Origin: a bacterium
GTDB lineage: Bacteria > UBA8248
Length of the DNA: 64,000 bases
NCBI GenBank assembly: GCA_022828125.1
Contig: JAJEJD010000019.1
Span: forward strand, 78,875 to 142,874
Reading direction: 5' to 3'
This document shows, piece by piece, positions 1-64,000 of the stretch. Positions within the stretch are counted from its first letter, which is position 1; each line of letters starts with the position of its first letter. The translations under genes and the position numbers were made by a program. A model generated the notes under the pieces. The model ran no database searches. It was given only the letters and a program-made list of their open reading frames with translations, and had not been told where the DNA came from.

Positions 1-858
1 TTCCGCCCGCGAGAAATCAAATGCTCCATGATTCCCATCCCATTGCGGCTATACAGATACAATATATCGGCAACGATTTCAGTGGTTACGGAAAGATCCT
101 GCAACGAGTCCAGAAACTCTATCGAAGCACCGCCTTTCAATTCGTAGACTTCATCGCCCACTTTTTCCTGAACCAGAGTTTGCGGCGGCCCCTCGACAAG
201 AAATTTCCCCCCGTCCATGATGCCGATGCGGTCGCACATCTGCGCCGCTTCCTCCATGTAATGCGTGGTGAGGAGGATGGTCAGACCCTGCGCCTTCAGT
301 TCCCGGAGCCTCTGCCAGACAAGGTGCCTCGCCTGCGGGTCGAGGCCTGTAGTGGGCTCGTCCAAAATCAGGAATTTCGGCTCGTGAATGAGGGCGCGCG
401 CGATGTGGAGGCGCCGCTTCATTCCGCCTGACAGAGTCTTGATTTGTGAATCCCATTTCTCGCGGAGCTGCATGAAATCGAGCAGATACTCGATGCGGGT
501 TAGCGACGCCTTCTTGGAAATACTGAAAAATCCGGCATACACCCAAAGGTTTTCATATACGGTCAGATCGCGATCCAGGGTATCTTCTTGGGACACGATG
601 CCCATTTGCGCGCGAATGAGCCGACTCTGGGTCGCCACATCCCTGCCCAACACCCTCAGCGAACCTGCATCAGACTCAACGGCTCCATGCAGCATTTTGA
701 TTGTCGTGGTTTTGCCGGCTCCGTTCGGACCCAGAATCCCGAAACATTCTCCGGGTTTCACCTGCAGCGAGACGCCATCGACGGCTTTGAGGGTTCCGAA
801 GGATTTTTCGATGCTCTGGGCGTCTATCACGAATCCAGGCAACGAAGACTCCACCAAT
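1..858 (-). CDS. ABC transporter ATP-binding protein (partial; 3' end lies beyond window start; start TTG/GTG near 853-858)
   Basis: Minus-strand frame encodes Walker A GPNGAGKTTTIKML, signature LSGGMKRRLHIARAL, Walker B FLILDEPTTGLD and H-loop LTTHYMEEA. Not in ORF track because it runs off the edge. Confidence 0.8.
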
Positions 859-868
859 GTGGCTGGCT

Positions 869-2119
869 CTACAAACCGCGAAGGCGCTCGGCCTCCGCGA
901 TTCTTTTAATGGCAAGAATGAAGGCCGCCGTACGCAAAGACACCTGTTTCTCCTTGGCCAGCGCATACACTTCCGCGGTGGCTCGCTTCATGATTTTGCC
1001 CAGCTCGCTGTTCACCCGCTCTTCATCCCAGCCGAATTGCTGGATGTTCTGAACCCATTCAAAATACGAGACCGTCACGCCGCCGGAACTCGCCAACACG
1101 TCCGGGATCAGCATGACGTTCCCGCCATCGACCAGAATGTTCTCTCCCTCTTCGGTTACGGGGGCATTGGCCGCTTCCAGAACAACCCGGGCTTTCACGT
1201 TTGCCGCGTTGCGGGCATGAATAACGCCGCCCAGAGCCGCCGGAAGCAAGATAGCCACATCGAGCGCCAGAAGCTCTTCATTGGTGATCTGCTCGACTCC
1301 CCCAAGGCCTTCGAGTGTACCTGTATCCCTTCGATGCGCGGCGGCAGCTTCGATGTCGATGCCATCGCCGTTAAAATAAGCGCCCCTGCTGCCCGAAATC
1401 GCCACCACCTTTACTCCAAGCTCCTTGATGAATCTGGCGGCGAAAGAGCCGACGTTCCCGAAACCTTGTATCGCCGCCGTCATGATCGCCGGGTCCCATC
1501 CCTCTTTTTTCGCAATCTCCTCAAACACCATCACGGCGCCCCGCCCCGTGGCCGCCTCCCTTCCCGGAGAGCCGCCCATGGCCAAGGGTTTTCCGGTGAC
1601 GCAAGCCGGCGCATATCCGTGCCGACTGCTGTATTCATCGAAAATCCACGCCATCACCTGCGCATTCGTGTTCACGTCGGGGGCGGGGACATCGCGGTAC
1701 GGCCCCAGAATATGACCGATTCGCGCGATGAATTTTCTGGTCAGCCGCTCCAGTTCAAACACGCTGAGCTCTTTCACGTTGACGGTGATGCCCCCTTTTC
1801 CACCACCGAAGGGGATGTCGACCAAAGCCGTCTTCCAGGCCATCAGGGCCGAGAGTCCGCGCACTTCGTCCATGTCGACTTCGTGGTGGTATCGGATGCC
1901 GCCCTTGAAAGGCCCTCGAGATCCGTTGAACTGGACGCGGTAACCCTGCCAAACGCCCAGGGAGCCGTCGTCCCTGCGGATGGGGAGCTCGACTTTCACC
2001 TCACGAAAGGGAGTCTTGAGGAGGAGCTGCGTTTCATCGTCCAGACCGATGAGTCCGGCTGCCCGGTCGAATTGCGCGGCTGCGGTTTCGAATACGCTGA
2101 CTCGCTCGTCTTGGGACAC
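869..2119 (-). CDS. gdh: Glu/Leu/Phe/Val-family glutamate dehydrogenase
   Basis: 416 aa. Motifs GGGKGG, GFGNVG Rossmann and full-length similarity to GDH family. Confidence 0.9.
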   Translation of the reverse strand: MSQDERVSVFETAAAQFDRAAGLIGLDDETQLLLKTPFREVKVELPIRRDDGSLGVWQGYRVQFNGSRGPFKGGIRYHHEVDMDEVRGLSALMAWKTALVDIPFGGGKGGITVNVKELSVFELERLTRKFIARIGHILGPYRDVPAPDVNTNAQVMAWIFDEYSSRHGYAPACVTGKPLAMGGSPGREAATGRGAVMVFEEIAKKEGWDPAIMTAAIQGFGNVGSFAARFIKELGVKVVAISGSRGAYFNGDGIDIEAAAAHRRDTGTLEGLGGVEQITNEELLALDVAILLPAALGGVIHARNAANVKARVVLEAANAPVTEEGENILVDGGNVMLIPDVLASSGGVTVSYFEWVQNIQQFGWDEERVNSELGKIMKRATAEVYALAKEKQVSLRTAAFILAIKRIAEAERLRGL

Positions 2120-2199
2120 GATGTTCCCTCTCCTGGGAATTCCCTCAAAGGATGGAACGCGAATCAGGCGGCGAGAGAGTATTACTCAGCCTCGAGGGA

Positions 2200-2430
2200 T
2201 CAGTGGCAAGAACACATGCCTCCGCAGCCGCCCCCGCCAGCCGAGTATCCACCGGCAATCGGAGCCGACGCGGCAGCGCCCGAAGTGGATTTGGCGAACA
2301 AGGAAAGTTTCTTGTGAACCTTCTTCGAGCCGCATTCGGGGCATTCGACCTCGTCGGCGGCTTGCGCGGATGAAACGATGGTCTCGAAATCTTTCTCACA
2401 GCTTCCGCAAAGGAATTCATACATCGGCAT
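2200..2430 (-). CDS. FmdB-family zinc-ribbon regulatory protein
   Basis: 76 aa, MPMYEFLCGSCEKDFE...CPECGS CxxC pairs, Gly-rich tail. Confidence 0.6.
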   Translation of the reverse strand: MPMYEFLCGSCEKDFETIVSSAQAADEVECPECGSKKVHKKLSLFAKSTSGAAASAPIAGGYSAGGGGCGGMCSCH

Positions 2431-2453
2431 GATTTTTCTGGCCTCCAGAAGAG

Positions 2454-3104
2454 TCAGCGCATCTCATTGGCGCGGCGCCAATCCGCCAAAAATTTCTCCA
2501 ACCCGATATCCGTCAGGGGATGCTTGAGCAACTGCGCGATCACCCCGAAGGGGACCGTCGCGACGTCCGCCCCCATTTTCGCGGCCTCGAGCAGGTGAAT
2601 CGGCGTGCGAACGCTCGCCACCAGCACCTCGGTGGCGTAGTCGTAGTTCTCGAATATCTGAACGATATCGCTCACGATCTGCATGCCCGGGTTGGAGATA
2701 TCATCCAGCCGGCCCACGAAGGGACTCACGAACGAAGCCCCCGCCTTGGCGGCCAGCATGGCCTGCGCGGGGCTGAAGATGAGCGTGACGTTCGTGTTGA
2801 TGTTCTCCTCGCGCATGGCCTTGACGGCGCGCAGGCCCTCGACGCCCACCGGAACCTTCACGACGACGTTCTCGTGTATCGCGGCCAGTTCGCGGCCCTC
2901 TTCGACCATCTCCTTCCACTCCGTGGCGATGACTTCGGCGCTCACCGGCCCGTCGACCACCTCGCATATCTCCTTGATCCTCGTGTGGTGGTCGGCGCCC
3001 TCTTTCGCGATGAGCGATGGGTTCGTCGTCACGCCGTCCAGGATGCCGGTGGACGCCGCCTCGGTGATTTCCTCCAGGTTCGCCGTATCGATGAATATCT
3101 TCAT
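2454..3104 (-). CDS. tal: Transaldolase / fructose-6-phosphate aldolase (short Fsa/TalC type)
   Basis: Start taken at [13 protein letters not shown]. Conserved FIDTAN, VTTNPSL, KVP motifs. The upstream in-frame extension was judged spurious. Confidence 0.85.
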
Positions 3105-3261
3105 GTGCTCTCCCGCCGGACGTGTGGATGGCTTCGCGGGGGACGCGCCCCGCATCTGAGAAGATGACGCGGCTGCGCCCAAATGTCAACTTGGCGGAGA
3201 ATGAGAATTTGCGCGGATTTACGGGGAAATGCGCCGGACTGCGTTCAACTCATCGAATCTG

Positions 3262-3440
3262 CGGGCAAATGCGGGTCGGGAAAATTTTTTTAATTCGATA
3301 AATTTCGATAATTTTATAATGTATTACTTTAATATATTCCGGCAACTTGCTTAATTCATAGAGTAATATGCCGTTAGTTTGACCCATAAACCTTTTCGGG
3401 AATTTATCGATATTTATCGTATTTTTCGGGAATTCCCGGT
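3262..3440 (+). repeat. AT-rich ~200-bp noncoding element, copy 1 (tandem CAAATGCGGG motifs followed by AATGTATTACTTTA...TTTATCGATATTTATCGTATTTT core)
   Basis: Aligns by eye over about 180 nt with 49655-49860. Shares the TTCGATAAATTTCGATAA motif with 40215-40310. Confidence 0.55.
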
Positions 3441-3852
3441 TCAAGCCCGCGTGCTCGCCCGGCATGCTCTCCATCGCCCGGCCGGAGCCGCCGATGCCCG
3501 TCAGGCGCGCGAAATTCTCCCGCCTCCCCGGATGCGCCGGGGTGAATGGTTCGCATGAAATTTGCTTCGTCATTGTCTCATCCTCATGAAAGCGCCGCGC
3601 CCGCTTCGAGCGCCGTGCTCCCGCGCAAGGAGCGATTCGCTCCGCCACCCTACCAAACGCCCGCCGCACGCAAGAACCGCAAATGCGGGTAAATGCGCTT
3701 TCGCCTTTACGTGAAAATTTCTCGGGGATAAAAGACAAAAAACCGACGATTGCCGATGAAAAGCCGACGAAAGGCGATAGATTCCCGAATGAATACTTGC
3801 CTGATGAGTAGGTGGTATTACGGAGAGACAGGCCCCTGCGCCTGCCGCTTCC

Positions 3853-4158
3853 TTACGCCGCCGTTTCGCGCGGCTTCACCCGCCTGGCGATCTCCCGGCC
3901 CTGCGCAATCTCGGCCCGGCGAAGCTCCCAGGTCTTCTGCAGGTTCATCCAGAGTTCGGGCGTGGTTCCGAAATACCGCGCCAGGCGCAGCGCCGTGTCC
4001 GCGCTCACGCCCCGCCGGCCGTTCAGTATCCTCGTGATCCGGTTCACCGGCACGCCGAGCGCCTTCGAGAGCGCATTGGCCGAGAGTTCCAGCGCGCCCA
4101 TTTCCTCGCGCAGTATCTCGCCCGGATGCACCGGCCTCATTTTGTTCTTCATGTTCAT
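3853..4158 (-). CDS. higA: HigA-family antitoxin (XRE-type HTH)
   Basis: 101 aa. MRPVHPGEILREE...LSKALGVPVNRITRILNGRRGVSADTALRLARYFGTTPELWMNLQ is a canonical HigA HTH. No intact HigB upstream, only a 14-codon remnant. Confidence 0.75.
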   Translation of the reverse strand: MNMKNKMRPVHPGEILREEMGALELSANALSKALGVPVNRITRILNGRRGVSADTALRLARYFGTTPELWMNLQKTWELRRAEIAQGREIARRVKPRETAA

Positions 4159-4256
4159 TCCCGCGTCCCCTCAATGGTAGTCCACAATCTCCACGTCATT
4201 CTTTTCGTCGTCTTGCAGGCAAAGGAGTTTGCGTAGGGGCAAGCCCCCTGTGCCCG

Positions 4257-4502
4257 CTATTCATAATTGGTCCTACACCCTGCGGCTGGGTCTGTAATGG
4301 CGTTCTCGATCAATTGTGAGAGATGTCTGCGAAGCGATTCCTTCGTGTCGAAGGTCCGGAACCGCCCCTCCTCGATATCGGCGATCCCGACATCGGCGGC
4401 CTCGCGCAGGGCCTGCAGGTGAGCCTCGTCCTCCGCGGCCTGACGCTCCAGGGAGCGGATGCCTCCCTTGAGCAAGCGCGATTTCCCGGTGGGCCGCTTC
4501 AT
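4257..4502 (-). CDS. ParD/COG3609-like antitoxin (tentative), no cognate ParE toxin
   Basis: 81 aa. [30 protein letters not shown] resembles the ParD C-terminal region. Overlaps the ORF6N stop (ATGA). Confidence 0.45.
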
Positions 4503-5044
4503 TTTCGCTTGCCGCTTGAGGGGGAAAATCCGATTCTGCCTCTTTTCTCCAGCTCGGGCGGGGCCATCAAGTCCCGGATAGCTTCGAAAACGACCTTGAA
4601 CTGCTTGTCATATTTCTTCTCCATAGAGAAGAGCTTGCGCGCGAGATCGGCATGGCTCGCCTGCATCCGCCGTAACTCCACGAAGGCGCGCATGATCTCG
4701 ATGTTTACCCGAATCGCCCGCTCGCTGCGAAGAACGCTGGAGAGCATGGCGACCCCCTGTTCGGTGAACGCATAAGGCGGGTAACGCCTGCCGCCCCAAC
4801 TTGAGATCACAATTTGTGATCTCAAGTCCTCGAATTCGGGTTTCGTGAGCTGAAACATGAAATCCACCGGGAAGCGCTCGACGTTCCTCCTGACGGCTTG
4901 CACGAGTGTCCTGGTATCGACGCCGTAGAGAGCGGCCAAGTCGGCATCCAGCATGACTTTTTGATCGCGGATGAGATGGATGGACCGCGCGATACGCTTC
5001 ACAGGCGCGGATGGAGAAGCATCCTTCTTTTTCCTTGTTCCCAC
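4499..5044 (-). CDS. ORF6N-domain (KilA-N-like) DNA-binding protein
   Basis: [46 protein letters not shown]...[25 protein letters not shown] matches the ORF6N family signature. Confidence 0.75.
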
Positions 5045-5409
5045 ACTCCGATCCCCTCAGGTCGTCAGCAACGGCGGCGAACCGACACCCCCTGCGCTTC
5101 TGCTCTATCGAGCGTCGGCATGGCGAGGGTCCTCATGGAATCGGTACGAGCAGACTACGCCAATCGCCTCCACGGAGCAAGAGCGATTTCAGCGTGGTTA
5201 AATACCCGACTGGTGAAGAGATTTTTTTGTAGGGGTGTCGAACTTTCCCGAGGAGGGGAAGTTCGAGGGCGTCCGCCCGCCATCGGGAAACGACCCTGTC
5301 TATGTTTCCTACAGGCGGTTCTCAAGCCGCACTTACAGAATACGCATCTCATTGGGCAAGAAATAATCTAAGGGCTATAGAAATTTAGATTGCCATGAAT
5401 ATGGCAAAA

Positions 5410-6330
5410 TTAACCTGTAATTTGATTTATACTAAGATAGATATCCCCAGTTTGCGCAGCGTGCCTCTTCTTTCGCAAAAGCAGCAAAACAAAGTCAATA
5501 CGCTCTTCAAGCACGGCCATTAAATCTGCCCCATCCATCAGAATTATACTCGGGCGTGTTTTTGAATGGGTTTTCACTCCGTCTGGTGAAAATCCATTTA
5601 TGGACAAAAAAAGACCAAGCGTATTATCAAGCTTTCTTTGTACCTTCAGTGAAAAAGCATCTAGATGTTGAACTCCTGCTACTTCTTGTTGCCATTTTGC
5701 TTCAAATAAATAATCAGTCCCTTTTAAAGTAAATGCACCGTCGATTTGTTCTCCAGTATTTTTAAAAGAGGCTTTTGGATCTAAATCGAAGAGTTCAAAT
5801 AAATCACGCATAAAGCGTTCTAGAGCAAATCCACGACATTGTGGAGATGAACCAGTAGCAATATCTTTAAACAGAGCGTTTAATTCTTCGAGCTTTTCCC
5901 TTATCGCTGTATTGTTCTTTATTTTTTCTGCATTTTCTTCTCTTCTTTTTGAAGCATCTTTTTCATCTTTGACTTTATCTTGATGAGGCTCTACTAACTT
6001 TTTCAATTGAGCAACAGCTTTTCGTGCCTTGCGAGCTTTTTGCTCCCCGTCCTCTAAATCTTCTAAATGAGCAAACGAAGTTAAATTTACAACTTCGTAG
6101 CAAAGCTTTGTGAGGGCACCAAGGTGGGCTTCTTGATCTTTCGTTAATTCATCAATCAGGTCAGTAACAATTTGACGCTTATAATTGTTCCAGTTCAATG
6201 ACCCAATCAGTGAACGGCTTACTGTGCAATTCGAGAGAAAGCTTCGAAGGTCATTTTTGTACCAATAGATATTGACCAGCGCTTCCTTTAGGGCATTGAT
6301 TGCTGATGGTGATAATCGCTTGACACTCAT
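5410..6330 (-). CDS. Two-domain protein: unknown coiled-coil/Lys-Glu-rich N-terminal region plus C-terminal Mrr-cat-like PD-(D/E)xK restriction-endonuclease-fold domain
   Basis: 306 aa in the AT-rich island. C-terminus GFALERFMRDLFELF...GEQIDGAF...YLFEAKWQ gives a D...ExK catalytic arrangement typical of Mrr_cat. Confidence 0.6.
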   Translation of the reverse strand: MSVKRLSPSAINALKEALVNIYWYKNDLRSFLSNCTVSRSLIGSLNWNNYKRQIVTDLIDELTKDQEAHLGALTKLCYEVVNLTSFAHLEDLEDGEQKARKARKAVAQLKKLVEPHQDKVKDEKDASKRREENAEKIKNNTAIREKLEELNALFKDIATGSSPQCRGFALERFMRDLFELFDLDPKASFKNTGEQIDGAFTLKGTDYLFEAKWQQEVAGVQHLDAFSLKVQRKLDNTLGLFLSINGFSPDGVKTHSKTRPSIILMDGADLMAVLEERIDFVLLLLRKKRHAAQTGDIYLSINQITG

Positions 6331-6402
6331 TGGCGAAAGTGTTCCATCCTTAAGGCTAGTTTATAATTTCGCAACTCTCGCGAGTTTGGGCTCACCATCT
6401 TT

Positions 6403-6597
6403 CTAATATATACATATGCTTCTGTCGTCTTTTTCACCTTGCTCTATACCTCGCGACATACGGTCTAAGCTTTTCCGACCTCCCAACAAAACCCTTACAC
6501 CCAAATGGTCTATCTGCTCTCGCATGACTCCGTATCCCTCATTTTCTTCGTCAGATACTTCGTCTTTTATGATGATACTAATTGAATTGAATGGCAT
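6403..6597 (-). CDS. Small acidic protein (64 aa), translationally coupled to the upstream HEPN-like gene
   Basis: Its ATG overlaps the stop of the 6598-7266 gene (gtgTGAATGcc on the coding strand). Acidic stretch DEVSDEENEGYG. No recognisable family. Confidence 0.35.
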   Translation of the reverse strand: MPFNSISIIIKDEVSDEENEGYGVMREQIDHLGVRVLLGGRKSLDRMSRGIEQGEKDDRSICIY

Positions 6598-7266
6598 TCA
6601 CACCCAAAGTCGTTTTCCGGTCACACGCCGAACATGGGAATTGACAGCTCCTCCAGTTTTGGCAGCTAAACTTTTGACAAATCCGAAATAATCTGTGACT
6701 TGCTGCTTCTTTACCGATTGAGAGTGCTGACCTCGATGTGCAATTGCGCCTCTTAATTCCACAAACTTATCAAGTTTTGCGGTCGCCCGTGCTACCGTCA
6801 TTTTTTTCGACCAAGACCAAGAGCTGGAAATTTTTCTAATGCCGATTGTCGATAAAAAAAGGTGATCTATATTTTCCGACTTGGGTGTATTTAACCTTCG
6901 ATTTCGCTCTTCACGAAGACTTTCCAATCGATCACTTAAATATATCCGCCAACCGTCATCAGCAATCTTCCACATTTCCAATTCATGATTACTGTTCTTT
7001 AACTCTTTTGCGATTTGCTTCTTCAGCTCCGTCGGAAGTGCGTCTCCTGAATTTGCATGCTTGATGAGATGCTCTAGTCCCTCAGATGCGATATCTTCAC
7101 AATATGCTTCCCAGAAAGCGGTGATAAGAACAATTGCTGATTTGTTCAACACCTCAAGACCATAGCGTCGTCCTTGCTGATTACCACCTTTCATTTCGTG
7201 TAATTCGAGCAATCCCTCAATATCTTTAAGATTTTCATCAAACGCATTTCGAGCAATACTTGCCAT
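6598..7266 (-). CDS. HEPN-like protein (Rx4H motif), possible abortive-infection component
   Basis: 222 aa. ELRGAIAHRGQ fits the HEPN Rx4-6H motif near the C-terminus. Alpha-helical composition. AT-rich codon usage unlike the host. Confidence 0.45.
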   Translation of the reverse strand: MASIARNAFDENLKDIEGLLELHEMKGGNQQGRRYGLEVLNKSAIVLITAFWEAYCEDIASEGLEHLIKHANSGDALPTELKKQIAKELKNSNHELEMWKIADDGWRIYLSDRLESLREERNRRLNTPKSENIDHLFLSTIGIRKISSSWSWSKKMTVARATAKLDKFVELRGAIAHRGQHSQSVKKQQVTDYFGFVKSLAAKTGGAVNSHVRRVTGKRLWV

Positions 7267-7461
7267 GTAATATTCTCCGATTCATTTTTGGTCTGTATAA
7301 ACTTCTCACCCCATCTACAAAAATGTTAATATTTACCTTGCTCAGTAAAATCGGGCGGACACAGAGGTCCGCCCCTACGAAACCATCTTGTTTTCTACAT
7401 GGATTGGGACCGCAAACACTTCCTCACCGGTCGGAGGAATTCCTCCTTCATCAGTCGGAAT

Positions 7462-8196
7462 TCACCCCCCCAACCGCTTATACGCCTCCGTCCCTCTTAA
7501 CGGCGAGTCGGGCTTCACGCCCTCTTTGGGGGTCCTGCCTTCGGAATCTTTCGCGGCGGGGTCGGCGCCGGCGTCGAGCAGGGCATCGACCACCGCGAGG
7601 ATGACGCCGTCTTTCGCCGCCGCGTAGTGGAGGGGAGTTCGCACGCGCTTGTCGCGCACGTCGGGGTTGGCGCCCGCCGCGAGCAGGGCCTTCACGATGG
7701 CGGGGGCCGAACTGCGCATCCCCGCCCAGTGCAGCGGCGCCAGGCCCTTCCTGTCCGGCGTGTTCACCCGGGCGCCCGCACGCACGAGGATCTCCACGAC
7801 GTCCGAGGCTTCGCCGAACGCCGCCGCCGCGTGCAGGGCCGTCCATCCGAATATGCCCTCCGCGTTCGGGTCGGCGCCGGCGTCCAGCAGGGTCGTCACG
7901 ATCCCGGGAGCCGCGTTGAACGCCACCGCCGTGTGGAGGGGCGTCGCTCCTCTCTCATCCGGCGCGTTCGGGTCGGCCCCGGCCCGCGTCAAGGCGGTCA
8001 GCACCGCCGAATTATCGGCGAAGCATGCCGCCCAGTGGAGCGGCGTCCATCCTTTGTTGTCCCGCGCGTTCACCTCGGCCCCGGCGTCCAGCAGGCCCTC
8101 CACGATTTCGGGGGCGCCCTCGTCCATCACCGCACGGTGCAAGGCCGTGGCGCCGTCTTCACCCCGTGCGTTCGGGCCGCTTGCTTCCGTAGACAT
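7462..8196 (-). CDS. Ankyrin-repeat protein
   Basis: At least six ANK repeats (GxTPLHxAA...LLxAGAxxN). Start taken at MSTEASG. Confidence 0.85.
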   Translation of the reverse strand: MSTEASGPNARGEDGATALHRAVMDEGAPEIVEGLLDAGAEVNARDNKGWTPLHWAACFADNSAVLTALTRAGADPNAPDERGATPLHTAVAFNAAPGIVTTLLDAGADPNAEGIFGWTALHAAAAFGEASDVVEILVRAGARVNTPDRKGLAPLHWAGMRSSAPAIVKALLAAGANPDVRDKRVRTPLHYAAAKDGVILAVVDALLDAGADPAAKDSEGRTPKEGVKPDSPLRGTEAYKRLGG

Positions 8197-8228
8197 CGTG
8201 TTCTCCCGTTTTGCAGTGCCTTTCAGGC

Positions 8229-8519
8229 TCATCCGGCCTCCGCCTCCGGCGGGCCGCCTCGCTCATTGAACTTCTCCGCGCACGCCACGCTGCAGAACGA
8301 ACGCCTGCCGCCGCCCGCGCGCTTCGTAATCCCGATGCGCGACGGGAAGAACGTCGCACACTCGGGGCAGTTGAGCATCTCGTCGTCGAGGCCGCCTTCG
8401 GCCTCGGGATTCTTCCGTCCCGCACCCGTGATACCGCTGATGAGACTACGAATAAGATAATATATCAACCAGGACAAAACCAGATAAAAAATGATGCGCA
8501 GCATGAGCCGGGGCCTCAC
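8229..8519 (-). CDS. Small membrane protein with C-terminal Cys4 zinc-ribbon
   Basis: N-terminal TM helix IIFYLVLSWLIYYLI, then CPECATFF...CSVACAEKF. Confidence 0.5.
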   Translation of the reverse strand: MRPRLMLRIIFYLVLSWLIYYLIRSLISGITGAGRKNPEAEGGLDDEMLNCPECATFFPSRIGITKRAGGGRRSFCSVACAEKFNERGGPPEAEAG

Positions 8520-8579
8520 GAGGTGAGAGCAGAATCGGAAAAACGCTACTCTACACCCTGAACCGACGGATGGAAACGG

Positions 8580-11831
<3,252 letters not shown>

Positions 11832-12019
11832 GAATCAGGTCACTCGCTTGAAAAAGGAAAATATAAAGGGCGTTTCAGATTCCCGCTGATGAAATCGCCT
11901 CCCCGCGCCTCCCGGTTTTCGGGAATGAGATACTCCGGTTGACGACTCCTTCTCGCCGGTCAATTCATATTTCTTCTCCGAAACCACGCTCCGCCGCCTG
12001 GGTTTTTTCGCTCCTCCCT

Positions 12020-12150
12020 CGTCAGGGGACAAAGGCAACCCCCCCTACCCCCCCTTGTCAGGGGGGTATAAAAAGGCGATGCGCCCTCGCCGCCGGTGGA
12101 AGGGGTTTTGCTTTTTCTTGCCCCCCTGACAAGGGGGGGTAGGGGGGGTT
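12020..12150. mobile_element. MITE-like palindromic element, family A (G/C-run inverted termini AACCCCCCTACCCCCCCTTGTCAGGGGGG ... CCCCCCTGACAAGGGGGGGTAGGGGGGGTT), inserted between carA and carB
   Basis: Near-perfect ~30-bp terminal inverted repeats. Same element at 51536-51738, 57140-57302, 58897-59046 and as solo ends at 50885-50942 and 56794-56845. Confidence 0.7.
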
Positions 12151-12197
12151 AAAAGGCGCAAACACTCGTTCCTCATTCGCATCCCCCGTGCGCACCC

Positions 12198-13285
<1,088 letters not shown>

Positions 13286-13289
<4 letters not shown>

Positions 13290-14591
13290 GTGGTGAGCGC
13301 CTCCTGCCCGGAGATTCTCATTTCGCCCTCGAGCCTGCTCATCCGCACGTCTCCCCCGACGACCGTGGCGACGGCGCAACCCTTGAGCTTCCAGCCCGCG
13401 AAGGGCGTGTTCCTGCCGTTGCTCTCGAAGGCGTCGGGGTCGACGGTGATCTCGCGCCCGGGGTCGAGAATCGTCACGTCCCCCGGAGCGCCCTCTTTGA
13501 GCGTACCGTGGGGCAGGCCGAGCACCTCGCACGGCCCCGCCGTGAACTTCGCTATCATCTCGGGCAGCGTGAGCACGCCCCCGCCCACGAGCCTGTCCAG
13601 CGCGAGCGATACGGCCGTCTCCAGCCCCACGATCCCGAACGGAACGGCGTCGAACTCCCTCTGGAGTTCGGCCTCGTAGTGCGGCGCGTGGTCAGACGCG
13701 ATGGCGGATATCGTGCCGTCTTTCAGGCCCTCCAGCAGCGCCAGTCTGTTCGCCTCATCGCGCAGCGGCGGCGCCATCTTGGCGGCCGAGTCGAAGCCGT
13801 GAATCACCTCGTCCGTAAGTGCGAAATGGTGCGGCGTCACCTCCGCCGTCACGCGCACCCCGCGCGCCCGCGCCTGGCGGACCAGGTCCACCGCGCCCGC
13901 GGAGGAGATGTGCAGGATGTGGAGCCTGCCGCCGGTCAGCTCCGCCAGGCGGATGTCGCGGTAGACGCAGATGTCCTCGCTCGCCGCCGGGTTGCCCGCC
14001 AGGCCGAGCAGGGTGGATACCGCCCCCTCGTTCATCACCTTGCCGCCAGAGAGCGACATATCCTCCGCATGGTCGAGCACGCTCACGCCGAGCATGCCGG
14101 CGTATTCCAGGGCCGCGCGCATCAGCGCCGCCGTCCTGACGGGTACGCCGTCGTCGCTGAAGGCCACCGCGCCCGCCTCTTTCTGCTCGGCCATCTCGCT
14201 CAGTTCCTCGCCCTCGAGGCCCACCGATACCGAGCCGACCGGGAACACGCGGCAAGCGCCCACCTCGCGCGCGCGCTTCAAGATGCGCTCGGTGATGGAA
14301 CTCGTATCGTTCACGGGATCGGTGTTCGCCATGCAGGCCACGCCGGTGAACCCGCCCGCGGCGGCGGCGCGGGTGCCGCTCTCGATGTCTTCCTTGTACT
14401 CCTGGCCGGGTTCGCGGAAATGGACGTGCATGTCGATGAACCCCGGCGCCACGACGAGCCCCGCCGCGTCGATGATCTCATCCCCGCCGCGCGGCAGGAT
14501 GTTCTTTTTCCGGTGCGCGACCTTTCCCTCCTCGATCAGGATGTCGCACTTCTCATCGACGCCGTCTGCGGGGTCGATGAGGCGCCCTCCC

Positions 14592-14608
<17 letters not shown>
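13286..14608 (-). CDS. pyrC: Dihydroorotase (multifunctional-complex type)
   Basis: 440 aa. [13 protein letters not shown] metal-binding motifs. Confidence 0.9.
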
Positions 14609-15611
<1,003 letters not shown>

Positions 15612-15651
15612 ATGTTCCCCCCCTTTTTCACGCCCGGCCCCCCGGGCATGT

Positions 15652-16176
15652 CTATCGCTTGTAAACGGCGTCCTGGCCGTCGGTCTCCTCCAGATGCACC
15701 CGCACCTCCTCGGGATGGACCGCCTCAATGTTCTTCCCGACGAAATCGGCGCGGATGGGCAGTTCCCGCCCGCCCCTGTCCACCAGGATGGCGAGCCGCA
15801 CCCTGCGGGGCCGGCCGAAGCCCATGAGCGCGGCCAGGGCGGCGCGCGCCGTGCGGCCCGTGTAGAGCACGTCGTCGACGAGAACCACGTCTTTCCCCTC
15901 GCAGGAGAAGGGCAGGTCCGTCTTCTTGAGGCCGGTCCTCACGCCTCCGCCCTGGTTGAGGTCGTCGCGGTAGAGCGTCACGTCGAGCGCGCCCACGAGC
16001 GGATGCACGCCCACCAGCGACTGGAGCTCCCGGGCCAGCCTCTCCGCGAGCGGCGCGCCCCTCGTGCGAACCCCGATGAACACGAGATCCGACAGATCGG
16101 CCGTTCGCTCGATAATCTCATGCGAGAGGCGCCTCAGGGTGCGCCTCAGCTGCTCGGCGTCGAGTTGTTTAACCAT
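15652..16176 (-). CDS. pyrR: Bifunctional pyr operon regulator / uracil phosphoribosyltransferase PyrR
   Basis: Start at [18 protein letters not shown]-binding [13 protein letters not shown]. Confidence 0.9.
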
Positions 16177-16412
16177 GACCGGCGTCCGGCGTATGCGCGT
16201 AAGCGGGGCGCAAAAAAAACTCCATACCCAAAGGGCATGGAGTGCCGGGAACAGGCGAGAAAATGGCAAGCATTCGCGCTTCCTCCTTCGCCGCCTCACG
16301 GGACGACATTAAAGGGGAATCTCTCAATCATCAGGCTGTTTTCACCCGGCGAAGAACCTGCCGGGCCATTTCCCGAAAACTAGCAGTCTTTCCGAGAAAG
16401 AGCAAGAGGGAA

Positions 16413-16727
16413 TCAGGAACGCTTCAAAAAATCGAGCGGCGCGCCCGAGCGTTCCTCCTCTTCACCGGGGACATGGGCGGATTCTTCCAGAATCTCGAAC
16501 AGGGCGGAGGCGTCTTTTTTCGACAGATTGCGCCTCGCCTCCCCCAGGACGCGGACCCGCAGGGTCCTGTTCTCGAGCCTGAGGCGCAGCACGTCTCCGA
16601 CTTCCACCCGGGAGGAGGCCTTGGCCGTTTTCCCCTCGATATCCACCGCACCCCCGTCCGCCAGGCTCTTGGCCAGGGGACGGCGCTTGACCAGACGGCT
16701 ATAGCGCAAAAACTGGTCGAGGCGCAT
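16413..16727 (-). CDS. S4-domain RNA-binding protein (Hsp15/YbcJ-like)
   Basis: 104 aa. MRLDQFLRYSRLVKRRPLAK is an S4 motif. Confidence 0.7.
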   Translation of the reverse strand: MRLDQFLRYSRLVKRRPLAKSLADGGAVDIEGKTAKASSRVEVGDVLRLRLENRTLRVRVLGEARRNLSKKDASALFEILEESAHVPGEEEERSGAPLDFLKRS

Positions 16728-16736
16728 CTTACGTCA

Positions 16737-18260
16737 TCATTGGGTGATTTCTTTCGGATCCGCCACGATGCTGCGCGTCTTCTGAACTTCCACCTCGAAC
16801 TCGAGCCGCGCGGCCTTGTTGTTCGTCTCGAAGGACATCGTTCTCGACCCGGCTTTTCCTCCTTCGCCCTTCGACCGTTCCGAGAACGCCTTGATCATGT
16901 CCGCGAAATTCACTTCGCCGATGTAGGAGTCGGGCAGCAGGTACACGTAACGGAACAAATAGACGTTCGCCGAAGGGTCGGGGTTCACGAAAAGCCTGTG
17001 CCCGGCCTCCAGGGCGTTGATGGCGTCTTTCCCCACGCTCGCGCCCTCGCCCACCTTCACCCTGCCCGATTTCCAGCGGGGCTTGTCCCTGTTCGCGCCG
17101 TAGGCCCACAAAATCCTGTCCTGCCCGAACAACCTGCCGCCGCTTTGCTTGAGCTTGACGCCGACCAGCCTGAAGCTGATCTGTTCGCGAACGTCCCGGA
17201 ACACGGAAGACAAGCCGTCGGCGGAGGGAGCGGGGTCGTAGCTGATTTCGAGAAAAGCGGCTCTTTTGAGATCCGTTATCCATTCGCGGCGTCTCTTGGT
17301 GAATTTCTCCTGGAAGAGTTTGCTGCGGATTTTGCCGGACACCCTGTCGAGGGTAATCACCTTCCCCGGCGCCACGTCATCGACGTGGACGACGTGAAAG
17401 CCCACCCTCGTCCTCGTCGGCTTGCTCGTCCCGCCCTTCGCCGTCGAGAAAATGAGTTGTTCGAGTTCGGGGAATACCTCGCCCTTCTTCACGGAGCCCA
17501 GCGATCCGCCCCGGCTCCCGGCGGGGCCTTCGGAATGCTTCTCCGCCACTTCCGCGAAATCAGCACCCGGCTTCGCGGCTTCCGCGTAAGCGAGGTCCGC
17601 CTTTTTGCGCTGCGCCTCGATTTCCGAGGCGGAGGCGCCCTTGCTTACGGGAAAGAAAATCTGCCGCACCGTCCGCTTCTCGGCCTCGCGGTAGTCATCG
17701 GAGTGCGCGTCGTAGTAATCCGCAATTTCCTGCTCCATCACCGAAACGCGCCCGCCGACTTCCATCCTCTCCACTTTTCGCGCCAGCAGCTTCTTGCGAA
17801 GCTCGTCGCGATATTGCTCCATCGTCATTCCCTGCGAATCCAAAAAGGCGCGCAGCCCGGCCGTCGTCGTCTTGTTCTGGCGAAGTATGTCCACGACCGC
17901 GTTTTCAATTTCTTTTTCACTGACGTTCAACTCGAGAGCCGAGGCGCGCTTCGCGATGAGCTTGCTCTGGATCATGGCGTCGAGGGCCGCGAGCTCCAGT
18001 TCGCGAATCCGCCGGCTCAATTGTTCGCCCCTGTAACTCTTCCTCAACTTCTCGGCGTCCGGTTTCACCAAATCCTGAAGCTCCGAGAGCATGATGATGT
18101 CATCGTCTATCTTCGCAATGATTCTCTCGATCGTCACGGCGGCGGAGGTCGCCGGGGCGGGCGCGCCCGCCAGGACGCAAAACGCAATCGCCAAAACGCA
18201 AAAACATCTAGCCCGATACGACATTTTCAAGATTTTCCGGATAGTATGTGATCTTCGCAT
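16737..18260 (-). CDS. SurA-like periplasmic chaperone / parvulin PPIase with about 160-aa C-terminal extension of unknown function
   Basis: Signal peptide, SurA N-domain, one PpiC parvulin domain (GFHVVHV), then an unassigned extension. Confidence 0.7.
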   Translation of the reverse strand: MRRSHTIRKILKMSYRARCFCVLAIAFCVLAGAPAPATSAAVTIERIIAKIDDDIIMLSELQDLVKPDAEKLRKSYRGEQLSRRIRELELAALDAMIQSKLIAKRASALELNVSEKEIENAVVDILRQNKTTTAGLRAFLDSQGMTMEQYRDELRKKLLARKVERMEVGGRVSVMEQEIADYYDAHSDDYREAEKRTVRQIFFPVSKGASASEIEAQRKKADLAYAEAAKPGADFAEVAEKHSEGPAGSRGGSLGSVKKGEVFPELEQLIFSTAKGGTSKPTRTRVGFHVVHVDDVAPGKVITLDRVSGKIRSKLFQEKFTKRRREWITDLKRAAFLEISYDPAPSADGLSSVFRDVREQISFRLVGVKLKQSGGRLFGQDRILWAYGANRDKPRWKSGRVKVGEGASVGKDAINALEAGHRLFVNPDPSANVYLFRYVYLLPDSYIGEVNFADMIKAFSERSKGEGGKAGSRTMSFETNNKAARLEFEVEVQKTRSIVADPKEITQ

Positions 18261-19191
18261 TTCGCTTGAGTTCTCCGAGCCAGCCCTCGAGTCTCGTTCT
18301 CCCCTTATCGGCCAGCAAGCGTTTTTTGATGTCGTCCCTCACGGACGCCAGTGTTTTCTGGAACGGCAGCCTCCTCTCCGATACCTCCAGGAGGTGGAAG
18401 CCCACCGGACTCTTGACGACCCGGCTCACCTCGCCCAGCTTCAGCGATTCCACCACGTTCTCGATGTTTTCGGGCAATTCGCCTTGCTGGAAATAACCCA
18501 AATCGCCGCCGACGTCGCGTTCGGGACCGATGGAATGTTCCTGCGCAAGCGCCGCGAACGATTTCCCCTCGAGGATGAGCTTCCGCAACTGCAAAGCCAT
18601 TTTAGTCGAAGAGACGACGATTTGGCGAACCCGCCAGCGTCTTCCAACCCGGAATTTCCCCTTGTTGCGGTTATAATAATCTTCGATCTCCGAATCCGAG
18701 ACCTTCAACTTCGAATACACTTCCCTTTCCAGCAGGTGCTCAATCTCGAGCGTCTCGCGCATCGTCTTGAGCCACGACTCCTCGTCGATCCCCTGTTCTT
18801 TCATAATGGCCTTCAAATCCTGATCGCCGTACTGGCGGCGGATGAACTCGACGAAACGCCTCACCCTCCTCTCGCTTACATATTCGCCCGTTTCCCGGAA
18901 ACGCTGGAGCAGGAGACGTCTTTCCACGAGTTGTTCCAGGAGGACCCTGGGGATGGATTGCTCGGCCTTGCGGGGCGCCTCCTGATACTCGCTCGCCATG
19001 AAATGCGCGCGCACGTCCTCGCGGGTAATCGGCTCGCCGTTCACCTGCGCGAGCAGGACGTCTTTTTTCTCACGCTTCGCCTGAAGCGAAGAATCACAAC
19101 CCGCCGCGACGAGCAGCGCCACCCAGCAAATCCACGTCCACCGGGTCAGGCCGCCTCGCATCAGACGCCGCGCACGCCTCACATTTCCCAT
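18208..19191 (-). CDS. SurA/PrsA-like parvulin peptidyl-prolyl isomerase, lipoprotein
   Basis: LVAAGC lipobox, PpiC domain GFHLLEV. Start chosen at MGNV; an alternative start lies 30 nt downstream. Its stop overlaps the next SurA-like start region. Confidence 0.7.
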   Translation of the reverse strand: MGNVRRARRLMRGGLTRWTWICWVALLVAAGCDSSLQAKREKKDVLLAQVNGEPITREDVRAHFMASEYQEAPRKAEQSIPRVLLEQLVERRLLLQRFRETGEYVSERRVRRFVEFIRRQYGDQDLKAIMKEQGIDEESWLKTMRETLEIEHLLEREVYSKLKVSDSEIEDYYNRNKGKFRVGRRWRVRQIVVSSTKMALQLRKLILEGKSFAALAQEHSIGPERDVGGDLGYFQQGELPENIENVVESLKLGEVSRVVKSPVGFHLLEVSERRLPFQKTLASVRDDIKKRLLADKGRTRLEGWLGELKRNAKITYYPENLENVVSG

Positions 19192-19201
19192 GATGAGAGC
19201 C

Positions 19202-22200
19202 TCATGCCTCTTTCGCCGCCAACTCGCCTTCCGGGACCTTGCACACTTCCAAAGCATCCAGCACTTGAACGAGAAAGTCAAAATCCTCCGGCCAGCGCCC
19301 GCTGATGCCGGCTCGAAAAGCGTGGGCGTCGGTAAACACCATGCCCGGCATGTCGAGAAAGGCGGCCGTCAACTCATAGTCGCCCGGGAAGATCTCCAGA
19401 TGCGCCTCCTTGCCGCGGACGTGGAGAGACTTGATTCCGCAAAGGCGGGCGCGCAAGCGGATTTCCCCGAGTTGCAGAAGGTGGAGGGCCCGCGCCGGCA
19501 TCGCTCCGTATTTATCCTGGAGTTCCACGCCCAACTCCCTCAACTCGGCCGGCGCCTGCGCCGACGCGATTCGGCGATATACGTCCAGGCGCTCGGCCTG
19601 GGCCGGAATCCAGGAAGGAGGCAGCGTGCCCGCCACCGGCGCGGCGATATCGGGTTCGCTGCGCTCGACGGTCTCGCCCTTGGCCTCCTGCACGACTTCT
19701 TCCAGAAGGCGGCAGTACATGTCGAACCCCACGGCCGATATCTGCCCCGATTGGCGATGCCCGAGCAAGTGCCCCGCGCCGCGGATTTCCAGATCGCGCA
19801 TGGAGAGCTTGAAGCCGGCCCCCAGTTCGCTCAACTCCTCGAGCGCCTGGAGGCGTTCTCTGGCCTGCTTCGTCAGGGAGCCCGCGCCCGAGACCAGGAG
19901 GTAGGCGTGCGCCTGGAACCTGTCGCGCCCCACCCGACCGCGCAACTGGTATAGCTGCGCCATGCCGAACGTGTCCGCGCGATTGATGACGATCGTGTTG
20001 ACCGAGGGAATGTCGAGACCGCTCTCGATGATCGTGGTGCACAGCAGCACGTCGGCCCGCCGGGTCACGAACTGCTCCATCACGTCTTCGAGTTCTCTTT
20101 CTTTCATCTGGCCGTGACCCACCAGGATGCGCGCGTCGGGCGCGAGTTTCCGCAGAAGCCGCTGCATGGCGGGGAGGCTCTGCACCCGGTTGTGCACGAA
20201 GAACACCTGGCCGCCCCGGTCGATTTCCTTGGTGACGGCGTCCCGGATGAGTTTTTCGCTGAAACGCGAAATATACGTGCGCGGCGCGACCCGGTGGCGC
20301 GGAGGCGTCTCGATGACGCTCAAATCGCGGGTGCCCGAGAGCGCCATCTCCAGGGTCCGGGGGATGGGCGTGGCGGTGAGCGTGAGAACGTCCACGTTGA
20401 CGCGGAGTTTTTTGAGCTTCTCCTTATGCGAGACGCCGAAACGATGCTCTTCGTCGATGACCAAAAGCCCCAAATCGCGAAACGACACGTCTTTTTGCAA
20501 CAATCGGTGGGTGCCGATGACGATGTCCACCCGCCCGGCGGAGAGCCCCTCCACAACTTCAGTCTGCTCTTTTCTGCTTCTGAAACGCGAGAGCATCTCC
20601 ACGCGGGCCGGCAGCGATTCGAAGCGCGCGCGAAAGGTGTCCCAATGCTGGTGCGCCAGGAGCGTCGTCGGCACGATGACGGCGACCTGCTTGCCCGCCG
20701 AAATCGCCCGGGCGGCGGCCCTGAGCGCCACCTCCGTCTTTCCGTAGCCGACGTCCCCGCAGATGAGACGGTCCATCGGTCGGGCGCGCTCCATATCCTC
20801 CAGCACGGTGCGAATCGCCTGCTCCTGATCGGGCGTCTCCTCGAACCCGAAGCCGGCGGATATTTCATGATCGAACGCGCCTTCCGCCGAAAAAGCATAC
20901 CCGTGAGCGGCACTCCGCTCCGAATACAGCCGCACCAGGTCGCGAGCGACCCCCTGGAGCGATTTCTTGACGTTGTTCTTCGTCTTGTTCCACCGGTTCC
21001 CGCCCAACCTGTCGAGCGGCGGCGCGACTCCCCCTCCACGATATTTGTGGATGCGCTCGACGTCGTCCATCGGGACGTAGAGCTTGTCGCCCCCCGCATA
21101 CTGGAGGGTGAGAAACTCGTTCTCCCCGTCGCGGTGCTCGATGACGCGCGTGCCCAAATAGCGGCCGACGCCGTGCTCCACGTGCACCACGAGGTCGTTT
21201 TCGCTCAAATCCTTGAACCCCTCGCCGGGCTTCGACCGGGGGAGACGGCGCGAATCCCGCCCCAAAGCGCCGACGAGCAGGTCCTGCGCCCGAAAGAACA
21301 CCCTGCGTTCATCGGGCAGCCGGAAGCCGGCGCCGAGTTTCCCCTCCGCCAGAACGACGTCGTGACGCCCATCCATGAGCGAGGCGCCCCGGGGCAAAAT
21401 TTCCACGCCCACCTCGTGCTCGCGCAAAAGCGCCTGTATCCTGAGCGCGAGGGTCTTCTCCTCCGCCACGATGACGACGCTTTCATCACCTCGACGCCAC
21501 GAGCGCAGTTGCCCGACGAACGCCTCCACCCGCCCCCGGAAAGGGCTGATGTTTTCCGCGCGCAAGACCCCGGATCCCTCTTCGGAATCTTCGGCGTCGA
21601 GCCCCAGCGAATGGAACTCCAGACGCGGCCAGATGGAGAGCTCCTCGCGAATTTCTTCAGGCGCGAGCCACAAACGCTCGGGCGCGAAGGAGACAAGGCC
21701 CCTCTCGGGCGCGAGACGCGCCTCCTCGTTCACTTCGCCCCACAGCTTCTCGATCGCTTCATCGAGGTTTTCCGCTTCGTTCACAACCCAGAGCGCGCTC
21801 CCGGGCGCCACGTCGAACAAGGTCGTCATGTCGGACAAGAACATGGGCGCGAGACCCTCCACCCCCGAAAAATGTCCGTCCGCATCCAGGTATTCGAGAA
21901 GGCGCTCGACCCGTTCGCTCGTCTCAGGCCCAGCGGCTTCCAAAAGAGCGCGGCGGCCCCTCTCCACCTCCTCTGGCGAGAGAACAATCTCTCTCGATGG
22001 AAAAACGTCCGTACTTTGCAGGGTGTCCAGATTTCGCTGCGTCTGGGGATGGAAGTTCCGCAGGGAATCGATTTCGTCCCCGCGAAGCTCCAGGCGCGTG
22101 GGGTATGCGTTCTGGGGGGAGAAAAAATCCAGAATACCGCCCCTTACGGTATATTCTCCGGGGGATTCGACCACCGACCGCCTCTGGTACATCAGCGATT

Positions 22201-22654
22201 CGAGTGAGCCGATGAACGGGTCGCGCTCAATCTCCAACCCTTCGCGCAAGTGAATCATGGCGGCGCCCAAACGCTCGGGCGGAGGCAACCTCGTCCCCAT
22301 GGCCGATACGCTCGTCAGTACGACGCCTTGTCCTCCGTCGCGCAAAAACCGCAGCGCGGACATCCTCTCGCCGACAATTTCACTCGATGGAGACAACCGG
22401 GAGAAGGGGTACACGTCCCATGCCGGGAAACCCAGGACCGGCGCATCCCGCTCCCCCGAGGCGCCGAGGAACAGCTTCATGTTCGCTTTGATCGCTTCGA
22501 GGCGACGCTGCTCTTCCTCGACGTAAACGACGGGTCCGGGGTGCTCGCGCGCAATCCTGACCAGCCACCAGGCGATCGACGCATCGTTCGCGCCACGCAA
22601 GTGAACCCGCCTGGCCCCGTCGAGACCCCGAAGCGATAAAATGGATTCATTCAT
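19202..22654 (-). CDS. mfd: Transcription-repair coupling factor
   Basis: 1150 aa. UvrB-homology N-term, RNAP-interacting domain, SF2 helicase motifs GDVGYGKTEVA, DEEHRFG, TRID C-terminus. Confidence 0.95.
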   Translation of the reverse strand: MNESILSLRGLDGARRVHLRGANDASIAWWLVRIAREHPGPVVYVEEEQRRLEAIKANMKLFLGASGERDAPVLGFPAWDVYPFSRLSPSSEIVGERMSALRFLRDGGQGVVLTSVSAMGTRLPPPERLGAAMIHLREGLEIERDPFIGSLESLMYQRRSVVESPGEYTVRGGILDFFSPQNAYPTRLELRGDEIDSLRNFHPQTQRNLDTLQSTDVFPSREIVLSPEEVERGRRALLEAAGPETSERVERLLEYLDADGHFSGVEGLAPMFLSDMTTLFDVAPGSALWVVNEAENLDEAIEKLWGEVNEEARLAPERGLVSFAPERLWLAPEEIREELSIWPRLEFHSLGLDAEDSEEGSGVLRAENISPFRGRVEAFVGQLRSWRRGDESVVIVAEEKTLALRIQALLREHEVGVEILPRGASLMDGRHDVVLAEGKLGAGFRLPDERRVFFRAQDLLVGALGRDSRRLPRSKPGEGFKDLSENDLVVHVEHGVGRYLGTRVIEHRDGENEFLTLQYAGGDKLYVPMDDVERIHKYRGGGVAPPLDRLGGNRWNKTKNNVKKSLQGVARDLVRLYSERSAAHGYAFSAEGAFDHEISAGFGFEETPDQEQAIRTVLEDMERARPMDRLICGDVGYGKTEVALRAAARAISAGKQVAVIVPTTLLAHQHWDTFRARFESLPARVEMLSRFRSRKEQTEVVEGLSAGRVDIVIGTHRLLQKDVSFRDLGLLVIDEEHRFGVSHKEKLKKLRVNVDVLTLTATPIPRTLEMALSGTRDLSVIETPPRHRVAPRTYISRFSEKLIRDAVTKEIDRGGQVFFVHNRVQSLPAMQRLLRKLAPDARILVGHGQMKERELEDVMEQFVTRRADVLLCTTIIESGLDIPSVNTIVINRADTFGMAQLYQLRGRVGRDRFQAHAYLLVSGAGSLTKQARERLQALEELSELGAGFKLSMRDLEIRGAGHLLGHRQSGQISAVGFDMYCRLLEEVVQEAKGETVERSEPDIAAPVAGTLPPSWIPAQAERLDVYRRIASAQAPAELRELGVELQDKYGAMPARALHLLQLGEIRLRARLCGIKSLHVRGKEAHLEIFPGDYELTAAFLDMPGMVFTDAHAFRAGISGRWPEDFDFLVQVLDALEVCKVPEGELAAKEA

Positions 22655-22745
22655 GATGTGAAATTTCTGGTTTCTGCTCGAAGCGCATGAGACGATGCAA
22701 TGAGTCGGAGCGTCACGTACGGCATGTAAACTTTCAGATAAACCC

Positions 22746-23969
22746 TTAATTCAAAGAATTCCTGGTAAGGACGAAATCCCTGAGCACGTTGGAAGTATTT
22801 TGGGGCAACGCGACCTCCGCGCCGTTCAAGGATACCTGAGTTCCCGCCACGTTGCCCACCGTAAGGGCAAATTTTTCCGACGCCTTCCAATCTTTCTCGT
22901 TGCCCGCCAGCAAAAGGAGTTCTTCCGTATTTTTCGCATCGACCACGATCCGAAGCCACGTGTCTTCCGCCGCAAAAATCCTGAGTGTCAGGGGGGGCTC
23001 CCCGGGAGCCGGCGGCGCCGCCGAGGGCTGCCCCTCCTGGGGCGTGGATTGAACTTGCGGCGCCGTGTTGAGGGCGATTTCCTTCTCGGCCGGAGGGTTC
23101 GCTTGAACCGAAGCGTCCGGGGAAGCCGGGGTATCCGCCTGAGCCGGCGGGTTTCCCGAAACCGGAGGAGTCTCTTGAAGCTCGACGCTCGCTTGAACCG
23201 GGGGATTTTCCTGCGCCCGGGCCGGTGGGTCTTCTTGATCGGTAGGAGTCTGTTCAGCCACAGAATTCTCCTGGACCGGAAGCTCATCCTGAGCCGGAGA
23301 CTTCTCTACGGCCGGAGAAGGCTTTTTCTCCTCCCCGGAAACCGGAGGCTCCTTCAAGTTCACGGCCGCGACGGGAGAGCGCTCCTGCCCGGGAGCCTCC
23401 TTCTCGATAACGGCGGGTTCTTTCCCCGTTCCATTTTCATCTTTAGCTTTTTCATTGAAGCCGGGTATCTTCTCCGCCACGGGCGCAACAGCGGTCTTGA
23501 TTCTGCCGACAATCGATTCAACCGGAACAAGCTGCTCCGTTCTCCCTTTCATGAACCAGAGAAGACCCCCGCCGGCGACCAGGAAAATCAACACGAAACC
23601 GAGGGTGGCGACGGATGAGAATCGATTCACCCGGGAAACGGGGCTGTAGAAGGTTCGGGGCTCGGTCTCCAGCCCGAACTCCTCCAATGGAACCTCGCCC
23701 GCTGTTTCGCGCTTATAGCTCGCGGTGACGGCCCGGCAGTCCACCCCCACCGCATCCGCAAAAGCGCGAACGAAGCCCAGACCGACCGGTCCGGTCGGCA
23801 ATTTATCGAAATCGCCGTTTTCAATACTTTCCAGATAGTATGTTCGGATTCGGGTGTGCTCGGAGATCGAGCGAAGAGGCACGCCTTTTTTCTCACGCGC
23901 AGAGCGCAAGAAAGGCCCTACTCCGTCTTTTTCGATTCGCGCCATCAGTGTCGGGTCGAGATTCTCCAT
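22746..23969 (-). CDS. rodZ: RodZ-like cytoskeletal protein (XRE HTH + TM + Pro-rich linker + C-terminal DUF4115-like domain)
   Basis: N-terminal HTH, single TM LGFVLIFLVAGGGLLWF, Pro/Glu-rich linker. Confidence 0.7.
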   Translation of the reverse strand: MENLDPTLMARIEKDGVGPFLRSAREKKGVPLRSISEHTRIRTYYLESIENGDFDKLPTGPVGLGFVRAFADAVGVDCRAVTASYKRETAGEVPLEEFGLETEPRTFYSPVSRVNRFSSVATLGFVLIFLVAGGGLLWFMKGRTEQLVPVESIVGRIKTAVAPVAEKIPGFNEKAKDENGTGKEPAVIEKEAPGQERSPVAAVNLKEPPVSGEEKKPSPAVEKSPAQDELPVQENSVAEQTPTDQEDPPARAQENPPVQASVELQETPPVSGNPPAQADTPASPDASVQANPPAEKEIALNTAPQVQSTPQEGQPSAAPPAPGEPPLTLRIFAAEDTWLRIVVDAKNTEELLLLAGNEKDWKASEKFALTVGNVAGTQVSLNGAEVALPQNTSNVLRDFVLTRNSLN

Positions 23970-24131
23970 CCTGCGCCCCATTTCGCCAAAATATTACGAA
24001 AACGACCCGAAATATGAGTATCGAGTCTATTTCATAACCGGGTCGAAAGTCAACGTTTGAAAAACGGGAACCGCCTCTTTCCGGGCGGATATCACACTTG
24101 AGCGGCACAGCAGACAATCTTTGCGAAAAAT

Positions 24132-25001
24132 TTACGAAATCATGGTGAGAATCAGGGGTGTTACATGGCAGATGCTCGGATTCACGGCATCCGACAGCAA
24201 GGTGTCCGCACCCTTCCCGTAGAGCAAAATGGGTACGGGATTTCTGGTGTGCGCGGAGGTTTCCATATCCTCCACGTTGCCGTGATCGCTGCTCAGAACG
24301 AACGTATCCTCGGCCGGGTCGATGTGCCGAAGCGTGGCCTGCAGGAAACGGTTCAAATCCGCCAGGACCTCGAATGCCTCCTCGGCGGTTCCTCGGTGTC
24401 CGACGTGATCGGTCTGGAAAAACTCATAGACCAGCAAATCCTTGGTTCGCGCCAGCTTTCCGAGGCGTTCGCCCGCCTCCTCGGGGTCCAGCGTCGCGAC
24501 ATGATGGCCTTGCTCGACGATTATCTTGTTCGTGTAGTCTCGATAAACGGCCCTGCCCTCGACGAGATCCTCGAGCCGGTTCAGCCGCATTCCCGCGCTC
24601 TCGGCCATCACCGTGGTCACCGAGCGGATGCGGTTTCTGCGGCGCATGAAAAAACGAGGCGTATACGTGTTGGCGAACCCGACGCAGGCGCCCCTCTCGC
24701 GGGCGCGCCTCAAGAGTCCGTTTCGAGCAATGATGCGGCGCAACTGCGTATTCGGCAGGGCCTGAACGTGCCTGCCCACCGCCTTGGGCGCGTTCACGCC
24801 CGTGAACAAGGCCGTGCCGCCCGTTGCGCTCTGGGGAACCCCCTCGACGCCGAGGCAGGCGTCCGCCTCGATGAGGCGGAAACCCGGCGCCACGTTTCCG
24901 CACAAAAGCCCCAGCGGAGGTTCACTCACGCGGGAGAGCGGATTTCCCGGCGCAGGCGGCGCAATTCCCAGGCCGTCCACAAACACGAAAAGAACGGACA
25001 T
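24132..25001 (-). CDS. Metalloenzyme-superfamily protein (iPGM / phosphopentomutase / alkaline-phosphatase-like core)
   Basis: [11 protein letters not shown]-term and SSDHGN motif are typical of the metalloenzyme superfamily. Confidence 0.55.
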
Positions 25002-25002
25002 G

Positions 25003-26022
25003 CTACAGCGTTCTTCCGGCGGCCTCTGCGAAAACCTTGAGTTCATCGACGAGGGCGGCGAACTTCTCGGGTTTTAGCGACTGCGGCCCGTCGCTCATCG
25101 CCCTCTCGGGTTCGGGGTGCATCTCCAGCATCAGGCCGTCCGCCCCGACGGCCACGGCCGCCTTCGCCAGGGGCGCGACGAACCGCCAGGCGCCCGCCGC
25201 GTGGCTCGGGTCCACCACGACCGGCAAATGCGTCTGCTCCTTGAGTACGGGCACGGCGCTGATGTCCAGCGTGTTGCGCGTGGCCGTCTCGAAGGTGCGT
25301 ATCCCCCGCTCGCACAGCACGACGTTCGGGTTCCCCTGGCTCATGATGTATTCGGCCGACATCAGGAACTCCTCTATCGTCGTGGACATGCCGCGCTTCA
25401 AGAATATCGTCTTCTTCGTCTTGCCGACTTTTTTCAGCAGCGAGAAGTTCTGCACATTGCGCGCGCCGATTTGCAGCACGTCCGCATATTCGCAGCACAC
25501 GTCGATGTCTTCTGAATCCATGACCTCCGTCTGGATGGGAAGGCCCGTTTTTTCGCGCGCCTCGGCGAGGAGTGCAAGGCCCTCTTCCGCCATGCCCTGG
25601 AAGCTGTAGGGCGAGGTGCGCGGCTTATAAGCGCCGCCCCTCAGGACGTGGCCGCCGCCCGCCTTCACCGCCTCGGCGGATTCCATGATCTGCTCCCTGC
25701 TCTCCACGGAGCACGGCCCGCCGACGATGATGAGTTGATCCCCGCCGATTTCCACTCCTTCGCCCATCGGCAACTGGCTGCGCTCGGGCCTTCCCTCCGC
25801 GCTCGCCAGTTTGAAGGGCTTGAGAATGGGCATCGCGCTTTCCACCCCATTCAACGACACAAGTGATTCCAGCATGTATTTCCCCCGTTCATCCCCGATG
25901 GCCCCGATCACCGTACGCTCCACCCCTTTGATGACGTGCTCCTTGTAGCCGAGTTCGTTGATCCTGCTGATGGCGTTCTGGATTTCCTCATCCGTCGCGC
26001 CCTGTTTCATCACGATAATCAA
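25003..26022 (-). CDS. aroF: 3-deoxy-7-phosphoheptulonate (DAHP) synthase, Thermotoga type with N-terminal ACT-like regulatory domain
   Basis: Strong collinear similarity to T. maritima DAHPS ([37 protein letters not shown]). TTG start giving MIIVMKQG with AAGGAG RBS 7 nt upstream. Confidence 0.9.
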
Positions 26023-26337
26023 GATAAATCTCCTTTTCCTTTTTGAAATTTTCAGCGCTAGCTTCAAAAAAAATCGCCGTGAGGCTTCCCACGGCGAATG
26101 TGTCTCGATTGTCCGTGGCGGCCGGGCTGTCCGCCCGCCGCCGTTTTGTTTTCTACATCACGGCGCGCGGACGGACGGGGATAAAGCCGAAAAAGCAATA
26201 CCCGCCAAAATATCTTGTCGTCGTCCGCATCTTGCATGCCCCTGGATGTTCAAAAAAGTTTTATGCCCCTGAAAAACAAGGCCGTAAAATAATCCCGCCA
26301 AGCCGGGGAGTCAACCCCCCGGCGCCGGAATTTCAGA

Positions 26338-27504
26338 TTATTTCCGTTTTGCCGATACTTCGGTGAGTCTTCGCCGCTCCTTCCCCGATGGCCTGAGCAG
26401 CCTGCCCCCCAGAACCACGTGCGTCGCCTCGAGCATCCGCCTCCCCGTGCGCCGCGCTCCCATGGCGTCCTCGAAAACGAACCGGCCCTCCTTCACCCGG
26501 AACACGGCGACGTCGCCCCTGGCTTCCTTTCTGAGCGTCCCCACTTTGCCCTTGAGGCCGATCCACTCGGCCGCCGTCTGCGTGCTGAGCCGCACCACTT
26601 CGGCGAGAGGGAGTCCTAAGGCCAGAAACTTGCTCATGAGACTGGGAAAATCATACACAGGCCCGTGGATGCAGTGCGTATGGAGATCGGTGCTCAGGTT
26701 CCCCGGCATCAGACCCTGCGCCATGGCGCGCTCCATGATCTCGAAGCTGAAACTCGATCGTCCGTGCGCCACGTCGAGCAGCACGCCCGAATCCCGCGCC
26801 TCCCACACGGCGCGGCGCACCCGGCCGCTCCTATCGAGTATGTTCTCCCGCCTGCCGTGAAAGGCGTGCGTGAGCACGTCGCCGGGGCGCAGCCGCTTCA
26901 GAATGCTCGGCAAAGAAGAAGGCGTGTCGCCCACGTGCACCATGAGGGGGACTTTCAGACACTCCGCCGCTTCGAGGGCCGCATCTAGAGGCTTCGAGCC
27001 GCTTCGCTCCACCACGTTATCGCTCAAGCGCACCTTCATGCCGATCAAGTATTTCCGGTGAGCCTGATAGCAATCCACCGCCCTGTCGGCGCGCAGCGCG
27101 CGCATGTCGATGTTCTCGCCGAGGCCGTCTATCAACAACCCGCCTTCTGAGATGTTGAGATACGCGCGCACCGTCGGGCGCGCCTTCTCCAGGAACCATT
27201 CCTGGAAACCGGGATACGTCTGCGCGCCGGCGCTGCCCGTATCCACCGCCGTCGTCACGCCGCGCGAGAGCATGGCGGCCTCTAAATTCACGCCGTAGTG
27301 CGTAAAGCCCTCATAAAAATGGCAGTGGAGGTCGACCAGGCCGGGCGTGACGATTTTCCCCCGCGCGTTTAGTGTCTGTCTGCCTTTCGGCTCGATGTGG
27401 GGAGCCACCCTTCTGACGCGGCCGCGCGCGATCTCGACGTCCATCGTCCCCTCCAGGTTCTGTGATGGATCGATCACGTATCCGCCGCGTATGACGAGGT
27501 CCAT
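26338..27504 (-). CDS. Amidohydrolase-family metallohydrolase (dihydroorotase/deacetylase-like)
   Basis: Start at MDLVIRGGYVID. DLHCHF metal-binding motif. Confidence 0.65.
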   Translation of the reverse strand: MDLVIRGGYVIDPSQNLEGTMDVEIARGRVRRVAPHIEPKGRQTLNARGKIVTPGLVDLHCHFYEGFTHYGVNLEAAMLSRGVTTAVDTGSAGAQTYPGFQEWFLEKARPTVRAYLNISEGGLLIDGLGENIDMRALRADRAVDCYQAHRKYLIGMKVRLSDNVVERSGSKPLDAALEAAECLKVPLMVHVGDTPSSLPSILKRLRPGDVLTHAFHGRRENILDRSGRVRRAVWEARDSGVLLDVAHGRSSFSFEIMERAMAQGLMPGNLSTDLHTHCIHGPVYDFPSLMSKFLALGLPLAEVVRLSTQTAAEWIGLKGKVGTLRKEARGDVAVFRVKEGRFVFEDAMGARRTGRRMLEATHVVLGGRLLRPSGKERRRLTEVSAKRK

Positions 27505-27661
27505 GCGCAAGGCTCCTTTCATGCAACAAATGCGCAAACCGAGAACTTCGGCGAACGCCTAAGCGAACGAAATTGGTTCCGGGGCATTATTCCCCCGGCA
27601 GCGTTGAGGCGCAATCGCTGCGAAGAGGGATGAAACGCCTCCCGTGTAAATCAACGCAAAA

Positions 27662-27690
27662 TTGACAAAGCGAAAGCGTGAAATTATATT
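27662..27690 (+). promoter_or_regulatory. Sigma70-like promoter for the relBE module (-35 TTGACA, 17-bp spacer, -10 TATATT)
   Basis: Consensus hexamers with canonical spacing. AAGGAG RBS 5 nt before the antitoxin ATG. Confidence 0.55.
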
Positions 27691-27719
27691 GCGCATACCC
27701 ATGAACAAGGAGAAACGAG

Positions 27720-27899
27720 ATGGGTCGGAACGTCGCGAAAGATCTGGAAGATGTCGCGAACCACGAGGAAACCGGAGAGTTCGAAGACGCCGTCGACGCC
27801 GAAATGGCCGAGAAGATACTGAGAGACATTGAAGAAGGGCGTGAGCAACTCGTATCGGGACAAGAATTAACCGAGACCCTTGATCGCATCACCAAGTAG
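27720..27899 (+). CDS. relB: Small antitoxin (59 aa) paired with RelE/ParE toxin
   Basis: MGRNVAKDLEDVANHEETGEFEDAVDAEMAEKILRDIEEGREQLVSGQELTETLDRITK. Strong RBS. Stop overlaps toxin GTG start by 1 nt. Not in ORF track (under 60 aa). Confidence 0.5.
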   Translation: MGRNVAKDLEDVANHEETGEFEDAVDAEMAEKILRDIEEGREQLVSGQELTETLDRITK

Positions 27900-28159
27900 T
27901 GAATCCGTCCGAAATTCGGTATACGGACAGGGCGATACATGCCCTCGAAAAACTCCCGACCAAAAAGCTGAAACGACAGATAAGGAACAGGATTGACAGA
28001 TTGGCGGCTAGCGAGACGCATGGAGGAACGAGAGTCCGCGGGATTTCGAGCGATGTATACAGGATACGCTCGGGCGATTACCGGATTTTATATGCTCTTG
28101 AGGGCGGCTCCAGAATCACGATTCTCGACATCGGGCACCGAAAAGACATCTACCGTTAG
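27899..28159 (+). CDS. relE: RelE/ParE-family type II toxin
   Basis: 86 aa. YRIRSGDYRILYALEGGSRITILDIGHRKDIY is the family hallmark. Confidence 0.8.
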   Translation: MNPSEIRYTDRAIHALEKLPTKKLKRQIRNRIDRLAASETHGGTRVRGISSDVYRIRSGDYRILYALEGGSRITILDIGHRKDIYR

Positions 28160-28281
28160 CACAGATATTTAATGGAATTGTTTCAATATTACCTCACAAC
28201 TTATTGATTGGACAATTTTACAAGGTTTTATCAACTTGCCTATCGCATTCCCACCGAAAATCAAACCGCTGGAGCCATGAA

Positions 28282-29454
28282 ATGAGTCTGCAAACGGAAA
28301 CCACGCTTCAATTCGACCTCGACGAAACCCAGAAGATGCTCCGCCAGACGGTGCGCGAACTCTCGGAGCGCTATATCTCCCCGCGGGCCGCCGACATCGA
28401 CGAGAACGAGGAATACCCCGAGGACATCTACCAGCTCCAGAAAGAACACGGCCTGCTCGGCATCTTCTTCCCGGAGGAATACGGGGGCGGCGGAATGGGC
28501 TTTCTGGGCGGCTGCGTCGCCATCGAGGAGATCGCGCGCGTCTGCTCGAATTCGCCGCTGTTCATCGTGCTCAACATGCTCTCGAGCCGCGTCATCGACT
28601 TGAGCGGCACGCAGGAGCAGAAAGACCACTACATGACGGGCCTCGCGAAAGGCGAACTCAGAGGCTCCTACGCCCTCACAGAACCCCACGCGGGCTCCGA
28701 CGCCGGCAACATCCGCACCCGCGCCGTCAAGGAGGGCGACGAGTGGGTCATCAACGGCACGAAGTGCTTCTGCACGGGGCCGGACAAGGCGGACTTCATC
28801 ACCGTGGCCGCCAAGACCGACCCCCACGCGGGCACGCGCGGCATCACCTACTACATCGTGCCCACCGACGCGCCGGGCTTCAGCATCGCCAAGCACGAGC
28901 GCAAGATGGGAATGCGCGGCATCGCCACCTGCATGCTCAATCTCGACAACGTGGCCGTCCCGCTCGAGAACCAGGTGGGCGAGCTGAACGCGGGCTTCAA
29001 GACCGCGATGATCGGCTTCAACCAGATGCGGCCCGCCATCGGCTCGCGCGCGGTGGGTCTCGCCCAGGGCTGTCTCGACTACGCGGCGAACTACGCCAAG
29101 GAGCGCGAGGCGTTCGGCAAGCCCATCGCCCAGCACCAGGCCGTGCAGTTCATGCTGGCGGACATGTTCATGGACATCGAGGCGGCGCGCCTGCTCGTCT
29201 ACCGCGCGGCCGCGATGGTGGACGCCGGCCGGATCGGCAAGGAGAACGCCAGGTATTTCTCGACGGCCAAGACCTACGCGGCCGACATGGCGATGAAGTG
29301 CGCGATAGACAGCATCCAGGTCTTGGGCGGCGCCGGCTACATGAAGGACCACCCGCTGGAGCGGTTCATGCGCGACGCCAAGCAAATCCAGATCGTCGAG
29401 GGAACGAGCCAGATACAGCGGATGATCATCGCCCGGAACCTGCTCGACCTCTAG
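28282..29454 (+). CDS. Acyl-CoA dehydrogenase family protein (paralog 1)
   Basis: ACAD motifs YALTEPHAGSD, QIHGGAGY-like VLGGAGYM, C-terminal IYEGTSQIQR-like IVEGTSQIQRMII. Confidence 0.9.
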   Translation: MSLQTETTLQFDLDETQKMLRQTVRELSERYISPRAADIDENEEYPEDIYQLQKEHGLLGIFFPEEYGGGGMGFLGGCVAIEEIARVCSNSPLFIVLNMLSSRVIDLSGTQEQKDHYMTGLAKGELRGSYALTEPHAGSDAGNIRTRAVKEGDEWVINGTKCFCTGPDKADFITVAAKTDPHAGTRGITYYIVPTDAPGFSIAKHERKMGMRGIATCMLNLDNVAVPLENQVGELNAGFKTAMIGFNQMRPAIGSRAVGLAQGCLDYAANYAKEREAFGKPIAQHQAVQFMLADMFMDIEAARLLVYRAAAMVDAGRIGKENARYFSTAKTYAADMAMKCAIDSIQVLGGAGYMKDHPLERFMRDAKQIQIVEGTSQIQRMIIARNLLDL

Positions 29455-29467
29455 GAGTGGACCTGGG

Positions 29468-30634
29468 GTGACGGGAAAGGTGGATGCCAGGGGCGCGTTC
29501 GAACTTGACGAATCCCAGCGGATGCTGGCCGATACGGTGTATGAACTGAGCCGACGCCACGTCGCGCCGCGCGCCGCTGCGATCGACGAGAACGACGAAT
29601 ACCCCGAAGATATATTTCAGCTCTTGAAATCCCACGGCCTCCTCGGCCTCTACGTTCCCGAAGCCTACGGTGGCGCAGGACTCGGGATACTCGAAACCTG
29701 CGTCGCCATCGAGCAGATGGCGCGGTTTTGCTCGAACTCCCCTCTTTTCTTCTCCGTTCACCTGCTCGCCACGCGGCCCGTCGCCATCGGGGGGAGCGAG
29801 GAGCAGAAAAAAACCTATCTCACCGGCGTCGCGCGGGGCGAATTGCGGCCCGCCTTCTCGCTCACCGAGCCGCACGCGGGTTCTGACGCGGCGAACATAT
29901 CGACGCGGGCGGTCCGCGACGGCGATTCGTGGGTCATCAACGGCCAGAAATGCTACTGCACGGGCTCGAGCGTCGCGGATTTCATCACCGTGGCGGCGAA
30001 AACAGAACCAGATAAAGGGGCGAAGGGCATATCGTTCTTCATCGTTCCCAGGGGCGCATTCCGCGTGGGCCGCCATGAGCGGAAAATGGGGATGCGGGGG
30101 ATACCGACCTGTGAAGTCTTTCTCGAAAATGCGCGAGTCCCCCTGGAGAACATGATCGGCGAGCAAGGCCTCGGCTTCAAGACGGCCATGCTCGGCTTCA
30201 ACCAGGCGCGGCCCGCCATCGGCGCACGGGGGGTGGGTCTGGCGCAGGGGTGTCTCGATTACGCATCTGCATACGCCAGGGAGCGCGAGGCGTTCGGCAA
30301 GCCTATCGCGCAGCACCAGGCCGTGCAGTTCATGCTCGCCGACATGTTCATGGAAACCGAGGCCGCCCGTCTGCTCGTTTACCGCGCCGCCTCGATGGTG
30401 GATAATGGCGATTACCGGAAAGAACACGTGCATTTCATCTGCGCCGCGAAATGCTACGCCACCGACACCGCCATGAAGGCCGCCGTGGACGGCGTTCAGG
30501 TGCTCGGCGGCGCGGGCTACATGATGGACCATCCGCTAGAGCGGTTCATGAGGGACGCGAAGCAGTTGCAGATCATCGAGGGAACCAACCAGATACAGCG
30601 CATGGTCATCGCCCAGAATTTATTAAGTTTATAG
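29468..30634 (+). CDS. Acyl-CoA dehydrogenase family protein (paralog 2, tandem)
   Basis: Over 60% identical by eye to the upstream ACAD across the full length. Confidence 0.9.
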   Translation: MTGKVDARGAFELDESQRMLADTVYELSRRHVAPRAAAIDENDEYPEDIFQLLKSHGLLGLYVPEAYGGAGLGILETCVAIEQMARFCSNSPLFFSVHLLATRPVAIGGSEEQKKTYLTGVARGELRPAFSLTEPHAGSDAANISTRAVRDGDSWVINGQKCYCTGSSVADFITVAAKTEPDKGAKGISFFIVPRGAFRVGRHERKMGMRGIPTCEVFLENARVPLENMIGEQGLGFKTAMLGFNQARPAIGARGVGLAQGCLDYASAYAREREAFGKPIAQHQAVQFMLADMFMETEAARLLVYRAASMVDNGDYRKEHVHFICAAKCYATDTAMKAAVDGVQVLGGAGYMMDHPLERFMRDAKQLQIIEGTNQIQRMVIAQNLLSL

Positions 30635-30662
30635 TTTTCGTTCCCTATTACGGAGATTCGAG

Positions 30663-31271
30663 ATGAGCCAGACGATTGAAATCTTACAACCCACCTCTTT
30701 CGTCCGCGCGGGCGACCACCCCCTGGCGGAGCGGCCCGAAGACCTGGGCGGTCTCAAAATCGGCTTTTTCCACAACAACAAGCCCAACGCCGACGTCCTT
30801 CTCGAACGGATCGAGGAGTTGTTCGCCCAGGAGGACGAGACGCTGCGCTTCATCCGCTGGGGAAAACCGAATCCCACCCTCCCCGAGGATCGCCTCGAAG
30901 AATTCCTCGAACAGGTCGACGTGGCCGTCTGCGCGGTGGGCGACTGAGGGAGCTGCACGTCATGGAGTATCTATGACTCGGTGGAGATGGAAAAAGCGGG
31001 CGTTCCGACGGCCACGTTCTGCTCGAGCGAATTCTCGGCCTTGGGCGCGAACGAGAGAACTGCTTTGGGCATGCCCGGCCTTCCCATAGTCGTCGTGGCG
31101 CATCCGGTGGGCGGCATCGCGCCCGAACAAGCGCGCGCCCTGGGCGACGGCGCGGTGGAGGAGGTGCGGCGCATCCTCACGAGCGATGCCGAATCGCTCA
31201 GACGAGAATACCGGGAGCGCGAATACGTCCCGCCCCGAAAGACCCTGCGCCACAAGGCGCTCTTCGCATAG
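30663..31271 (+). CDS. UGSC-motif selenoprotein (202 codons, in-frame UGA at 30945-30947 read as selenocysteine)
   Basis: The two ORF-track fragments 30663-30947 and 30981-31271 are in the same frame. Reading through TGA gives ...AVCAVGD-U-GSCTSWS..., a UxxC redox motif. Candidate SECIS hairpin GTCAT-GGAGTATCT-ATGAC begins 11 nt after the UGA. Confidence 0.7.
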
Positions 31272-31283
31272 GCGGGCTTCGAT

Positions 31284-32360
31284 GTGAACGACCATTCTGA
31301 GGACAATCTCGTGTTTGAGAGCGAGCGCGTGAAGGTGCGCGACACGCCCGAGGCGATGGCGCGCCTGCTCGAAGCGAGAGGCTGGGGCGACGGCCTGCCC
31401 GTCGTTCCCCCCACGCCCGAGCGCGTCGCCCGGATGGTGGAGGGCTCAGGGCTCACGCCCGATGCGGAAATCGGCCTCATGCCCCCACGCCAGGGAGTCA
31501 TCTCCACCGAGGCCCTCGCCGTGAACGCCGTGATGGCCGGCTGTCATCCGTCGTACATGCCCGTTCTGGTGGCCGCGGTCCGGGCGGTGCTCGAACCCGA
31601 ATTCTCGCTCCACGCCATTCAGGCGACGACCCATCCGGTGGCGCCCCTCATCATCGTGAACGGTCCCATCGTCGAGGAAATCGGTTTGAACGCGGAGTAT
31701 GGGTGTTTCGCCCCCGGCAACCGGGCGAACGCGACGATTGGACGCGCGATGCGCCTGACGCTCCTGAACATAGGCGGCGCGAGCCCGGGCGTTCTGGACC
31801 GCGCCACGCAAGGCTCGCCCGCGAAATACGCGTTCTGCATCGCCGAGAACGAGTCGGCCTCCCCCTGGGAGCCGCTGCACGTCGAGCGCGGTTTTGCGGC
31901 CGATGAGAGCGCCGTGACGCTCGTGGGCTGCGAGGGACCCCACAACATCAACGATCACGTGAGCCACACGGCGGAGGGCATCCTCGCCACCGCCGCGGAT
32001 ACCATGTCCATCATGGGGAGCAATAATTTCTATCTGCGCGGAGAACCCGTTCTCGCCTTGGGCCCCGAGCACGCGGCGACCATCGCGGGAGACGGCCTCA
32101 CGAAAGCGGACGTGAAGGGGAGGATTTTCGAACTCGCCCGAAAGCCCGTGCGCCTGTTAAAGCGCGGCGCCATGTGGGGGATGCAGACCTGGGGCGAGGA
32201 AATAGCCGAACACGAAGACGACGATGATTTCGAGATCCCGCTTCTCGACGAACCGGAAGATTTGCTACTCATCGTTACGGGCGGCGCCGGCAAGCATTCG
32301 TGCTATATGCCCACCTTCGGCCCCACGCGCTCCGTGACTCGGAAGATCGATACTGGTTGA
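31284..32360 (+). CDS. Hypothetical protein (358 aa), operonic partner of the UGSC selenoprotein
   Basis: 12-nt spacing from the upstream gene. No family recognised by eye. Conserved-looking Cys-containing patch GGAGKHSCYMPTFG. Confidence 0.5.
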   Translation: MNDHSEDNLVFESERVKVRDTPEAMARLLEARGWGDGLPVVPPTPERVARMVEGSGLTPDAEIGLMPPRQGVISTEALAVNAVMAGCHPSYMPVLVAAVRAVLEPEFSLHAIQATTHPVAPLIIVNGPIVEEIGLNAEYGCFAPGNRANATIGRAMRLTLLNIGGASPGVLDRATQGSPAKYAFCIAENESASPWEPLHVERGFAADESAVTLVGCEGPHNINDHVSHTAEGILATAADTMSIMGSNNFYLRGEPVLALGPEHAATIAGDGLTKADVKGRIFELARKPVRLLKRGAMWGMQTWGEEIAEHEDDDDFEIPLLDEPEDLLLIVTGGAGKHSCYMPTFGPTRSVTRKIDTG

Positions 32361-32407
32361 GAGAAGTTTTTGGTACGCAAAACCGGTGTCTGCTCTTTTC
32401 CCGAAGC

Positions 32408-32998
32408 CTACGAAGCAGAGGTAGGCGGCGGCAAGAGGGCTTTCGCCTGTTCGACGACGGATTCCAGAAAGCTCCGGTCGGGAGAAACGCACGACAGCAC
32501 CCTCAGACCGAGGAACAGACCGAGCAGAGACTTCGCCGTTTGTTCCGGAGCAACTTCGGGGCAAATCTCCCCATGGGCCTGGCCCCGCTCGATGGAGGCG
32601 CAAAAGAACTTCGACATGCCGGCGAAAGCGTCGGCAATCAAAGAAGCCACCCCCTCATCGTGCGCCCCAAGCTCCAGGGCGGCATTGACTTCGAGACAGC
32701 CGTTTCGCGAACCATCCTCCACCGCGGCGGAGGCGGCGGTTTCGAAAACGGCCAGCACCGCCTCGCGCGGCGAGGGATGCTTTTCGAGTTCCTCGATGGG
32801 AGCTTCGCGGTAGAGCTGGTCGTAATGGTGGAGCGCCTGGACGAACATCTCACGCTTATCGCCAAATGCGTGATACAAACTGCCTCGAAAGAGACCCGTC
32901 GCCTCCTCGAGATCGCTGATCGATGTTGCAGAATAGCCGTGACTCCAAAATCGACTCATGATTTTCGCTAAAACTTCGTTCATATCGTACTTTGGCAT
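32408..32998 (-). CDS. TetR-family transcriptional regulator
   Basis: N-terminal HTH SATSISDLEEATGLFRGSLYHAFGDKREM. Convergent with the selenoprotein operon. Confidence 0.85.
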   Translation of the reverse strand: MPKYDMNEVLAKIMSRFWSHGYSATSISDLEEATGLFRGSLYHAFGDKREMFVQALHHYDQLYREAPIEELEKHPSPREAVLAVFETAASAAVEDGSRNGCLEVNAALELGAHDEGVASLIADAFAGMSKFFCASIERGQAHGEICPEVAPEQTAKSLLGLFLGLRVLSCVSPDRSFLESVVEQAKALLPPPTSAS

Positions 32999-33410
32999 TT
33001 TCCCCACGGGTCCTCTCCTCGTCCGCTCGGTGAAACATGGAATTCATTCGCATGCCACACTGCGGTTTGGTGGTTCCAGCCATCAATTTGAGTCAAAACT
33101 TATCACACGAAAAATCCGATTTCACGAAAAATCGCACCCACTCGAGGCCACAAAAAAGCCCCCCTGAAAAGGGGGGGTGGGGGGTTCGACAAGGAAGCTT
33201 GTTGAGTTCGGGGGGAACCGTGCTTCACTCGCTCTCCTCGCCTTGTAAGGCAACCCCCTGTCCCCCTTTTCAGGGGGGCAAAAGCAGCTCTCCCGGCGGG
33301 AGGTTTTCAACAGCCCCGTTCGCGTTGCCTCGGTTTCGGCCCCGTGCTAGATTTCCGTTTCCGGGGAAGATGACCATTCTTTTCTGATGAGATGCGAGAG
33401 GGAGAACCCA

Positions 33411-33803
33411 ATGGCGAAACAACAAATCAACTCCGATAAGGTGAAACCGGTCGCCGCGTATTCCACGGGCTGGAAGGTATCGAACGGACATCTCATCATG
33501 CTGGCGGGCCAGGTGGCGGTTGACGTAGATGGGAACACCGTCGGGGGCGAGGATATCAGAGGCCAGACCCGGCAGGTATACGAGAACATCAAGGCCGCGC
33601 TCGAGGCGGCGGGCGCCGGGATGGCGGACATTATCCGCCTGACCGTCTATATCACCGACTCTGCGAATGTCCCGGGGTGCATGGAAGTACGGCAGACATA
33701 CTTCAGCGAGCCGTACCCGGCGAGCACGCTCCTGATCGTGAGCGGCCTGGCGAAACCCGAGTGGCTCATCGAGATAGACGCGATCGCCTTCGTGGAAGAC
33801 TAG
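33411..33803 (+). CDS. ridA: RidA/YjgF-family reactive-intermediate deaminase
   Basis: Start at MAKQQINSDKVKP. AAYSTGWKVSNG...LTVYITD pattern. Confidence 0.85.
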   Translation: MAKQQINSDKVKPVAAYSTGWKVSNGHLIMLAGQVAVDVDGNTVGGEDIRGQTRQVYENIKAALEAAGAGMADIIRLTVYITDSANVPGCMEVRQTYFSEPYPASTLLIVSGLAKPEWLIEIDAIAFVED

Positions 33804-33807
33804 AAGC

Positions 33808-34662
33808 ATGAGCAGCCGCAGGTCCATCGCCGAGACGCTTGTGCTCGTCAAGGGAGGCGGCGACCTCGCCACCGGCGTGTCGCATCGCCTGCACCGCGCG
33901 GGTTTTCCGGTCGCGATCACCGAAATCGAAAACCCCACGATGGTGAGGCGCACCGTTTCCTTCGCCGAGTGTCTGTATGCCGATGGGTGGAGAGTGGAGG
34001 GCGTTACCTCCGTCCGGGCGGACGGCGAAACCCTTGCGGAAAAAGCGCAGAAGGCGCGCGCCATCCTGGAGGCGAGTTCGATTCCGGTAATGGTGGACCC
34101 GCAAGCCGAGGTGATCGATCACCTCCGGCCCGCCGTCGTGGTCGACGCGATTCTCGCGAAGCGAAACCTCGGCACGCGCATGGACGACGCGGAGGTCGTC
34201 GTCGGCCTCGGGCCGGGCTTCACGGCGGGCGTCGATTGCCACGCCGTCATCGAGACCTCGCGGGGACACGACCTGGGAAGGGTTATTCTTGAGGGCGCAG
34301 CAAAACCCAATACCGGCGTTCCGGGCCCCATCGGCGGCTACACCACCGAGCGGCTGCTGCGGGCGCCCCAAGCCGGCGTCTTCACCTCCATCGCCGGGAT
34401 AGGCGACGCGGTGAGGGCGGGAGAGGCCGTCGCCCGCGTGGACGACGCCGAAGTGACCTCCGCCATCGACGGCGTTTTGCGGGGGCTGTTGAGAAACGGC
34501 ATCGAGGTACCTGCCGGCTTCAAGGTGGGCGACGTCGACCCGAGGGCCGAGCCCGCCCATTGCCATACGATATCGGATAAATCGCGCGCCATCGGAGGCG
34601 GCGCGCTCGAGGCCATCATGATGTTTCTGTTCGGCGTTTCAGCCATGGAGTATGCGAATTGA
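33808..34662 (+). CDS. Conserved protein, possibly YqeB-family selenium-dependent molybdenum-hydroxylase accessory protein (tentative)
   Basis: 284 aa, N-terminal Gly-rich VKGGGDLATG. Assignment rests on gene context (adjacent MoxR/VWA/YqeC-like/XdhC) and an imperfect recollection of the family; needs an HMM check. Confidence 0.35.
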   Translation: MSSRRSIAETLVLVKGGGDLATGVSHRLHRAGFPVAITEIENPTMVRRTVSFAECLYADGWRVEGVTSVRADGETLAEKAQKARAILEASSIPVMVDPQAEVIDHLRPAVVVDAILAKRNLGTRMDDAEVVVGLGPGFTAGVDCHAVIETSRGHDLGRVILEGAAKPNTGVPGPIGGYTTERLLRAPQAGVFTSIAGIGDAVRAGEAVARVDDAEVTSAIDGVLRGLLRNGIEVPAGFKVGDVDPRAEPAHCHTISDKSRAIGGGALEAIMMFLFGVSAMEYAN

Positions 34663-35543
34663 CTACCGAAATCTTGACCGAAACGGTGAAAAACGGAACC
34701 TACCGGATCGGGCGCAGCGAAATCCCCATCAACGAGACGAACGGCAACTCCTTCGTTCCCCCGGAGCAATTCTATCTGGCGGCGGGTGACGCGCTCGAGC
34801 GAATCGCTTGGGCGGTGAGCAGGAACCTGCCCGTCCTCCTCGTGGGGGAGACCGGCGTCGGCAAGACCCTCTCGGTGCGCCACCTCGCCCACATGACGAA
34901 CAACGGCTTCCGGCGCGTGAACCTGAACGGCATGACCACGGTCGACGAGTTCGTGGGCAAACTGATGATCAACGAACAGGGCACCTACTGGGTGAACGGC
35001 ATCCTGGTCGACGCCATGCAATCGGGCGACTGGCTGCTCATCGACGAGATCAACGCGTGCCTGCCCGAAATCGCCTTTTGCCTGCACAGCCTGCTCGACG
35101 ACGACCGCATGATCGTCTTGTCGGAATACGACGGCCGCATCGTCAAGCCGCATCCGAATTTCAGGCTTTTCGCCAGCATGAACCCGCACGAGGACCGCAG
35201 GTACGGCGGCACCAAGCCCCTGAACGAGGCGCTTCTGGACCGCTTCCCGGTCACCGTGAAGATGGACTACCTGCCCTTCGACGCGGAAGTCGAGGTCATC
35301 ATGCAGCAGAGCGGGAACAACGATGAGGAACTCATCAAGCGCATGGTGCGCGTGGGCCACGACGTGCGCGAGGCCATGCAGAACGAGAAGGTGTTCTGCA
35401 CGTTCAGCACCCGGCGCCTCATCGACTGGGCGCGCATGGCGGCGCAGTTCGACCCCATGGATGCCGCCGTCTCGACCATCTTCAGCAAGGTCAACTCTTT
35501 CGACGCCAAAGTGCTCGAGGACATCGTAGACAACCACTTCTAG
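34659..35543 (+). CDS. MoxR/CbbQ/NorQ/CoxD-like AAA+ ATPase (AAA_5)
   Basis: Walker A LLVGETGVGKT, Walker B LLIDEINA, arginine finger region. TTG start overlapping the upstream stop. Confidence 0.85.
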   Translation: MTTEILTETVKNGTYRIGRSEIPINETNGNSFVPPEQFYLAAGDALERIAWAVSRNLPVLLVGETGVGKTLSVRHLAHMTNNGFRRVNLNGMTTVDEFVGKLMINEQGTYWVNGILVDAMQSGDWLLIDEINACLPEIAFCLHSLLDDDRMIVLSEYDGRIVKPHPNFRLFASMNPHEDRRYGGTKPLNEALLDRFPVTVKMDYLPFDAEVEVIMQQSGNNDEELIKRMVRVGHDVREAMQNEKVFCTFSTRRLIDWARMAAQFDPMDAAVSTIFSKVNSFDAKVLEDIVDNHF

Positions 35544-35557
35544 CCGGGAGATGAGGC

Positions 35558-37330
35558 ATGGAACGCCGACGCGCCCGTCTCGAAGCGCTCGCGCAGGTAA
35601 CCGCGCACGATTACGACCTCGCCCTGAACTTCGGTCCCAAGGCGAAGAACGGCGAAGACGCCATCCACGTCGAAGACCCCGAGCAGACCCTGGCGCGCCT
35701 GGGCGGCGGACTCAACGACGAGCACGTCTTGAGATTCCAGAAGGGCATGACGCTCATCGAGGTGGCCCACAAAATCCACGGTACGTTCCGCTGGGCGGGG
35801 CGCGCCGCGCTCGCGAACCGCGAGAGGCCGGGTCTTTTCCACATCTGGCACACGCTCGAGGACGCGCGGTGCGAAAACCGCCTCGCGGAATCGCTGCCCG
35901 GCACCAAGAAGAATTTCCGCGCCTTCATTCTCCCGGCCATCGAGGCGGCCGAACGCAACCAGATGAGCGGGCAACTCCCCTTGTTTCTCCAGATCCAGTG
36001 GGGGCTCTACCTCGCCGGGATCGGGCAGACACCCGGCGTCCCCTCCTCTCGGCCCGGAGACTTGCCGGCGGCCTGGTTCGATACCGCCGTCGTCCAGATT
36101 TTTCACAGGCTCATCCCTCTGGTAGACCGCGCCTGCGCCGCCGATGACCCCAAAACCGCCTTCGATTGCGCGAACGAGATATATGACGCCATCCAGCGCT
36201 ATCTCACCGAAGATCAACTCTCCCGGATGAGCGAGGATCAGGATTTATCGGAGATTCCCGAAGAAATTCTGCAGAAAATCGAGAGCCAGAACCTGGAGGG
36301 CGACGACGACGAAGCGCTCGAGATGCTCCACCCCGAGGCGGCGGAGGAAATCGACGAGGAAGACGTAGGCGAGCAGGTCGAACTCAGCCCCGAGGAACTC
36401 GCAGCGCTCGGGCACTGGGCCGCCCCCTGGTTCGAACTCGAAGGGAACAAGAAGGAAATCCACCCCACCGCCGAGCACCCCGACGAGCGAACCATCGTGT
36501 TGCCGCCCGAGGGCAAGGCCGAAGAATACGCGGCGGTCATCGACAACGCGGGCAGCCACATCAAAGTGCTGGTGTGGAAACTCATGCAGATCATCCAGGA
36601 GAGAACCTACACACGCTACAGCGGCTCGCACCGCTCGGGCAAGCTGAACCTCCCGAAGCTGTGGAAGCAGCGGCTGGGGAAATTCCATCTCTTCCACCGA
36701 AAAGAAGAGCCCGACAAGCTCGACGTGTGCTTCACGCTGCTCGTGGACGAGAGCGGCAGCATGAACCGCGAGTCGAAATACATGGCCGCCAGGGAGGCGA
36801 CCATATTCTTCGCCGAAGCGCTCGACCGCCTCGATGTGCCCTTCGAGGTCATCGGCTATTCCACCGAGAGTTCCGAAGCCGCCATGGCGGCGGCCCTGGG
36901 CCACATCCCCGCGTTCAAGTTCCGCCACATCCGGCACTCGCCGCTCCAGCACCGCATCTACAAGGGTTTCGAGGATCATTTCGCCCAGGTGAAGAACAGG
37001 CTCGTCAACATCTACCCGCGCTTCAACAACTGGGACGAGGAGCACCTGCTCTTCGCCTACCGCAGGCTCATCCAGCGACCCGAGGAGGAGAAAATCATCA
37101 TCATCACCTCGGACGGCCAGCCCAACGGGGACGCGACCCACCTCGTGAACACGGTGAACCGGCTCCAGAAGCTCGGGGTGCGCGTCATCGGCGTCGGCGT
37201 GGTGGACCCATTCGTCGAGCAGATCTACCCCAACCACATCGTGGTGCAGGACCTCACCCAGCTATCCACCGAACTCGTGAACATCCTGAGGCGCGAACTG
37301 CTCGGCGGCGTGGAGAGCCGCACTTGGTAG
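35558..37330 (+). CDS. von Willebrand factor A domain protein (CoxE/CbbO/NorD/CobT-like partner of the AAA+ ATPase)
   Basis: 590 aa. Acidic linker DDDEALEMLHPEAAEEIDEED. C-terminal VWA with MIDAS DESGSM...S...T and IIIITSDGQPN. Confidence 0.8.
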   Translation: MERRRARLEALAQVTAHDYDLALNFGPKAKNGEDAIHVEDPEQTLARLGGGLNDEHVLRFQKGMTLIEVAHKIHGTFRWAGRAALANRERPGLFHIWHTLEDARCENRLAESLPGTKKNFRAFILPAIEAAERNQMSGQLPLFLQIQWGLYLAGIGQTPGVPSSRPGDLPAAWFDTAVVQIFHRLIPLVDRACAADDPKTAFDCANEIYDAIQRYLTEDQLSRMSEDQDLSEIPEEILQKIESQNLEGDDDEALEMLHPEAAEEIDEEDVGEQVELSPEELAALGHWAAPWFELEGNKKEIHPTAEHPDERTIVLPPEGKAEEYAAVIDNAGSHIKVLVWKLMQIIQERTYTRYSGSHRSGKLNLPKLWKQRLGKFHLFHRKEEPDKLDVCFTLLVDESGSMNRESKYMAAREATIFFAEALDRLDVPFEVIGYSTESSEAAMAAALGHIPAFKFRHIRHSPLQHRIYKGFEDHFAQVKNRLVNIYPRFNNWDEEHLLFAYRRLIQRPEEEKIIIITSDGQPNGDATHLVNTVNRLQKLGVRVIGVGVVDPFVEQIYPNHIVVQDLTQLSTELVNILRRELLGGVESRTW

Positions 37331-38151
37331 TGGAAGAAGACGTCGTTCGCTCCCTCGGGGTCGGGCCTGGCCAGAGCATCGCGGCGGTCGGCGGAGGCGG
37401 AAAAACGAGCCTGCTGACCGCCATCGCCAGAGAGTTTCATGCGCAAAGCGGAAAGCCTGCGATTCTCACGACGACAACGAAAATTTTCGCGCCGCTGCCC
37501 GAAGAAAAAACCCAACTCGCCCTGGGTGACGCCGCGACGCTCGCCAAGAACCTCCGCCCCTACATGGACGCTTGCGGCGTCTCATGGTTCGCACGCTGCC
37601 GCGAGGGGAAAGCCCCGGTTCCAGGCAGCGAGAGCGAGCAGCGAATGAAGCTGGGCGGCTTCGCGCCTCGAGAAATCGCCCGCCTGAAGCTCGCCGACGC
37701 CCTCACACTCATCGAGGCGGACGGCGCGAGAAGACTGCCCATCAAGGCCCCGGGGCCCGATGAACCCGTATTGCCGGAAAATCTCGACGCCGTGCTGGGC
37801 GTCGTGGGGCTGGACGCAATAGGCGCGCCATTGAGCGAAACGCATGTTTTTCGTCCCGAGGCGCTTTCGCACATTTGCAGCCTGCAGATCGGCGGGGAGA
37901 TAACGGCCGAGGCCATAGGAAAGCTGTGCGCACATCCCGATGGTCTTTTTCACAAGGCCGAAGAAGGCGCGCGCAAATGGATCGTCATCAACAAGGCGGA
38001 TATGGAAACCTCGCTGGAAAAACTTGAAAAAACGGCCTATACTATATGGGAGTTGGCCGGAAAGCCTCATGGTCCGGCGGACGGCATCCTCTTCACGTCT
38101 TGTATGAACAACGAATGTAAAGTATTCATACGGCTTGCGTCGGATGCGTAA
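37330..38151 (+). CDS. P-loop protein, YqeC-like (putative selenium-dependent hydroxylase accessory protein)
   Basis: GTG start overlapping the VWA stop by 1 nt. Walker A AAVGGGGKTSLL. About 274 aa. The first 750 nt of the long ORF in the track (36574-38151) is out-of-gene. Confidence 0.5.
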   Translation: MEEDVVRSLGVGPGQSIAAVGGGGKTSLLTAIAREFHAQSGKPAILTTTTKIFAPLPEEKTQLALGDAATLAKNLRPYMDACGVSWFARCREGKAPVPGSESEQRMKLGGFAPREIARLKLADALTLIEADGARRLPIKAPGPDEPVLPENLDAVLGVVGLDAIGAPLSETHVFRPEALSHICSLQIGGEITAEAIGKLCAHPDGLFHKAEEGARKWIVINKADMETSLEKLEKTAYTIWELAGKPHGPADGILFTSCMNNECKVFIRLASDA

Positions 38152-38182
38152 CGACTGAAACTCCATGTAAACGGAGCAAGGA

Positions 38183-39328
38183 ATGAGCAAAGACGTATTC
38201 AAGGAAATGGCAAGGCTCAAGGAAGACGGCCAGAGCGGTGCGCTCGCCACGGTCGTAGCTCGCAAGGGATCCGCGCCCATGAGCGGCGACGCGAAGATGC
38301 TAGTGCGCGAGGACGGCAGCACGGAGGGAACCGTCGGGGGCGGCTGCCTCGAAGCCGAGGTGTGGGAAACCGCCATGAGCGTCCTGGAGACAGGCGAACC
38401 CGAAAAACTCCGGTTCGACCTCACCCAGCAGGAAGCCGAAGACAGCGGCCACATCTGCGGCGGCGTGGTGGAAATACTCGTGGAACCCTTCCAGGCGTTT
38501 CAGGAAGAGTTGCTCGGCGAGATCAACCGCATCAGAAACCAGGGCGGCAGCGCGGCGCTGGCGACCATCGTTCAACCGGGCGAACTCGAAGTCCCGTCGA
38601 CTGAGGCCAGAAAGATGCTCTTCCGGCGCGACGGCAGCGCCGTGGGCGAGATTCCCGACTATTCAACGGAAATCTGGGCGGAGAGCACGCAAATCATCCG
38701 AAACGGCAGCCCCACACTCCTGCAGTTCAACAGGGACGCCGCGCGCGCGGGAGAAAAGAGGTCCACCCTCACGGACGCAACCGAAATTTTCGTCGAACCC
38801 ATATCCGGCCAGCCGCTCGTCTATATTTTCGGCGGCGGGCACGTGTCGTTCTGCGTCGCGCAGGCGGCCTATCTTGCCGGTTTCCGCGTTTCGATCGTCG
38901 AGGACAGGCCCTCGTTCGCCAACAAGGAGCGCTTCCCGATGGCGGAATCGTTCCATGTCGGCGAGTTCCCCGAAATTTTCGAGAAAATCCCGGTCGATGA
39001 GTCCGACTACCTGGCCATCATCACCAGAGGCCATTCGAACGACGAGGTCGTCCTCGAATGGGCCATGAAGTCGGACGCGCGCTACATCGGGATGATCGGC
39101 TCCAAAAGCAAGGTGCTGCTCACCTATCGCCACCTCCAGGACAAGGGCTACGACAGGAGCGAACTCATCGATCGCGTCCATGCCCCCATTGGTTTGGACA
39201 TCGGCGCGGATACGCCGGGAGAGATCGGGGTCGCCATCGTCGCCGAACTCATCCGCCACCGCCGCCGGGGCGAGGCGGAGAGCGAGGGCGCAGGCAGCAA
39301 AAGGGTGCAACTCAAAAGAAAATCCTAA
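38183..39328 (+). CDS. xdhC: XdhC/CoxF-family molybdenum-hydroxylase maturation factor
   Basis: N-terminal XdhC_CoxI ATVVARKGSAPMSGDAKMLVREDGSTEGTVGGGCLE and C-terminal Rossmann IFGGGHVS. Confidence 0.85.
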   Translation: MSKDVFKEMARLKEDGQSGALATVVARKGSAPMSGDAKMLVREDGSTEGTVGGGCLEAEVWETAMSVLETGEPEKLRFDLTQQEAEDSGHICGGVVEILVEPFQAFQEELLGEINRIRNQGGSAALATIVQPGELEVPSTEARKMLFRRDGSAVGEIPDYSTEIWAESTQIIRNGSPTLLQFNRDAARAGEKRSTLTDATEIFVEPISGQPLVYIFGGGHVSFCVAQAAYLAGFRVSIVEDRPSFANKERFPMAESFHVGEFPEIFEKIPVDESDYLAIITRGHSNDEVVLEWAMKSDARYIGMIGSKSKVLLTYRHLQDKGYDRSELIDRVHAPIGLDIGADTPGEIGVAIVAELIRHRRRGEAESEGAGSKRVQLKRKS

Positions 39329-39409
39329 AATTTATCGCCGCAACCGGCCCGTACGAGGGGGCCGCATTCTTTCATACCCGGGACCCGAAGCGAGTGTATT
39401 CCAGGGCTC

Positions 39410-40165
39410 ATGGGTTATCTCCGCAGGATCATCGGCGCAGCGACGGACTTCCTCATCCCCCCGAAATGCCTCTTGTGTTCGGCTTCCATGGAAATCGGCG
39501 ACCCTCAGGCGATATGCGCCTCCTGCACGGATGCTTTCGAGCGCTTTGAACCCCCCTGGTGCCCCAGGTGCGGAAACCCTTTCCACTCCCTGACCACCCT
39601 CACCCATTCCCCGGTCCACGTCTGCGCAGATTGCCTCGAAAACGGGCATCACTACGACATGGCCCGCGCCATCGGCGCGTATGAGGACTCGCTGCGCGAA
39701 GCGGTCCACCTCTTCAAGTTCCAGGGCTTCACGAAGATCGCGCGCGAGTTCGCGCCCCACCTCGCAAAGCTCGCGGCAGACGAATTTGGTGCCGGAGAAA
39801 ACGCCCGAAATGTATTGGTCACGCACGTGCCCATCGACCCCGCCCGCTGGAGGACGAGAGGCTTCGATCAGGCGATGCTGCTCGCCCTCATGACGTCGGA
39901 ATGCCTGGGCAAACCCCACATGGACCTCCTCGAGCGCGCGAAGAAGACCCGCTCGCAGACGGGACTATCCGCGCGGGAGCGGCGCCGGAACATGCGGGGC
40001 GTCTTCCGGGTTCGGATTAAGGGGGTGCGGCAAATGCCCGAAGCGGTCACGTGCATCCTCGTCGACGACGTCGTCACGACCGGATCGACCGCCTCGGCCT
40101 GCGCCCGCGAACTCAAAAAAGCGGGCGCCGAAGCAGTGCACCTGCTGACGATATGCCGATCTTGA
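39410..40165 (+). CDS. comF: ComF/GntX-family phosphoribosyltransferase-domain protein
   Basis: N-terminal Cys4 CLLC...CASC...CPRC...CADC and C-terminal PRTase ILVDDVVTTGST. Confidence 0.85.
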   Translation: MGYLRRIIGAATDFLIPPKCLLCSASMEIGDPQAICASCTDAFERFEPPWCPRCGNPFHSLTTLTHSPVHVCADCLENGHHYDMARAIGAYEDSLREAVHLFKFQGFTKIAREFAPHLAKLAADEFGAGENARNVLVTHVPIDPARWRTRGFDQAMLLALMTSECLGKPHMDLLERAKKTRSQTGLSARERRRNMRGVFRVRIKGVRQMPEAVTCILVDDVVTTGSTASACARELKKAGAEAVHLLTICRS

Positions 40166-40214
40166 GGGGGAGGTGTGGGGTTGCATGCTTAGGAGTCGCT
40201 TCCAGGCGGCGGGA

Positions 40215-40310
40215 AAATCGAATTGATGAAAATTTCGATAAATTTCGATAAAATTCACGGGGTTTTTCGATAAAAAAATTGCTGTAGTATAAGATAATAT
40301 ATCTTTTAAT
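40215..40310. repeat. AT-rich element, partial copy 3 (AATTTCGATAAATTTCGATAAAATTCACGGGGTTTTTCGATAAAAA)
   Basis: Shares the TTCGATAAATTTCGATAA direct repeat with copy 1, and an inverted CACGGGGTTTTTCGATAA segment with copy 2. Confidence 0.5.
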
Positions 40311-40311
40311 T

Positions 40312-41343
40312 TCAGTTATTTACAACCATCCGCGCCGCGAGGAGCAGCGCATCGACCATGCTGGAGGGGTCGGCAATACCCTGCCCGGCGATGGGGAATC
40401 CCGTCCCGTGCTCGACCGAGGTTCTGACGATGGGCAGACCCAGCGTCACGTTCACGCCGCGAACGCTCGCCTGCCCATCGGAGTCGAAGCGAAAACACAT
40501 CAGCTTGCCCGGAATATGGCCCTGATCGTGATACATGGCCACGACGCCGCTGTAGAAGCCGCCGCGCAGTTTGCCGAAAATCGTGTCCGGCGGCTCGGGG
40601 CCGTGCGCGTCGACGCCCATCTCCCTTAAATCCGCGACCGCGGGCGCGATTTCCTCCACCTCTTCCCTGCCGAACAAGCCGCCCTCGCCCGCGTGGGGGT
40701 TGAGGCCCGCGACGCCGATTCTGGGCGTTTTGCGATCCAGCCGGCGTAAGGCGTCGTCCAGAACGCGCGCCACGTACACGATTCGCTTTCTCTTGACGCG
40801 CCGAAGCGCCACCCTCAAGGGACAATGGGTGGACAGGTGCGCGATTCGAATCCTGCGGTGCGCCAGCATCATGACGGGCCGCCCTCCGCCGCACAGGTCG
40901 GCGAGCATCTCGGTGTGACCGGGGTAGTCGTACCCTCCGGCTTGCAGGGATTCCTTGTTGATCGGCGCGGTCGCTACGGCGTCCACGAGGCCCGAGCGCG
41001 CCATCGAGACGGCCTTTTCGATATATTGGCCCGCCGCCATTCCCAGCTCGGGGAGGACTTTTCCGTAAACGCGATGTTCGGGAGCGACGTTTTTCAGATC
41101 GACTACGGGCGTACGCGCCGAGTCCTGGTATTCCGCCAGGGTTTCCTCGCCTGTCACCCGTGCCAGACGCGCCGGAATCTTCATCCTTCTCGCGTGTTTC
41201 CTGAGAACGGCCATGTCGCCCACGATGAGGGGGGCGCATTTTTTCCGAACGCTCACCTCAAGAGCGGCTTTGAGGCAAACCTCAGGCCCCACCCCCGCCG
41301 GGTCTCCCATGGTCATCGCGATTACAGGTCTTCGCCTCGACAT
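40312..41343 (-). CDS. pdxA: 4-hydroxythreonine-4-phosphate dehydrogenase family (PdxA/PdxA2)
   Basis: Start at MSRRRPVIAMTMGDPAGVGPE. NPHAGE and metal-site H residues. Confidence 0.85.
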   Translation of the reverse strand: MSRRRPVIAMTMGDPAGVGPEVCLKAALEVSVRKKCAPLIVGDMAVLRKHARRMKIPARLARVTGEETLAEYQDSARTPVVDLKNVAPEHRVYGKVLPELGMAAGQYIEKAVSMARSGLVDAVATAPINKESLQAGGYDYPGHTEMLADLCGGGRPVMMLAHRRIRIAHLSTHCPLRVALRRVKRKRIVYVARVLDDALRRLDRKTPRIGVAGLNPHAGEGGLFGREEVEEIAPAVADLREMGVDAHGPEPPDTIFGKLRGGFYSGVVAMYHDQGHIPGKLMCFRFDSDGQASVRGVNVTLGLPIVRTSVEHGTGFPIAGQGIADPSSMVDALLLAARMVVNN

Positions 41344-41497
41344 GCTTACTTTCTCTCCGCACCATACAGGAAAAATCTCATTCCTCTTGAAGAAGCCCGA
41401 GCAATTCATTGCCGGCAGGTTATCATATTCCCGCCCTCTACGATTCCGGGATTATTTCGCCCGGAACTCTTGACTTGAGCGTTATGCGGCGCAGAAG

Positions 41498-42058
41498 ATG
41501 ACCCCTCGACAGACAAGAATATGCAATTCTAATTCGAGAGGAAAATACTTGAGCGGGAACGGCGCAAGCGCAAGCAAAACGGTCCGGAAACTTCACGAAC
41601 TCGGCTTCACGCACGCTCTCATGATACCCGACAGCGAGAGCCGCCTTCTATACGAAGCCCTGGAAAACGACCCGGAAATCGACCTGATCACCCCCTGCCG
41701 GGAGGGAGAATCCGTCGCCATCGCAGCCGGGCTCTGGACGGGCGGCCTCAAGCCGTTGCTCGTGATTCAGAACACGGGCCTCATGGAGGCGGGAGACTCT
41801 TTGAGGGGCTGCGGGGTCGGCCCCAAGGTGCCCCTGCGCATGATGGTCGGCTGGCGGGGATACGGCGGGGCGACGGCCGGAAAGTTGCCGATCGATTCGG
41901 CATATACCTTCACGGAGCCACTGCTTCAGGCGTGGAGAATCCCGACCTGGCGCCTCATGTCGGACGATGACCTGGGAACGCTCGAACTGATGGACCAGAC
42001 GGCGGCGGAAACTTCTTATCCGGCGGCCGTCATCACCGGCTACGGGTTCAAACCTTGA
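41498..42058 (+). CDS. TPP-dependent sulfopyruvate/phosphonopyruvate decarboxylase, alpha (ComD-like) subunit
   Basis: N-terminal TPP-enzyme PYR domain pattern. Exact start uncertain. Confidence 0.6.
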   Translation: MTPRQTRICNSNSRGKYLSGNGASASKTVRKLHELGFTHALMIPDSESRLLYEALENDPEIDLITPCREGESVAIAAGLWTGGLKPLLVIQNTGLMEAGDSLRGCGVGPKVPLRMMVGWRGYGGATAGKLPIDSAYTFTEPLLQAWRIPTWRLMSDDDLGTLELMDQTAAETSYPAAVITGYGFKP

Positions 42059-42071
42059 AAGGCGGATCACC

Positions 42072-42656
42072 TTGATAGAGCGCATGGAACTGTTCCGCGC
42101 AGTGGCGGAACGAAGAACGAACGAGATCGTGGTAATGACCATGACGGCCACCCTCCAGTGGCCGCTGGTCTCTAAAAGCGACCTCGATTTCGATTTCCTG
42201 GCCTTCGGCATGGGGCACGCCGCGGATTTCGGCCTGGGACTCGCCATCGCCCGGCCCGAGCGAAAAACCATCGTCTGGAAGGGCGACGGAGGGATACTGA
42301 TGAGCCTGGGCTCGCTGGTGACACTGGCCAGGTATGCGCCCGAAAACCTTGTCGTATTCCTGCTCGAGAACAGGAGCTACGAGATGGTGGGCGGGCAGGA
42401 GCTTCCCCCTCGGGCCGATTTCGTCGAACTGGCGCGCGCCTCGGGCTTCGAGGGCGGGGGAGCGGCGGGAAAAGGCAAGGTGGAGCGCATTGATGCCCTG
42501 GAAGCGTTTCAGGACGCCCTGCCCCGGATACTCACCGAGGCGGGCCCTCATTTCATCGTATTGCCGGTCACAAACAGGGAGAAACTTCCGCCGGTGAACC
42601 ATTCGGACCATGCGGGGAGAATCCGGACTTTGAGAAAGGCCCTGAACGTGTCATAG
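42072..42656 (+). CDS. TPP-dependent sulfopyruvate/phosphonopyruvate decarboxylase, beta (ComE-like) subunit
   Basis: TPP-binding GDGG...N motif (WKGDGGILMSLGSLVT...LLEN). Confidence 0.65.
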   Translation: MIERMELFRAVAERRTNEIVVMTMTATLQWPLVSKSDLDFDFLAFGMGHAADFGLGLAIARPERKTIVWKGDGGILMSLGSLVTLARYAPENLVVFLLENRSYEMVGGQELPPRADFVELARASGFEGGGAAGKGKVERIDALEAFQDALPRILTEAGPHFIVLPVTNREKLPPVNHSDHAGRIRTLRKALNVS

Positions 42657-42660
42657 GGCA

Positions 42661-43350
42661 TCACTTCTGAATCAATATCTTGTCCAGTTCGTCGAGTGAG
42701 GTGATTTCCGCGTCGATTTCATGCGGGACGCGCTCTTTCTTCTGCCCGAAGCGATTCACCCAGACGACGCGATACCCGAAATGAGAGGCACCCGCGATAT
42801 CCCAGCCGTTCGAGGAGAAGAAACAGATTCTATTCGCTGGAACGCCGAGCCGGTCCACCGCCAGTTGATAGACTGATGCGTGCACCTTGAATATCCCGGC
42901 ACTCTCCACGGATAGAACGTCTTCGAGATATTTCTCGATTCCGGCGTTCTTCACCGCGCTGCCGAGCATTTCAGGTGAGCCGTTGGAGAGTATCGCAGCC
43001 CGCACCCCGTCTTCCCGCAGCTTTTCGAGCACGCCCTTCACCTCGGGGTATGCGCTCAATCGCTTGTAGAGCATCATGAGTTCTTCACGAAGGCGCGGGT
43101 TCTCCATTCCCAGCGTATCCATGGCGAAATCGAGCGCATCGCCCGTTACCTGCCAGAAATCCGCGTGATTGCCCATCAGGCTTCTCAGCCACGTGTATTC
43201 AATCTGCTTGGTCCGCCAGAGCGAGGAGAGCGCCTGCCAATTATCGCCAAGCTCTGATTGTTTTTCCGCCGCCGCAGCGGTTACATCGAACAGCGTGCCG
43301 TAGGCGTCGAACAGACACAGGTCGATTTCATGATCACCCAGCCGGAGCAT
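42661..43350 (-). CDS. HAD-superfamily hydrolase (L-2-haloacid dehalogenase type II-like)
   Basis: DAYGTLFD nucleophile motif, SNG, C-terminal D motif. Confidence 0.8.
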   Translation of the reverse strand: MLRLGDHEIDLCLFDAYGTLFDVTAAAAEKQSELGDNWQALSSLWRTKQIEYTWLRSLMGNHADFWQVTGDALDFAMDTLGMENPRLREELMMLYKRLSAYPEVKGVLEKLREDGVRAAILSNGSPEMLGSAVKNAGIEKYLEDVLSVESAGIFKVHASVYQLAVDRLGVPANRICFFSSNGWDIAGASHFGYRVVWVNRFGQKKERVPHEIDAEITSLDELDKILIQK

Positions 43351-43387
43351 CTCTCATCCACCTCCTCAAAATGCGGGGATTCCTCTT

Positions 43388-44362
43388 CTAGGGCGCCAAA
43401 TTGATTTTGCCCAGGAATTTTCCGCTCAGAAGAACCTCGTGCGATTCATTCGCCTGCTCCATCGGAAGTTCCCGCCCGATGTGAGGCTTGATGGCGCCGC
43501 TTTCCAGCAAGGGAGCCAGACGCCTCAATATGCCCGGTACGAGAGGATTCAGATTACCCGAAGAGAGCGCCAGAATCCGGGCGTCCCGGCCCATGGCCGC
43601 AGGCAGCGGAATCGTCACTTCCGGGCCTTTGCCCGTCCCCGTTCCGACGATGACGATCCGGCCGTTGACGGCGTTGAGCTTCAGATCCGACGACAGATTA
43701 TCACAGCCTATATTTTCGACGACGACCTCGACGCCTCGGCCCGAAGTGAGCTCCATCACGCGCTCGGGCACGTCTTCTTCGCGGTAGTTGATGGTCGCCT
43801 CGGCGCCCCCCGCAAGACAGAAATCCGCCTTTTCCTTGGAGCTCACCGTCGTGAACACCCGGCAGCCTAACGTGCGGGCGAGCTGGATCGCCAGATAGCC
43901 CACGCCGCCGGCTCCCCCCTGCACGAGCACGCAATCGCCCGGAGCCGCCTCTCCCTTCACGACCAGCGCGTTCCAGGCCGTAAGGAGCGGGATGGGCAGC
44001 GCGGCGCCTTCCGCAGAAGACATCGAATCCGGCAGCCTGCCCGTCGAGTCTGCGGGCAACAACCCTTTTTCGGCATACGCCCCGGTGGAGGCGCGGCCCC
44101 ACACCCGGTCGCCCGGCGCGAACGCCTCGACGCCCTCGCCCACCGCTTCCACTTCGCCCGCGACGTCCGTGCCGCACGTATAGGGCAGCGTCATCGCCCC
44201 TGCGCGTGGATGATTTCCAGAGCGTATGGCGACTTCCAGAGGGTTCACGCCCGCCGCCGCTATCCGCACCAGCATCTCACCCGGCCCGGGTTCGGGCTCC
44301 GCCACCTCCTCCAACTCCATAGGATGCTCAAGCCCGAACCGCGTTACCCGTACCGCTTTCAT
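43388..44362 (-). CDS. NADPH:quinone oxidoreductase / zinc-type ADH-family (Qor) paralog 1
   Basis: MDR fold with GGAGGVG Rossmann motif. Confidence 0.85.
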   Translation of the reverse strand: MKAVRVTRFGLEHPMELEEVAEPEPGPGEMLVRIAAAGVNPLEVAIRSGNHPRAGAMTLPYTCGTDVAGEVEAVGEGVEAFAPGDRVWGRASTGAYAEKGLLPADSTGRLPDSMSSAEGAALPIPLLTAWNALVVKGEAAPGDCVLVQGGAGGVGYLAIQLARTLGCRVFTTVSSKEKADFCLAGGAEATINYREEDVPERVMELTSGRGVEVVVENIGCDNLSSDLKLNAVNGRIVIVGTGTGKGPEVTIPLPAAMGRDARILALSSGNLNPLVPGILRRLAPLLESGAIKPHIGRELPMEQANESHEVLLSGKFLGKINLAP

Positions 44363-44392
44363 CGCATTCTCCTTTTACGCCTCGTCCCGAAG

Positions 44393-45367
44393 CTACGGGA
44401 CCAGGACGACCTTGCCCAGGAATTGACCATCCAGAACGTAATCATGCGCCTCGTTCGCTTCTTCGAAACGCGACGCCTTATCGACGTTGATCCGGAACGC
44501 TCCCTCGCGCAGCAGGGGCGTGAAGCGGCGCACCAACTCCGGCATTTTCGGAAACAGATTCACCACGGCCAGCCCCAGCACCACGGCGTCTTTCGTCATG
44601 ACCGCAGGCACCCGGAATTCCGCGCCCGGGCCCTTGCCCGTACCCGTACCGATGACGATGATTTTCCCGTCCACGCGGATGGCGTCCAGGTCCTTGTCGA
44701 AATTATCGCAGGCGCAAAGCTCGACGACGACGTCGACGCCGCGCCCGCCGGTGAGCTCCATGCAGCGCTCGGCGAAATCCTCCTCGCGGTAGTTGATCGT
44801 TTCGTCCGCGCCCATCTCCTTGCAGAACTCCGCCTTCGCATCGGAACTCACCGTCGCGAAAACGCGGCAGCCCAGGCGCTTGGCGAGCTGAATCGCCGCC
44901 ATCCCGACGCCTCCCGCGCCGCCCTGCACGAGCACCGTCTCGCCGGGTCCCGCCTGCGCCTTGATGACGAGCGCGTTCCAGGCCGTGTAGAACGCGACCG
45001 TGATGCACGCCCCCTCTTCATAAGAGTAGGCCTCGGGTAGTTCCGCCGTGGCGTCGGCGACGAGCCGCACGTTCTCGGCGTAGCTTCCCCCCATGGCGCG
45101 GCCATATACCCGCTGCCCGATCCGCCAGCCCTCCACGCCCTCGCCCAGGGCGATGATCTCTCCCGCCGCCTCGGCTCCGGGAATATAAGGCGGCGTCACC
45201 AGCTTGGCGTAAGGGTGCTTGGCGGCCCGTATCGCCAAATCCACCGGGTTGACGCCGACTGCGCCGGCTTTTACCAGCACCTCGCCGGGCGCAGGCCGTG
45301 CGTCTTCCACCTCGTCCACCCGCATCGGAACATCCATGTTGAATTCATGTACGCGCACCGCTTTCAT
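44393..45367 (-). CDS. NADPH:quinone oxidoreductase (Qor) paralog 2, tandem
   Basis: About 50% identical by eye to the adjacent Qor. GGAGGVG. Confidence 0.85.
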   Translation of the reverse strand: MKAVRVHEFNMDVPMRVDEVEDARPAPGEVLVKAGAVGVNPVDLAIRAAKHPYAKLVTPPYIPGAEAAGEIIALGEGVEGWRIGQRVYGRAMGGSYAENVRLVADATAELPEAYSYEEGACITVAFYTAWNALVIKAQAGPGETVLVQGGAGGVGMAAIQLAKRLGCRVFATVSSDAKAEFCKEMGADETINYREEDFAERCMELTGGRGVDVVVELCACDNFDKDLDAIRVDGKIIVIGTGTGKGPGAEFRVPAVMTKDAVVLGLAVVNLFPKMPELVRRFTPLLREGAFRINVDKASRFEEANEAHDYVLDGQFLGKVVLVP

Positions 45368-45461
45368 CAGAATTTTCACTCCTCGGTTTAGAGAAACAGT
45401 CCGAAAATTATCGAACGATTAGAATATCCCGCCTCATACTTTATCAGGCATACGTGAAAAT

Positions 45462-46316
45462 TTAATACTCATCCGTCCAGCTTCTGCGGCGCTTCTCGCC
45501 GGCGTCACACGGCGGGACCGCCCTCGACACCAGGACAGGGCCTTCCTCCGTGATTCCCGGATCATGCGCCTGTTGCCGCCTCTCCCTCCCCGGCAGGCCG
45601 ACAATCTCCAGAATCAGTTTCCTCCTGATGGCGCGACCGAAAGACTTGAAGTCATTCGCGACCACCAGGAAAGAGCGCCGGCCCCCGATGACGCATTTCC
45701 TGTAATACAGATCCAGGTTCGGCATCGGCATTCTGCCCCAGGGACTCGGCCGGTTATTCACGATGGGAAGCCCGTTTATCGTCACGCCGGCCCGTACGGC
45801 CCTGTCCCGGGCATTCGTCACGTAGTCCCCGCTGTTGTTCGGCCCGTCGCCGGAAATGTCGATGGTGCGGCGCTCGCTCGAGAACCCGTTGTTCTCGAAC
45901 AGCGGCAGCGCGAACTCTATCGCGCCGCTTATCGACGTGTAGGGACCCACCCCCACCGGCGCCTGGGAGAGCAGGTAAGCGAACTCCTCGGCGCTCGCGC
46001 CGTCGTGAATCCGCTTCCAGCCCACGACGATCCTCTGAAAATCGAAGCCCGCCCACTCCATGTAGGTGACCGCAATGCTTTTGTGTCTTCCCGATTGGAT
46101 GGCGCGCAAGACAGACGGCGAGCGAAAGGCGTTCACGTACCCCATCCGCTGGAGTTTCCCCTCCTCCTCATCCACGCTCCCTGAGACATCGACCGCCAGG
46201 ACGAGTTCCAGATCCACGCTGACGGGAGCGGGCCACGCGAAACCCGCATGCAGGGAGAGCGCGAAAATGGTCAGGAAACCCGCCAGGCCGCACCGCACTC
46301 TCGAATAGCGCATCAT
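45462..46316 (-). CDS. DUF1194-family (VWA-like) secreted protein
   Basis: Start at MMRYSRV with signal peptide. LVLAVDVSGSVDEEE...ISGDGPNNSG...GVTINGLPI. 4-nt overlap with the TPR gene. Confidence 0.6.
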   Translation of the reverse strand: MMRYSRVRCGLAGFLTIFALSLHAGFAWPAPVSVDLELVLAVDVSGSVDEEEGKLQRMGYVNAFRSPSVLRAIQSGRHKSIAVTYMEWAGFDFQRIVVGWKRIHDGASAEEFAYLLSQAPVGVGPYTSISGAIEFALPLFENNGFSSERRTIDISGDGPNNSGDYVTNARDRAVRAGVTINGLPIVNNRPSPWGRMPMPNLDLYYRKCVIGGRRSFLVVANDFKSFGRAIRRKLILEIVGLPGRERRQQAHDPGITEEGPVLVSRAVPPCDAGEKRRRSWTDEY

Positions 46317-47329
46317 TTCTCTTTCAACACGCCGGCCGCGGATTCCAGTTCCAGGCGAATCTGCTCCATCAGGGAGGAATACATGTGTTTTTCGGTGAGC
46401 AATTCCCTGGTTTCCTCCTCCACGTCTTCCTGCTTCCCCAAGGCGTAATCGCAGCGAATCACGCGCCATTTGGAAAATTCGCGGTACAGGCCCGAAATCC
46501 CGTCTTTCGACTCTTTCAGCCGGGACAGCAGTTTCGCATATTCCGTCCGCGCGCGCGGGTAATCCTCGGCGATGAAAAAACTCTCCGCGTATGCAACGTC
46601 GTACAAGGCGTTCTTGGGATAGCGCGCGCGCAGGTACTCGACGTCCCCTCTCGCCTCCTTGAATTTCTTTGCCCTGTAGAGCGCCCAGATGAGGTCCAGC
46701 CGCGCCGTAATGGATATCCAGCCGCCTCCATCGACCGCGCGGCGCAGATAGGCTCTGCCCTTAGCGCTCGTATCGCCGACGAAAAACCGGAACATCCTCA
46801 CCCAGCTCTCGGTGCTGCCCCTGATGTGATAAATCCCCAGCCCGTAGTAGGCGTCGTGAATTTCCGGGTCGAGTTCGAGCGCCTTTTCGAGATGGTTCTG
46901 CATCGCGCCGGCCCGCAGGAACGCCGTGAGATAGCTGCTGCTGTCGAGCGCATCGACGATGCGCATGCCCTCCGTCAGACCGGCGAGGAGGAGCGCTCTC
47001 GTGTCTTCGGGGTTTTTCTCCAGCAATGCCTCGGAGAGGGCCATCGCCTTCTCGGCGTTCTTCCGCCAGGTCTCCTGATAATCCTCCCGCCGGATATGCC
47101 CTTTCAGGATGTGGAAAACGGACGCCTTGAAGAAATATCCCTCGGGACGCCCGGGCGCGGACGCTATCACCCGGTCGAACGAATGAGACGCCGCTGAATA
47201 ATCGCCCGCGGCGACCCGTTCGAGCCCTGCGTCAATCGATTTCACGTCCAAAGACGCGCCATGAGCGAGGTTCGCCGAAGCCGGGAAAACGACGATAAAA
47301 ATGAGTATTCTCGCGAAATGGGACGCCAT
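46313..47329 (-). CDS. Secreted TPR-repeat protein
   Basis: Signal peptide. Several TPR-like helix pairs. Confidence 0.6.
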   Translation of the reverse strand: MASHFARILIFIVVFPASANLAHGASLDVKSIDAGLERVAAGDYSAASHSFDRVIASAPGRPEGYFFKASVFHILKGHIRREDYQETWRKNAEKAMALSEALLEKNPEDTRALLLAGLTEGMRIVDALDSSSYLTAFLRAGAMQNHLEKALELDPEIHDAYYGLGIYHIRGSTESWVRMFRFFVGDTSAKGRAYLRRAVDGGGWISITARLDLIWALYRAKKFKEARGDVEYLRARYPKNALYDVAYAESFFIAEDYPRARTEYAKLLSRLKESKDGISGLYREFSKWRVIRCDYALGKQEDVEEETRELLTEKHMYSSLMEQIRLELESAAGVLKEK

Positions 47330-47466
47330 TGCTCCTCCGGTCATCAACGCGCGGGCAACCGGCCCTGAAACGGGCGGGCATCTGCGCGAACGACGGTTTG
47401 CCCGCGCTCGTGATTGGGCATATCGTAGTATCGGGGTACGGGTATTTCAACCATAGCGAGCCGGCC

Positions 47467-48795
47467 ATGCTGAACATAAAACCTCCCGAAGCGGCGATTC
47501 GGATCATCCGGGCACTTGAGGCCTCGGGCCACCGGGCGCTCCTGGCGGGCGGATGCGTGCGCGACGCCCTGCTCGGCTCCCCCCCGAAGGACTGGGACAT
47601 CGCCACCGACGCGGCGCCCGAAGCCGTGCAGGGCCTCTTCGAGAAGACCGTCGCGGTGGGAGCGCAGTTCGGCGTGGTGCTCGTTCGGGCGGGCGGCCAG
47701 GAGTTCGAGGTGGCCCGGTTCCGCGAAGACGGCCCCTACGGCGACGGGAGACACCCCGACTCGGTTCGCCCTTCGGATGAGAAAGGCGACGCGAACCGGC
47801 GCGATTTCACCATCAACGGGATGTTTTACGACGTATCGAACGATCAACTCCTCGATTACGTGGGCGGCCGGCGCGACCTGGGCGAGGGGATCATCCGGGC
47901 CATCGGCGAGCCGGCTCTCAGGTTCCGCGAAGATCATCTGCGCATGATGCGGGCGATCCGCTTCTCGGCGAGGTTCGGCTTCGCGATCGAGGCGGCGACC
48001 GCCGCCGCCATCGAAGCGGGTGCCGGGCTCATCGGGAAAATCAGCCCCGAGAGAATACGCGACGAACTGACGATAATCCTGACCCAGGCGAATTCCGATA
48101 CCGCTTTCGCCGCCCTCGATTCCTCGGGCCTCCTCGAACACGTCCTGCCCGAGGTCGCCGCCATGCGCGGGGTGGCCCAGCCGCCTGAATTTCACCCCGA
48201 GGGCGACGTGTGGACGCACGTGCTGGCCATGCTGCGCATCAAGAAACGCTCCGCCTCGCCGACGCTCGCCTGGGGCATACTGCTCCACGACGTCGGGAAA
48301 CCGGCGACTTTTACCGAGACGGACAGAATCCGCTTCAACGGGCACGACAAGGCCGGTGCGGCGATGAGCGAAGAGGTCTGCGGGAGGCTCCGCATGCCCA
48401 AAACGCAGGGGTCGAGAATCCGCGATCTGGTCGCCAACCACATGCGCTTCATGCACGTCGAGAAAATGCGCGAGAGCCGCCTCAAGCGCTTCCTGCGCGA
48501 GCCGTATTTCGAGGAGTTGCTCGAACTCCACCGCGTCGACTGCCTCGCGAGCCACGGGAACCTGAGGACCCATGAATTCTGCGCGCGGAAACTCGGGGAA
48601 ATTCACGAGGAGGCCCTGCGCCCGCCGCGCCTGCTGGGCGGCCACGAACTCATGGCGATGGGCTACCCGGCGGGGCCCGGGCTGGGGGAAATCCTCCTGG
48701 CGGTCGAGGATGCGCAGCTCGAAGGCCGCATCTCCACCGGGGAGGAGGCCCGGGAGTTCGCCCGGCGGCATTTTCCGCCTCCGGAGGGTTGTTGA
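47467..48795 (+). CDS. cca: CCA-adding tRNA nucleotidyltransferase with HD domain
   Basis: Start at MLNIKPPEAAIRII. Pol-beta NTase GGCVRD...DWDIAT, RDFTINGM, HD motif HDVGK. Confidence 0.85.
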   Translation: MLNIKPPEAAIRIIRALEASGHRALLAGGCVRDALLGSPPKDWDIATDAAPEAVQGLFEKTVAVGAQFGVVLVRAGGQEFEVARFREDGPYGDGRHPDSVRPSDEKGDANRRDFTINGMFYDVSNDQLLDYVGGRRDLGEGIIRAIGEPALRFREDHLRMMRAIRFSARFGFAIEAATAAAIEAGAGLIGKISPERIRDELTIILTQANSDTAFAALDSSGLLEHVLPEVAAMRGVAQPPEFHPEGDVWTHVLAMLRIKKRSASPTLAWGILLHDVGKPATFTETDRIRFNGHDKAGAAMSEEVCGRLRMPKTQGSRIRDLVANHMRFMHVEKMRESRLKRFLREPYFEELLELHRVDCLASHGNLRTHEFCARKLGEIHEEALRPPRLLGGHELMAMGYPAGPGLGEILLAVEDAQLEGRISTGEEAREFARRHFPPPEGC

Positions 48796-48823
48796 AATAG
48801 CCCGCCGCTGCGGGATTGTGGTT

Positions 48824-49012
48824 GCGCGCACGCTTTTGAAGTTCACTCCCCCCTTGAGGGGGAGTCGAGGAAGCCGAGCGGTTTGTGCGAAGGCTGACTC
48901 GGTGGGGGGTGAAATGCGTTTTATCGCCATCCGAATTATACCCCCCACCGGCGCGACTTCTGGCTTCGCCCTCGTCTTGCCGACTCCCCCTCAAGGGGGG
49001 AGTTGATTTCCT
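48824..49012. mobile_element. MITE-like palindromic element, family B (termini CACTCCCCCCTTGAGGGGGAGTC ... GACTCCCCCTCAAGGGGGGAGTG)
   Basis: Long imperfect palindrome. Same family at 50501-50654, 56528-56700, 56863-57080, 58608-58762 and flanking the DUF559 gene at 60358-60853. Confidence 0.7.
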
Positions 49013-49104
49013 TCTTTCCAGGTCGGCGGCTACCTTCAAAAGCGATTGATTGATCCGCGGACCCATCGGCGCTAGGATGGCGTGAATCCGCTTTCCGCAG
49101 ACCT

Positions 49105-49650
49105 TTGGACACCCCCATGACGCGAATCGCCATCATGACGGCGCCAGAACTCGAACTCTCGCTCAAGAGGATAGCCTCCGAGATGACCGAGGCGTGCGCG
49201 GCGGATAAGGACATCGCCCTCATCGGCGTGCTCACCCGGGGAGAACCGCTCGCGCGGCGCCTGGCGGGGCACATCGAAGAGATGGAGGGCGTCTCGCCGC
49301 CTCTGGGCGCACTCGACATCGGCCTCCACCGAGACGACGGCGGCCACCCCGCCGAGGGGCGCGGCTTCGAGCGCACCCTCATCGATTTCGACCTGACGGG
49401 CCGGGGCGTGTTCCTTATCGACGACGTCTTCTTCACGGGCAGGACGGCCCGCGCGGCCATCGACGCCCTGATGGAGCTGGGCCGCCCGCGCAAGATATGG
49501 CTCGCCGCCCTCATCGACCGGGGCCACCGCGAGCTCCCCTTCCGGCCCGACTTCATCGGCAAGAACGTGCCCACCGCGCTTGCGGAGCGCATCCGGGTGC
49601 GGACCCGCGAGGTCGACGGCGAGGACGGCGTCTGGCTGGAGCGGGAGTGA
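49105..49650 (+). CDS. pyrR: PyrR-like regulator / uracil phosphoribosyltransferase (second paralog)
   Basis: 181 aa. PRPP motif VFLIDDVFFTGRT. About 45% identical by eye to the operon-encoded PyrR. Confidence 0.75.
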   Translation: MDTPMTRIAIMTAPELELSLKRIASEMTEACAADKDIALIGVLTRGEPLARRLAGHIEEMEGVSPPLGALDIGLHRDDGGHPAEGRGFERTLIDFDLTGRGVFLIDDVFFTGRTARAAIDALMELGRPRKIWLAALIDRGHRELPFRPDFIGKNVPTALAERIRVRTREVDGEDGVWLERE

Positions 49651-49654
49651 GAGC

Positions 49655-49860
49655 AAATGCGGGCAAATGCGGGGTTGCGGAAAACGCTTTATTTTCCGGA
49701 ATTTCTTAATGTATTACTTTAGATACTTCCTGCAACGGGATGATTATATTTCCTGATTCCACGAATCCGCTTTTCGGTAATTTATCGAAAAACCCCGTGA
49801 ATTTACCGGAATTTATCGATATTTACCGTATTTTACGGGAAATATCATTACTTTCATTTC
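49655..49860 (+). repeat. AT-rich ~200-bp noncoding element, copy 2
   Basis: CAAATGCGGGCAAATGCGGGG then TTAATGTATTACTTTAGATACTTCCTGCAAC ... GGAATTTATCGATATTTACCGTATTTTACGGGAAAT. Collinear with copy 1. Confidence 0.55.
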
Positions 49861-50500
49861 CGCCTCGCTCCCGCATCCATGCGCGCCGCCCCCGGCGGGA
49901 AAAAGCCCTGTGGAGGGGTTGCCGGAGAAACTTCGTGATGGTTCTGTAGCAGGACAACCCAAAAGGGTTGTCCTGCCCTCCGTGGTTGTCCTTCGTCAGG
50001 ACAGGCACAGAGGCCACGGACAGGCGCAGGGGCCTGTCCGCTACGGGGTCGGTGGCCAAAACGATGAGCGATAGCGCGTTCACCGCCTCCACCCTCGCCC
50101 GTTCGCCCGGTTCCATCAGAAAGCCTCCTCTCCCCGGGGTTGTTGAAAAAGTCCATCGAGGAGGAAGTGACGCCTGCGCCTCCGCCCGGTTTCGGGTTTT
50201 GGCCGTCATTCCCTCACCTCTCGGCGGGGGGGAGGACACACAGTCAGACATATATGTCTGACCCCTACGGAACCATCGCGTCTTGACCCGTAGGGGCGGA
50301 CCTAAGTGTCCGCCCGCTCTCGAAACAGGGTTTCTCAACAACCCCTCCCCGGGGCGGTCGCTCCCGGTTGATCGAGCAGGGATCGCCGTTTCCCCGCTTC
50401 GCGCGCACGATAGCCGGGTACGCGATTTCACGGAGTACGGCAAATGCGGGGAAATGCGCGGCGCGCGAAGATCGCTCCCCACCGAGGAGAATTTCAAATC

Positions 50501-50654
50501 CACTCCCCCCTTGAGGGGGAGTCACAGAGGCCGAGCGGTTTGTGCGAAGGCCGATGTGGTGGGGGGACATGCCACAGAAAAACTCCCCCCACCGGTTCGG
50601 TTTCGGGCAAAATCCCCCTCACCTCACCGACTCCCCCTCAAGGGGGGAGTGAAT
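50501..50654. mobile_element. MITE family B copy
   Basis: Termini as in 48824-49012. Confidence 0.7.
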
Positions 50655-51069
50655 ATGAACCTCGTCTGAGGTAAAAACCCCGTCCCGCCGACGTTTGACG
50701 ACGCGCGGAACACCTTTTTATACTGAACGTCCACGAGAGTTTCAGGAGACCCTGATTTTTCACCCATGACAAGACCCGCACGTATGCGTGGGGCGATCCC
50801 GAGGAGGGATCGCCACCTGCAACAGCATCCCGACCGACCCGCAAGGATTTTTTCAACAGCCCCCTCAAGGGGGGAGTTGATCTTTTTTGCGGGGTGTTGC
50901 CTTTTCATACCCCCCTGTCAAGGGGGGGTAGGGGGGTTGCCTTTCGCGGCGCCTGGACGCTTGACGAGGCGCGACCCCTCTTTTCATCGGGATTCAATAC
51001 GATACCCGACAAGAGGAATGAGGGAGGGAACTGAAAATGTGCGGAGAACTCACCAGGGGAAAAGGCGCC

Positions 51070-51489
51070 ATGCGGATAAAGCGGTTCGCCATTGCCATGT
51101 TCTTGATGTTTCTGGCAGCGGGGTGTCAGGACGATGCGGATATCGCATCGTATAATCTGTCGAAGTCGGCGGACAATTTCGAGATCGACCGGAGAATCGT
51201 GTTCTACAACGGGATTACGGATACTTATATGTTGACAATCGAGGGGCGGTGCTCGATTGAGGATCAGGAGAACCAGCTTGAAGTTACATGCAAGCTGGGG
51301 AGCGACAGTTTCAAGAAACATTTTTTGGGGTTGAGCGATAATGTGACGTATTTTGCGGAGCAACTGGACACGGCGGACGTGAGCGTATTCCATCACCGGA
51401 TCACGTTCAAGCCTCGGCAGATTGTTCCGGATGTTGATTTAAGAAATAGTCCGGGAGAAATGATTCAGGATCGCCCGGAGAATAAATAG
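51070..51489 (+). CDS. Lipoprotein of unknown function
   Basis: MRIKRFAIAMFLMFLAAGCQ lipobox. Host-like codon usage, but sits in the repeat zone. Confidence 0.5.
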   Translation: MRIKRFAIAMFLMFLAAGCQDDADIASYNLSKSADNFEIDRRIVFYNGITDTYMLTIEGRCSIEDQENQLEVTCKLGSDSFKKHFLGLSDNVTYFAEQLDTADVSVFHHRITFKPRQIVPDVDLRNSPGEMIQDRPENK

Positions 51490-51535
51490 CGAAGCGGCGA
51501 GCGGGCGCGTTCGGCGCGCCCTCCCTCGCCTGAAA

Positions 51536-51738
51536 ACCAACCCCCCCTACCCCCCCGTGACAGGGGGGTATAAAAAGGCGACGCCCACCGCCGGACGCTC
51601 GCCACCGATAGAGGGGCTTTTGTTTTTTCTTACCTCCCTGATAAGGGGGGGATATAAAAAGGCGATGCGCTCCCACCGGGCTGAGGGGGGTTTGCTCTTT
51701 CTTACCCCCCTGTCAAGGGGGGGTAGGGGGGGTTGGTT
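51536..51738. mobile_element. Array of two to three MITE family A units
   Basis: Repeated CCCCCCTACCCCCCC-TGACAGGGGGG-TATAAAAAGGCGA units. Confidence 0.7.
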
Positions 51739-52077
51739 TTTCTCGGGGCAAGAGGGGTTCGTGCGGAAACACGCAAAAGAGGCGGCCCCCTTCACGGGAC
51801 CGCCTCCTTGAATCCATCCGTCCGGGCTTGCCAAACGCGCCCGAACCGCGTATTAAGTCAGCTGGGGGTTACTCATTATTCCCGTCCCAAACCGAGAGGA
51901 CTCAAACTCTGTAGCATGGGCCGGTACAATTTGCTCCCGACGATGTAGAGCAACCAATGAGTAACCCCCAAAGGTCACGCGTCCCTTCCCGGCAACCTGC
52001 CCTTTCCTGTTTCTGACTCGCTTATCAGGCCCGCCCCGGCCCCGGGTCAGGCCAGGAGCCAAAGGCGTCTTTCTTCG

Positions 52078-53718
52078 TTACCTGTTCGCCGCGAACGACC
52101 CGATCAAAGCCGCGCTTCCCGCCGGATTGCTCTGCTGCGTGGCGTAGAAGGTCCCCGCCACCGAACCGGGAGCCTCGGCCGAATACGTCGTCGTTACCGT
52201 TCTTTGCGGATCATTCGTATCAATCGTTTCCGTTTTCGTGGATCTTCTGTTTCTTATTCCGAAGAACTGGCCCTTCCAGTCGCCGCTGAAGGATTTGCCG
52301 TCGACCACGCCGACGGCTTCGCCCCCGAAAGCGGCTTCAATGGTAGTTCCAATTCCAAATTTAGGCTCCTGTAACTCGATGCTCCCCGCGATGGATTTCC
52401 CGGCAGCGACGATGTTGGTGACTGCACCCTCGATGCTTCCCGAACCCGTCCCGGCTGCGTTCTGGAACTCGGCAGTGAGCGTAACGTCCGCCTCGAAGTA
52501 GCTCATATTGCCGTCCGCGAGGTAGGCGCCGTTCGCATCTCCCCGGTAGGTCGCCGTCATATCCTTGTCTTCCGCGACGAAATCGGTAATTTGGTTTAAA
52601 GTTCCTGTATCACCGCAAACTCTGGTAACACCTGTGCCACCTGCCGGGTCACTTACATTTTCAATACCGGTACAGAAGTTCTGAGTGGTAGTGGGGATCG
52701 GTTGGCTCCCGTACGCGAACGCCTCTATCGCATTACTCTGGACCCAGATGCCCGCGAGCAGGTAGTCCGTGTCGGCCACGTCTGCCGTTGTATACCGCTC
52801 GTCGTCGGGCGTTCCCGTATCGTCTGCCAGCGTAGCCGTTCTCATTCTGACGTCGGCCCTCGTTTTCGTAATGTCCGTGTAGGCGTTAACGAGAATGGAG
52901 TTGTCGGCGTTTTTCAGATCGAAGCCGTTAGGAAGGCGGCCCGTTCCGCTGAGTTTCGGCGTCTTGCTGTTCGATGAAAGGGTATTTACCGTAACCCCGC
53001 GCTCACCAACGACTCTGTCCGCGCCGGTCCCGGTATCTTTGGGGTATGTAGCTACATTTCCTCCAGTAGCCTCACCTATAGTCAAGGGATCCGTATTAGT
53101 GTTCACCAGGTCTGCCAGAATCGCGTCATAAATGATCTTGTTCTCTCTCACGTGCTGGATAAGCCCGGAGCCGTTCGTCGCGAGTTCCTCGTCCCTTTGC
53201 TGTTGTTCGCGAAGGTTCGCCACCGCATTCACGGCGCTCAGGAGAGACGCCAATGATTGTTGGGCGCTTATCAGGTCGTTCAGCGCCGCTTGTGCGTCCA
53301 ACACCGCGCCTTCCGCCTGCGCTCCCGTGGTGGCCACGTTCGCCACGGCGCTCGCGGTTACGATGTCCGTCAGCGCGTTCCGCGCGGCGTCGCCGAGGGA
53401 GCCTGCGCTTGTAATCTGCGCCTCCGTGGCGTCGTCGTGGCCCTGCACGGCCGAAGCGTCCGAGCGCGCCAATCCCTCACGCGTCCGGGCGTCGGCGATG
53501 ATCCCCGCGAGCGTATCCAGCGCCGCTTCGATTCTTTCCTCATCCGTCGGCGGCGGATCCGTGCAGTTCGGGTACGTTCCGACCTGACCCTGCGGGCATT
53601 CCATCACCGGCGGCATCTCTTCCGCAGTACCGCCGCCACCGCCACCGCCGCAACCGGAGGCAAATGCCGCAATGCACACGACAAGTACCGCCAATCTAAA
53701 AAGCTTGAGCATTTCCAT
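52078..53718 (-). CDS. Surface lipoprotein with TbpB/fHbp-like C-terminal beta-barrel (paralog 1)
   Basis: Lipobox AAFASGCGGGGGGG. Ala-rich helical region. C-terminal GDWKGQFFG...AGTFYATQ...GSFAANR resembles TbpB-like lipoprotein C-lobe handle. Confidence 0.6.
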   Translation of the reverse strand: MEMLKLFRLAVLVVCIAAFASGCGGGGGGGTAEEMPPVMECPQGQVGTYPNCTDPPPTDEERIEAALDTLAGIIADARTREGLARSDASAVQGHDDATEAQITSAGSLGDAARNALTDIVTASAVANVATTGAQAEGAVLDAQAALNDLISAQQSLASLLSAVNAVANLREQQQRDEELATNGSGLIQHVRENKIIYDAILADLVNTNTDPLTIGEATGGNVATYPKDTGTGADRVVGERGVTVNTLSSNSKTPKLSGTGRLPNGFDLKNADNSILVNAYTDITKTRADVRMRTATLADDTGTPDDERYTTADVADTDYLLAGIWVQSNAIEAFAYGSQPIPTTTQNFCTGIENVSDPAGGTGVTRVCGDTGTLNQITDFVAEDKDMTATYRGDANGAYLADGNMSYFEADVTLTAEFQNAAGTGSGSIEGAVTNIVAAGKSIAGSIELQEPKFGIGTTIEAAFGGEAVGVVDGKSFSGDWKGQFFGIRNRRSTKTETIDTNDPQRTVTTTYSAEAPGSVAGTFYATQQSNPAGSAALIGSFAANR

Positions 53719-53738
53719 CAGTTGCCCCCTAAGGCTAC

Positions 53739-53765
53739 GCCCCCCTTCCAGGACGGAAGGGGGCG
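53739..53765 (-). terminator. Stem-loop (CCCCCCTTCC-AGGA-CGGAAGGGGG) downstream of the 53861-55588 lipoprotein gene
   Basis: Perfect 10-bp GC-rich stem about 100 nt after the stop. No clear U-tract. Confidence 0.4.
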
Positions 53766-53860
53766 GGCGGTTGAAACCAGCTTCCTGATTATCTTTTGCT
53801 TTGAGAAGCCCCGGCCCCGGGCGTCATGCCGACGCCCGAGACCTGAGGCGTGGTGCTCTG

Positions 53861-55588
53861 TTACTCAGCCTTCCACGAGCCGAACGAGCCAAGAATGCTC
53901 ACGGGCGTATTTCCGCCGCCCGTAGCGGCGAAGGTGCCGGCCGCTGTCGTGGGGTATTCGGTTCGAGCCGCCATGGAATCCGCGGCCTCTTCGTTCGGGC
54001 CGTAGAACTGGCCGCCCCACATGCCTTTCAGCAATTGGCCTCCCACGGTGCCCTCGGCGGCGCCATCGAAGCCGCCTGTGCTGTCGCCGTTCTCTGCGCC
54101 CGCGATGACGGGCGCCCTCTTGAGCTCCAGCATGCCGGCCACATCCATGCCGCCGGCCCTGATGCCTGAGACGCTTCCGGTTACGGCGCCTATGAGCAGT
54201 CCGTCATTTTCGTCGGCGTTGCCGGTTGCCGGAGTGGAATCAGCCCCGACGGTGCCGCCGAAGTTGGCCGTCAGGCTCACGTCCGCGTCAAAGTACTCGA
54301 CCATGCCGCCCGCCGAATACATGCCCGTCGCGACGCCGTTATACGTCGCCGTGCCCGTGAGTTCGGCCCTGACCTGGAACGCGTCGCTGCCGCTCGCGAA
54401 TGCGCCGGCAACGGCCAAGTCCGTGGCTTCCGTAGCGTCCGGAACCGTCAGCCAGACGCCCCAGGCCAGATAGTCGGCGTCGAGCACTGGAGACGTGCCG
54501 GAAGCGATGGGCTGGAACGTATAGCCCTGAAGCGCCACGATAGCGCCCTTGTCGTCGACGCTGATCGAGCAGGCGGTGCCTGCGACGCAGTTGAACCGCC
54601 CCGTCTCCGTCGGGATGTTGTCGGTAGCGGACACGTTACGCGTCCCCGTGAAGGTTTTGCCGTTCCCTGGAATATCGCCCGTGATGATATGGCCTACTGC
54701 CAAGGCGGTAGCGCTATCAGCTCCATAATTCTGCCTCATCATGGGCGCCTGGATGTCCGTGTAGACGTTGACGTAGGTGTCGGAAGCGGCATTCTCCAGC
54801 AACTCTCTGCCCATCCAGTCCCCACGGGTCGTCAGCAACGCCGGGGTTTCGCCTCTCTGCAACGCGGTGCCGACGCCGGCTACTGTGATTGTAGGTCCAT
54901 TCGCGCCGTGAGCCACCGTTGCGCTGGCGGCCGGGGGGCCTTGAGAAACGCTTCCGGCTTCAACACCGGGACCATCAGTTACAGCGGTTTGTTCGGCGGC
55001 TTCACCGGCCACCGTTGCCAACTCCGTGCCGACTCTCGTCGCGTTGGAAACGGCTTTGGGCGCTTCCCGACCCTCGAGTACGGCATTGTCGATGGCCGCC
55101 TGGTTGGTGATCTTGTTCGCCAGCTTGGTCAGACCCAGGCCGCGCTCGCCGGCCGCTTCCATCGCCTTGTCGCGGGCCGCTTCGGCCGCCATCTGGTGCT
55201 CCATGGCCATTGCGGAAGTCGCCGCCGCCTGCGCAGCCGTGTTGGCTTCAGCTGCCATCGCCGCGTACGAGTGCGCGTTGCTGGCCGCCACGGGGTCTTT
55301 CGCGCCGTATACGGCCATCATCGCCGCCGAAGCCGCCGCCGCGGCCGCGTCCTGCGCGCCGCTCAGGGCCATCTCTTCGGCAAGATCCGCAGCGGAGGTG
55401 CAGGAACCGTCCGCGTTATACCGGCCACCGTCACCCTCGCACATTTCCTGCGCGGAAGGTGGTTCCGGCATCGGCATCGGTTCCTCTTCAACGGCAGCCG
55501 TTCCGCCGCCGCCGCAGCCGGCCAGCGTCAGCGCGAAGGCCGCCGCCAGCATGAATGAAAAGATTTTGTTGCCAGTGAGTTTCATCAC
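53861..55588 (-). CDS. Surface lipoprotein with TbpB/fHbp-like C-terminal beta-barrel (paralog 2)
   Basis: Lipobox LTLAGCGGGG. Shares with paralog 1 a Cys-x(n)-Cys loop just after the lipobox, YF(E/D)ADV(T/S)LTA(E/N)F, DYL(L/A)xG(I/V)W and the C-terminal G(Q/M)WxGQF(F/Y)G...GTF(Y/A)AT...GSF motifs. Confidence 0.6.
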   Translation of the reverse strand: MMKLTGNKIFSFMLAAAFALTLAGCGGGGTAAVEEEPMPMPEPPSAQEMCEGDGGRYNADGSCTSAADLAEEMALSGAQDAAAAAASAAMMAVYGAKDPVAASNAHSYAAMAAEANTAAQAAATSAMAMEHQMAAEAARDKAMEAAGERGLGLTKLANKITNQAAIDNAVLEGREAPKAVSNATRVGTELATVAGEAAEQTAVTDGPGVEAGSVSQGPPAASATVAHGANGPTITVAGVGTALQRGETPALLTTRGDWMGRELLENAASDTYVNVYTDIQAPMMRQNYGADSATALAVGHIITGDIPGNGKTFTGTRNVSATDNIPTETGRFNCVAGTACSISVDDKGAIVALQGYTFQPIASGTSPVLDADYLAWGVWLTVPDATEATDLAVAGAFASGSDAFQVRAELTGTATYNGVATGMYSAGGMVEYFDADVSLTANFGGTVGADSTPATGNADENDGLLIGAVTGSVSGIRAGGMDVAGMLELKRAPVIAGAENGDSTGGFDGAAEGTVGGQLLKGMWGGQFYGPNEEAADSMAARTEYPTTAAGTFAATGGGNTPVSILGSFGSWKAE

Positions 55589-55796
55589 TTTTGAGTCCTC
55601 CTAGTCTCGTGATATTAAAGAGCTTTGCAACCAACAAAACTTTGAAGTGTTCGGATTCGACCTCCTTTCTTTGACTTTCCGATATTTCATTTCATTCCGT
55701 TATCGGGCTTCTATCGTTTCATCGAATCATCAACCGGGGCCGGAGCGCGCGGCCGCCGGCCCGGACTCACGCGCCCGGGCCGGTGACCGGCTTATC

Positions 55797-56142
55797 CACG
55801 AGACTGGTGTGGGATTCTTGGCGTTCTTCATGATGGTTAGAGTCCTCCAGCCCCGCGATAAAAAACTTCCTGGCCCCTGGCCGAATTTTTCGTTTCAGGC
55901 TCCTGCCGGGCCTTTCCTTGAATCGATCACGAGTCTGGAGAGGGATTTGTGGCGTGGTTCATCATGAGTTGAGTCCTCTAGCCTCGTGATATTTCGTCTT
56001 CCGGCTCTCGCCGGGCTTGCCGTTCCCGCCTGAGCGCCGCCGAGTGCACGGGCCGCCGGGCTTTCCGGTTCACGAGACTGGAGGGGGATTGGTGGCGTGG
56101 TTCGCCGTGGGTTGAGTCCTCTGGCCTCGTGATGTTTGCTGC
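55797..56142 (-). repeat. Three tandem ~140-bp repeat units, each reproducing the 5' leader/RBS/start-codon region of the downstream lipoprotein gene (bounded by TCACGAG...CTCGTGA inverted ends)
   Basis: Units at 55797-55859, 55928-55990 and 56083-56142 match the genuine leader at 55590-55620 (ATCACGAGACTAGGAGGACTCAAAAGTGATG on the coding strand). Two units carry mini-ORFs (MMNHATNPSPDS, MKNAKNPTPVSW...). Confidence 0.6.
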
Positions 56143-56527
56143 AAGCGCCCGGCTAGTTACTGGGTCGTCGTCTTCCGGGCCGTCAAGTTACTTGAGCGAA
56201 CAATCTACACCCCGGGGTTCCCGCTCTCTCCGTCTTTCGGGAGAAATCCGCGTTGCATGGAGCGGGCGGCCCTGAGGGCGACTACTCACGTCTATTGCTT
56301 GACATATATGATAGTGCGGCAAGCTTTCCGCTTTTGTCAACCCTTTATTTCAACTTGCGCGCAACTTGCATTCCGTTCCGGGCGGTTCGGGTATGGTTCG
56401 ATTATGAACCATCGGGGATCGGGGGTCAAACGGGATTGGGGAGGGAGCGTTTGACCCGATTGAGGAATGAGGGTTTGACGGGATTGGGGAGGGGCTGTTG
56501 AAAAAGTCCCGTGGAGCGATTTGGGCT

Positions 56528-56700
56528 GAGCGCACGCTTTTGAAGTTCACTCCCCCCTTGAGGGGGAGTCACAGAGGCCGAGCGGTTTGTGCGAAGGCTG
56601 AATCGGTGGGGGGACATGCCACAGAAAAGCTCCCCCCACCGAGTCAGCCTTCACCTGTCGGTTCGGCTTCCTCGACTCCCCCTCAAGGGGGGAGTGAATT
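56528..56700. mobile_element. MITE family B copy (with conserved left flank GCGCACGCTTTTGAAGTT)
   Basis: Same termini and flank as 48824-49012. Confidence 0.7.
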
Positions 56701-56793
56701 TCTTCTCTACTCTGTCGACAACTTCCCGCAAGGCGTTGTTGAAAAAGGCCACATTTCAGGGGTAGAGGAGAAGCCCCTCTCGCCTGGAAAAGC

Positions 56794-56845
56794 AACCCCC
56801 CCTACCCCCCCTTGTCAGGGGGGTATAAAAAGGCGATGCCCACCG
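56794..56845. mobile_element. Solo end of MITE family A
   Basis: AACCCCCCCTACCCCCCCTTGTCAGGGGGGTATAAAAAGGCGATGCC. Confidence 0.6.
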
Positions 56846-56862
56846 ATGAGAGAGAAGAGAAT

Positions 56863-57080
56863 CACTCCCCCCTTGAGGGTTATTACCAAAGAAACAAGAA
56901 GGGAATTCACTCCCCCCTTGAGGGGGAGTCGAAGAGCTGAGGGCGTAAGCCCGAAAGCGATTCGGTGGGGGGAGTTTTTTTGTGGCATGTCCCCCCACCG
57001 ATTCAGCCTTCGCACAAACCGCTCGGCTTCATCGTCTGGCTTTCCCCTCGGGAAGCCAGACCCTCAAGGGGGGAGTTGAT
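56863..57080. mobile_element. Composite/nested MITE family B copy (duplicated left terminus)
   Basis: Two CACTCCCCCCTTGAGGG left ends 45 nt apart, then the perfectly palindromic core GCCGAGCGGTTTGTGCGAAGGC. Confidence 0.65.
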
Positions 57081-57139
57081 TTTCTCTCTCGTCGGTCGGT
57101 TACATGCGACAAATCCAGAGTTCCGGGGTTTTTCAACAA

Positions 57140-57302
57140 CCCCCTTGTCAGGGATAAAGGCCCCCCCCCTACCCCCCTTGACAGGGGGGCATGAAAAAGC
57201 AAAACCCTGGCCCGGTGGTGGGCGTCGCCTTTTTTCATATCCCCCACATGCCGGGGCGTCGGCCTTTTTTACCCCCCTGTCAAGGGGGGGTAGGGGGGGT
57301 TG
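57140..57302. mobile_element. Full-length MITE family A copy
   Basis: Both TIRs present. Internal palindrome GCAAAACCCTGGCCCGG...CCGGGGCGTCGGCC. Confidence 0.7.
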
Positions 57303-57563
57303 ATTTCATCAATCACGTTTCCCGTAGGAGCGGGGTGCCCGCCCGTTGTTGATATACGACCCTGGGACGCAGGACAGGCACGGAGGCCTGTCCCTACGGG
57401 ATCGAACCCGATTGATGCGGGAGGGATTCGTCGTAAAAACCCCCTACCCCCCTTCCCGCCGTTGTTGTAAGATGTCCCTCTCGGCCCGGGGGCGGCGCGG
57501 GTCTTGTAACCGCATTTGTATGCCACCGCATCCCGAGGCCGGGGGTTTTCGGGAGAATCCGAC

Positions 57564-58526
57564 ATGGCTCCCCCGCCCGACATTCCGGACCGCCTGCTCG
57601 TCGCCGTCGGCGGCAACGCGACCCACCCGCCCGAGATACGCGGCACCGCGGCGGAACAGGCCGCCATCGCCGCAGCGACCGGCCGCGCCCTGCTCCCGCT
57701 TCTGCAACTCCAGAACGAACTCATCATCACGCACGGGAACGGTCCCGTGGTCGGCAAGATACTCATGCGCCAGGCGGTATCGAGCGAGCAGGTGACGCCG
57801 ATGACGCTCGACATCTGCGTCGCCCACAGCCAGGGGGGCATCGCCTATCTCCTCATGCAGGCGTTCGAGAACGCGTTAAGACGCGCAGGGGATCCCCGCC
57901 ACGTGGTCTGCCTGCTGACGCAGGTGGAGGTCGACCCGGCGGACCCGGCCTTCGACGCGCCGACCAAGTTCGTGGGCTACACCTACACGGAAGAAGAGGC
58001 GAGGCGGTATGAACGCGAGATGGGCTGGACGTTCAAAGAAGACGGCGGCCGCGGCTGGCGGCACGTCGTCGCATCCCCAAAGCCTAAACACATCGTGGAC
58101 ATCTCGCTCATCGAGACGATCGCCAAAAGCGGCGCGGTCGTGATAGCGGGCGGCGGCGGGGGCATCCCCGTCGTGCGGGAAGCGGACGGGGCGCGGCGCG
58201 GACTCGCCGCCGTCATCGACAAGGATTTGACGTCCGCCCTCATGGCGAACGTCCTGGGGATCGAGACGATGATGATCCTGACCGCCGTGCCGAGGGTGGC
58301 GATCCACTTCGGGACGCCCGAGCAAAGAGAGCTGGATATGGTGTCGCTCGACGAGATCAAGAGATACCACGCCCAGGGCCACTTCCCGCCCGGCAGCATG
58401 GGCCCCAAGATAGAGGCGGCGATCCGCTTTCTGGAAGGCGGCGGCGAGCGGGTGCACATCGCCGCGCTGGAAGACGCCGTCCCCGCCCTGAGGGGTGATG
58501 CGGGGACGTGTGTGTATAAGAGGTAA
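57564..58526 (+). CDS. arcC: Carbamate kinase family protein
   Basis: Start at MAPPPDIPDRLLVAVGGNA. Amino-acid kinase fold motifs VAVGGNA, ITHGNGPQVG-like ITHGNGPVVG, GGGGGIPV. Confidence 0.8.
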   Translation: MAPPPDIPDRLLVAVGGNATHPPEIRGTAAEQAAIAAATGRALLPLLQLQNELIITHGNGPVVGKILMRQAVSSEQVTPMTLDICVAHSQGGIAYLLMQAFENALRRAGDPRHVVCLLTQVEVDPADPAFDAPTKFVGYTYTEEEARRYEREMGWTFKEDGGRGWRHVVASPKPKHIVDISLIETIAKSGAVVIAGGGGGIPVVREADGARRGLAAVIDKDLTSALMANVLGIETMMILTAVPRVAIHFGTPEQRELDMVSLDEIKRYHAQGHFPPGSMGPKIEAAIRFLEGGGERVHIAALEDAVPALRGDAGTCVYKR

Positions 58527-58607
58527 GGATGGGCGGTTTTGGTTCGTCATTCCGGCCTTGAGCCGGAATGACGGCGGTGGGCAATCGCGATTGATGAGGG
58601 AGGAATA

Positions 58608-58762
58608 CACTCCCCCCTTGAGGGGGAGTCACAGAGGCCGAGCGGTTTGTGCGAAGGCCGATGTGGTGGGGGGAGATTTATTCTGTGGCATGTCCCCCCA
58701 CCGATTCGGTTTCGGGTTTACACCCTCACCTCATCGACTCCCCCTCAAGGGGGGAGTGAATC
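58608..58762. mobile_element. MITE family B copy
   Basis: As above. Confidence 0.7.
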
Positions 58763-58896
58763 CTTCTCTTCGTCGGCGGGGAATTCCCTCCAAGGGGGAG
58801 CGACTTCGGACAGGCACGGAGGCCTGTCCCTACGATTCCTCCCGCGTCAATCGCGTTTCACCTGTAGGGGGTTGTTGAAAAAACCTGTGTAAAAAA

Positions 58897-59046
58897 ACCA
58901 CCCCCCCCTACCCCCCCTTGACAGGGGGGTAAGAAAAAGCAAAACCCCTGGCCCGGCGGCGGGCGTCGTCTTTTTTCATATCCTCCACTTGCCGGGGCGG
59001 CGGCCTTTTTATACCCCCCTGTCAAGGGGGGGTAGGGGGGGTTGGT
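58897..59046. mobile_element. Full-length MITE family A copy
   Basis: Near-identical to 57140-57302. Confidence 0.7.
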
Positions 59047-59223
59047 TTTCAAGGCGAAAGGGTACGACCCCGGACAGGTCGCGACCTGCCCCTACAAAAC
59101 CCTCCTCTTATTATATACACCCCCTTTGCACACCCTCTCCCTGCGGTGCTACGTTTTTCCCCATAAAAATTCCGGTATCCACGAGCGCGCAGGCGCGCGC
59201 CTTTTCAAAAGGGGGGACGCAAG

Positions 59224-60327
59224 ATGCAGGCCGACCTGTTCCGCGTGGCGATGGACTCGCCCGACGACATCTCAGGGGTCGCCGCTCTCATCGAGGGGGG
59301 CGAATGCCGGGCGGAGGACGTCGTCGGCATCATGGGCAAGACCGAGGGCAACGGCTGCGTGAACGATTTCTCGCGCGGGTTCAGCAACTTCGTCCTGCTC
59401 GATTATTTCTCGCGCGCGATGGGCAAGAGCCGCGAGGAGGTGGAGGCGCAGATCGCCCTCATCATGTCCGGCGGAACCGAAGGCGTCATGTGCCCGCACT
59501 TCTCCGTGTTCACGAAGTCGGAGAACGGCGCGGGCGACGGGCGCGCCAAGCGCCTCGCCATCGCCTCGGGCCACACGGCGGATTTTTTCCCTGAGGAGAT
59601 GGGCCGGATGGCGCAGGTGCGCGCGACGGCGGACCTCGTGCGGAGGCTGATGGAAGAGGCGCAGATCGAGAGCGCGGCGGATCTCCACTTCGTCCAGGTG
59701 AAGTGCCCGCTCCTGACGGGCGAGCGCATGGCGGACGCGGCGAAGCGCGGGAAGAGCGTCTGCACGGAGGACACGTATAAGTCGATGGGCTACTCGCGCG
59801 GGGCTTCGGCGCTGGGGGTGGCCCTGGCGGCGGGCGAGGTGGCCGAAAGCGCGTTGAGCGACGAGGTGATTTGCAGGGACTGGTCGCTCCAATCGGGCGT
59901 CGCCTCGACCTCGGCGGGCATCGAGCTCATGTGCAACGAGGCGATGGTGATCGGCAACAGCGCGGCCTGGGGCGGGGACCTCGTCGTCGGCCACAGCGTG
60001 ATGGAAGACGCCATCGACAGGGATGCCGTGCGCGAGGCCATCGTGAACGCAGGGGTGGCGTTCGAGTGGTCGCTCACGCCCGAGCAGCGCGCGCGCGTCG
60101 TGAACGTCTTCGCCAAGTGCGAGGCCTCCCCCGACGGGCTGGTGCGCGGGCGGCGGCACACGATGCTCGACGACTCGGACATCAACAACACGCGCCACGC
60201 GCGCTCGGTGGTGAACGCGGTGGTGTCCTCTATCGTCGGCGACACGATGACCTACGTCTCGGGCGGGGCCGAGCACCAGGGCCCTCCCGGCGGCGGCCCC
60301 GTCGCGGCGGTCGTAAGGGCGGGGTAG
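59224..60327 (+). CDS. Ring-opening amidohydrolase of the cyanuric acid amidohydrolase / barbiturase (AtzD/TrzD) family
   Basis: 367 aa. N-terminus ...GKTEGNGCVNDFSRG and the internal threefold repeat architecture are characteristic of this family. Confidence 0.6.
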   Translation: MQADLFRVAMDSPDDISGVAALIEGGECRAEDVVGIMGKTEGNGCVNDFSRGFSNFVLLDYFSRAMGKSREEVEAQIALIMSGGTEGVMCPHFSVFTKSENGAGDGRAKRLAIASGHTADFFPEEMGRMAQVRATADLVRRLMEEAQIESAADLHFVQVKCPLLTGERMADAAKRGKSVCTEDTYKSMGYSRGASALGVALAAGEVAESALSDEVICRDWSLQSGVASTSAGIELMCNEAMVIGNSAAWGGDLVVGHSVMEDAIDRDAVREAIVNAGVAFEWSLTPEQRARVVNVFAKCEASPDGLVRGRRHTMLDDSDINNTRHARSVVNAVVSSIVGDTMTYVSGGAEHQGPPGGGPVAAVVRAG

Positions 60328-60357
60328 GGGGGGGCCGCTACCAGCGAGATATGCAAT

Positions 60358-60853
60358 CACTCCCCCCTTGAGGGGGAGTCGAAGAGGCCGAGCCATTGGG
60401 CGAAGGCCGATTCGGTGGGGGGTAAAACGAGATGGGTGAAAGCGGACGTCAATACAATCCCCGGCATTTGGGAAACGCCCGCGCCCTCCGCCGTGATCAC
60501 ACCGACGCTGAAGGGTTGCTGTGGAGTCGCCTGCGCGACAAACAGATCGATGGCCACAAATTCCGCCGCCAGCAACCGATAGGTCCGTATATCGCGGATT
60601 TCGCGTGCATGACGGAAAAACTGCTGATCGAACTCGACGGCGGAGGCCATGCGGAGCAAAAAGCAAAGGACCGCCGGCGCGAAGAATATCTGCGGCGCAG
60701 TGGTTATCGCGTGCTGCGTTTCTGGAATACGGAGGTCTTTGAGAATCTTTCCGGTGTTCTGGAAAGAGTGCGAGAAGCGCTAGCAGACCCCCCCACCGAT
60801 TCAGCCTTCGCATAAATCGCTCGGCTTCATCGACTCCCCCTCAAGGGGGGAGT
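60358..60853 (+). mobile_element. Full-length family B element carrying a DUF559 endonuclease gene (putative autonomous progenitor of the family B MITEs)
   Basis: Left end CACTCCCCCCTTGAGGGGGAGTCGAAGAGGCCGAGC...GGTGGGGGG and right end CCCCCCACCGATTCAGCCTTCGCA...GACTCCCCCTCAAGGGGGGAGTG are the same arms that abut directly in the MITE copies. Confidence 0.65.
60432..60815 (+). CDS. DUF559 (Vsr/Mrr-like PD-(D/E)xK) endonuclease-domain protein
   Basis: 127 aa. ...AEGLLWSRLRDKQIDGHKFRRQQPIGPYIADFACMTEKLLIELDGGGHAEQKAKDRRREEYLRRSGYRVLRFWNTEV is the canonical DUF559 pattern. Confidence 0.8.
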   Translation: MGESGRQYNPRHLGNARALRRDHTDAEGLLWSRLRDKQIDGHKFRRQQPIGPYIADFACMTEKLLIELDGGGHAEQKAKDRRREEYLRRSGYRVLRFWNTEVFENLSGVLERVREALADPPTDSAFA

Positions 60854-60957
60854 GATTTTATCTCTGCTTGGTCGACAAAACCTACAGAGGTCCCCCCTTC
60901 GGACAGGGGCGGAGGCCTGTCCGCTACGAATGGAACCTGTTTGAACAGAGAAGAACC

Positions 60958-62022
60958 CTACCCCGCCCTCACATTCCGCCGCGCCTGCACGAAGACGACC
61001 GTGAGGACGATGATGGCCTGGAAGACGAACACGGCGGCGCCGGGGAGGCCGATGCTGCGCTGTAAGGAATCCGACCCCGAGACGAGGACGGCGAACACGG
61101 CGGCGGCTATAGTGACGCCGAGCGGGTTGTTGCGCCCGATGACGGCGATGAGGATGGCCATCGCCCCGTAGTTGGGCGCGCCCTCAGCGCCGCTGATGCC
61201 CAATAACAGGCTCTGGTGGAAGCCCGAGACCTCGATGGCGCCCGCGAGGCCCGAGAGCGCGCCGCAGGTCGGCATGATGATGAGCGTGACGCGCGCGACG
61301 TTGATGCCGCCGAAGCGCGCGGCGCGGGGGTTGTCGCCCACCGCGCGTATCTCGTAACCCGCGATGGTGCGCGTCATGAAGAAGTACATGCCGACCGCCG
61401 CCACGAGCGCGATGATGAAGCCCGCGTGCGCGCCGGCCCTCGGCATCACCTGCGGCAGCACGGAGGCGTCGGGGATGGGGAGCGAGATGGCCTCGCCCGC
61501 CAGCGGGTCGTTCCAGGGGCCGTTCGCGAGGTAGTCCACGAGGTAGAGCGCCACGAAGTTCAGCATGACCGTCACGAATATCTCGCTCACCTGGAAGCGC
61601 ACGCGCAGGATGCCGGGGATGAAGCCCCAGAACCACCCGCCGAGGATTCCGCCCAGCAGTCCCAGCGGGACGAAGACCGGCCAGGGGAGGTTCATGCCTT
61701 CCAGGGCGAAGGCCGTGCCCGTCATGCCGATGGCGCCCGCGTATATCTGCCCGTCCACGCCGATGTTGAAGTGGCCGCCGCGCATCCCGAAGGCCACCGC
61801 GAGCGAGGCGAGAAGCAGCGGGGAGAACTTGTTGAGCGTCTGCGCGAATCCGCCCCACGTGCCGAGCGAGGAGCGAAGCACCGTCCCGAGCGCCACGAGC
61901 ACGTCGCCGCCGAAGGCGACGATGAAGACGGCCCCGCAGGCGAGCGCCAGCGCCCCCGCCGCCGCGTAGGTGACGGCGAACTCCATCGCGACTTTTTTCT
62001 TCTCGCTCACGCCCGCCGCCAT
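60958..62022 (-). CDS. ABC transporter permease (BMP-family nucleoside/simple-sugar type)
   Basis: 354 aa, about 9 TM helices. Confidence 0.85.
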   Translation of the reverse strand: MAAGVSEKKKVAMEFAVTYAAAGALALACGAVFIVAFGGDVLVALGTVLRSSLGTWGGFAQTLNKFSPLLLASLAVAFGMRGGHFNIGVDGQIYAGAIGMTGTAFALEGMNLPWPVFVPLGLLGGILGGWFWGFIPGILRVRFQVSEIFVTVMLNFVALYLVDYLANGPWNDPLAGEAISLPIPDASVLPQVMPRAGAHAGFIIALVAAVGMYFFMTRTIAGYEIRAVGDNPRAARFGGINVARVTLIIMPTCGALSGLAGAIEVSGFHQSLLLGISGAEGAPNYGAMAILIAVIGRNNPLGVTIAAAVFAVLVSGSDSLQRSIGLPGAAVFVFQAIIVLTVVFVQARRNVRAG

Positions 62023-62023
62023 C

Positions 62024-63571
62024 TCAGGACACCTCTTCTCTCTGGCCCGCCATGAGCGCGCCTATCCGGTAGATGTCGTATTCAGGGCCGTCGAAAGCGC
62101 CCAGAATCTCGCCCGCATAGATGGCGACGATGCGGTCGCTCATCAGGCAGAGCTCGTCCAGGTCTTCCGATATCAGCAGCACGCCCGCCCCGCCCGCGCG
62201 AAGCTCGCGCAGCCGGCCGTGCACGAACGAGGCGGCCATGACGTCGAGCCCGCGCGTGGGGTTGTTCGCGATCATCACCTTCCCGCCCGTCTCGTGGGCG
62301 AGCATGACCGCGCGCGCCACGATGGTCTTCTGGATGTTCCCGCCCGAGAGGTGCGCGGCCGGCACGTGCTCGTTGCGCGCGAGGATGTTGAATTCCGCGA
62401 TGGCGTTCCTGCCGAGCTCATGAGCGGCCTCGCGCTCGAATACGCCGCGCCGCCTGAAGATGTGGGGATGGAGGCCCAGCACGAAGTTCTCGGCCAGGCT
62501 CAGGCCCGGCAGAATCCCCTCCTCTATCCTGTCCTGCGGCAGGAGGCTCATCCCCCGCGCGATGCGCCCGGCCACCGAGAGAGCGGAGACCTCCTCGCCG
62601 TCGATGTGGACCTCCCCTTCTTCCACCTCGATCAGGCCGGCCACCGCTTCCGCCAGCTCCTTCTGGCCGTTCCCCGAGATGCCCGCCATGCCGACGATGA
62701 GCCCCCGGGGGACGTCGAAGGCGACGCCGGTGAGCGGCACCCCCCACTTCGCCGACGTGCGCACCCCCCGCACCGAAAGCGCGGGCTCCCCCTCCCTGGC
62801 CACCGAGGGTCCGGTCGGCCGCTCGCCCTCGGGAGGCATGCCGCGCTCGCCCATCATCATCCGGACGAGTATTTCGCGGGTGGCTTCTTCTCTGGGGATG
62901 GTGTCTATCTTCCGCCCGCCGCGGAACACGGTGATGCGGTCGCAGTTGTCCAGCACCTCCTGGATCTTGTGCGTGATGAAGACGACCGTCAGCCCCCCCC
63001 TGGCGAAGGATTTCAGGATAGTGAACAGCCCGTCCACCTCGTGGGGGGTCAGCATGGTCGTCGGCTCGTCCAGGATCAGGATGTCCGCGCCGTGGTAGAG
63101 GGCCTTCAGTATCTCGACCTTCTGCTGGATGCCCGCGGGCAGGCTCTTCACCCCCTCATCGAGCGGGATGGAGAGGCCGTAATTCGCCGCGAGTTCCTCC
63201 ACGGAGCTGCGCCGGGCTTCGACGTCGAGCCGCCAGCGCGAGCCCTCGCGGCCCAGCAGGATGTTCTCGAGCGCGGTGAAGTTGCCGATCAGCTCCACGT
63301 GCTGGTGCACCATCCCGACGCCGACCGCGATCGCATCCTGGGGCGAGTGGATGTCCACCTCGCGCCCTTCGATCGCGATCTGTCCCTCATCCATGCGGTA
63401 GAGGCCGCTCAGGATGTTCATGAGCGTGGTCTTGCCCGCGCCGTTCTCGCCCAGGAGGGCGTGGATCTCCCCCTCCGCGGCCTCGAAGTCGACCGCGTCC
63501 AGGGCGCGGACTTCCCCGAAGGACTTGCTGACGCCGTACATCTCGACGCAAGCGGCGGTTTTTTCCGTCAT
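62024..63571 (-). CDS. ABC transporter ATP-binding protein with duplicated ABC domains (nucleoside/sugar type)
   Basis: Two ABC domains; the first has a canonical Walker A (GENGAGKTT), the second domain's P-loop is degenerate. LSGG signatures in both. Confidence 0.9.
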   Translation of the reverse strand: MTEKTAACVEMYGVSKSFGEVRALDAVDFEAAEGEIHALLGENGAGKTTLMNILSGLYRMDEGQIAIEGREVDIHSPQDAIAVGVGMVHQHVELIGNFTALENILLGREGSRWRLDVEARRSSVEELAANYGLSIPLDEGVKSLPAGIQQKVEILKALYHGADILILDEPTTMLTPHEVDGLFTILKSFARGGLTVVFITHKIQEVLDNCDRITVFRGGRKIDTIPREEATREILVRMMMGERGMPPEGERPTGPSVAREGEPALSVRGVRTSAKWGVPLTGVAFDVPRGLIVGMAGISGNGQKELAEAVAGLIEVEEGEVHIDGEEVSALSVAGRIARGMSLLPQDRIEEGILPGLSLAENFVLGLHPHIFRRRGVFEREAAHELGRNAIAEFNILARNEHVPAAHLSGGNIQKTIVARAVMLAHETGGKVMIANNPTRGLDVMAASFVHGRLRELRAGGAGVLLISEDLDELCLMSDRIVAIYAGEILGAFDGPEYDIYRIGALMAGQREEVS

Positions 63572-63628
63572 CGCTTTCTTCCGTTCTTGCGCCCCGCCCT
63601 CTTCGCGGCGGCGGGGCGCTCAGGTGCC

Positions 63629-64000
63629 CTATTTCGCCAGCATGACCTTCTTCATCTCCAGCCGGGGCTTGATCTTCCCGGCGCGTACTTTTTCATACGC
63701 CTCTTTGGTTCGCTTCATGGCCTCGGCCGATACGTTGCCCAGAGAGGTGATCTCGAATCCGACCCCGAGCTGCATGGGCACGTATCCCCCGGGCGATCCT
63801 TTCAGGATGCCCGCCAGGGCCTTGCGGTAGGGCGGCCTGAAATCGATGATCAGCGTGCCGGCGAAGTGCTTGGGCGCCTTGTCCGTCTTGTCGGTGTAGA
63901 AGGTGGTGACCAGCACCTTGCGCTTCGACTTCTTGGCGGCCTCGACGACGCCGTACACGCCCAGGTTCACCATGTTGATGATGAAGTCGACGCCGCCCGC
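63629..64000 (-). CDS. BMP-family (Med/PnrA-like) ABC substrate-binding lipoprotein, partial (N-terminus beyond window end)
   Basis: C-terminal region ...VLVTTFYTDKTDKAPKHFAGTLIIDFRPPYRKALAGILKGSPGGYVPMQLGVGFEI typical of BMP family. Confidence 0.7.
   Translation of the reverse strand, partial: AGGVDFIINMVNLGVYGVVEAAKKSKRKVLVTTFYTDKTDKAPKHFAGTLIIDFRPPYRKALAGILKGSPGGYVPMQLGVGFEITSLGNVSAEAMKRTKEAYEKVRAGKIKPRLEMKKVMLAK

What the first reader, a model, noticed from the sequence alone, without database searches (positions are those of the whole stretch)
33808..39328. CoxD/CoxE/CoxF-like metallocentre maturation cluster (MoxR AAA+, VWA, YqeC-like P-loop, XdhC, possible YqeB) without a structural molybdenum hydroxylase
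MoxR-like AAA+ ATPase, a 590-aa VWA/CobT-like protein and an XdhC protein mirror the coxD-coxE-coxF module that inserts the Mo/Cu centre of CO dehydrogenase. Between them sits a P-loop protein (GGGGKTS) resembling YqeC, and a Gly-rich 284-aa protein precedes the set. YqeB/YqeC families mark selenium-dependent molybdenum hydroxylases, and the UGSC selenoprotein 3 kb upstream shows that this organism uses selenium. No xdhABC/coxMSL structural genes are in the window, so the client enzyme is elsewhere or unknown. An alternative reading is a MoxR-VWA NTP-dependent conflict system, as described for diversifying ternary systems.
Basis: partly seen in the sequence, partly recalled or inferred. Interest (0 to 1): 0.7.

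Follow-up and report, generated by a model that had tools for sequence, protein, structure and literature searches.

The report
Selenium-molybdenum enzyme maturation operon with motor
This is a five-gene operon for finishing the active site of a selenium-dependent molybdenum enzyme, and it unusually has an ATP-driven motor-and-adaptor pair built into it; the same pair sits next to molybdenum enzyme genes in another phylum, which gives a testable lead on how the labile selenium (or sulfur) gets into these enzymes.

Summary
The + strand carries yqeB (TIGR03309, 363 bits, cut-off 220), an AAA+ ATPase (AAA_5 + CbbQ_C), a 590-aa CobT_C/VWA protein, yqeC (TIGR03172, 163 bits, cut-off 73) and xdhC. 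The genes are tightly packed. No xanthine-oxidase-family structural gene lies in the window or in the 10 kb upstream of it.

The five-gene order is kept in 31 of 31 untruncated Nitrospinota/Tectomicrobia species genomes. A second Nitrospinota group has yqeB-AAA-VWA, in some loci 3-6 kb from FAD, Mo and FeS subunit genes. In Chloroflexota the orthologous AAA-VWA pair follows a four-subunit hydroxylase operon. Its split Mo subunit is closest to Eubacterium barkeri nicotinate dehydrogenase, which as I recall is the structurally characterised Mo=Se enzyme.

The pair is not an orthologue of CoxD/CoxE. It belongs to the CobS/CobT-CbbQ/NorQ branch, so it parallels coxDEF rather than descending from it.

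Best reading: this is a maturation operon for a selenium-dependent molybdenum hydroxylase, and the AAA+/VWA motor-adaptor remodels the apoenzyme. The client enzyme of this lineage was not found. A defence-system reading is not supported.

Verdict: a new variant of a known kind, of moderate interest.

The parts
33411..33803 (+). RidA/YjgF-family protein. It ends 4 nt before yqeB. It is a frequent but not universal upstream neighbour of the cluster, so membership is uncertain.
   Evidence: PF01042 96.6 bits. Gene aa. Found by tblastn just upstream of yqeB in most, but not all, group A loci.
33808..34662 (+). YqeB (EF2563 family), marker and accessory protein of selenium-dependent molybdenum hydroxylases. 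It has an N-terminal Rossmann-like G.GD.A.G motif and an invariant HC.TISDK motif near the C-terminus.
   Evidence: TIGR03309 363.4 bits against a cut-off of 220, covering 255 of 256 model positions. 95 of 284 residues are at least 97% invariant in 48 sequences. NCBI names close relatives 'EF2563 family selenium-dependent molybdenum hydroxylase system protein'.
34659..35543 (+). AAA+ ATPase of the CobS/CbbQ/NorQ/midasin (AAA_5) type, the motor. Walker A is GETGVGKT, Walker B is LLIDEINA, and the MNP and STRR motifs are present. The TTG start overlaps the yqeB stop.
   Evidence: PF07728 101.5 bits and PF08406 CbbQ_C 39.2 bits. PDB matches: CobS 100.8, CbbQ 84.7, NorQ 84.3 bits. 121 of 294 residues are at least 97% invariant in 93 sequences. 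About 65% identical between Nitrospinota and Chloroflexota.
35558..37330 (+). CobT-like VWA adaptor protein. It has an N-terminal helical domain (1-245) with a degenerate HExxH-like motif, a disordered acidic linker (245-296) and a C-terminal VWA domain with an intact MIDAS (D397-x-S399-x-S401, T436, D519).
   Evidence: PF11775 67.7 bits. PDB CobT about 50 bits. AF2 model pLDDT 77.7. Foldseek top matches are the MDN1 MIDAS domain and NorD VWA in NorQD complexes. Invariant residues.
37330..38151 (+). YqeC, a P-loop NTPase (GGGGKT, EADG, NKAD) and second marker of the selenium-cofactor trait. Its start overlaps the end of the VWA gene; the alternative called start is 37324.
   Evidence: TIGR03172 163.1 bits against a cut-off of 73; PF19842 124.3 bits. 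Invariant motifs. Gene call.
38183..39328 (+). XdhC-family molybdenum-cofactor chaperone (N-terminal XdhC_CoxI domain plus a Rossmann domain).
   Evidence: PF02625 94.4 bits and PF13478 128.2 bits. NF045664 XdhC_rel_AOR 312.7 bits, just under its cut-off of 350. 27% identical to CoxF over 281 aa, E 3e-20.
39345..39364 (+). G+C-rich hairpin 17 nt after the xdhC stop. It is a possible weak terminator marking the operon end.
   Evidence: Consensus scan only: 6 G-C pairs and a poor T-run. This is not evidence of function.
30663..31274 (+). UGSC-family selenoprotein with an in-frame TGA at 30945-30947. It is context, not part of the operon: it shows that the lineage decodes selenocysteine and therefore makes selenophosphate.
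   Evidence: Translation. PF24696 159.9 bits and NF041046 136.5 bits. TGA conserved in 21 of 21 related loci.

Best explanation
The five genes form one operon that matures the active site of a xanthine-oxidase-family molybdenum hydroxylase carrying a labile selenium ligand. That enzyme is encoded elsewhere in the genome.

Proposed steps:
1. XdhC binds and holds the molybdenum cofactor.
2. YqeB, with the P-loop (probably GTP-specific) NTPase YqeC, delivers selenium derived from selenophosphate to the Mo centre.
3. The AAA+ ATPase forms a hexameric ring. One copy of the CobT-like VWA protein plugs into the ring through its VWA/MIDAS domain.
4. The adaptor's N-terminal helical domain docks on the apo-hydroxylase, or on the XdhC/YqeB-cofactor complex.
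5. ATP hydrolysis then opens the folded apoenzyme so that the cofactor or its labile Se ligand can be installed. CoxD is proposed to do this for sulfuration of CO dehydrogenase, NorQD for FeB insertion and CobST for cobalt chelation.

Shown: gene identities, operon packing, conservation of the order, and linkage of the AAA-VWA subfamily to Mo-hydroxylase genes in three lineages.

Inferred: physical complexes, the order of steps, selenium rather than sulfur as the ligand, and the identity of the client.
For: - YqeB, YqeC and XdhC pass or nearly pass curated models.
- The genes overlap or are at most 31 nt apart.
- The order yqeB-AAA-VWA-yqeC-xdhC is kept in 31 of 31 group A species loci with enough sequence. 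The other 7 are cut by contig ends. Conservation holds down to 52% VWA identity and recurs in JGI metagenome contigs.
- Group B (5 genomes plus 1 metagenome contig) keeps yqeB-AAA-VWA. Three of these six loci (L040, L044, L102) have XO-family subunit genes 3-6 kb downstream.
- In group C (Chloroflexota), all 21 loci with upstream sequence have FAD_binding_5 - Fer2_2 - MoCoBD_1 - MoCoBD_2 genes directly or within about 2.5 kb upstream of AAA-VWA. An xdhC gene often lies about 6 kb downstream.
- The split Mo subunit of group C is closest in the PDB to E. barkeri nicotinate dehydrogenase NdhL (3hrd_A, 239.8 bits; next best 169.4).
- The AAA+ keeps its Walker A, Walker B and sensor motifs, and the VWA keeps a complete MIDAS.
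- The VWA fold matches the AAA+-engaging MIDAS/NorD class.
- The lineage decodes Sec.
- Precedents: CoxD/E/F (PMC4240915), NorQD (PMC9976466), the CobSTN motor-adaptor-effector model (10.64898/2026.07.21.739949), and the yqeB requirement in C. difficile (PMC11448449).
Against: - No client hydroxylase was found in the window, in the 10 kb upstream of it, or within +-10 kb in any group A locus. The enzyme being matured is therefore unseen.
- Group C loci have no yqeB or yqeC within +-10 kb, so the AAA-VWA pair need not be tied to selenium.
- YqeB/YqeC functions are still inferred from comparative genomics, and yqeC deletion had no phenotype in C. difficile (PMC11448449).
- More distant CobS/CobT-like pairs occur in unrelated contexts: Burkholderiales megaplasmids and mobile-element-like Eubacteriales loci.
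- No protein-protein interaction was tested.
Confidence: 0.6

Rival explanations
1. The AAA+/VWA pair is a general chaperone for XO-family apoenzymes, acting in cofactor insertion or ordinary sulfuration, and has no specific role in selenium. In Nitrospinota it simply became clustered with other accessory genes (yqeB, yqeC, xdhC).
For: In Chloroflexota the pair follows the hydroxylase structural genes with xdhC nearby but no yqeB or yqeC within +-10 kb. CoxD acts in sulfuration of a non-selenium enzyme (PMC4240915). YqeB genes found in Chloroflexota MAGs stand alone in housekeeping contexts.
Against: In 31 of 31 group A and 6 of 6 group B loci the pair lies immediately downstream of yqeB with overlapping or near-overlapping reading frames. 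In group A it is sandwiched between yqeB and yqeC, which is tighter than loose clustering. The Chloroflexota client is most similar to nicotinate dehydrogenase, which as I recall carries a Mo=Se ligand. Whether group C genomes carry yqeB elsewhere could not be tested.
Confidence: 0.27
2. The pair is a CobS/CobT-type chelatase motor that inserts a metal into a tetrapyrrole or other cofactor together with a CobN-like subunit encoded elsewhere. Its position among Mo-enzyme accessory genes is coincidental.
For: The best curated and solved-structure matches are CobS and CobT. Sources annotate relatives as 'cobaltochelatase CobT-related'.
Against: Scores are far below the equivalog cut-offs: CobS 90 against 558, CobT 60 against 759. 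No CobN-like gene was seen among the scanned window ORFs or the conserved neighbours. Synteny with Mo-hydroxylase components recurs in three lineages.
Confidence: 0.04
3. The MoxR-VWA pair is the core of an NTP-dependent conflict or defence system.
For: MoxR-VWA pairs do occur in conflict systems (PMC7159879). Distant relatives of the VWA protein lie in mobile-element-like loci in Eubacteriales.
Against: PADLOC gives no meaningful hit; the best is 16 bits. The locus is vertically conserved with fixed housekeeping-type neighbours across a phylum and shows no composition anomaly. The partners are cofactor-maturation proteins, not effectors.
Confidence: 0.02

Closest known systems
Selenium-dependent molybdenum hydroxylase (SDMH) accessory gene set: YqeB (TIGR03309), YqeC (TIGR03172), often with XdhC domains (Haft & Self 2008, PMC2276186)
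   Same: YqeB and YqeC pass the defining equivalog models. An XdhC-family gene is adjacent. The host uses selenium.
   Different: The published set (YqeB, YqeC, YgfJ, SsnA, TIGR03527, SelD) contains no AAA+ or VWA protein. Here a motor-adaptor pair sits between yqeB and yqeC. No hydroxylase or selD gene is nearby. The host is an aerobic-type marine or sponge-associated Nitrospinota lineage rather than Firmicutes or Enterobacterales.
CoxD-CoxE-CoxF of Oligotropha (Afipia) carboxidovorans CO dehydrogenase (PMC4240915, PMC3471820)
   Same: Both have an AAA+ ATPase, a VWA protein and an XdhC-family protein encoded together and devoted to post-translational maturation of a Mo-hydroxylase active site. 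The Chloroflexota relatives even share the layout of structural genes, then AAA, then VWA, with XdhC further downstream.
   Different: They are not orthologous. AAA against CoxD matches only around Walker A (29 bits). VWA against CoxE is not significant. CoxE is PF05762 (288 bits) whereas this VWA is PF11775 CobT_C. CoxD lacks the CbbQ_C domain. The cox system has no Cu/S chemistry implied here, and has no YqeB or YqeC.
CobS-CobT(-CobN) aerobic cobaltochelatase (preprint 10.64898/2026.07.21.739949)
   Same: These are the closest sequence relatives with solved structures for both proteins. The expected motor-adaptor architecture is the same, with a VWA element inserted into the AAA+ ring.
   Different: Scores are far below the CobS and CobT equivalog cut-offs. 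No CobN was found. The genomic partners are Mo-enzyme maturation factors or hydroxylase subunits.
NorQ-NorD and CbbQ-CbbO (PMC9976466)
   Same: The AAA+ is of AAA_5 + CbbQ_C type. The VWA fold is closest to NorD VWA and the midasin MIDAS domain. Their function is ATP-driven remodelling of an assembled enzyme to install or free a catalytic-site component.
   Different: No NO reductase or RuBisCO context appears in any of about 150 related loci. The N-terminal target-binding domain is unrelated.
Eubacterium barkeri nicotinate dehydrogenase NdhFSLM (PDB 3hrd)
   Same: The hydroxylase encoded next to the orthologous AAA-VWA pair in Chloroflexota has the same four-subunit layout: FAD, 2x[2Fe-2S], and a split Mo subunit of 436 + 333 aa. 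NdhL is its best PDB match.
   Different: That enzyme is not in this window or lineage. The substrate is unknown, since the operon neighbours are sugar- and aldehyde-type enzymes. Selenium dependence has not been shown.

Membership tests
SDMH accessory system (Haft & Self) | YqeB: match to TIGR03309 above the trusted cut-off | tested here: met
   363.4 bits against 220, full-length
SDMH accessory system (Haft & Self) | YqeC: match to TIGR03172 above the trusted cut-off | tested here: met
   163.1 bits against 73.05; PF19842 124.3 bits
SDMH accessory system (Haft & Self) | selD present in the genome | not testable with these tools
   There is no selD in the window. It is inferred from a conserved Sec (TGA) codon in the UGSC gene, seen in 21 of 21 loci. 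The rest of the genome could not be scanned.
SDMH accessory system (Haft & Self) | Location in or near an extended molybdenum hydroxylase locus | tested here: not met
   No XO-family gene lies in the 64-kb window, in the 10 kb upstream of it, or within +-10 kb in any group A locus. The feature is met in three group B relatives (L040, L044, L102).
CoxD/CoxE/CoxF module | AAA+ orthologous to CoxD | tested here: not met
   BLASTP gives 29 bits over 44 aa around Walker A only. Both are AAA_5, but CoxD lacks CbbQ_C.
CoxD/CoxE/CoxF module | VWA protein of the CoxE type (PF05762) | tested here: not met
   PF05762 scores 18 bits against a cut-off of 26.4 here, but 287.9 bits for CoxE. BLASTP E = 0.25.
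CoxD/CoxE/CoxF module | XdhC-family protein encoded with the pair | tested here: met
   XdhC_CoxI + XdhC_C domains; 27% identity to CoxF, E 3e-20
CobS/CobT cobaltochelatase | Scores above the TIGR01650 (CobS) and TIGR01651 (CobT) cut-offs | tested here: not met
   90.1 against 558.55 and 60.4 against 759.05
CobS/CobT cobaltochelatase | CobN partner or cobalamin gene context | tested here: not met
   None among the scanned window ORFs or the conserved neighbours of about 150 related loci. This is not an exhaustive scan of every small ORF.
CbbQ/CbbO or NorQ/NorD | Neighbourhood with RuBisCO or cNOR genes | tested here: not met
   Neighbours are yqeB, yqeC and xdhC or XO-family subunits in all three lineages.
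AAA+-engaging VWA/MIDAS adaptors (functional class) | Intact MIDAS motif and a fold of the midasin/NorD type, encoded next to an AAA_5 ATPase | tested here: met
   DxSxS, T and D are invariant. Foldseek top hits are 8ql1 and 9qhd/9qh6. Adjacency is seen in all loci.
MoxR-VWA conflict systems | Match to defence-system models, or a variable, island-like context with effector genes | tested here: not met
   The best PADLOC hit is 16 bits. The context is conserved and syntenic.
XdhC family | XdhC_CoxI N-domain plus the XdhC Rossmann domain | tested here: met
   94.4 and 128.2 bits. The AOR-type equivalog NF045664 is just missed (312.7 against 350).

The most novel reading that the evidence does not exclude
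A CobS/CobT-derived AAA+/VWA motor-adaptor is an integral, previously unrecognised component of the pathway that installs the labile selenium ligand of Mo=Se hydroxylases. It would have been recruited independently of CoxD/CoxE. It would also mark an uncharacterised selenium-dependent hydroxylase in aerobic-type marine and sponge-associated Nitrospinota, and a nicotinate-dehydrogenase-like enzyme in Anaerolineales.
Probability: 0.35. Interest if true: 0.72.

Novelty: new variant of a known kind. Interest (0 to 1): 0.55.

Why it matters
How the labile selenium reaches the molybdenum centre of SDMHs has been open since the enzymes were described. YqeB and YqeC were proposed as markers in 2008. 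YqeB was shown to be needed only in 2024, and no mechanism is known.

A conserved operon that wires YqeB and YqeC to an ATP-driven motor-adaptor pair and to XdhC suggests that insertion needs energy-dependent remodelling of the apoenzyme. It also provides a compact five-gene set for co-expression experiments.

The finding adds a further case, alongside CoxDE, NorQD, CbbQO and CobST, of AAA+/VWA pairs recruited to catalytic-centre maturation. Here the recruitment is to Mo hydroxylases from a different branch than CoxDE. It also extends the selenium-cofactor trait to Nitrospinota.

Tried and rejected
1. Search for the client enzyme.
- Pfam scans of 30 large window ORFs found nothing.
- tblastn with six XO-family subunits against the window and all loci found no group A hit.
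- The 10 kb upstream of the window on scaffold_149 has none.
- A homologue search with the group B large subunit returned a huge cross-phylum family. No hit lay on a contig matching any group A chromosome length.
- Two candidates turned out to belong to unrelated MAGs.

2. Whether group C Chloroflexota genomes carry yqeB. YqeB homologues exist in Anaerolineae and Chloroflexota MAGs, but in other assemblies and in housekeeping contexts. This is inconclusive.

3. Rfam (looking for, e.g., a Moco riboswitch) and tRNA scans of the window: nothing.

4. PADLOC for the defence reading: nothing meaningful.

5. The acyl-CoA dehydrogenases conserved upstream in group A, as a clue to the pathway. They are generic, with best matches to acryloyl-CoA reductase and cyclohexanecarbonyl-CoA dehydrogenase, all far below cut-off. 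They are absent from groups B and C, so I treat them as lineage-specific synteny.

6. My recollection that CoxD is an AAA_3-type protein was wrong. Pfam assigns it to AAA_5. The non-orthology claim rests on the direct BLASTP comparison and on the different VWA families.

7. Literature searches for any prior link between YqeB/YqeC or nicotinate dehydrogenase and MoxR/VWA proteins found none in the held library.

Full report
**What is there**

Between 33808 and 39328 the + strand carries five tightly packed genes with the window's coding GC3 bias.

| Coordinates | Length | Assignment | Scores |
|---|---|---|---|
| 33808-34662 | 284 aa | YqeB | TIGR03309 363.4 bits (cut-off 220); no Pfam family |
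| 34659-35543 | 294 aa | AAA+ ATPase | AAA_5 101.5 bits plus CbbQ_C 39.2 bits; nearest curated model CobS, 90 bits, far under its 558 cut-off |
| 35558-37330 | 590 aa | VWA protein | CobT_C 67.7 bits; TIGR01651 CobT 60 bits against 759 |
| 37330-38151 | 273 aa | YqeC | TIGR03172 163.1 bits (cut-off 73); PF19842 124.3 bits |
| 38183-39328 | 381 aa | XdhC | XdhC_CoxI 94.4 bits plus XdhC_C 128.2 bits; NF045664 312.7 bits against 350 |

The yqeB stop overlaps the TTG start of the AAA gene. The end of the VWA gene overlaps the yqeC start. The remaining gaps are 14 and 31 nt. A RidA gene ends 4 nt before yqeB, and a comF/gntX-like gene follows xdhC.

**No structural hydroxylase**

Pfam scans of the other large ORFs show housekeeping genes: carAB, pyrB/C/R, mfd, surA-like genes, DAHP synthase, pdxA, quinone reductases and others. 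tblastn with six XO-family subunits finds nothing in the window. The window is part of a 142-kb metagenome scaffold (ENA ERZ23491425, KELL22-1 scaffold_149). The 10 kb upstream of the window also lacks such genes. No Rfam family or tRNA is present.

**Selenium use**

The UGSC gene at 30663-31274 has an in-frame TGA at 30945-30947. The TGA, followed by GSCTSW, is conserved in 21 of 21 related loci. The lineage therefore decodes selenocysteine. From established knowledge of the Sec pathway, it must then make selenophosphate.

**Neighbourhood conservation**

An alignment of the VWA protein and its relatives was used to scan one genome per GTDB species. That gave 129 relatives, of which the best 80 loci were kept. 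It was also used to scan JGI metagenomes, giving 69 loci. tblastn and ORF clustering resolve three lineages in which the AAA-VWA pair is orthologous (VWA 34-99% identical, AAA 60-98% identical).

- **Group A** is Nitrospinota, many of them sponge- or seawater-derived MAGs, plus Candidatus Tectomicrobia. There are 38 species loci. The order yqeB-AAA-VWA-yqeC-xdhC is present in all 31 loci with enough sequence. The other 7 are cut by contig ends and show the expected part. Fifteen metagenome contigs agree. An acyl-CoA dehydrogenase gene usually lies upstream. No XO-family gene lies within +-10 kb.
- **Group B** is a second Nitrospinota-type lineage, with 5 genomes and 1 metagenome contig. It has yqeB-AAA-VWA but no adjacent yqeC or xdhC. 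In L040 and L044 a FAD_binding_5 subunit, an 805-aa MoCoBD large subunit and a 2Fe-2S subunit lie 3-5 kb downstream. L102 has FeS and large-subunit genes about 6 kb downstream.
- **Group C** is Chloroflexota, mainly Anaerolineales, with 26 genomes and about 40 metagenome contigs. Every locus with upstream sequence (21 of 21 genomes) has the order FAD_binding_5 - Fer2_2 - MoCoBD_1 (436 aa) - MoCoBD_2 (333 aa) - AAA - VWA. An xdhC gene often lies about 6 kb downstream. No yqeB or yqeC lies within +-10 kb.

The split Mo subunit of group C has E. barkeri nicotinate dehydrogenase NdhL (3hrd_A) as its clear best PDB match, at 239.8 bits against 169.4 for the next. From my own knowledge, that enzyme is the structurally characterised Mo=Se hydroxylase and has the same F/S/L/M subunit layout. 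The group B large subunit is closest to 4-hydroxybenzoyl-CoA reductase alpha and CoxL.

More distant CobS/CobT-like pairs are not Mo-linked. These are at 35-38% AAA identity on Burkholderiales megaplasmids and 25-29% VWA identity in mobile-element-like Eubacteriales loci. The Mo association is thus a property of this subfamily.

**What the AAA/VWA pair is**

Against solved structures the AAA+ matches the following:

| PDB match | Bits |
|---|---|
| Midasin AAA domains (six stretches summed) | 353 |
| CobS | 100.8 |
| CbbQ | 84.7 |
| NorQ | 84.3 |
| A MoxR-type protein (2r44) | 45 |

The VWA protein matches CobT. An AF2 model (pLDDT 77.7) shows three parts: an N-terminal helical domain (1-245), a disordered acidic linker (245-296) and a C-terminal VWA domain. 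The best structural neighbours of the VWA domain are the human MDN1 MIDAS domain and NorD VWA bound to the NorQ ring.

Walker A (GETGVGKT), Walker B (DEINA), MNP and STRR are invariant in 93 AAA sequences. The MIDAS residues D397, S399, S401, T436 and D519 are invariant in the VWA family.

The N-terminal domain carries an HExxH-like motif followed by an invariant W..EDAR.E. The motif is intact in group B and some outliers. It is degenerate in group A (IEVAH) and in group C (HLLGH). This suggests a binding module rather than a catalytic one in those groups.

I fetched the cox cluster of pHCG3 and compared it directly.
- AAA against CoxD aligns only around Walker A (29 bits).
- VWA against CoxE is not significant. 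CoxE is PF05762 (288 bits), while the window protein scores 18 bits there, below the cut-off.
- XdhC against CoxF is clearly homologous (27% identity, E 3e-20).

So the module parallels coxD-coxE-coxF in composition and in position relative to hydroxylase genes, but its motor and adaptor come from the CobS/CobT-CbbQ/NorQ branch. This is an independent recruitment.

**How it most likely works**

This section is inference, by analogy with published systems. CoxD is required for ATP-dependent sulfuration of Mo inside folded apo-CO dehydrogenase, and CoxE/CoxF act later (PMC4240915). NorQ6-NorD inserts FeB into assembled cNOR, with the VWA 'finger' plugging the ring pore and the N-terminal domain binding the target (PMC9976466). 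CobS-CobT-CobN follows a motor-adaptor-effector layout (preprint 10.64898/2026.07.21.739949).

I propose the following:
- XdhC holds the cofactor.
- YqeB delivers selenium from selenophosphate. It has an invariant HC.TISDK motif and a Rossmann-like N-terminus.
- YqeC assists as an NTPase. It has an invariant P-loop, EADG and NKAD motifs, which suggests a GTPase.
- The AAA+ ring, through the VWA adaptor, opens the apo-hydroxylase for insertion of the cofactor or its labile ligand.

YqeB is experimentally needed for selenium-dependent purine use in C. difficile, while the role of yqeC is unclear (PMC11448449). The published SDMH accessory list contains no AAA+ or VWA protein (PMC2276186, PMC5322559).

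**Rivals**

1. The pair may be a general Mo-hydroxylase chaperone unrelated to selenium. The lack of nearby yqeB/yqeC in group C supports this. The strict yqeB-AAA adjacency in groups A and B, and the NDH-like client in group C, argue against it. It remains open, at about 0.27.
2. A true cobaltochelatase is disfavoured by the cut-offs, the missing CobN and the synteny.
3. A defence system is disfavoured by PADLOC and by the conserved, vertically inherited context.

**Limits**

- The client enzyme of this lineage was not found.
- The complete chromosomes of near-identical genomes exist publicly but could not be scanned again.
- Whether group C genomes have yqeB, yqeC or selD is unknown. Chloroflexota YqeB homologues exist, but in other assemblies.
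- No interaction or activity was tested.

**Verdict**

The yqeB, yqeC and xdhC genes are ordinary members of known families, and NCBI already names the yqeB product in related MAGs.

The new element is the conserved CobS/CobT-like motor-adaptor pair embedded in the selenium-cofactor operon, together with the Mo-hydroxylase-linked orthologues in two other lineages. I rate this a new variant of a known kind, with interest 0.55.

Noticed in passing
window 30663-32360 (+): The UGSC selenoprotein (Sec TGA at 30945-30947, conserved in 21 of 21 relatives) is followed at 31284-32360 by a 358-aa protein with no Pfam or NCBIfam match. That protein is co-conserved with UGSC in the related Nitrospinota loci, so it may be an uncharacterised partner of the UGSC family.
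   Followed up: partly
window 35558-36300 (VWA protein residues 60-115): The N-terminal domain of the VWA protein has a zincin-like HExxH...W..EDAR.E motif. The motif is intact in group B and in some distant relatives. It has lost the first His in this lineage (IEVAH) and the Glu in Chloroflexota (HLLGH). It may be an inactivated metalloprotease-like target-binding domain.
   Followed up: partly
window 4000-8000: This stretch has low G+C (0.50-0.51, against about 0.62 elsewhere). It carries HEPN_RiboL-PSP, Mrr_cat, ORF6N and HTH genes and looks like an acquired defence islet between carB and transaldolase/gdh.
   Followed up: no
window ~27720-28159 (+): A small ORF plus a ParE-toxin-family gene, probably a toxin-antitoxin pair, lie just upstream of the two acyl-CoA dehydrogenase genes.
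   Followed up: no
window 28204-30634 (+) and group A loci: One or two acyl-CoA dehydrogenase genes are conserved upstream of yqeB throughout group A, and directly adjacent in several genomes (80-98% identity). Their best models are acryloyl-CoA reductase and cyclohexanecarbonyl-CoA dehydrogenase, all far below cut-off. It is unclear whether this is a functional link to a CoA-ester-hydroxylating Mo enzyme or mere synteny.
   Followed up: partly
window 26338-27537 (-): An amidohydrolase passes NF006689 (393 bits against 371) and is related to TIGR03583 (EF_0837 family, 275 bits, below cut-off). Its function is unknown.
   Followed up: no
window 52078-53718 (-) and 53861-55588 (-): Two large ORFs (546 and 575 aa) have no Pfam match at E <= 1e-4. 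The first also fails the GC3 coding filter, so it may not be a real gene.
   Followed up: no
window 45462-47347 (-): A DUF1194 protein is followed by a TPR protein. The pair is conserved at the same relative position in related genomes.
   Followed up: no
L005 14804-18264 (+) and four other group A loci: In some close relatives, two STAND-type NTPase genes (AAA_16; AAA_16 + wHTH + TPR) are inserted after comF, where this window has pdxA. This is a strain-variable insertion.
   Followed up: no
L048 1-18700 (Chloroflexota, group C): The NDH-like hydroxylase and the AAA-VWA pair sit in a long co-directional operon. It also encodes KduI/IolB, a metallo-beta-lactamase-fold protein, zinc alcohol dehydrogenases, an aldehyde dehydrogenase-sized protein, a xylose-isomerase-like TIM barrel and a transketolase-like protein. 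The substrate is therefore probably not nicotinate.
   Followed up: partly

Follow-up and report, generated by a model that had tools for sequence, protein, structure and literature searches.

A palindromic repeat family with a DUF559 nuclease-bearing form in a UBA8248 bacterium

Among described bacterial repeats, those closest to the family analysed here (family B) include the MITEs that accompany an autonomous transposon (Correia, Nezha and IS-derived elements). Like MITEs, family B is short, non-coding and multi-copy, has inverted ends in common with a rarer, longer, protein-coding copy, and is mainly intergenic and nested in repeat clusters. Unlike MITE systems, its sole protein is a 127-aa Vsr-like nuclease rather than a DDE, HUH or serine transposase, it has no target-site duplication, and the common 'ends' make up nearly all of the short element. 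The REP/REPIN sequences and their RAYT gene (Nunvar 2010; Bertels and Rainey, PMC3116915) are similar in grouping hairpin modules into inverted doublets, in placing a rare protein gene between inverted copies of the same modules and in lacking a target-site duplication. By contrast, family B flanks a PF04480 gene instead of a Y1 HUH transposase, lacks the GTAG tag, and has modules in which a G-box is combined with a CTTG loop of set orientation.

The DUF559 profile matches the homing endonuclease I-Bth0305I (3R3P, E 6.5e-4), a Vsr-like (EDxHD) enzyme of homologous fold that cuts a pseudopalindromic site (PMC3239194). As with homing elements, DUF559 cassettes occupy one conserved hsdS site in many lineages; unlike I-Bth0305I-type systems, they have no intron or intein, bring their own palindromic arms and are accompanied, at unrelated sites, by numerous derivatives without the gene. 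Rickettsia palindromic elements (RPEs), reportedly described by Ogata et al. in 2000, encode nothing and are by that description set apart from the DUF559 cassette. Both RPEs and ShiLan (PMC11855218) resemble cassettes found in valyl-tRNA synthetase and hsdS genes in being read through in frame, without splicing, in essential or methylase genes. ShiLan differs as an in-frame homing insertion with an HNH nuclease and without palindromic arms (PMC11855218), and the copies at our locus differ from both in being intergenic. Rhizobia have intergenic repeats of their own (RIME, Sm-repeats and AB/C palindromes, as mentioned in PMC2573895); similarly, the arm of the Sinorhizobium (S. meliloti) DUF559 element is a multi-copy intergenic palindrome, found at 712 places in 163 replicons, 34 of them in the gene's own replicon. 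The papers that we read make no connection between DUF559 and these rhizobial repeats.

The reading that we favour, with a probability of about 0.6, is that a palindromic selfish insertion element occurs here in two forms: the short family B copies, which are gene-less and non-autonomous, and a full-length copy, B6, which carries one DUF559 nuclease gene. On this reading the element belongs to a bacteria-wide superfamily of one design.

Repeat families in the window

The window is the whole 64,000-nt stretch analysed (UBA8248 bacterium, GCA_022828125.1, contig JAJEJD010000019.1, positions 78,875-142,874, forward strand). A preliminary description had outlined a repeat-dense zone at 48800-60900 with six copies of family B. 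The zone is real: all 11 family B ends of the window (CACTCCCCCCTTGAGGGGGAGTC, up to 2 mismatches; 0 expected from 100 dinucleotide shuffles) lie in 48844-60854. They pair as five gene-less copies of 149-170 bp (B1-B5) and one 497-bp gene-bearing copy (B6), besides which there are two solo half-ends.

48844-49004, no strand: B1, gene-less family B, 161 bp, with its own 31-nt loop
50501-50651, no strand: B2, gene-less family B, 151 bp, hairpin z -8.4
50860-50881, no strand: solo right-hand B hairpin, fused to the family A right half at 50890-50940
56548-56696, no strand: B3, gene-less family B, 149 bp, hairpin z -12.8
56863-56880, no strand: family B half-hairpin, outer to B4 by 45 nt
56908-57077, no strand: B4, gene-less family B, loop inverted, right-end hairpin interrupted by an extra hairpin (GTCTGGCTTTCCCCTCGGGAAGCCAGAC)
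58608-58758, no strand: B5, gene-less family B, 151 bp, loop inverted, z -8.9
60358-60854, plus strand: B6, full-length family B, 497 bp, DUF559 gene between a left and a right arm; ends matched exactly at 60358-60380 and 60832-60854
60358-60422, plus strand: B6 left arm, with hairpin 60358-60380, 33-nt spacer 60381-60413 and G-box GGTGGGGGG 60414-60422
60432-60815, plus strand: DUF559 gene, 127 aa, Vsr-like PD-(D/E)xK nuclease (PF04480, E 1.4e-39, 134.7 bits)
60788-60854, plus strand: B6 right arm, with C-box CCCCCCCACC 60788-60797, spacer and terminal hairpin 60832-60854

The short copies fold into near-perfect long hairpins (z-scores -8.4 to -12.8). A single loop had been assigned to them; ACATGCCACAGAAAA does separate the arms of B2 and B3 and, inverted, those of B4 and B5, but the loop of B1 differs, being the type of 163-bp metagenome copies and part of a loop family also present in L003, in the related genome L085 and in many metagenome loci. 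B4 is complementary to B3 over 72 nt (94%), and its variant end recurs in L099 and L121; a 'double end' like that outside B4 recurs in L003 and L085. As claimed, B6 holds an intact 127-aa PF04480 open reading frame between family B arms. The arms are inverted over 58 nt (84% complementary) and separated by 417 nt; the start codon lies 9 nt past the left-arm G-box, and the right arm contains the final 10 codons and the stop codon. The protein matches PDB 3HRL (E 1.2e-40). Its complete set of invariant family residues and a dN/dS of 0.21-0.45 against relatives predict a functional gene.

The other repeats of the zone are listed below, with the family A copy that lies outside it.

8580-11831, minus strand: carB
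12036-12150, no strand: family A copy between carB and carA, hairpin z -9.3
12198-13532, minus strand: carA
50890-50940: family A right half
51538-51735, no strand: family A copy with a partial internal duplication
56793-56845, no strand: family A left half, 53 nt, 89% complementary to 57254-57306
57160-57301, no strand: family A copy, hairpin z -5.0
58899-59044, no strand: family A copy, hairpin z -6.6
49946-50315: four REP-like hairpins with a CTAC/GTAG tag (49946-49975 minus, 50017-50044 plus, 50242-50268 plus, 50290-50315 minus)
57372-57397, plus strand: REP-like hairpin with CTAC (GGACAGGCACGGAGGCCTGTCCCTAC)
58808-58833, 59072-59095 and 60900-60927: other copies of the REP-like hairpin with CTAC
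56494-56506, plus strand: GTTGTTGAAAAAG-type motif, with others at 48788, 50139, 56735, 57128 (minus strand) and 58871

Family A is a genuine family (end CCCCTACCCCCCCTTGACAGGGGGGTA, up to 3 mismatches, 9 matches against 0 expected), and its copy between carA and carB is complete. The 'about 7' copies first counted in the zone are ends rather than elements; they amount to three complete and two half copies. Family B sequence within the left half at 56793-56845 indicates a nested or rearranged mosaic. The third hairpin family likewise exists, with 12 matches to the hairpin with CTAC in the window against about 2 by chance (8 of them in 49946-60927), but it is a classical GTAG-tagged REP (PMC3733652) and not a MITE; the hairpins at 50242-50268 and 50290-50315 form an inverted doublet. 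True GTAG-tagged REPs share the zone with family B (PMC3733652). The flanking motif GTTGTTGAAAAAG, at up to 1 mismatch, has 7 matches in the window against 0.06 expected, 6 of them in the zone. Its enrichment in the zone stands; we rejected it as a target motif and identify it as the outer inverted repeat of an extended B unit. With this outer repeat and the extra half-hairpins around many copies, it is uncertain how far the B unit really extends, which counts against our reading.

Long open reading frames of the zone had been put down to the repeats, and some, such as 56498-57079, are indeed repeat-built and match no family. This frame is annotated as a gene in the source record. The objection that the elements are assembly artefacts fails, as independent assemblies contain them too, among these long-read chromosomes and assemblies of cultured rhizobia.

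Arms around DUF559 genes in other bacteria

In a set of 78 distant DUF559 loci spanning many phyla, the gene has inverted arms on both sides in 71 (score above the 95th percentile of shifted controls), with a median arm score of 49.5 against 19 for the null. A paralogue at an unrelated locus (L003, 92% identical) has the same family B arms, a check that the preliminary description had proposed, and 2.4 kb from it there is a B copy without the gene. Against our reading count the 7 of 78 loci that lack arms and an 80%-identical relative (L004) with only scattered half-ends nearby.

The arms share one design. From the outside in, they consist of a terminal C-run/G-run hairpin whose CTTG loop reads towards the element interior, a spacer that in some elements holds a second hairpin, and a G-box (GGTGGGGGG or GGTGAGGGG). 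This box and its mirror image, a C-box, enclose the nuclease gene. A geometry of 25-nt hairpin, 33-34-nt spacer and CGGTGGGGGG was found in most of 16 aligned arms (9 loci, several phyla), 3 of which hold extra inserted sequence. The modules were recognised by eye in about 30 loci, and a detector finds 104 arms. Both arms of one element have a stem core in common in 31 of 51 cases (6.3 expected), and the loop contains TTG in 54 of 122 arms, as against its complement CAA in 6. Between the window, Binatia, Nitrospira, Latescibacterota and other loci, the 25-nt end and G-box differ little or not at all, while the genes there have just 64-77% DNA identity; conservation is stronger in the arms than in the protein. 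Below about 65% identity, stem sequence does not co-vary with protein relatedness (Spearman 0.05, p 0.057), which counts against our reading.

Gene-less copies, insertion and inversion

Gene-less copies are far commoner than gene-bearing ones, by 5:1 in the window. Across 120 metagenome loci with B ends (740 kb), we found 177 ends and 30 paired elements and no DUF559 gene. This excess speaks for our reading; the absence of the gene from these loci counts against it with respect to mobilisation in trans, and so does the lack of a recognisable gene remnant in the window's B2-type loop. Gene-less copies with cognate arms adjoin DUF559 in Elusimicrobia, Dehalococcoidia, Alphaproteobacteria and Rickettsiales. 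Their loops are variable; in four lineages they retain start or end bases of the gene: ATGAAAAC in L072, the 3' end of the gene in L043, AATTCT..GAYGAA in L012, and TAAAAYG in window-type copies. Together with the arms at 71 of 78 loci, these retained bases support the earlier proposal that short copies derive from a DUF559-carrying selfish element.

Insertion of the cassette is established by the valyl-tRNA synthetase of L012 (Rickettsiales), which carries a 143-aa in-frame DUF559 cassette that is missing in 5 aligned orthologues; none of its 120 best matches has a DUF559 domain. Arms and gene are present together in this insert, and the orthologues have no pre-existing repeat. Cassettes of 483 (L005), 582 (L006), 555 (L008) and 510 nt (L009), all multiples of 3, occupy one common site in hsdS, and 8 of the 10 nearest long relatives are HsdS proteins. 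Insertion runs from hairpin edge to hairpin edge, into intergenic DNA or in frame (valyl-tRNA synthetase, hsdS and GHMP kinase). A check for target-site duplications found none, with not a single shared nt at 43 of 52 loci. Presence and absence do vary, as L085 lacks B2, B5, the B/A block 50863-50943 and the approximately 1-kb repeat cluster 56458-57450 to which B3 belongs; in addition, its DUF559 segment is inverted, and this polymorphism supports our reading.

One possible but improbable alternative is that DUF559 is a later passenger, a homing endonuclease gene that targets the central loop (G-box to C-box) of independent palindromic repeats; these would be moved by host functions or another enzyme, and the short copies would be uninvaded targets rather than deletion derivatives. 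The constant location of the gene between G-box and C-box fits this idea, as do the excess of gene-less copies (0 of 120 metagenome loci with the gene), the remnant-free B2-type loop, the proven homing endonuclease in the nuclease family and the homing-like occupation of the same hsdS site. Gene start and end bases would not, however, be expected in uninvaded targets, the variable loops fit a conserved homing site poorly, no other cargo gene was seen within such arms, and the valyl-tRNA synthetase received arms and gene where no repeat had been.

We give still less credence to an invertible switch, in which the arms flip the cassette so that a host gene such as hsdS is read through or truncated (phase variation), with repeats elsewhere as by-products. 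At one and the same locus, L085 and the window do have the DUF559 segment in opposite orientations; predicted inversion targets show a 14-fold enrichment of DUF559 proteins and are enriched in RM genes as well (PMC9881135); and many relatives are in frame within hsdS or an Eco57I-type methylase. Yet the window copy and most of 80 loci are intergenic, no recombinase gene is linked to the cassettes, and a switch leaves hundreds of gene-less copies and the valyl-tRNA synthetase insert unaccounted for. Strongly disfavoured is the notion that the arms are immobile host features beside a repair gene (terminators, REP-like mRNA stabilisers or G-quadruplex motifs): the G-box, 5-25 nt upstream of the start codon, could be a ribosome-binding site and a G-quadruplex motif is present in 35 of 102 arms (4 of 850 controls), but arms are kept where the gene is translated within a host protein and could do without separate signals, related genomes differ in which copies they have, and a universal enzyme has an in-frame insert in one lineage only.

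A candidate mobilising enzyme

If the short family B copies are a selfish element without its gene, DUF559 is the candidate mobilising enzyme; we found no known transposase for these elements. In the mechanism that we infer, DUF559 would recognise both the hairpin and the G-box, and would probably dimerise on the near-palindromic end, much as I-Bth0305I acts on a pseudopalindromic site. It would nick or cut at these arm modules or at a target. The element might then be copied by host recombination or repair, in a homing-like or gene-conversion-like manner. Gene-less copies, which keep the cis modules, could be mobilised in trans, and recombination between arms could also invert the cassette. 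The excess of DUF559 proteins among predicted inversion targets (PMC9881135) is an independent hint in favour of our reading. Joining of DNA strands is beyond a PD-(D/E)xK nuclease on its own, and insertion where no homology exists would therefore take more than DUF559, which counts against our reading.

Our literature search found no publication describing a DUF559-bearing palindromic element. With its genes set between such arms across many bacterial phyla, a large protein family of unknown function probably supplies the enzyme for a selfish DNA element that had not been described.

Family B and the DUF559 gene of the window

The window lies within a 142-kb metagenome scaffold (KELL22-1 scaffold_149), and its repeat-dense zone is surrounded by ordinary genes. 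The neighbours are a CCA-adding/poly(A) polymerase-type gene, a PyrR-like phosphoribosyltransferase, a small VG64-family gene, a carbamate kinase-like gene, an AtzD/TrzD ring-opening amidohydrolase and an ABC transporter; two large secreted-protein genes without family matches also lie in the zone.

48800-60900: repeat-dense zone
48844-60854: stretch holding the 23-nt terminal hairpins (ends) of the palindromic family B
60358-60854: B6, the gene-bearing family B copy
60432-60815: DUF559 gene of B6
50892-51586: outward-facing ends of family A, a second palindrome family (60 nt, 82% complementary)
51037-51489: 150-aa Phage_VG64-family gene (E 3.7e-53) between these family A ends
52078-53718, minus strand: 546-aa protein, lipoprotein-like N terminus
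53861-55588, minus strand: adjacent 575-aa protein, lipoprotein-like N terminus
55796-56137: unit of 131-143 nt, three times in tandem, upstream of the 575-aa protein gene
3303-3432 and 49693-49841: two copies, 46 kb apart, of an AT-rich block of ~140 nt with repeated TTTACCGGAATTTATCGATATTTACCG motifs
56428-56490, 58580-58605 and 58840-58865: small palindrome family GTCAAACG.GATTG..GAGGGAGCGTTTGAC
60313-60333 and 60948-60968: shared terminal sequence of the convergent AtzD and ABC permease genes
28879-29438 and 30059-30618: 77-81% identical segments 1180 nt apart, which look like a tandem paralogous gene pair

Consistent with the preliminary description of family B, its 23-nt end occurs 11 times in the stretch, compared with 0 in 100 shuffles. 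These ends make up five short copies (B1-B5, 149-170 bp), which fold as near-perfect long hairpins (z-scores -8.4 to -12.8), two solo half-ends and the 497-bp copy B6. As had been noted, B6 carries an intact 127-aa open reading frame between its arms; it matches PF04480 (E 1.4e-39) and ends within the right arm. Other repeats had been put down to further families. For family A, about seven copies had been noted in the zone and we found three complete and two half copies; the copy between carB and carA was borne out. The hairpins assigned to a third family are real (12 in the window versus ~2 by chance), yet each has a CTAC directly after it, which makes them REPs of the GTAG-tagged type reported by Di Nocera et al. 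(PMC3733652). Genes annotated from repeat sequence are artefacts.

The recurring motif GTTGTTGAAAAAG was also confirmed, with seven occurrences in the window versus 0.06 expected. Among 28 distinct gene-less B copies with sufficient flank, it stands 17-55 nt beyond the hairpin and points outwards; 16 copies have it to the left, 12 to the right and 10 on either side at once, against a background of 0.009 per 110 nt. Half-hairpins are frequently found just past it, and the motif therefore belongs to an extended, layered palindrome. Given the outer motif and half-hairpins, the B unit may reach past its hairpins to limits that are uncertain; in the window they cannot be fixed exactly, since the junctions have diverged too far in related genomes.

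Several other features of the window were observed. Each tandem unit ends GAGTCCTC..GCCTCGTGAT, resembling the sequence right before the start codon of the 575-aa protein gene; the array recurs in L004 (1860-2290), the locus of a DUF559 relative in another genome, and may consist of repeats of a leader or of a small ORF. The two secreted proteins have no match in Pfam or NCBIfam and are kept in L004 and in L085, a colinear locus. The left family A half-copy beside the VG64 gene is missing in L085. The AT-rich blocks share up to 90% identity over 40 nt, and the second lies directly downstream of the PyrR-like gene. The small palindrome is also present in L004 (2590-2650), and its halves enclose B5 and a REP in the window, which suggests nesting. 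The AtzD and ABC permease genes both end ...AGGGCGGGGTAG, so that their stop codons lie within a 13-nt inverted repeat that is family A end-like and encloses the intergenic region of B6.

The window protein scores 134.7 bits against a Pfam gathering cut-off of 20.6, and is homologous to the solved structures 3HRL (E 1.2e-40) and 3R3P (E 6.5e-4). The latter is the homing endonuclease I-Bth0305I, whose cleavage site is pseudopalindromic (PMC3239194). The window protein is closely related to the DUF559 protein 3HRL, and the match to it settles the fold; to Vsr and I-Bth0305I it is distantly related. The predicted active-site residues D56, E67, D69, H73 and D80 do not vary among 32 sequences and are all present in the window protein, and the gene is under purifying selection (dN/dS 0.21-0.45). 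At 50% identity, 27,159 clusters match the window protein; small stand-alone DUF559 proteins account for ~13,000 clusters at E <= 1e-10. To our knowledge, no role has been established for DUF559, which ranks among the large protein families of bacteria. Surveys of the PD-(D/E)xK superfamily list it just as Vsr-like.

Inverted arms around DUF559 genes in other genomes

Three close relatives of the window protein were located, at 95%, 92% and 80% identity. The first (L002/L085) occupies the same locus in a related genome, where it has the left arm and a gene-less B copy after it. The second (L003) occupies an unrelated locus; its right arm is intact, its left end has decayed, and the distance to a gene-less B copy is 2.4 kb. 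The third (L004) is surrounded just by scattered half-ends. These loci therefore show that DUF559 paralogues elsewhere are flanked by family B arms.

For generality, we collected 80 loci with DUF559 relatives of 48-66% identity, one genome per species, from lineages including Binatia, Nitrospira, Chloroflexota, Latescibacterota, Alpha-, Beta- and Gammaproteobacteria, Desulfobacterota, Melainabacteria, Elusimicrobia, a CPR lineage and Rickettsiales. The upstream 250 nt were aligned to the reverse complement of the downstream 250 nt, with shifted windows as control. The inverted-arm score exceeded the control 95th percentile in 71/78 loci. The common design is a terminal hairpin (C-rich 5' half, G-rich 3' half), a spacer, a G-box, the gene and then the mirror image; the hairpin usually has an 8-11-bp stem and a 3-5-nt loop, and the spacer is ~5 nt, or ~33 nt with a second small hairpin. 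Read inwards, the loop contains TTG in 54/122 arms compared with 6/122 for its complement CAA, and the ends are therefore oriented and not mere palindromes. A stem core was common to both arms of one element in 31 of 51 cases (6.3 expected). The window-type subgroup has a fixed geometry (25-nt hairpin, 33-34-nt spacer, CGGTGGGGGG); its hairpins and G-boxes are identical or nearly so, whereas its genes are just 64-77% identical in DNA, and thus the arms are under stronger constraint than the protein.

Two further ideas about the arms were set aside. Deep co-evolution of protein and stem sequence was not significant except at >65% identity. A cassette designed to be open end to end in the DUF559 frame was too weak to claim: of 52 loci, 32 have this frame open across the left arm (19 and 24 for the other frames) and 28 across the right arm (27 and 24). 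Against Rfam, no RNA family matched the element at gathering score, just weak miRNA-like hairpins.

Cultured carriers exist. In Sinorhizobium meliloti Ak57, the arm of the DUF559 gene LZK74_28985 occurs 34 times in its own replicon and, across rhizobia, at 712 places spread over 163 replicons. The replicon with this locus is wrongly recorded as a plasmid and is a chromosome; the genome collection searched contained no element-free strain that would provide an empty site. The second cultured carrier is Picosynechococcus PCC 7002, on plasmid pAQ6.

Insertion sites and gene-less copies

Presence and absence of the repeats could be followed in L085, which aligns colinearly with the window (77-95% identity). 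It is without B2, B5, an 80-nt B/A block (50863-50943) and a ~1-kb mosaic (56458-57450), and has one extra B copy of its own.

The cleanest case of insertion is outside the window, in the valyl-tRNA synthetase of a Rickettsiales genome (L012, 3308-6520). This gene holds a 143-aa in-frame insert that runs from hairpin edge to hairpin edge (DUF559, nt 3971-4399) and, also in frame, a gene-less copy (about 5288-5400); both are G/C-rich and palindromic in a genome of 37% G+C. The insert is missing in five aligned orthologues, and none of the best 120 matches has a DUF559 domain. The hsdS genes of L005, L006, L008 and L009 (about 3900-4500) each hold an in-frame cassette at one and the same site of their central conserved region, and all these cassettes have lengths that are multiples of 3. 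Many HsdS proteins (Type I restriction specificity subunits; P0122-P0148) carry such a cassette there, some with an N-terminal nucleotidyltransferase domain as well, and HsdS make up eight of the ten nearest long relatives; an Eco57I-type methylase with two DUF559 domains (P0145) is also among the ten. A GHMP kinase (L029) likewise bears a cassette. Such in-frame inserts, whether in hsdS, in methylases or in a tRNA synthetase, are cassettes of foreign origin. No target-site duplication was found at any of 52 loci, 43 of which have no direct repeat even of 1 nt, or at the L012 synthetase junctions.

The short B copies had been proposed to be internal-deletion derivatives of a DUF559-carrying selfish element. 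When JGI metagenomes were scanned with the B end, 120 loci (740 kb) were recovered; they hold 177 ends and 30 pairs, most commonly 163 bp long, and no DUF559 gene. Near DUF559 in L031, L043, L067, L072 and L076 there are gene-less doublets whose arms resemble those of the gene at that locus. The gene-less copy of L072 retains ATGAAAAC, the first codons of the gene; that of L043 retains the final bases ahead of the C-box; that of L012 has AATTCTTCCTCTGATGAA in place of the full copy's AATTCTGACGAA; and the loop of window-type 163-bp copies starts TAAAAYG, resembling the 9 nt from G-box to start codon in B6. These retained gene bases support descent by internal deletion, although the B2-type loop (ACATGCCACAGAAAA) has no recognisable gene remnant.

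Other arrangements were seen around such copies. In a Dehalococcoidia chromosome (L043, 100-4700), tandem gene-less hairpin/G-box doublets flank the DUF559 gene on both sides, and the arrays end beside a tRNA-like sequence at ~4620. In L098 (3057-3424) and L151 (3180-3613), B-like arms (CACTCTCCCCTTGCGGGAGAGTC ... G-box) surround a non-coding interior of 250-300 nt, AT-rich and itself palindromic, with no gene.

A candidate class of mobile DNA

Family B resembles MITEs in being short, non-coding and multi-copy with terminal inverted repeats (the five short window copies, the 30 metagenome pairs), but it has no target-site duplication and shares its ends with B6, whose sole gene, DUF559, is not of a known transposase family. 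It differs from REP/REPIN-RAYT systems in that it has no GTAG/CTAC tag, which the separate third family does have, and in that the gene between its arms is PF04480 and not a Y1 HUH transposase (RAYT). As with Rickettsia palindromic elements, the L012 synthetase holds gene-bearing and gene-less palindromes in frame, whereas the window copies are intergenic.

The literature that we found on DUF559/PF04480 does not describe a mobile unit for it. We rate the element as a selfish palindrome with non-autonomous derivatives, known in kind, and its enzyme as unprecedented; it stands a fair chance of being a new class of mobile DNA. The boldest reading, to which we give a probability of roughly 40%, is that small stand-alone DUF559 proteins are the enzymes of an unrecognised, bacteria-wide class of mobile DNA: hairpin/G-box cassettes that move by means of a Vsr-like nuclease alone, make no target-site duplication and leave many gene-less repeats. 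In the most economical mechanism, DUF559 would recognise the end modules and make nicks or breaks, host repair would copy the element, and gene-less copies would persist through their retained cis modules; joining at non-homologous sites is beyond what a lone nuclease can explain.

In the principal alternative, DUF559 would be a homing gene that invaded the loop of an independent repeat family. Like a homing endonuclease gene, the cassette occupies one hsdS site across lineages, although the window copy is situated otherwise; unlike one, it is read through in frame, with no splicing motif seen, and has palindromic arms in place of an intron, an intein or a free-standing position beside its target. 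A role as an inversion switch is a further possibility, hinted at by the DUF559 segment being inverted in L085 relative to the window and by DUF559 being 14-fold overrepresented among predicted inversion targets (PMC9881135). That the element is simply plasmid or phage cargo is ruled out by its rarity on those vehicles (31/72,556 plasmid records and 1 phage).

The idea of a DUF559 element is directly testable in S. meliloti and Picosynechococcus PCC 7002. If the mobile-class reading is true, the gene-less repeats may include unexplained intergenic repeats long known from rhizobia, and cassettes can settle in frame within essential genes. The element would account for the origin of many G/C-rich intergenic palindromes and for odd tails of 'PLPQGERG' and 'TPPLRGS' type that annotators meet on predicted proteins. 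It is a candidate for a new type of mobility, seemingly dependent on a nuclease of the mismatch-repair fold that nicks or cuts, and linking DUF559 to a defined DNA element would give this large family a function.

Follow-up and report, generated by a model that had tools for sequence, protein, structure and literature searches.

The locus studied here raises the question of what its two adjacent lipoprotein genes, B and A, encode. In the original prediction they were read as tandem paralogous surface lipoproteins of the TbpB/fHbp type, lying in a MITE zone of an environmental-type genome; Slam (type-11 secretion, T11SS) and its handle-and-barrel cargo are known from the literature as a trait of Proteobacteria, studied mainly in animal pathogens. 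As developed below, B and A are probably a co-transcribed pair of outer-membrane lipoproteins of the Slam/type-11-secretion cargo class. The window (the whole 64-kb stretch of DNA analysed) contains both open reading frames at the predicted coordinates, with these coding features:

~55596-55601, (-) strand: Shine-Dalgarno AGGAGG of B
53861-55588, (-) strand: gene B, lipoprotein of 575 aa
55514-55588, (-) strand: B signal peptide and lipobox (MMKLTGNKIFSFMLAAAFALTLAG followed by C), read from the sequence; LAGC in 96 of 105 family members
54359-54997, (-) strand: B handle (beta domain in the middle of the protein), with the highest variability in B and the invariant C334/C340
53864-54358, (-) strand: C-terminal 8-stranded barrel of B, TbpB_B_D-like, strands E413-426 to E563-573, aligned by hhalign with the A barrel
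52078-53718, (-) strand: gene A, lipoprotein of 546 aa

Gene callers place the start of B at the second Met, giving 574 aa. In residues, B consists of a signal peptide with lipobox LAGC (1-25), a Gly/Pro linker, a Cys50-Cys63 loop, a three-helix bundle (~66-197), a beta handle (~198-410) and the 8-stranded barrel (~411-575); A consists of a signal peptide with lipobox ASGC (1-23), a Gly run, a Cys41-Cys52 loop, a three-helix bundle (~57-208), a beta handle (~209-382) and a barrel with one extra hairpin (~383-546). The lipobox cysteines follow AAFASG in A and LTLAG in B, with a Gly run after each, and a lipobox-like motif is kept in 93 of 103 A-family and 99 of 105 B-family members, so that the predicted lipoprotein signals and Gly runs are borne out (lipoboxes FASGC in A and LAGC in B). 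The same holds for the predicted post-lipobox Cys loop, widely kept in both families (C41/C52 in 81 of 103 A-family members, C50/C63 in 94-96 of 105 B-family members), and for the Ala-rich helices, which AF2 models place at residues 59-205 of A and 46-194 of B. The C-terminal motif series anticipated from the sequence is likewise present in both families, the motifs common to them being DxDYLxxGxW, TATYxG, YFxADVxLxAxF, GxWxGQFFG, AGTF and GxFGxxR/K. A second Cys pair absent from the original prediction, C349/C368 in A and C334/C340 in B, is invariant; in A it brackets the most variable loop of the handle. The AF2 models show one eight-stranded barrel domain per protein, a beta-sheet handle or pedestal before it, and a helical N-terminal half.

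The likeness of A to B is far above chance, as judged by BLASTP (E 3e-14) and profile-profile comparison with hhalign (E 3.8e-37). Sequence paralogy is limited to A 315-546 and B 369-575, approximately the last 230 residues, and profile-profile comparison detects no sequence likeness between the N-terminal halves; the description of the two genes as tandem paralogs thus stands for the C-terminal module but not for the N-terminal halves. Variability within the families peaks in the handle loops, and the barrel is among the best conserved regions: mean entropy is 1.68 bits in the B handle compared with 1.09-1.14 bits in bundle and barrel, and among paralogs of one genome DNA identity in the B handle drops to 0.12-0.45.

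Direct searches place neither protein in a known family. Neither A nor B has a Pfam match at E <= 1, the NCBIfam scan likewise gave no family, and searches of PDB sequences, with either protein singly or the family profile as query, returned nothing relevant; a weak match to LptM merely reflects the signal peptide and was set aside. The only Pfam family matched directly by more than one A/B member is PF01298, to which two of 21 family barrels match weakly (E 0.057). A profile search with the barrel extends to 1,208 cluster representatives, and among 57 distant ones nine match PF01298 TbpB_B_D (best 9.2e-12) and four match PF08794 FHBP_C (2.6e-6). Because no direct Pfam threshold is reached and no PDB entry matches, membership of the Slam-cargo class rests on fold and transitive homology; together with the Slam gene found beside homologs (below), the handle-plus-barrel fold and the transitive PF01298 and PF08794 matches support the TbpB/fHbp-type interpretation. 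The opposing reading, that the likeness is the convergent or trivial one of any generic small beta barrel and that the ORFs are ordinary hypothetical lipoproteins outside the TbpB/fHbp class, is very improbable and already largely refuted: in fold comparison Slam cargo rank above generic barrels, with 160-199 residues aligned and the handle included; intermediates carrying TbpB_B_D and FHBP_C are found by the family profile at E <= 1e-19; and a Slam gene adjoins homologs.

With TbpB lobes, HpuA, fHbp, NHBA, PmSLP/fIbp and hemophilin (Hpl/HphA), among them surface proteins by which pathogens such as Neisseria bind transferrin, haem and factor H, A and B share a C-terminal 8-stranded barrel with a beta handle ahead of it; Slam cargo carry such a barrel domain in one or two copies, usually C-terminal (PMC5449769). 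Further likenesses to Slam/T11SS cargo are the lipoprotein signal of the lipidated members, a DUF560 translocator gene adjoining homologs, and a variable N-terminal 'effector' ahead of the conserved barrel. Nevertheless A and B are neither TbpB nor fHbp, being single-lobed, having a three-helix-bundle N-domain and lacking a recurrent TonB-dependent receptor neighbor. TbpB and LbpB have two lobes, each a handle plus barrel, and a partner receptor, whereas no gene of tbpA/lbpA type was found in the neighborhoods examined; fHbp, at ~27 kDa, combines an N-terminal beta domain with an FHBP_C barrel, a description that A and B do not fit. Hemophilin/HphA is soluble, with no lipobox, a haem-coordinating handle residue, and adjacent receptor and Slam genes; A and B match it in fold only, as they are predicted to be lipidated and have neither an invariant His in the beta domains nor an adjacent receptor gene. 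Known Slam cargo also differ in that A and B place a disulfide loop and a three-helix bundle of ~150 residues before the handle, always occur as a pair of two different proteins with many divergent copies per genome, have no direct Pfam match, and come from genomes that bear Nitrospirales, Nitrospinota or unclassified labels. The closest plan is that of predicted T11SS cargo with an alpha-helical N-terminal effector, a 'pedestal' and a C-terminal barrel (bioRxiv 10.1101/2024.09.26.615229), which share with A and B a variable N-domain, beta pedestal/handle and 8-stranded barrel. Those cargo were catalogued in Proteobacteria beside cluster-1 T11SS proteins, whereas the B-A cassette is mostly unlinked to Slam, paired, multi-copy, and equipped with conserved non-coding RNA parts of its own. 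The helical bundle resembles trypanosome receptors (factor H receptor/GARP, HpHbR, ISG65) and Borrelia BBH37 in shape only, with identity of 4-23% and large rmsd; long helical bundles recur by convergence, and no homology to these proteins is claimed.

The order B then A is found in 30 of 30 related loci, and no other gene is conserved around all copies of the cassette in these loci. At least seven divergent cassettes occur in one genome (OZ242260.1), and the window organism's own scaffold carries a second one. The bearers are labelled Nitrospirales, Nitrospinota or unclassified (MAG labels), not Proteobacteria. The MAG names of the relatives resemble those of sponge-metagenome bins, a likeness that suggests a sponge habitat. 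Cassette hosts are thus probably non-proteobacterial and sponge-associated, and given these names the window genome is probably not 'environmental', as it had been described; a literature search returned nothing linking Slam/T11SS to sponge symbionts. In the flanking part of the window, the ORF at 47344-48948 (-) lies opposite a called PolyA_pol gene and has no Pfam match, and is therefore likely spurious.

The original prediction hinged on a Slam-like translocator being present. A 543-aa protein with PF04575 and TPR_Slam is encoded directly downstream of A in six cassettes from four 'Nitrospirales' MAGs. In the window, and in the 10 kb on either side of 27 window-lineage cassettes, an HMM search gave no Slam even at E <= 10. 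This answers the expectation in part, for the sister lineage. Further Slam and A/B proteins lie on contigs of equal size (426321, 11242, 38237, 89820 and 9529). A search for Slam homologs gave 1,629 matches, of which the best 120 are all at least 62% identical and on contigs of 2.2-2.7 Mb, and is uninformative for the 4-Mb window lineage. In the complete chromosomes OZ242260.1, OZ244799.1 and OZ253442.1, cassettes are unlinked to Slam. A TPR plus DUF1194 gene pair in the window (45462-47347) was considered as a split or cluster-3 T11SS locus, since DUF1194 co-occurs with marine T11SS proteins, and was rejected; its TPR protein is all-helical, has no DUF560/TPR_Slam match and bears no likeness to the Nitrospirales Slam.

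The non-coding parts of the cassette and its surroundings are as follows:

55600-57500: upstream non-coding zone with three tandem 131-143-bp repeats (55796-56137) and REP-like palindromes
53719-53860, (-) strand: B-A spacer, 142 nt, with two conserved hairpins
~53813-53843, (-) strand: spacer hairpin 1, after the B stop
~53738-53770, (-) strand: spacer hairpin 2, just upstream of the A Shine-Dalgarno
53725-53730, (-) strand: A Shine-Dalgarno AGGGGG
51861-51972, (-) strand: structured RNA element of ~110 nt within the 3' UTR of A, a three-way junction with a 15-17-bp closing stem
51775-51804, (-) strand: intrinsic-terminator-like hairpin GGCGGTCCC-GTGAA-GGGGGCCGCC then TCTTTT, read from the sequence
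49800-51860: downstream non-coding zone with REP-like palindromes, enclosing a small lipoprotein gene
51037-51489, (+) strand: the small lipoprotein gene

Spacer DNA shares 79-95% identity with its counterparts in paralogous cassettes, where protein identity is only ~45-57%, and in the spacer alignment stems are kept and loops changed. The 110-nt element has a minimum free energy of -50.8 kcal/mol (z -3.0); nine of its 34 pairs have compensatory changes, and 99.3% of cells are paired compared with 36-57% when the partners are slid. A covariance model recovers one copy of it for every cassette of the 28 window-lineage loci, with sense scores of 99-130 bits versus 22-30 bits antisense, and in 658 kb scanned it occurs once per cassette plus a single orphan. 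Rfam 15 has no match on 51861-51972 at E <= 1, and no tRNA or tmRNA was found in the element; with its covariation, it is a candidate new RNA family. It resembles integron attC, REP and MITE sequences in its length of ~110 nt, its complementary ends and its 3' position in the cassette. It was nonetheless rejected as any of these because it pairs perfectly, is restricted to the cassettes rather than dispersed, and is asymmetric between strands, several G-U pairs rendering the fold strand-specific. Compared with attC as generally understood, pairing is essentially perfect, with no extrahelical bases, and the GTT/AAC boxes stand in reverse order to R''/R'. GC hairpins with T runs comparable to that at 51775-51804 follow the element in other copies; this hairpin is likely the end of the B-A transcript, a call that we infer from its sequence because the consensus scan did not list it. 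A sigma-70 promoter scan returned zero sites. The upstream zone is conserved only in four orthologous loci (L004, L013, L016 and L017). As for the 'MITE zone', palindromes do flank the cassette on both sides, but they are REP-like (e.g., CCCCCCTGTCAAGGGGGG) and occur also at 12049, 33159, 33261 and 58912. An Rfam Atu_L6 match in the REP zone, at 26.7 bits against a gathering score of 100, was treated as chance.

These features can be assembled into a mechanism in which A and B would leave the cytoplasm through Sec, receive lipid at the lipobox cysteine and be delivered to the outer membrane. There, a DUF560 (Slam) translocator would recognize the C-terminal TbpB-type 8-stranded barrel, which is thought to carry the Slam recognition signal (PMC5449769), and flip the protein to the cell surface. 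The present genome would carry the translocator gene at another locus, as in Neisseria, where the Slam-dependent TbpB and LbpB are not encoded beside Slam1 (PMC5449769). At the surface, the Gly/Pro linker and disulfide loop would tether the three-helix bundle and the handle-plus-barrel lobe, with the hypervariable handle loops as a putative ligand-binding or exposed face. Given the invariable pairing of their genes, B before A, joint action of the two proteins is probable, and the conserved inter-gene hairpins and cassette-specific 3' UTR element may shape their expression.

Whether the proteins are displayed in the window lineage is the point at which a different reading bears most directly. 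If the cassette spread on its own, leaving the translocator gene behind and so losing the Slam link, A and B might be periplasm-facing outer-membrane lipoproteins or use another export route; consistent with this, none of the 27 window-lineage cassettes has a Slam nearby, nor has the window, and the RNA element, not Slam, occupies the position after A. We consider this unlikely, however, as the barrel that putatively serves Slam recognition (PMC5449769) is among the best conserved regions, the bracketing of hypervariable loops by invariant cysteines suggests exposure, and Slam cargo unlinked to Slam are well documented (PMC5449769).

As to function, A and B could instead be nutrient-capture co-receptors or tethered hemophore-like proteins similar to TbpB, HpuA or HphA, which would bind a metal, haem or cofactor carrier and pass it on to a TonB-dependent receptor with its gene at another locus. 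Their fold is that of such proteins, but the chance that this is their role is small: no TonB-dependent receptor (TonB_dep_Rec/Plug) is present among the window genes scanned or in annotated neighborhoods, none is recurrent near cassettes among the best 25 of 64 families (44 large flanking ORFs), the beta domains contain no invariant His or other obvious haem ligand, and at least seven divergent copies per genome would be unusual for a single nutrient system. The divergent cassette repertoire is more in keeping with escape from recognition, or with a range of ligands from host or environment, than with classical TonB-coupled nutrient capture. A more far-reaching version, which we regard as a long shot, is that the cassettes form a contingency repertoire of paired Slam-displayed lipoproteins in sponge-associated bacteria of at least two phyla, serving in host or phage recognition or in hiding from it. 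The conserved blocks (signal-peptide regions, B-A spacer and 3' element) would then be recombination anchors between which hypervariable handle segments are swapped from copy to copy, and the choice of copies for expression would fall to the cassette-specific structured RNA. If true, the TbpB/fHbp fold would underlie a system resembling antigenic variation outside Proteobacteria.

For the preferred reading of B and A as a pair of Slam-class cargo lipoproteins, the significance lies in the occurrence of the cargo fold, and in a sister lineage of the translocator, in genomes labelled Nitrospirales, Nitrospinota or unclassified, and in a new organization: an obligate pair of different lipoproteins in many divergent copies with hypervariable handle loops. 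The 110-nt RNA offers a convenient marker for locating such cassettes. If the hosts are sponge symbionts, as the MAG names suggest, the cassettes would provide concrete surface molecules with which to test how hosts recognize or tolerate their symbionts, a question of long standing.

Both minus-strand open reading frames of the original prediction were found exactly at the predicted positions, gene B upstream of gene A, and the B-then-A pair is here called the cassette.

53861-55588, minus strand: gene B, 575 aa from a GTG (574 aa from the next ATG, the start used by gene callers)
52078-53718, minus strand: gene A, 546 aa

Each gene is preceded by a Shine-Dalgarno sequence. The proposed signal peptides (B ending ...ALTLAG-C, A ending ...AAFASG-C) are typical of lipoproteins, and the glycine run and cysteine loop attributed to the two proteins are both present after the lipobox (Cys-x10/12-Cys). 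Of the 103 A-type and 105 B-type homologs aligned, 93 and 99, respectively, have a lipobox-like motif, and 79% and ~90% keep the loop cysteines; an invariant second Cys pair lies in the beta region (A C349/C368; B C334/C340). Full-length unnamed homologs number more than 190 for A and more than 190 for B.

Direct Pfam and NCBIfam scans of A and B gave no match, nor did PDB sequence searches with the single proteins or with a family profile. AlphaFold2 models built on family alignments were confident (A: pLDDT 90.0, pTM 0.77; B: pLDDT 89.9, pTM 0.82) and share one plan, in which a disordered linker leads through a small disulfide hairpin and a long bundle of helices (A ~57-208, B ~66-197) to a beta-rich handle and an eight-stranded C-terminal barrel, to which A adds one hairpin; the handle and barrel expected of TbpB/fHbp-like proteins were thus recovered in both. 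Structural alignments to cargo of the outer-membrane translocator Slam (Hpl 6om5, HphA 8gm3, HpuA 5ee4, and also the TbpB C-lobe 5kkx, fHbp 9mrj, NHBA 6cuj and PmSLP 9b3e) cover 160-199 residues, corresponding to handle plus barrel. Foldseek is consistent with this, returning TbpB and hemophilin at probability 0.97-1.00, and generic membrane barrels gave lower structural scores than Slam-cargo structures. A profile of the C-terminal module shared by A and B matches 1,208 cluster representatives at E <= 1e-3 (468 at E <= 1e-10), in varied architectures of about 100 to 2,461 aa with the module in up to four copies; nine of 57 more distant hits match Pfam TbpB_B_D (best 9.2e-12) and four match FHBP_C. 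Among the A/B barrels themselves the only family matched by more than one member is PF01298, weakly (E 0.057). At the level of sequence, remote homology of A and B to TbpB_B_D/FHBP_C can be shown via such intermediates. The description of A and B as tandem paralogs holds only for the final handle strands and the barrel, since only A 315-546 and B 369-575 align (BLASTP E 3e-14; hhalign E 3.8e-37); the N-terminal halves are separate families of the same architecture.

A search for Slam (tblastn, and an HMM from 52 Slam sequences) found the translocator adjoining homologous cassettes in MAGs labelled 'Nitrospirales', but none in the 64-kb window, whose remaining genes are housekeeping, or within 10 kb of 27 window-lineage cassettes. 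In OY763007.1 (2.6-Mb chromosome, 'Nitrospirales bacterium') A is immediately followed by a gene for a 543-aa protein that matches TPR_Slam and PF04575 (SlipAM/DUF560), starts with a signal peptide and ends in ...RWIRQF. The order B-A-Slam recurs in six cassettes of four 'Nitrospirales' MAGs (loci L015, L019, L020/L037, L026, and L035 twice, inverted), with a remnant at L031; A and B of this lineage also carry lipoboxes, and contigs of equal length among the Slam and the A/B hits point to further putative cases of such linkage. Missing linkage is not equivalent to a missing Slam, because Neisseria TbpB and LbpB rely on unlinked Slam1 (PMC5449769).

The 'Nitrospirales' modules are surrounded by toxin-antitoxin, integrase and AlpA genes. 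OY763007.1 holds two 98%-identical Slam copies ~26 kb apart (L037 = OY763007.1 2089720-2111318) and L035 an inverted pair, with many toxin-antitoxin pairs (RelE, HicA, HigB, PemK), an rve_3 integrase and an AlpA gene around the duplicated modules; this duplication and embedding suggest that the modules may lie in a mobile or plastic island. Within the window, the gene for a secreted all-TPR protein (344 aa) immediately precedes that for a DUF1194 protein (PF06707, E 2.6e-73; 45462-47347, minus strand). According to a T11SS (type-11 secretion) preprint, DUF1194 genes are found together with DUF560 translocators of the marine 'cluster 3'; no DUF560 gene adjoins this pair, and the TPR protein was rejected as not Slam-like.

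The best-supported reading is that A and B are paired outer-membrane lipoproteins belonging to the Slam/T11SS cargo class, presumably displayed on the cell surface; on the points tested they show the general features of that class. They lack the specific features that define TbpB, fHbp, HpuA or hemophilin, and identification with any of these was rejected. A classical TbpB/HpuA/HphA-type nutrient system would be less likely, because the beta domains of A and B have no invariant histidine and no TonB-dependent receptor, the partner in such a system, was found among the scanned window genes, in the annotated neighbourhoods or among the top 25 of 64 families from 44 large flanking ORFs.

The pairing of the two cargo-class genes is strict: in all 30 related loci that extend far enough upstream, the A-type gene is preceded on the same strand by a B-type gene at a distance of 120-185 nt, and no other gene conserved around all copies was found among the related loci. 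The window locus is syntenic with L004, L013, L016 and L017, and its organism carries a second, divergent cassette ~125 kb off on the same scaffold; at least seven cassettes occur in OZ242260.1 (complete 4.48-Mb chromosome) and at least five in the OZ244799.1 chromosome. DNA identity among seven cassettes of one genome is a mosaic: it is 0.85-0.94 in the two signal-peptide regions and the spacer end, and falls to 0.62-0.78 across the helical bundles and to 0.12-0.45 in the handle regions, while the barrels, which contain two variable loops, have intermediate values. Protein entropy matches this mosaic, the most variable stretch of A being the loop between C349 and C368. Among the products of the 44 large flanking ORFs are housekeeping proteins, a TrwC relaxase, transposases of the IS66 and Mutator types and, no more than 10 kb from a cassette, a very large protein with ankyrin repeats (Ank E 9.6e-99; ORF set from L003-L034); ankyrin-rich proteins are typical of sponge symbionts. 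A DUF559/MTES_1575 endonuclease-like gene (60432-60815, plus strand) has a domain that recurs near another cassette (L036 14372-14761).

Two non-coding elements follow gene A.

51861-51972, minus strand: 3' element, ~110 nt, ~105 nt past the A stop codon
~51775-51804: terminator-like hairpin and T run, past the 3' element

Since the terminator-like hairpin follows it, the 3' element probably sits in the 3' UTR of a B-A transcript. It folds into a three-way junction with a closing stem of 15-17 bp (-50.8 kcal/mol, z -3.0). Across 13 distinct copies, 9 of 34 predicted pairs show compensatory double changes, although most of these separate two sequence groups and independent events are thus few; 99.3% of cells are paired, versus 36-57% with partners slid, and the covariation score was reached by 0 of 500 shuffles. 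Several positions are G-U pairs, and covariance-model scores are 99-130 bits on the sense strand against 22-30 bits on the antisense strand, favouring an RNA element over a DNA one. In all 28 window-lineage loci the model has one hit per cassette (four copies are truncated at contig ends), with several of the hits in loci outside the model-building set; it has none in the Slam-linked 'Nitrospirales' loci. No Rfam family or tRNA matches the element. Across 658 kb only cassette copies and one orphan were found, the latter (84 bits, no adjoining A gene; L003 3741-3855 = L030 17122-17236) lying between two cassettes of OZ242260.1, and it may be a remnant of a lost cassette. In the B-A spacer, paralogous cassettes share 79-95% DNA identity, compared with only ~45-57% identity for their proteins. 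The spacer contains one conserved hairpin just past the stop codon of B and a second immediately ahead of the A Shine-Dalgarno sequence, both with stems kept and loops changed.

Non-coding DNA with many REP-like palindromes extends for ~2 kb on either side of the cassette. The term 'MITE zone' is therefore a fair description, but not one specific to the cassette, because these palindromes are also found between other genes of the window and in related genomes. The units are of two kinds, CCCCCCTGTCAAGGGGGG and CTCCCCCCTTGAGGGGGAG types, scattered in both orientations (50490-51740 and 56540-57310; also 12049, 33159, 33261 and 58912), and generate numerous spurious ORFs whose peptides recur, for example TPPLRGSHRGRAVCAKA. 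A 131-143-bp repeat is present in three tandem copies (55796-56137) 200-550 nt upstream of B; it is also multicopy upstream of B in the orthologous L004, L013, L016 and L017, is missing from this position at paralogous cassettes, and may have a promoter or regulatory function. The upstream zone also has a short array of 24-nt period (56411-56493; ATYGRGGA...GGG-rich), and the downstream repeat zone a lone gene for a 150-aa lipoprotein (51037-51489, plus strand; lipobox LAAGC) matching PF25682 Phage_VG64 (E 3.7e-53). Farther off, 4001-8000 has low GC (0.50-0.51 vs ~0.61 elsewhere), holds a Mrr_cat restriction endonuclease-like ORF (5410-6330, minus strand) and may be a foreign island; 12200-18260 has long overlapping ORFs on both strands, of which plus-strand 12249-13679, 13971-15827 and 16242-18251 gave no Pfam match.

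The related genomes bear, in their record titles, the labels 'Nitrospirales bacterium', 'Nitrospinota bacterium' or 'bacterium', and bin names such as COS4_bin and RHO1_bin resemble those of coral-reef sponge MAG sets, so that the relatives are probably sponge-associated. Published work presents Slam/T11SS as a proteobacterial system, and no link to sponge symbionts was found in it. The A/B family is amplified into a repertoire whose variable handle loops would form the functional face; A and B would cooperate and would have a ligand. New with respect to the literature are the host lineages, the obligate pairing of B and A, the cassette copy number, the helical-bundle N-domains together with the disulfide loop, and the cassette-specific RNA parts, namely the B-A spacer hairpins and the 3' element.

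What the first reader, a model, noticed from the sequence alone, without database searches (positions are those of the whole stretch)
55590..56150. Tandem array that triplicates the leader/RBS/start region of a surface-lipoprotein gene
Upstream of the 53861-55588 lipoprotein (coding strand is minus) the true leader ATCACGAGACTAGGAGGACTCAAAAGTGATG recurs three more times at about 140-bp intervals. Each copy is framed by TCACGAG/CTCGTGA inverted ends, and two carry an AGAGGA RBS plus mini-ORFs of 12 or more codons. Repeated leaders in front of a surface-exposed lipoprotein could drive phase/antigenic variation by recombination. They could instead act as upstream leader peptides, or be footprints of serial gene duplication with deletion.
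Basis: seen in the sequence. Interest (0 to 1): 0.55.

Follow-up and report, generated by a model that had tools for sequence, protein, structure and literature searches.

The report
Tandem decoy ribosome-site hairpins in leader
Upstream of a surface-lipoprotein gene lies a conserved, roughly 0.8 kb structured leader whose three 64-nt hairpins each copy the gene's ribosome-binding region and pair it with its complement, most likely an undescribed RNA switch controlling translation rather than a recombination device or a mobile repeat.

Summary
On the minus strand there are three 64-nt units (56133-56070, 55990-55927, 55859-55796). Each repeats the first ~40 nt of the true leader/RBS/start (55613-55583) and folds back through TCACGAG/CTCGTGA ends.

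- The units are not a generic MITE. There is one locus per genome in seven species genomes, and no other copy in the 64-kb window.
- The array is identical in three assemblies of this strain.
- The same position-specific unit types (A, B, B', C; 3-4 per array) lie upstream of the syntenic lipoprotein gene in 16 lineages.
- Units are better conserved than synonymous sites of the neighbouring gene, while spacers are not.
- Stem changes are almost all G·U-compatible on the sense strand only.
- A covariation-supported 5' RNA domain precedes the array.

Every unit's 3' arm is an anti-RBS, and type A pairs better with the true RBS than with its own decoy arm. Local and shifted pairing registers are predicted to be nearly isoenergetic, and one compensatory change supports an inter-unit helix.

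Best reading: a new cis-regulatory leader RNA that gates translation by competition between decoy and true initiation regions. Transcription, the trigger and uORF use are untested.

The parts
56401..56429 (-). Predicted sigma-70-type promoter P1 (TTGACC, 17 nt, CATAAT).
   Evidence: Consensus scan. The hexamers TTGAYN and CATAMT and the 17-nt spacing are kept in 10 lineages while the spacer sequence varies. Transcription was not measured.
56308..56365 (-). Nearly invariant block GTTGCGCGCAAGTT...TTGACA-21 nt-TATCAT. It is either a second promoter or operator region, or the 5' part of the RNA.
   Evidence: Conserved in 10 lineages, spacer included. The 21-nt spacing is atypical for sigma-70. 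Its role is unresolved.
56134..56321 (-). Structured 5' domain of the leader: seven helices and an invariant loop GGAAGACGACGACCCAG.
   Evidence: RNAalifold on 11 lineages gives 36 pairs, 6 of them with compensatory changes. In one search, 95.4% of cells are paired against about 41% when partners are slid, and 0 of 500 shuffles reach the covariation score. No Rfam match.
56070..56133 (-). Unit A: a decoy initiation-region hairpin without a start codon. Its 3' arm CCUCCAGUCUCGUGA is the best complement of the true initiation region.
   Evidence: Duplex energy is -21.2 kcal/mol with its own 5' arm and -26.6 with the true initiation region.
56001..56014 (-). Spacer hairpin CCGGC-GAGA-GCCGG (GNRA tetraloop) just before unit B.
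   Evidence: The same stem carries GGAA, GUGA or GGGA loops in other lineages. It forms the apex of the inter-unit helix.
55927..55990 (-). Unit B: a decoy hairpin with AGAGGA and AUGAUG. Its 12-codon mini-ORF (55965-55927) stops at the UGA that ends the 3' arm.
   Evidence: This strain alone carries a U-to-A change (CCAGACUCG) that weakens the stem.
55796..55859 (-). Unit C: a decoy hairpin with GGAGGA and AUG. Its basal stem has four G·U pairs, and the 3' arm ends in UGG, so its ORF (55831-55730) runs on.
   Evidence: The C type is always the last unit, 269-292 nt before the start codon.
55733..55792 (-). Cluster of conserved GC-rich hairpins after unit C. No U-tract follows them.
   Evidence: Consensus fold on 11 lineages. 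No terminator-like site on the minus strand in the leader.
55660..55667 (-). Invariant Shine-Dalgarno-like AAGGAGGU with no start codon at the right distance.
   Evidence: Read directly from the sequences of all lineages. Its function is inferred only.
55583..55613 (-). True translation initiation region AUCACGAGACUAGGAGGACUCAAAAGUGAUG. The SD GGAGGA is at 55601-55596, GUG at 55588 and AUG at 55585.
   Evidence: Identical in all 16 lineages apart from the length of the A-run and one GUG-to-GUU change in L020. It has A (GAGACU) where the decoys have G. Unique in the window.
53861..55588 (-). Lipoprotein gene (575 aa, lipobox LAGC). The signal peptide is conserved and the body is hypervariable. 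The fold is TbpB/HphA/NHBA-like.

Best explanation
The three units are parts of one long (about 0.75-1 kb), conserved, highly structured 5' leader RNA of the lipoprotein mRNA.

Each unit has two halves. The 5' arm is a decoy copy of the gene's own translation initiation region (an SD-like AGAGGA or GGAGGA, the spacer CUCAAC, and usually an AUG). The 3' arm is an anti-initiation-region sequence (CCCUCUCCAGUCUCGUGA). The leader therefore holds n anti-RBS arms and n+1 possible partners: n decoys plus the true site.

Two states follow.
- Each anti-RBS arm pairs with its own decoy (local hairpins, expected to form first during transcription). The true RBS is then free and the lipoprotein is translated.
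- The pairing shifts, either as a chain (3' arm of unit i with 5' arm of unit i+1, last arm with the true site) or directly (unit A's 3' arm with the true site). The SD and the sequence 5' of it are then sequestered and translation is blocked.

Shown: the units are conserved, locus-specific and strand-specific, and they are complementary to the true site.
Inferred: that the leader is transcribed as one RNA, that the two folds interconvert, and that this gates translation.
Unknown: the trigger. Candidates are the covariation-supported 5' domain acting as a sensor, ribosomes on the mini-ORFs, or slow refolding of ageing mRNA.
For: 1. Conservation and linkage. In 16 lineages, 3-4 units of the same ordered types lie between a conserved promoter region and the identical true initiation region of the syntenic lipoprotein gene.
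2. Not dispersed. An exact-pattern scan of 185,579 species genomes found one locus in each of seven genomes. nhmmer and a covariance model find no other copy in the window or at paralogue loci.
3. Selection. Units are 83-100% identical, against 63-81% at four-fold sites of the adjacent gene and about 36-65% for most spacers.
4. RNA level and strand. Across the five stem pairs that vary, 22 unit copies carry a one-sided change that keeps the pair, all but three through G·U on the sense strand (A-U to G-U, G-C to G-U), and only a few copies lose the pair. The 5' domain has 6 compensatory pairs, and 0 of 500 shuffles reach its covariation score.
5. Single transcript plausible. There are no internal promoter- or terminator-like sites on the minus strand and no conserved ORF in the leader.
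6. Anti-RBS logic. The 3' arms pair with the true site through 10 Watson-Crick pairs, a bulged A, and CCUCC:GGAGG. The true site has A where the decoys have G, opposite a U kept in 29 of 33 units. Duplex energy for type A is -21.2 kcal/mol with its own arm and -26.6 with the true site. The true site is the better partner for 27 of 37 arms.
7. Alternative register.
   - The penultimate 3' arm pairs with the last 5' arm at -26 to -28.5 kcal/mol, against -21 to -24 with its own arm.
   - That helix has 15 pairs with 96.9% of cells paired, and one compensatory A-U to C-G change in the L017/L018/L021 clade that breaks the local pair.
   - Inter-unit modules fold well on their own (z -2.6 to -4.4).
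   - Folds constrained to the local or the shifted register differ by only +1.2 kcal/mol on average.
   - Unconstrained folds pair the true site with an upstream 3' arm in 6 of 8 lineages.
Against: - No transcript data exist. The promoter, the transcription start and co-transcription with the gene are predictions.
- There is no double compensatory change in the unit stems, and the shuffle test there is not significant.
- Support for the shifted register rests on one evolutionary event (19 of 500 shuffles reach it). One change in L017 unit 1 goes against it.
- Because the arms are homologous, any 3' arm is expected to complement any 5' arm, the true site included.
- Minimum-free-energy folds of 800-1000-nt RNAs are unreliable. 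In the 'local' constrained folds the SD is still predicted to be partly paired.
- The true site can also fold on itself (UAUCAC:GUGAUG).
- The strong sequence conservation of the loops (GGACUCAAC, AAUCCC) is more than a pure pairing model needs. It would fit recognition by a protein or by the ribosome.
Confidence: 0.5

Rival explanations
1. Ribosome-engaging decoys or leader peptides. The units act mainly as real initiation sites. Ribosomes load on units B and C and translate the 12-codon (or longer) mini-ORFs. Their occupancy or stalling on the proline-rich end (NPSPVS-stop, KPPPVS-stop) over the 3' arm decides whether the downstream site is open, as in ermC- or cat-type translational attenuation.
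For: - Types B, B' and C keep an SD-like sequence 8-11 nt before an AUG in nearly all lineages.
- The ORF always ends at the UGA that closes the 3' arm.
- The SD-to-AUG spacer CUCAAC is conserved like that of the true site.
- Within AUG-bearing units the only indels inside the ORF are one 3-nt deletion and one 1-nt insertion, whereas AUG-less type A tolerates 1-nt indels.
Against: - Type A never has a start codon, and L012_9 B' has lost its start.
- The peptide sequences vary without an excess of synonymous change.
- The run-on ORF of unit C is frame-shifted in L020.
- The SD of each decoy lies inside the stem.
- The indel counts are far too small for a test.
Confidence: 0.17
2. A binding-site array for a trans-acting regulator. 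A protein or small RNA recognises the initiation-region hairpin (TCACGAG...GGACUCAA). The upstream copies recruit or titrate it in cis, giving cooperative repression or buffering, in the way CsrB/RsmZ sponges or repeated operators work.
For: - Loop and arm sequences are conserved beyond what pairing needs, and GGACUC is invariant in 33 of 33 units and in the true site.
- The number of sites (3-4) is maintained across lineages.
Against: - No candidate regulator gene is linked (Pfam on neighbours).
- The GGA motifs lie in stems, not in loops as CsrA sites do.
- The Rfam PyrR-site model and all other families fail to match.
- In the 64-kb window only the true site matches the motif, so no other target is seen there.
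Confidence: 0.13
3. A static stabiliser or standby leader. The hairpins and SD-like sequences protect an abundant lipoprotein mRNA from 5' decay, or hold 30S subunits near the start. There is no switching.
For: - The leader holds many stable hairpins.
- An invariant AAGGAGGU with no start codon lies at 55667-55660. It resembles the STAB-SD element of Bacillus thuringiensis cryIIIA (recalled from the literature, not checked here).
- The first helix of the 5' domain would sit near a possible 5' end.
Against: - It does not explain why the 3' arms keep U opposite the decoy G, which matches the A of the true site.
- It does not explain why type-specific differences favour inter-unit pairing.
- It does not explain why the decoys copy the start-codon region.
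Confidence: 0.1
4. A DNA-level device, or no function. Either the direct repeats promote recombination that varies expression, or they are decaying remnants of duplications or of a small mobile element.
For: - Unit number differs between lineages (3 or 4, and the first unit differs in type), so units have been gained and lost.
- The lipoprotein body has been exchanged between loci during evolution.
Against: - The array is identical in three assemblies of this strain.
- Unit types are orthologous and under purifying selection.
- There is one locus per genome.
- Stem changes are asymmetric between strands, G·U on the sense strand only.
- Deleting the sequence between repeats would not silence the gene.
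Confidence: 0.05

Closest known systems
Anti-ribosome-binding-site thermosensor of meningococcal fHbp (Loh et al. 2016, PMC4999090)
   Same: A surface lipoprotein of the same structural class. Its translation is controlled by more than one anti-RBS sequence within the same mRNA.
   Different: In fHbp the two anti-RBS sequences lie inside the coding region, are not pre-paired with decoy RBS copies, and respond to temperature. Here 3-4 anti-RBS arms lie 250-700 nt upstream, each with its own decoy, and the signal is unknown. There is no sequence relationship.
Successive metastable SD-sequestering hairpins in the Helicobacter pylori aapA3 toxin mRNA (Masachis et al. 2019, PMC6733600)
   Same: Several anti-SD sequences in one mRNA. 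Co-transcriptional (kinetic) folds and final folds decide whether the SD is accessible.
   Different: In aapA3 the transient hairpins mask the real SD during transcription. Here the transient (local) hairpins would mask the anti-SD arms and leave the real SD free. This is not a toxin-antitoxin setting, and aapA3 has no tandem decoy copies.
Translational attenuation with leader peptides (ermC and cat type; textbook knowledge, not checked here)
   Same: Mutually exclusive pairings (1:2 and 3:4 versus 2:3) decide whether the SD is free. A short upstream ORF overlaps one arm.
   Different: Those systems have one leader ORF and four segments. Here there are six to eight arms plus the true site, the first unit has no ORF, and no stalling signal has been shown.
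MITE, REP or Correia-type repeats
   Same: Short intergenic elements with inverted ends that can fold as hairpins.
   Different: Those occur in tens to hundreds of dispersed copies. These units occur at one locus per genome, in a fixed order and orientation, with orthologous types. A true dispersed element of this genome (ACTCCCCCCTTGAGGGGGAGT pairs) is unrelated.
CsrB/RsmZ-type sponge RNAs
   Same: Repeated hairpins that carry GGA-containing, SD-like motifs.
   Different: Those are separate small RNAs with GGA in the loops, and they act in trans on CsrA. Here the GGA lies in stems and the repeats are fused in cis to a single target gene.

Membership tests
Dispersed MITE/REP-type element | Many copies scattered through the genome, unrelated to a particular gene. 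| tested here: not met
   One locus per genome in seven genomes, including five chromosomes of 1.6-4.5 Mb. No other copy in the window by nhmmer or by covariance model.
Dispersed MITE/REP-type element | Terminal inverted repeats. | tested here: met
   TCACGAG/CTCGTGA ends. However, the changes in them are G·U-compatible on one strand only, which fits RNA better than a transposase site.
Any described RNA family (Rfam 15, including riboswitches, PyrR site, ribosomal leaders, CsrB/Rsm) | Match to the family covariance model. | tested here: not met
   Nothing at gathering score in the 64-kb window. Nothing in the array at E up to 5. Only two chance-level hits at E above 5 in a scan limited to the leader.
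Cis-acting anti-SD translational switch | A sequence in the same mRNA that is complementary to the SD/start region. | tested here: met
   The 3' arms pair with the true site at -18.4 to -26.6 kcal/mol, covering GGAGG.
Cis-acting anti-SD translational switch | Mutually exclusive alternative pairings of comparable stability. | tested here: inconclusive
   Predicted only. Constrained folds differ by +1.2 kcal/mol on average. There is one compensatory event for the inter-unit helix. No probing data.
Cis-acting anti-SD translational switch | A demonstrated effect on translation of the downstream gene. | not testable with these tools
   Needs reporter fusions or toeprinting.
Leader-peptide (uORF) attenuator | A conserved, translatable upstream ORF with its own SD. 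| tested here: inconclusive
   Types B, B' and C keep SD plus AUG, and the ORF ends at the arm's UGA. Type A never has a start, and the peptides are not conserved as proteins.
CsrA-binding sponge RNA | Many GGA motifs exposed in hairpin loops, on a separate small RNA. | tested here: not met
   The GGA lies in the stem in both registers. There are only 3-4 units, fused to the mRNA leader.
Phase-variation or recombination switch | Length or orientation heterogeneity within a population or between isolates of one strain. | tested here: not met
   The window, L001 and L002 (different samples) are 100% identical over 1.3-1.9 kb, array included. Read-level data were not available.
Slam-dependent surface lipoproteins (TbpB, HphA, NHBA, fHbp class), for the gene product | Lipobox, plus a C-terminal beta-barrel with a handle domain. 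| tested here: met
   LAGC lipobox. Model pLDDT 84.8. Foldseek matches to TbpB, HphA and the NHBA C-terminal domain at E 4e-5 to 8e-4 and probability 0.97-1.0, with low whole-chain TM scores. No Pfam or PDB sequence match.
Slam-dependent surface lipoproteins (TbpB, HphA, NHBA, fHbp class), for the gene product | An associated Slam (DUF560) translocon. | tested here: not met
   No DUF560 among the neighbouring ORFs scanned in the window. The rest of the genome was not examined.

The most novel reading that the evidence does not exclude
The leader is a new class of multi-state riboregulator, a 'register-shift relay'. A structured sensor domain at the 5' end decides whether the first decoy arm is available. 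That decision would travel through a chain of 3-4 decoy/anti-RBS modules (3' arm of unit i swapping from its own decoy to the next one) over 500-700 nt, until the last or the best arm closes the true ribosome-binding site. This would give long-range, possibly delayed or switch-like control of a hypervariable surface lipoprotein.
Probability: 0.25. Interest if true: 0.8.

Novelty: new variant of a known kind. Interest (0 to 1): 0.62.

Why it matters
If correct, this is an undescribed family of large cis-regulatory RNA. It is absent from Rfam and conserved across at least 16 uncultivated lineages, one deposited as Nitrospinota.

Its design principle is unusual. The gene's own initiation region is copied several times as a decoy for its own inhibitor. 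That gives a concrete, easily mutated system for studying kinetic versus thermodynamic control of RNA folding, and signalling along an mRNA over hundreds of nucleotides.

It also marks a conserved 'expression site' (leader plus signal peptide) in front of a hypervariable TbpB-like lipoprotein. This suggests that production of this surface protein is tightly controlled in these bacteria.

Tried and rejected
- Tandem Repeats Finder does not see the array, because the spacers are dissimilar.
- Rfam gives no family in three scans. This includes the PyrR binding site, which I considered because a pyrR-like gene lies at 49105-49650 and the units contain CCAGAGG.
- Pfam and a PDB sequence search give nothing for the lipoprotein. 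Only the fold search was informative.
- Covariation in the unit stems shows no double compensatory change, and the shuffle test is not significant.
- Independent small-RNA genes were rejected. There are no promoter- or terminator-like sites inside the array on the minus strand.
- A protein gene on either strand of the leader was rejected. No ATG-initiated ORF of 50 aa or more is conserved across lineages, and the window, L012_9 and L017 have none.
- CRISPR-like and integron attC-like readings were considered and dropped. The spacers are orthologous between species, and no cas or integrase genes or core sites are present.
- The closest protein relative (85% identity, L003/L004) and the paralogue P0016 (L019) have a different leader and no units. 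The array goes with the locus, the leader and the signal peptide, not with the protein body.
- The metagenome scan with the true-site pattern returned only two loci, so population-level variation could not be studied.
Full report
**The observation.** All coordinates below are on the minus strand, which is the coding strand of the lipoprotein gene 55588-53861.

- The repeat finder reports three copies of a 68-nt sequence at 55796-55863, 55927-55994 and 56070-56137 (74, 100 and 87% identity to the reference copy; spacing 131 and 143 bp).
- Read directly, the core of each copy is 64 nt:
  - unit A, 56133-56070: ATCACGAGGCCAGAGGACTCAACCCACGGCGAACCACGCCACCAATCCCCCTCCAGTCTCGTGA
  - unit B, 55990-55927
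  - unit C, 55859-55796
- The true leader, 55613-55583, is ATCACGAGACTAGGAGGACTCAAAAGTGATG. It shares only the first half of a unit.
- A profile of the three units finds them at E 1e-19 to 1e-22. It finds the true leader over profile positions 2-27 only (E 0.078), and nothing else in the window below E 1.
- A covariance model gives 83-88 bits for the three units and no other hit.
- The 21-nt core is expected 0.01 times by chance.
- Each unit folds as a hairpin closed by TCACGAG/CTCGTGA.
- Tandem Repeats Finder misses the array because the spacers are unrelated.
- Mini-ORFs exist in B (12 codons) and in C (33 codons). Unit A has no start codon.

**Related sequences.**

- The lipoprotein has many relatives in uncultivated genomes.
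- Three assemblies from different samples (the window, L001, L002) are identical through the array.
- At the syntenic locus (carbamate kinase, intergenic region, lipoprotein 1, lipoprotein 2), other lineages carry the same arrangement. L005, L006/L007, L012+L009, L014 and L015 have four units. L008, L010, L011, L013, L017, L018, L020, L021 and L022 have three.
- The units fall into ordered, orthologous types:
  - A has no AUG and an apical GGCG/CGCC stem.
  - B has AUGAUG.
  - B' has AGGAUG.
  - C is always last. It has an extended CUGG/CCAG stem, and its 3' end is UGG instead of UGA.
- The distance from unit C to the start codon is constant at 269-292 nt. Inter-unit spacing varies from 98 to 201 nt.
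- The true initiation region is identical in all lineages, apart from the length of the A-run and one GUG-to-GUU change in L020.
- An exact-pattern scan of one genome for each of 185,579 species found the unit in seven genomes only, at a single locus each.
- The closest protein relative (85%, L003/L004) and a paralogue (L019) sit at other loci, with a different leader and signal peptide and no units.
- Of the 120 best protein relatives, 26 carry the array-type N-terminus MKLTxNKIFSFMLAAAFALTLAGC.

The array therefore belongs to a conserved 'expression site', and the protein body behind it is exchangeable.

**Selection.**

- Against the window, orthologous units are 83-100% identical. Four-fold synonymous sites of the adjacent carbamate kinase gene are 63-81% identical, and most spacers are 36-65% with many indels.
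- Changes in the basal stem are almost all one-sided and pair-preserving on the sense strand only: A-U to G-U at two positions (3 and 6 sequences), G-C to G-U, G-U to G-C, and U-A to U-G.
- On the opposite strand these would be C·A mismatches. This fits an RNA read in the direction of the gene.
- No stem pair shows a double compensatory change, and the shuffle control is not significant. The hairpin is therefore conserved but not proven by covariation.

**The rest of the leader.**

- A promoter-like site, TTGACC-17-CATAAT at 56429-56401, keeps its hexamers and spacing in the 10 lineages for which this upstream region was recovered, while the spacer sequence varies.
- A nearly invariant block follows, containing TTGACA-21-TATCAT (56340-56308).
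- Between that block and unit A lies a 190-nt domain (56321-56134) with a consensus structure of 36 pairs. Of its cells, 95.4% are paired against about 41% when partners are slid. Six pairs show compensatory changes, and 0 of 500 shuffles reach the covariation score. This is the strongest evidence that the region works as RNA.
- Spacers carry CCGGC-GNRA-GCCGG hairpins whose tetraloops differ between lineages (GAGA, GGAA, GUGA, GGGA).
- After unit C come conserved GC-rich hairpins with no U-tract, and then an invariant AAGGAGGU with no start codon.
- There is no promoter- or terminator-like site on the minus strand inside the array.
- There is no conserved ORF on either strand.
- There is no Rfam match.

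**Mechanism.** The second half of every unit (CCCUCUCCAGUCUCGUGA or a close variant) is complementary to its own first half. Because the first half is a copy of the true site, it is also complementary to the true initiation region. The details go beyond shared ancestry.

- The true site reads GAGACUAGGAGG where the decoys read GAGGCYAGAGG.
- The 3' arms keep a U (29 of 33 units) that forms a wobble pair with the decoy G but a Watson-Crick pair with the A of the true site.
- With one bulged A, the true site forms 15 pairs with a type-A arm, including GGAGG:CCUCC.
- Duplex energy for type A is -21.2 kcal/mol with its own arm and -26.6 with the true site. Over all 37 arms, the true site is the better partner in 27.
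- The penultimate unit's 3' arm pairs far better with the 5' arm of unit C (-26 to -28.5) than with its own arm (-21 to -24).
- That inter-unit helix has 15 pairs with 96.9% of cells paired. In the L017/L018/L021 clade, a U-to-G change in unit C's 5' arm is matched by an A-to-C change in the preceding unit's 3' arm. This breaks the local pair and restores the inter-unit pair (19 of 500 shuffles reach the score).
- In L010, a C-to-U change in unit C's 3' arm keeps the local pair as a wobble and adds a pair with the true site.
- Modules made of a 3' arm, the spacer and the next 5' arm fold well on their own (z -2.6 to -4.4, except the window's mutated B-C module).
- Whole leaders were folded under constraints in 13 lineages, either as all-local hairpins or as the shifted register with the last arm on the true site. 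The two folds differ by +1.2 kcal/mol on average (range -8.4 to +14.1) out of about -300 to -390.
- Unconstrained folds put the true site on an upstream 3' arm in 6 of 8 lineages.

I therefore propose that n anti-RBS arms choose among n+1 partners. Local hairpins, favoured during transcription, leave the true site open. A shifted or long-range pairing closes it.

What is shown is conservation, strand specificity and complementarity. The switching itself, the trigger and the effect on translation are inferred. Long-RNA energy predictions are weak evidence, and the single compensatory event is thin.

**Rivals.**

- Ribosome loading and mini-ORF translation could be the real function or the trigger. 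The AUG is kept in B, B' and C, and the ORF ends at the arm's UGA. Against this, A never has a start codon and the peptides are not conserved.
- A trans-acting binder would explain the conserved loops. No partner is in sight, and no other target site was seen in the 64-kb window.
- A purely stabilising leader does not explain the tuning of the arms.
- Recombination-driven variation, decaying duplicates and a MITE are contradicted.

**Comparison with known systems.**

- It works most like cis-acting anti-SD devices. Meningococcal fHbp is also a surface lipoprotein and uses two anti-RBS sequences in its coding region (PMC4999090). The H. pylori aapA3 mRNA uses successive metastable SD-sequestering hairpins (PMC6733600). 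Leader-peptide attenuators use alternative pairings (textbook knowledge).
- It is not a member of any described RNA family.
- It differs from all of these in having several tandem decoy/anti-RBS modules upstream, behind a separate structured domain.
- The gene product resembles TbpB, HphA and NHBA-type surface lipoproteins by fold. There is no Pfam or PDB sequence match.

**Verdict.** This is a real, conserved, locus-specific RNA-level feature. It is a new variant of a known kind of control, and its mechanism is only partly resolved. Interest 0.62.

Noticed in passing
window 48845-49003, 50502-50650, 56549-56695, 56909-56929, 58609-58757, 60359-60853: A dispersed MITE/REP-like element. The 21-nt palindrome ACTCCCCCCTTGAGGGGGAGT occurs 11 times exactly in the window, where none is expected by chance. 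Most copies form inverted pairs about 126-140 bp apart, between the long ORFs. The same element appears in the flanks of L001, L003 and L008. It is unrelated to the leader units.
   Followed up: partly
window 56434-56493: A 24-nt tandem repeat (GATTGGGGAGGGAGCGTTTGACCC, 2.5 copies) lies just upstream of, and overlapping, the -35 of predicted promoter P1. Similar repeats containing GTCAAAC/GTTTGAC occur in other lineages (L005). These are candidate transcription-factor sites.
   Followed up: no
window 53861-55588, versus L003 4139-5725 and L019: The lipoprotein body appears to have been exchanged between loci. Residues 45-575 are 86% identical to a protein at a different locus, which has a transposase upstream, a different leader and signal peptide, and no units. 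Array-linked proteins at the syntenic locus are only 37-80% identical. This suggests a conserved expression site with swappable bodies.
   Followed up: partly
window 56803-56825, 57169-57191, 57270-57292: A second family of G/C-run hairpins (CCCCCCTTGTCAGGGGGG), some followed by T-runs and scored as terminator-like on both strands, lies between the carbamate kinase gene and the leader promoter.
   Followed up: no
window 55583-55614: The true initiation region can fold on itself. UAUCAC (55614-55609) pairs with GUGAUG (55588-55583), which would mask the start codon. The pair at the variable position is A-U in 7 sequences and G·U in 4.
   Followed up: partly
L010 5938-5990: A second lipoprotein gene in genome OZ253442.1 has a related leader (TTATAACGAGACCAGAGGGGACTCAAAAAGTGATGAAACTCACC) and the same signal-peptide start, but no units were detected in front of it.
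   Followed up: no
window 53719-53860: The paralogous lipoprotein gene (53718-52078) has an unrelated initiation region (GGGGGCAACTGATGGAAATG). It is preceded by a GC-rich hairpin (CCCCCTTCCGTCCTGGAAGGGGGG). It is therefore not under the same decoy scheme.
   Followed up: partly
window 49105-49650 and 57516-63571: The neighbourhood looks pyrimidine/nucleoside-related by eye and from precomputed Pfam hits: a PyrR-like ORF, carbamate kinase (AA_kinase), an AtzD/TrzD-family amidohydrolase, and an ABC transporter. No PyrR-site RNA was found anywhere in the window.
   Followed up: partly
window 5001-7000: A stretch with much lower G+C (0.42-0.44, against about 0.6 elsewhere).
   Followed up: no
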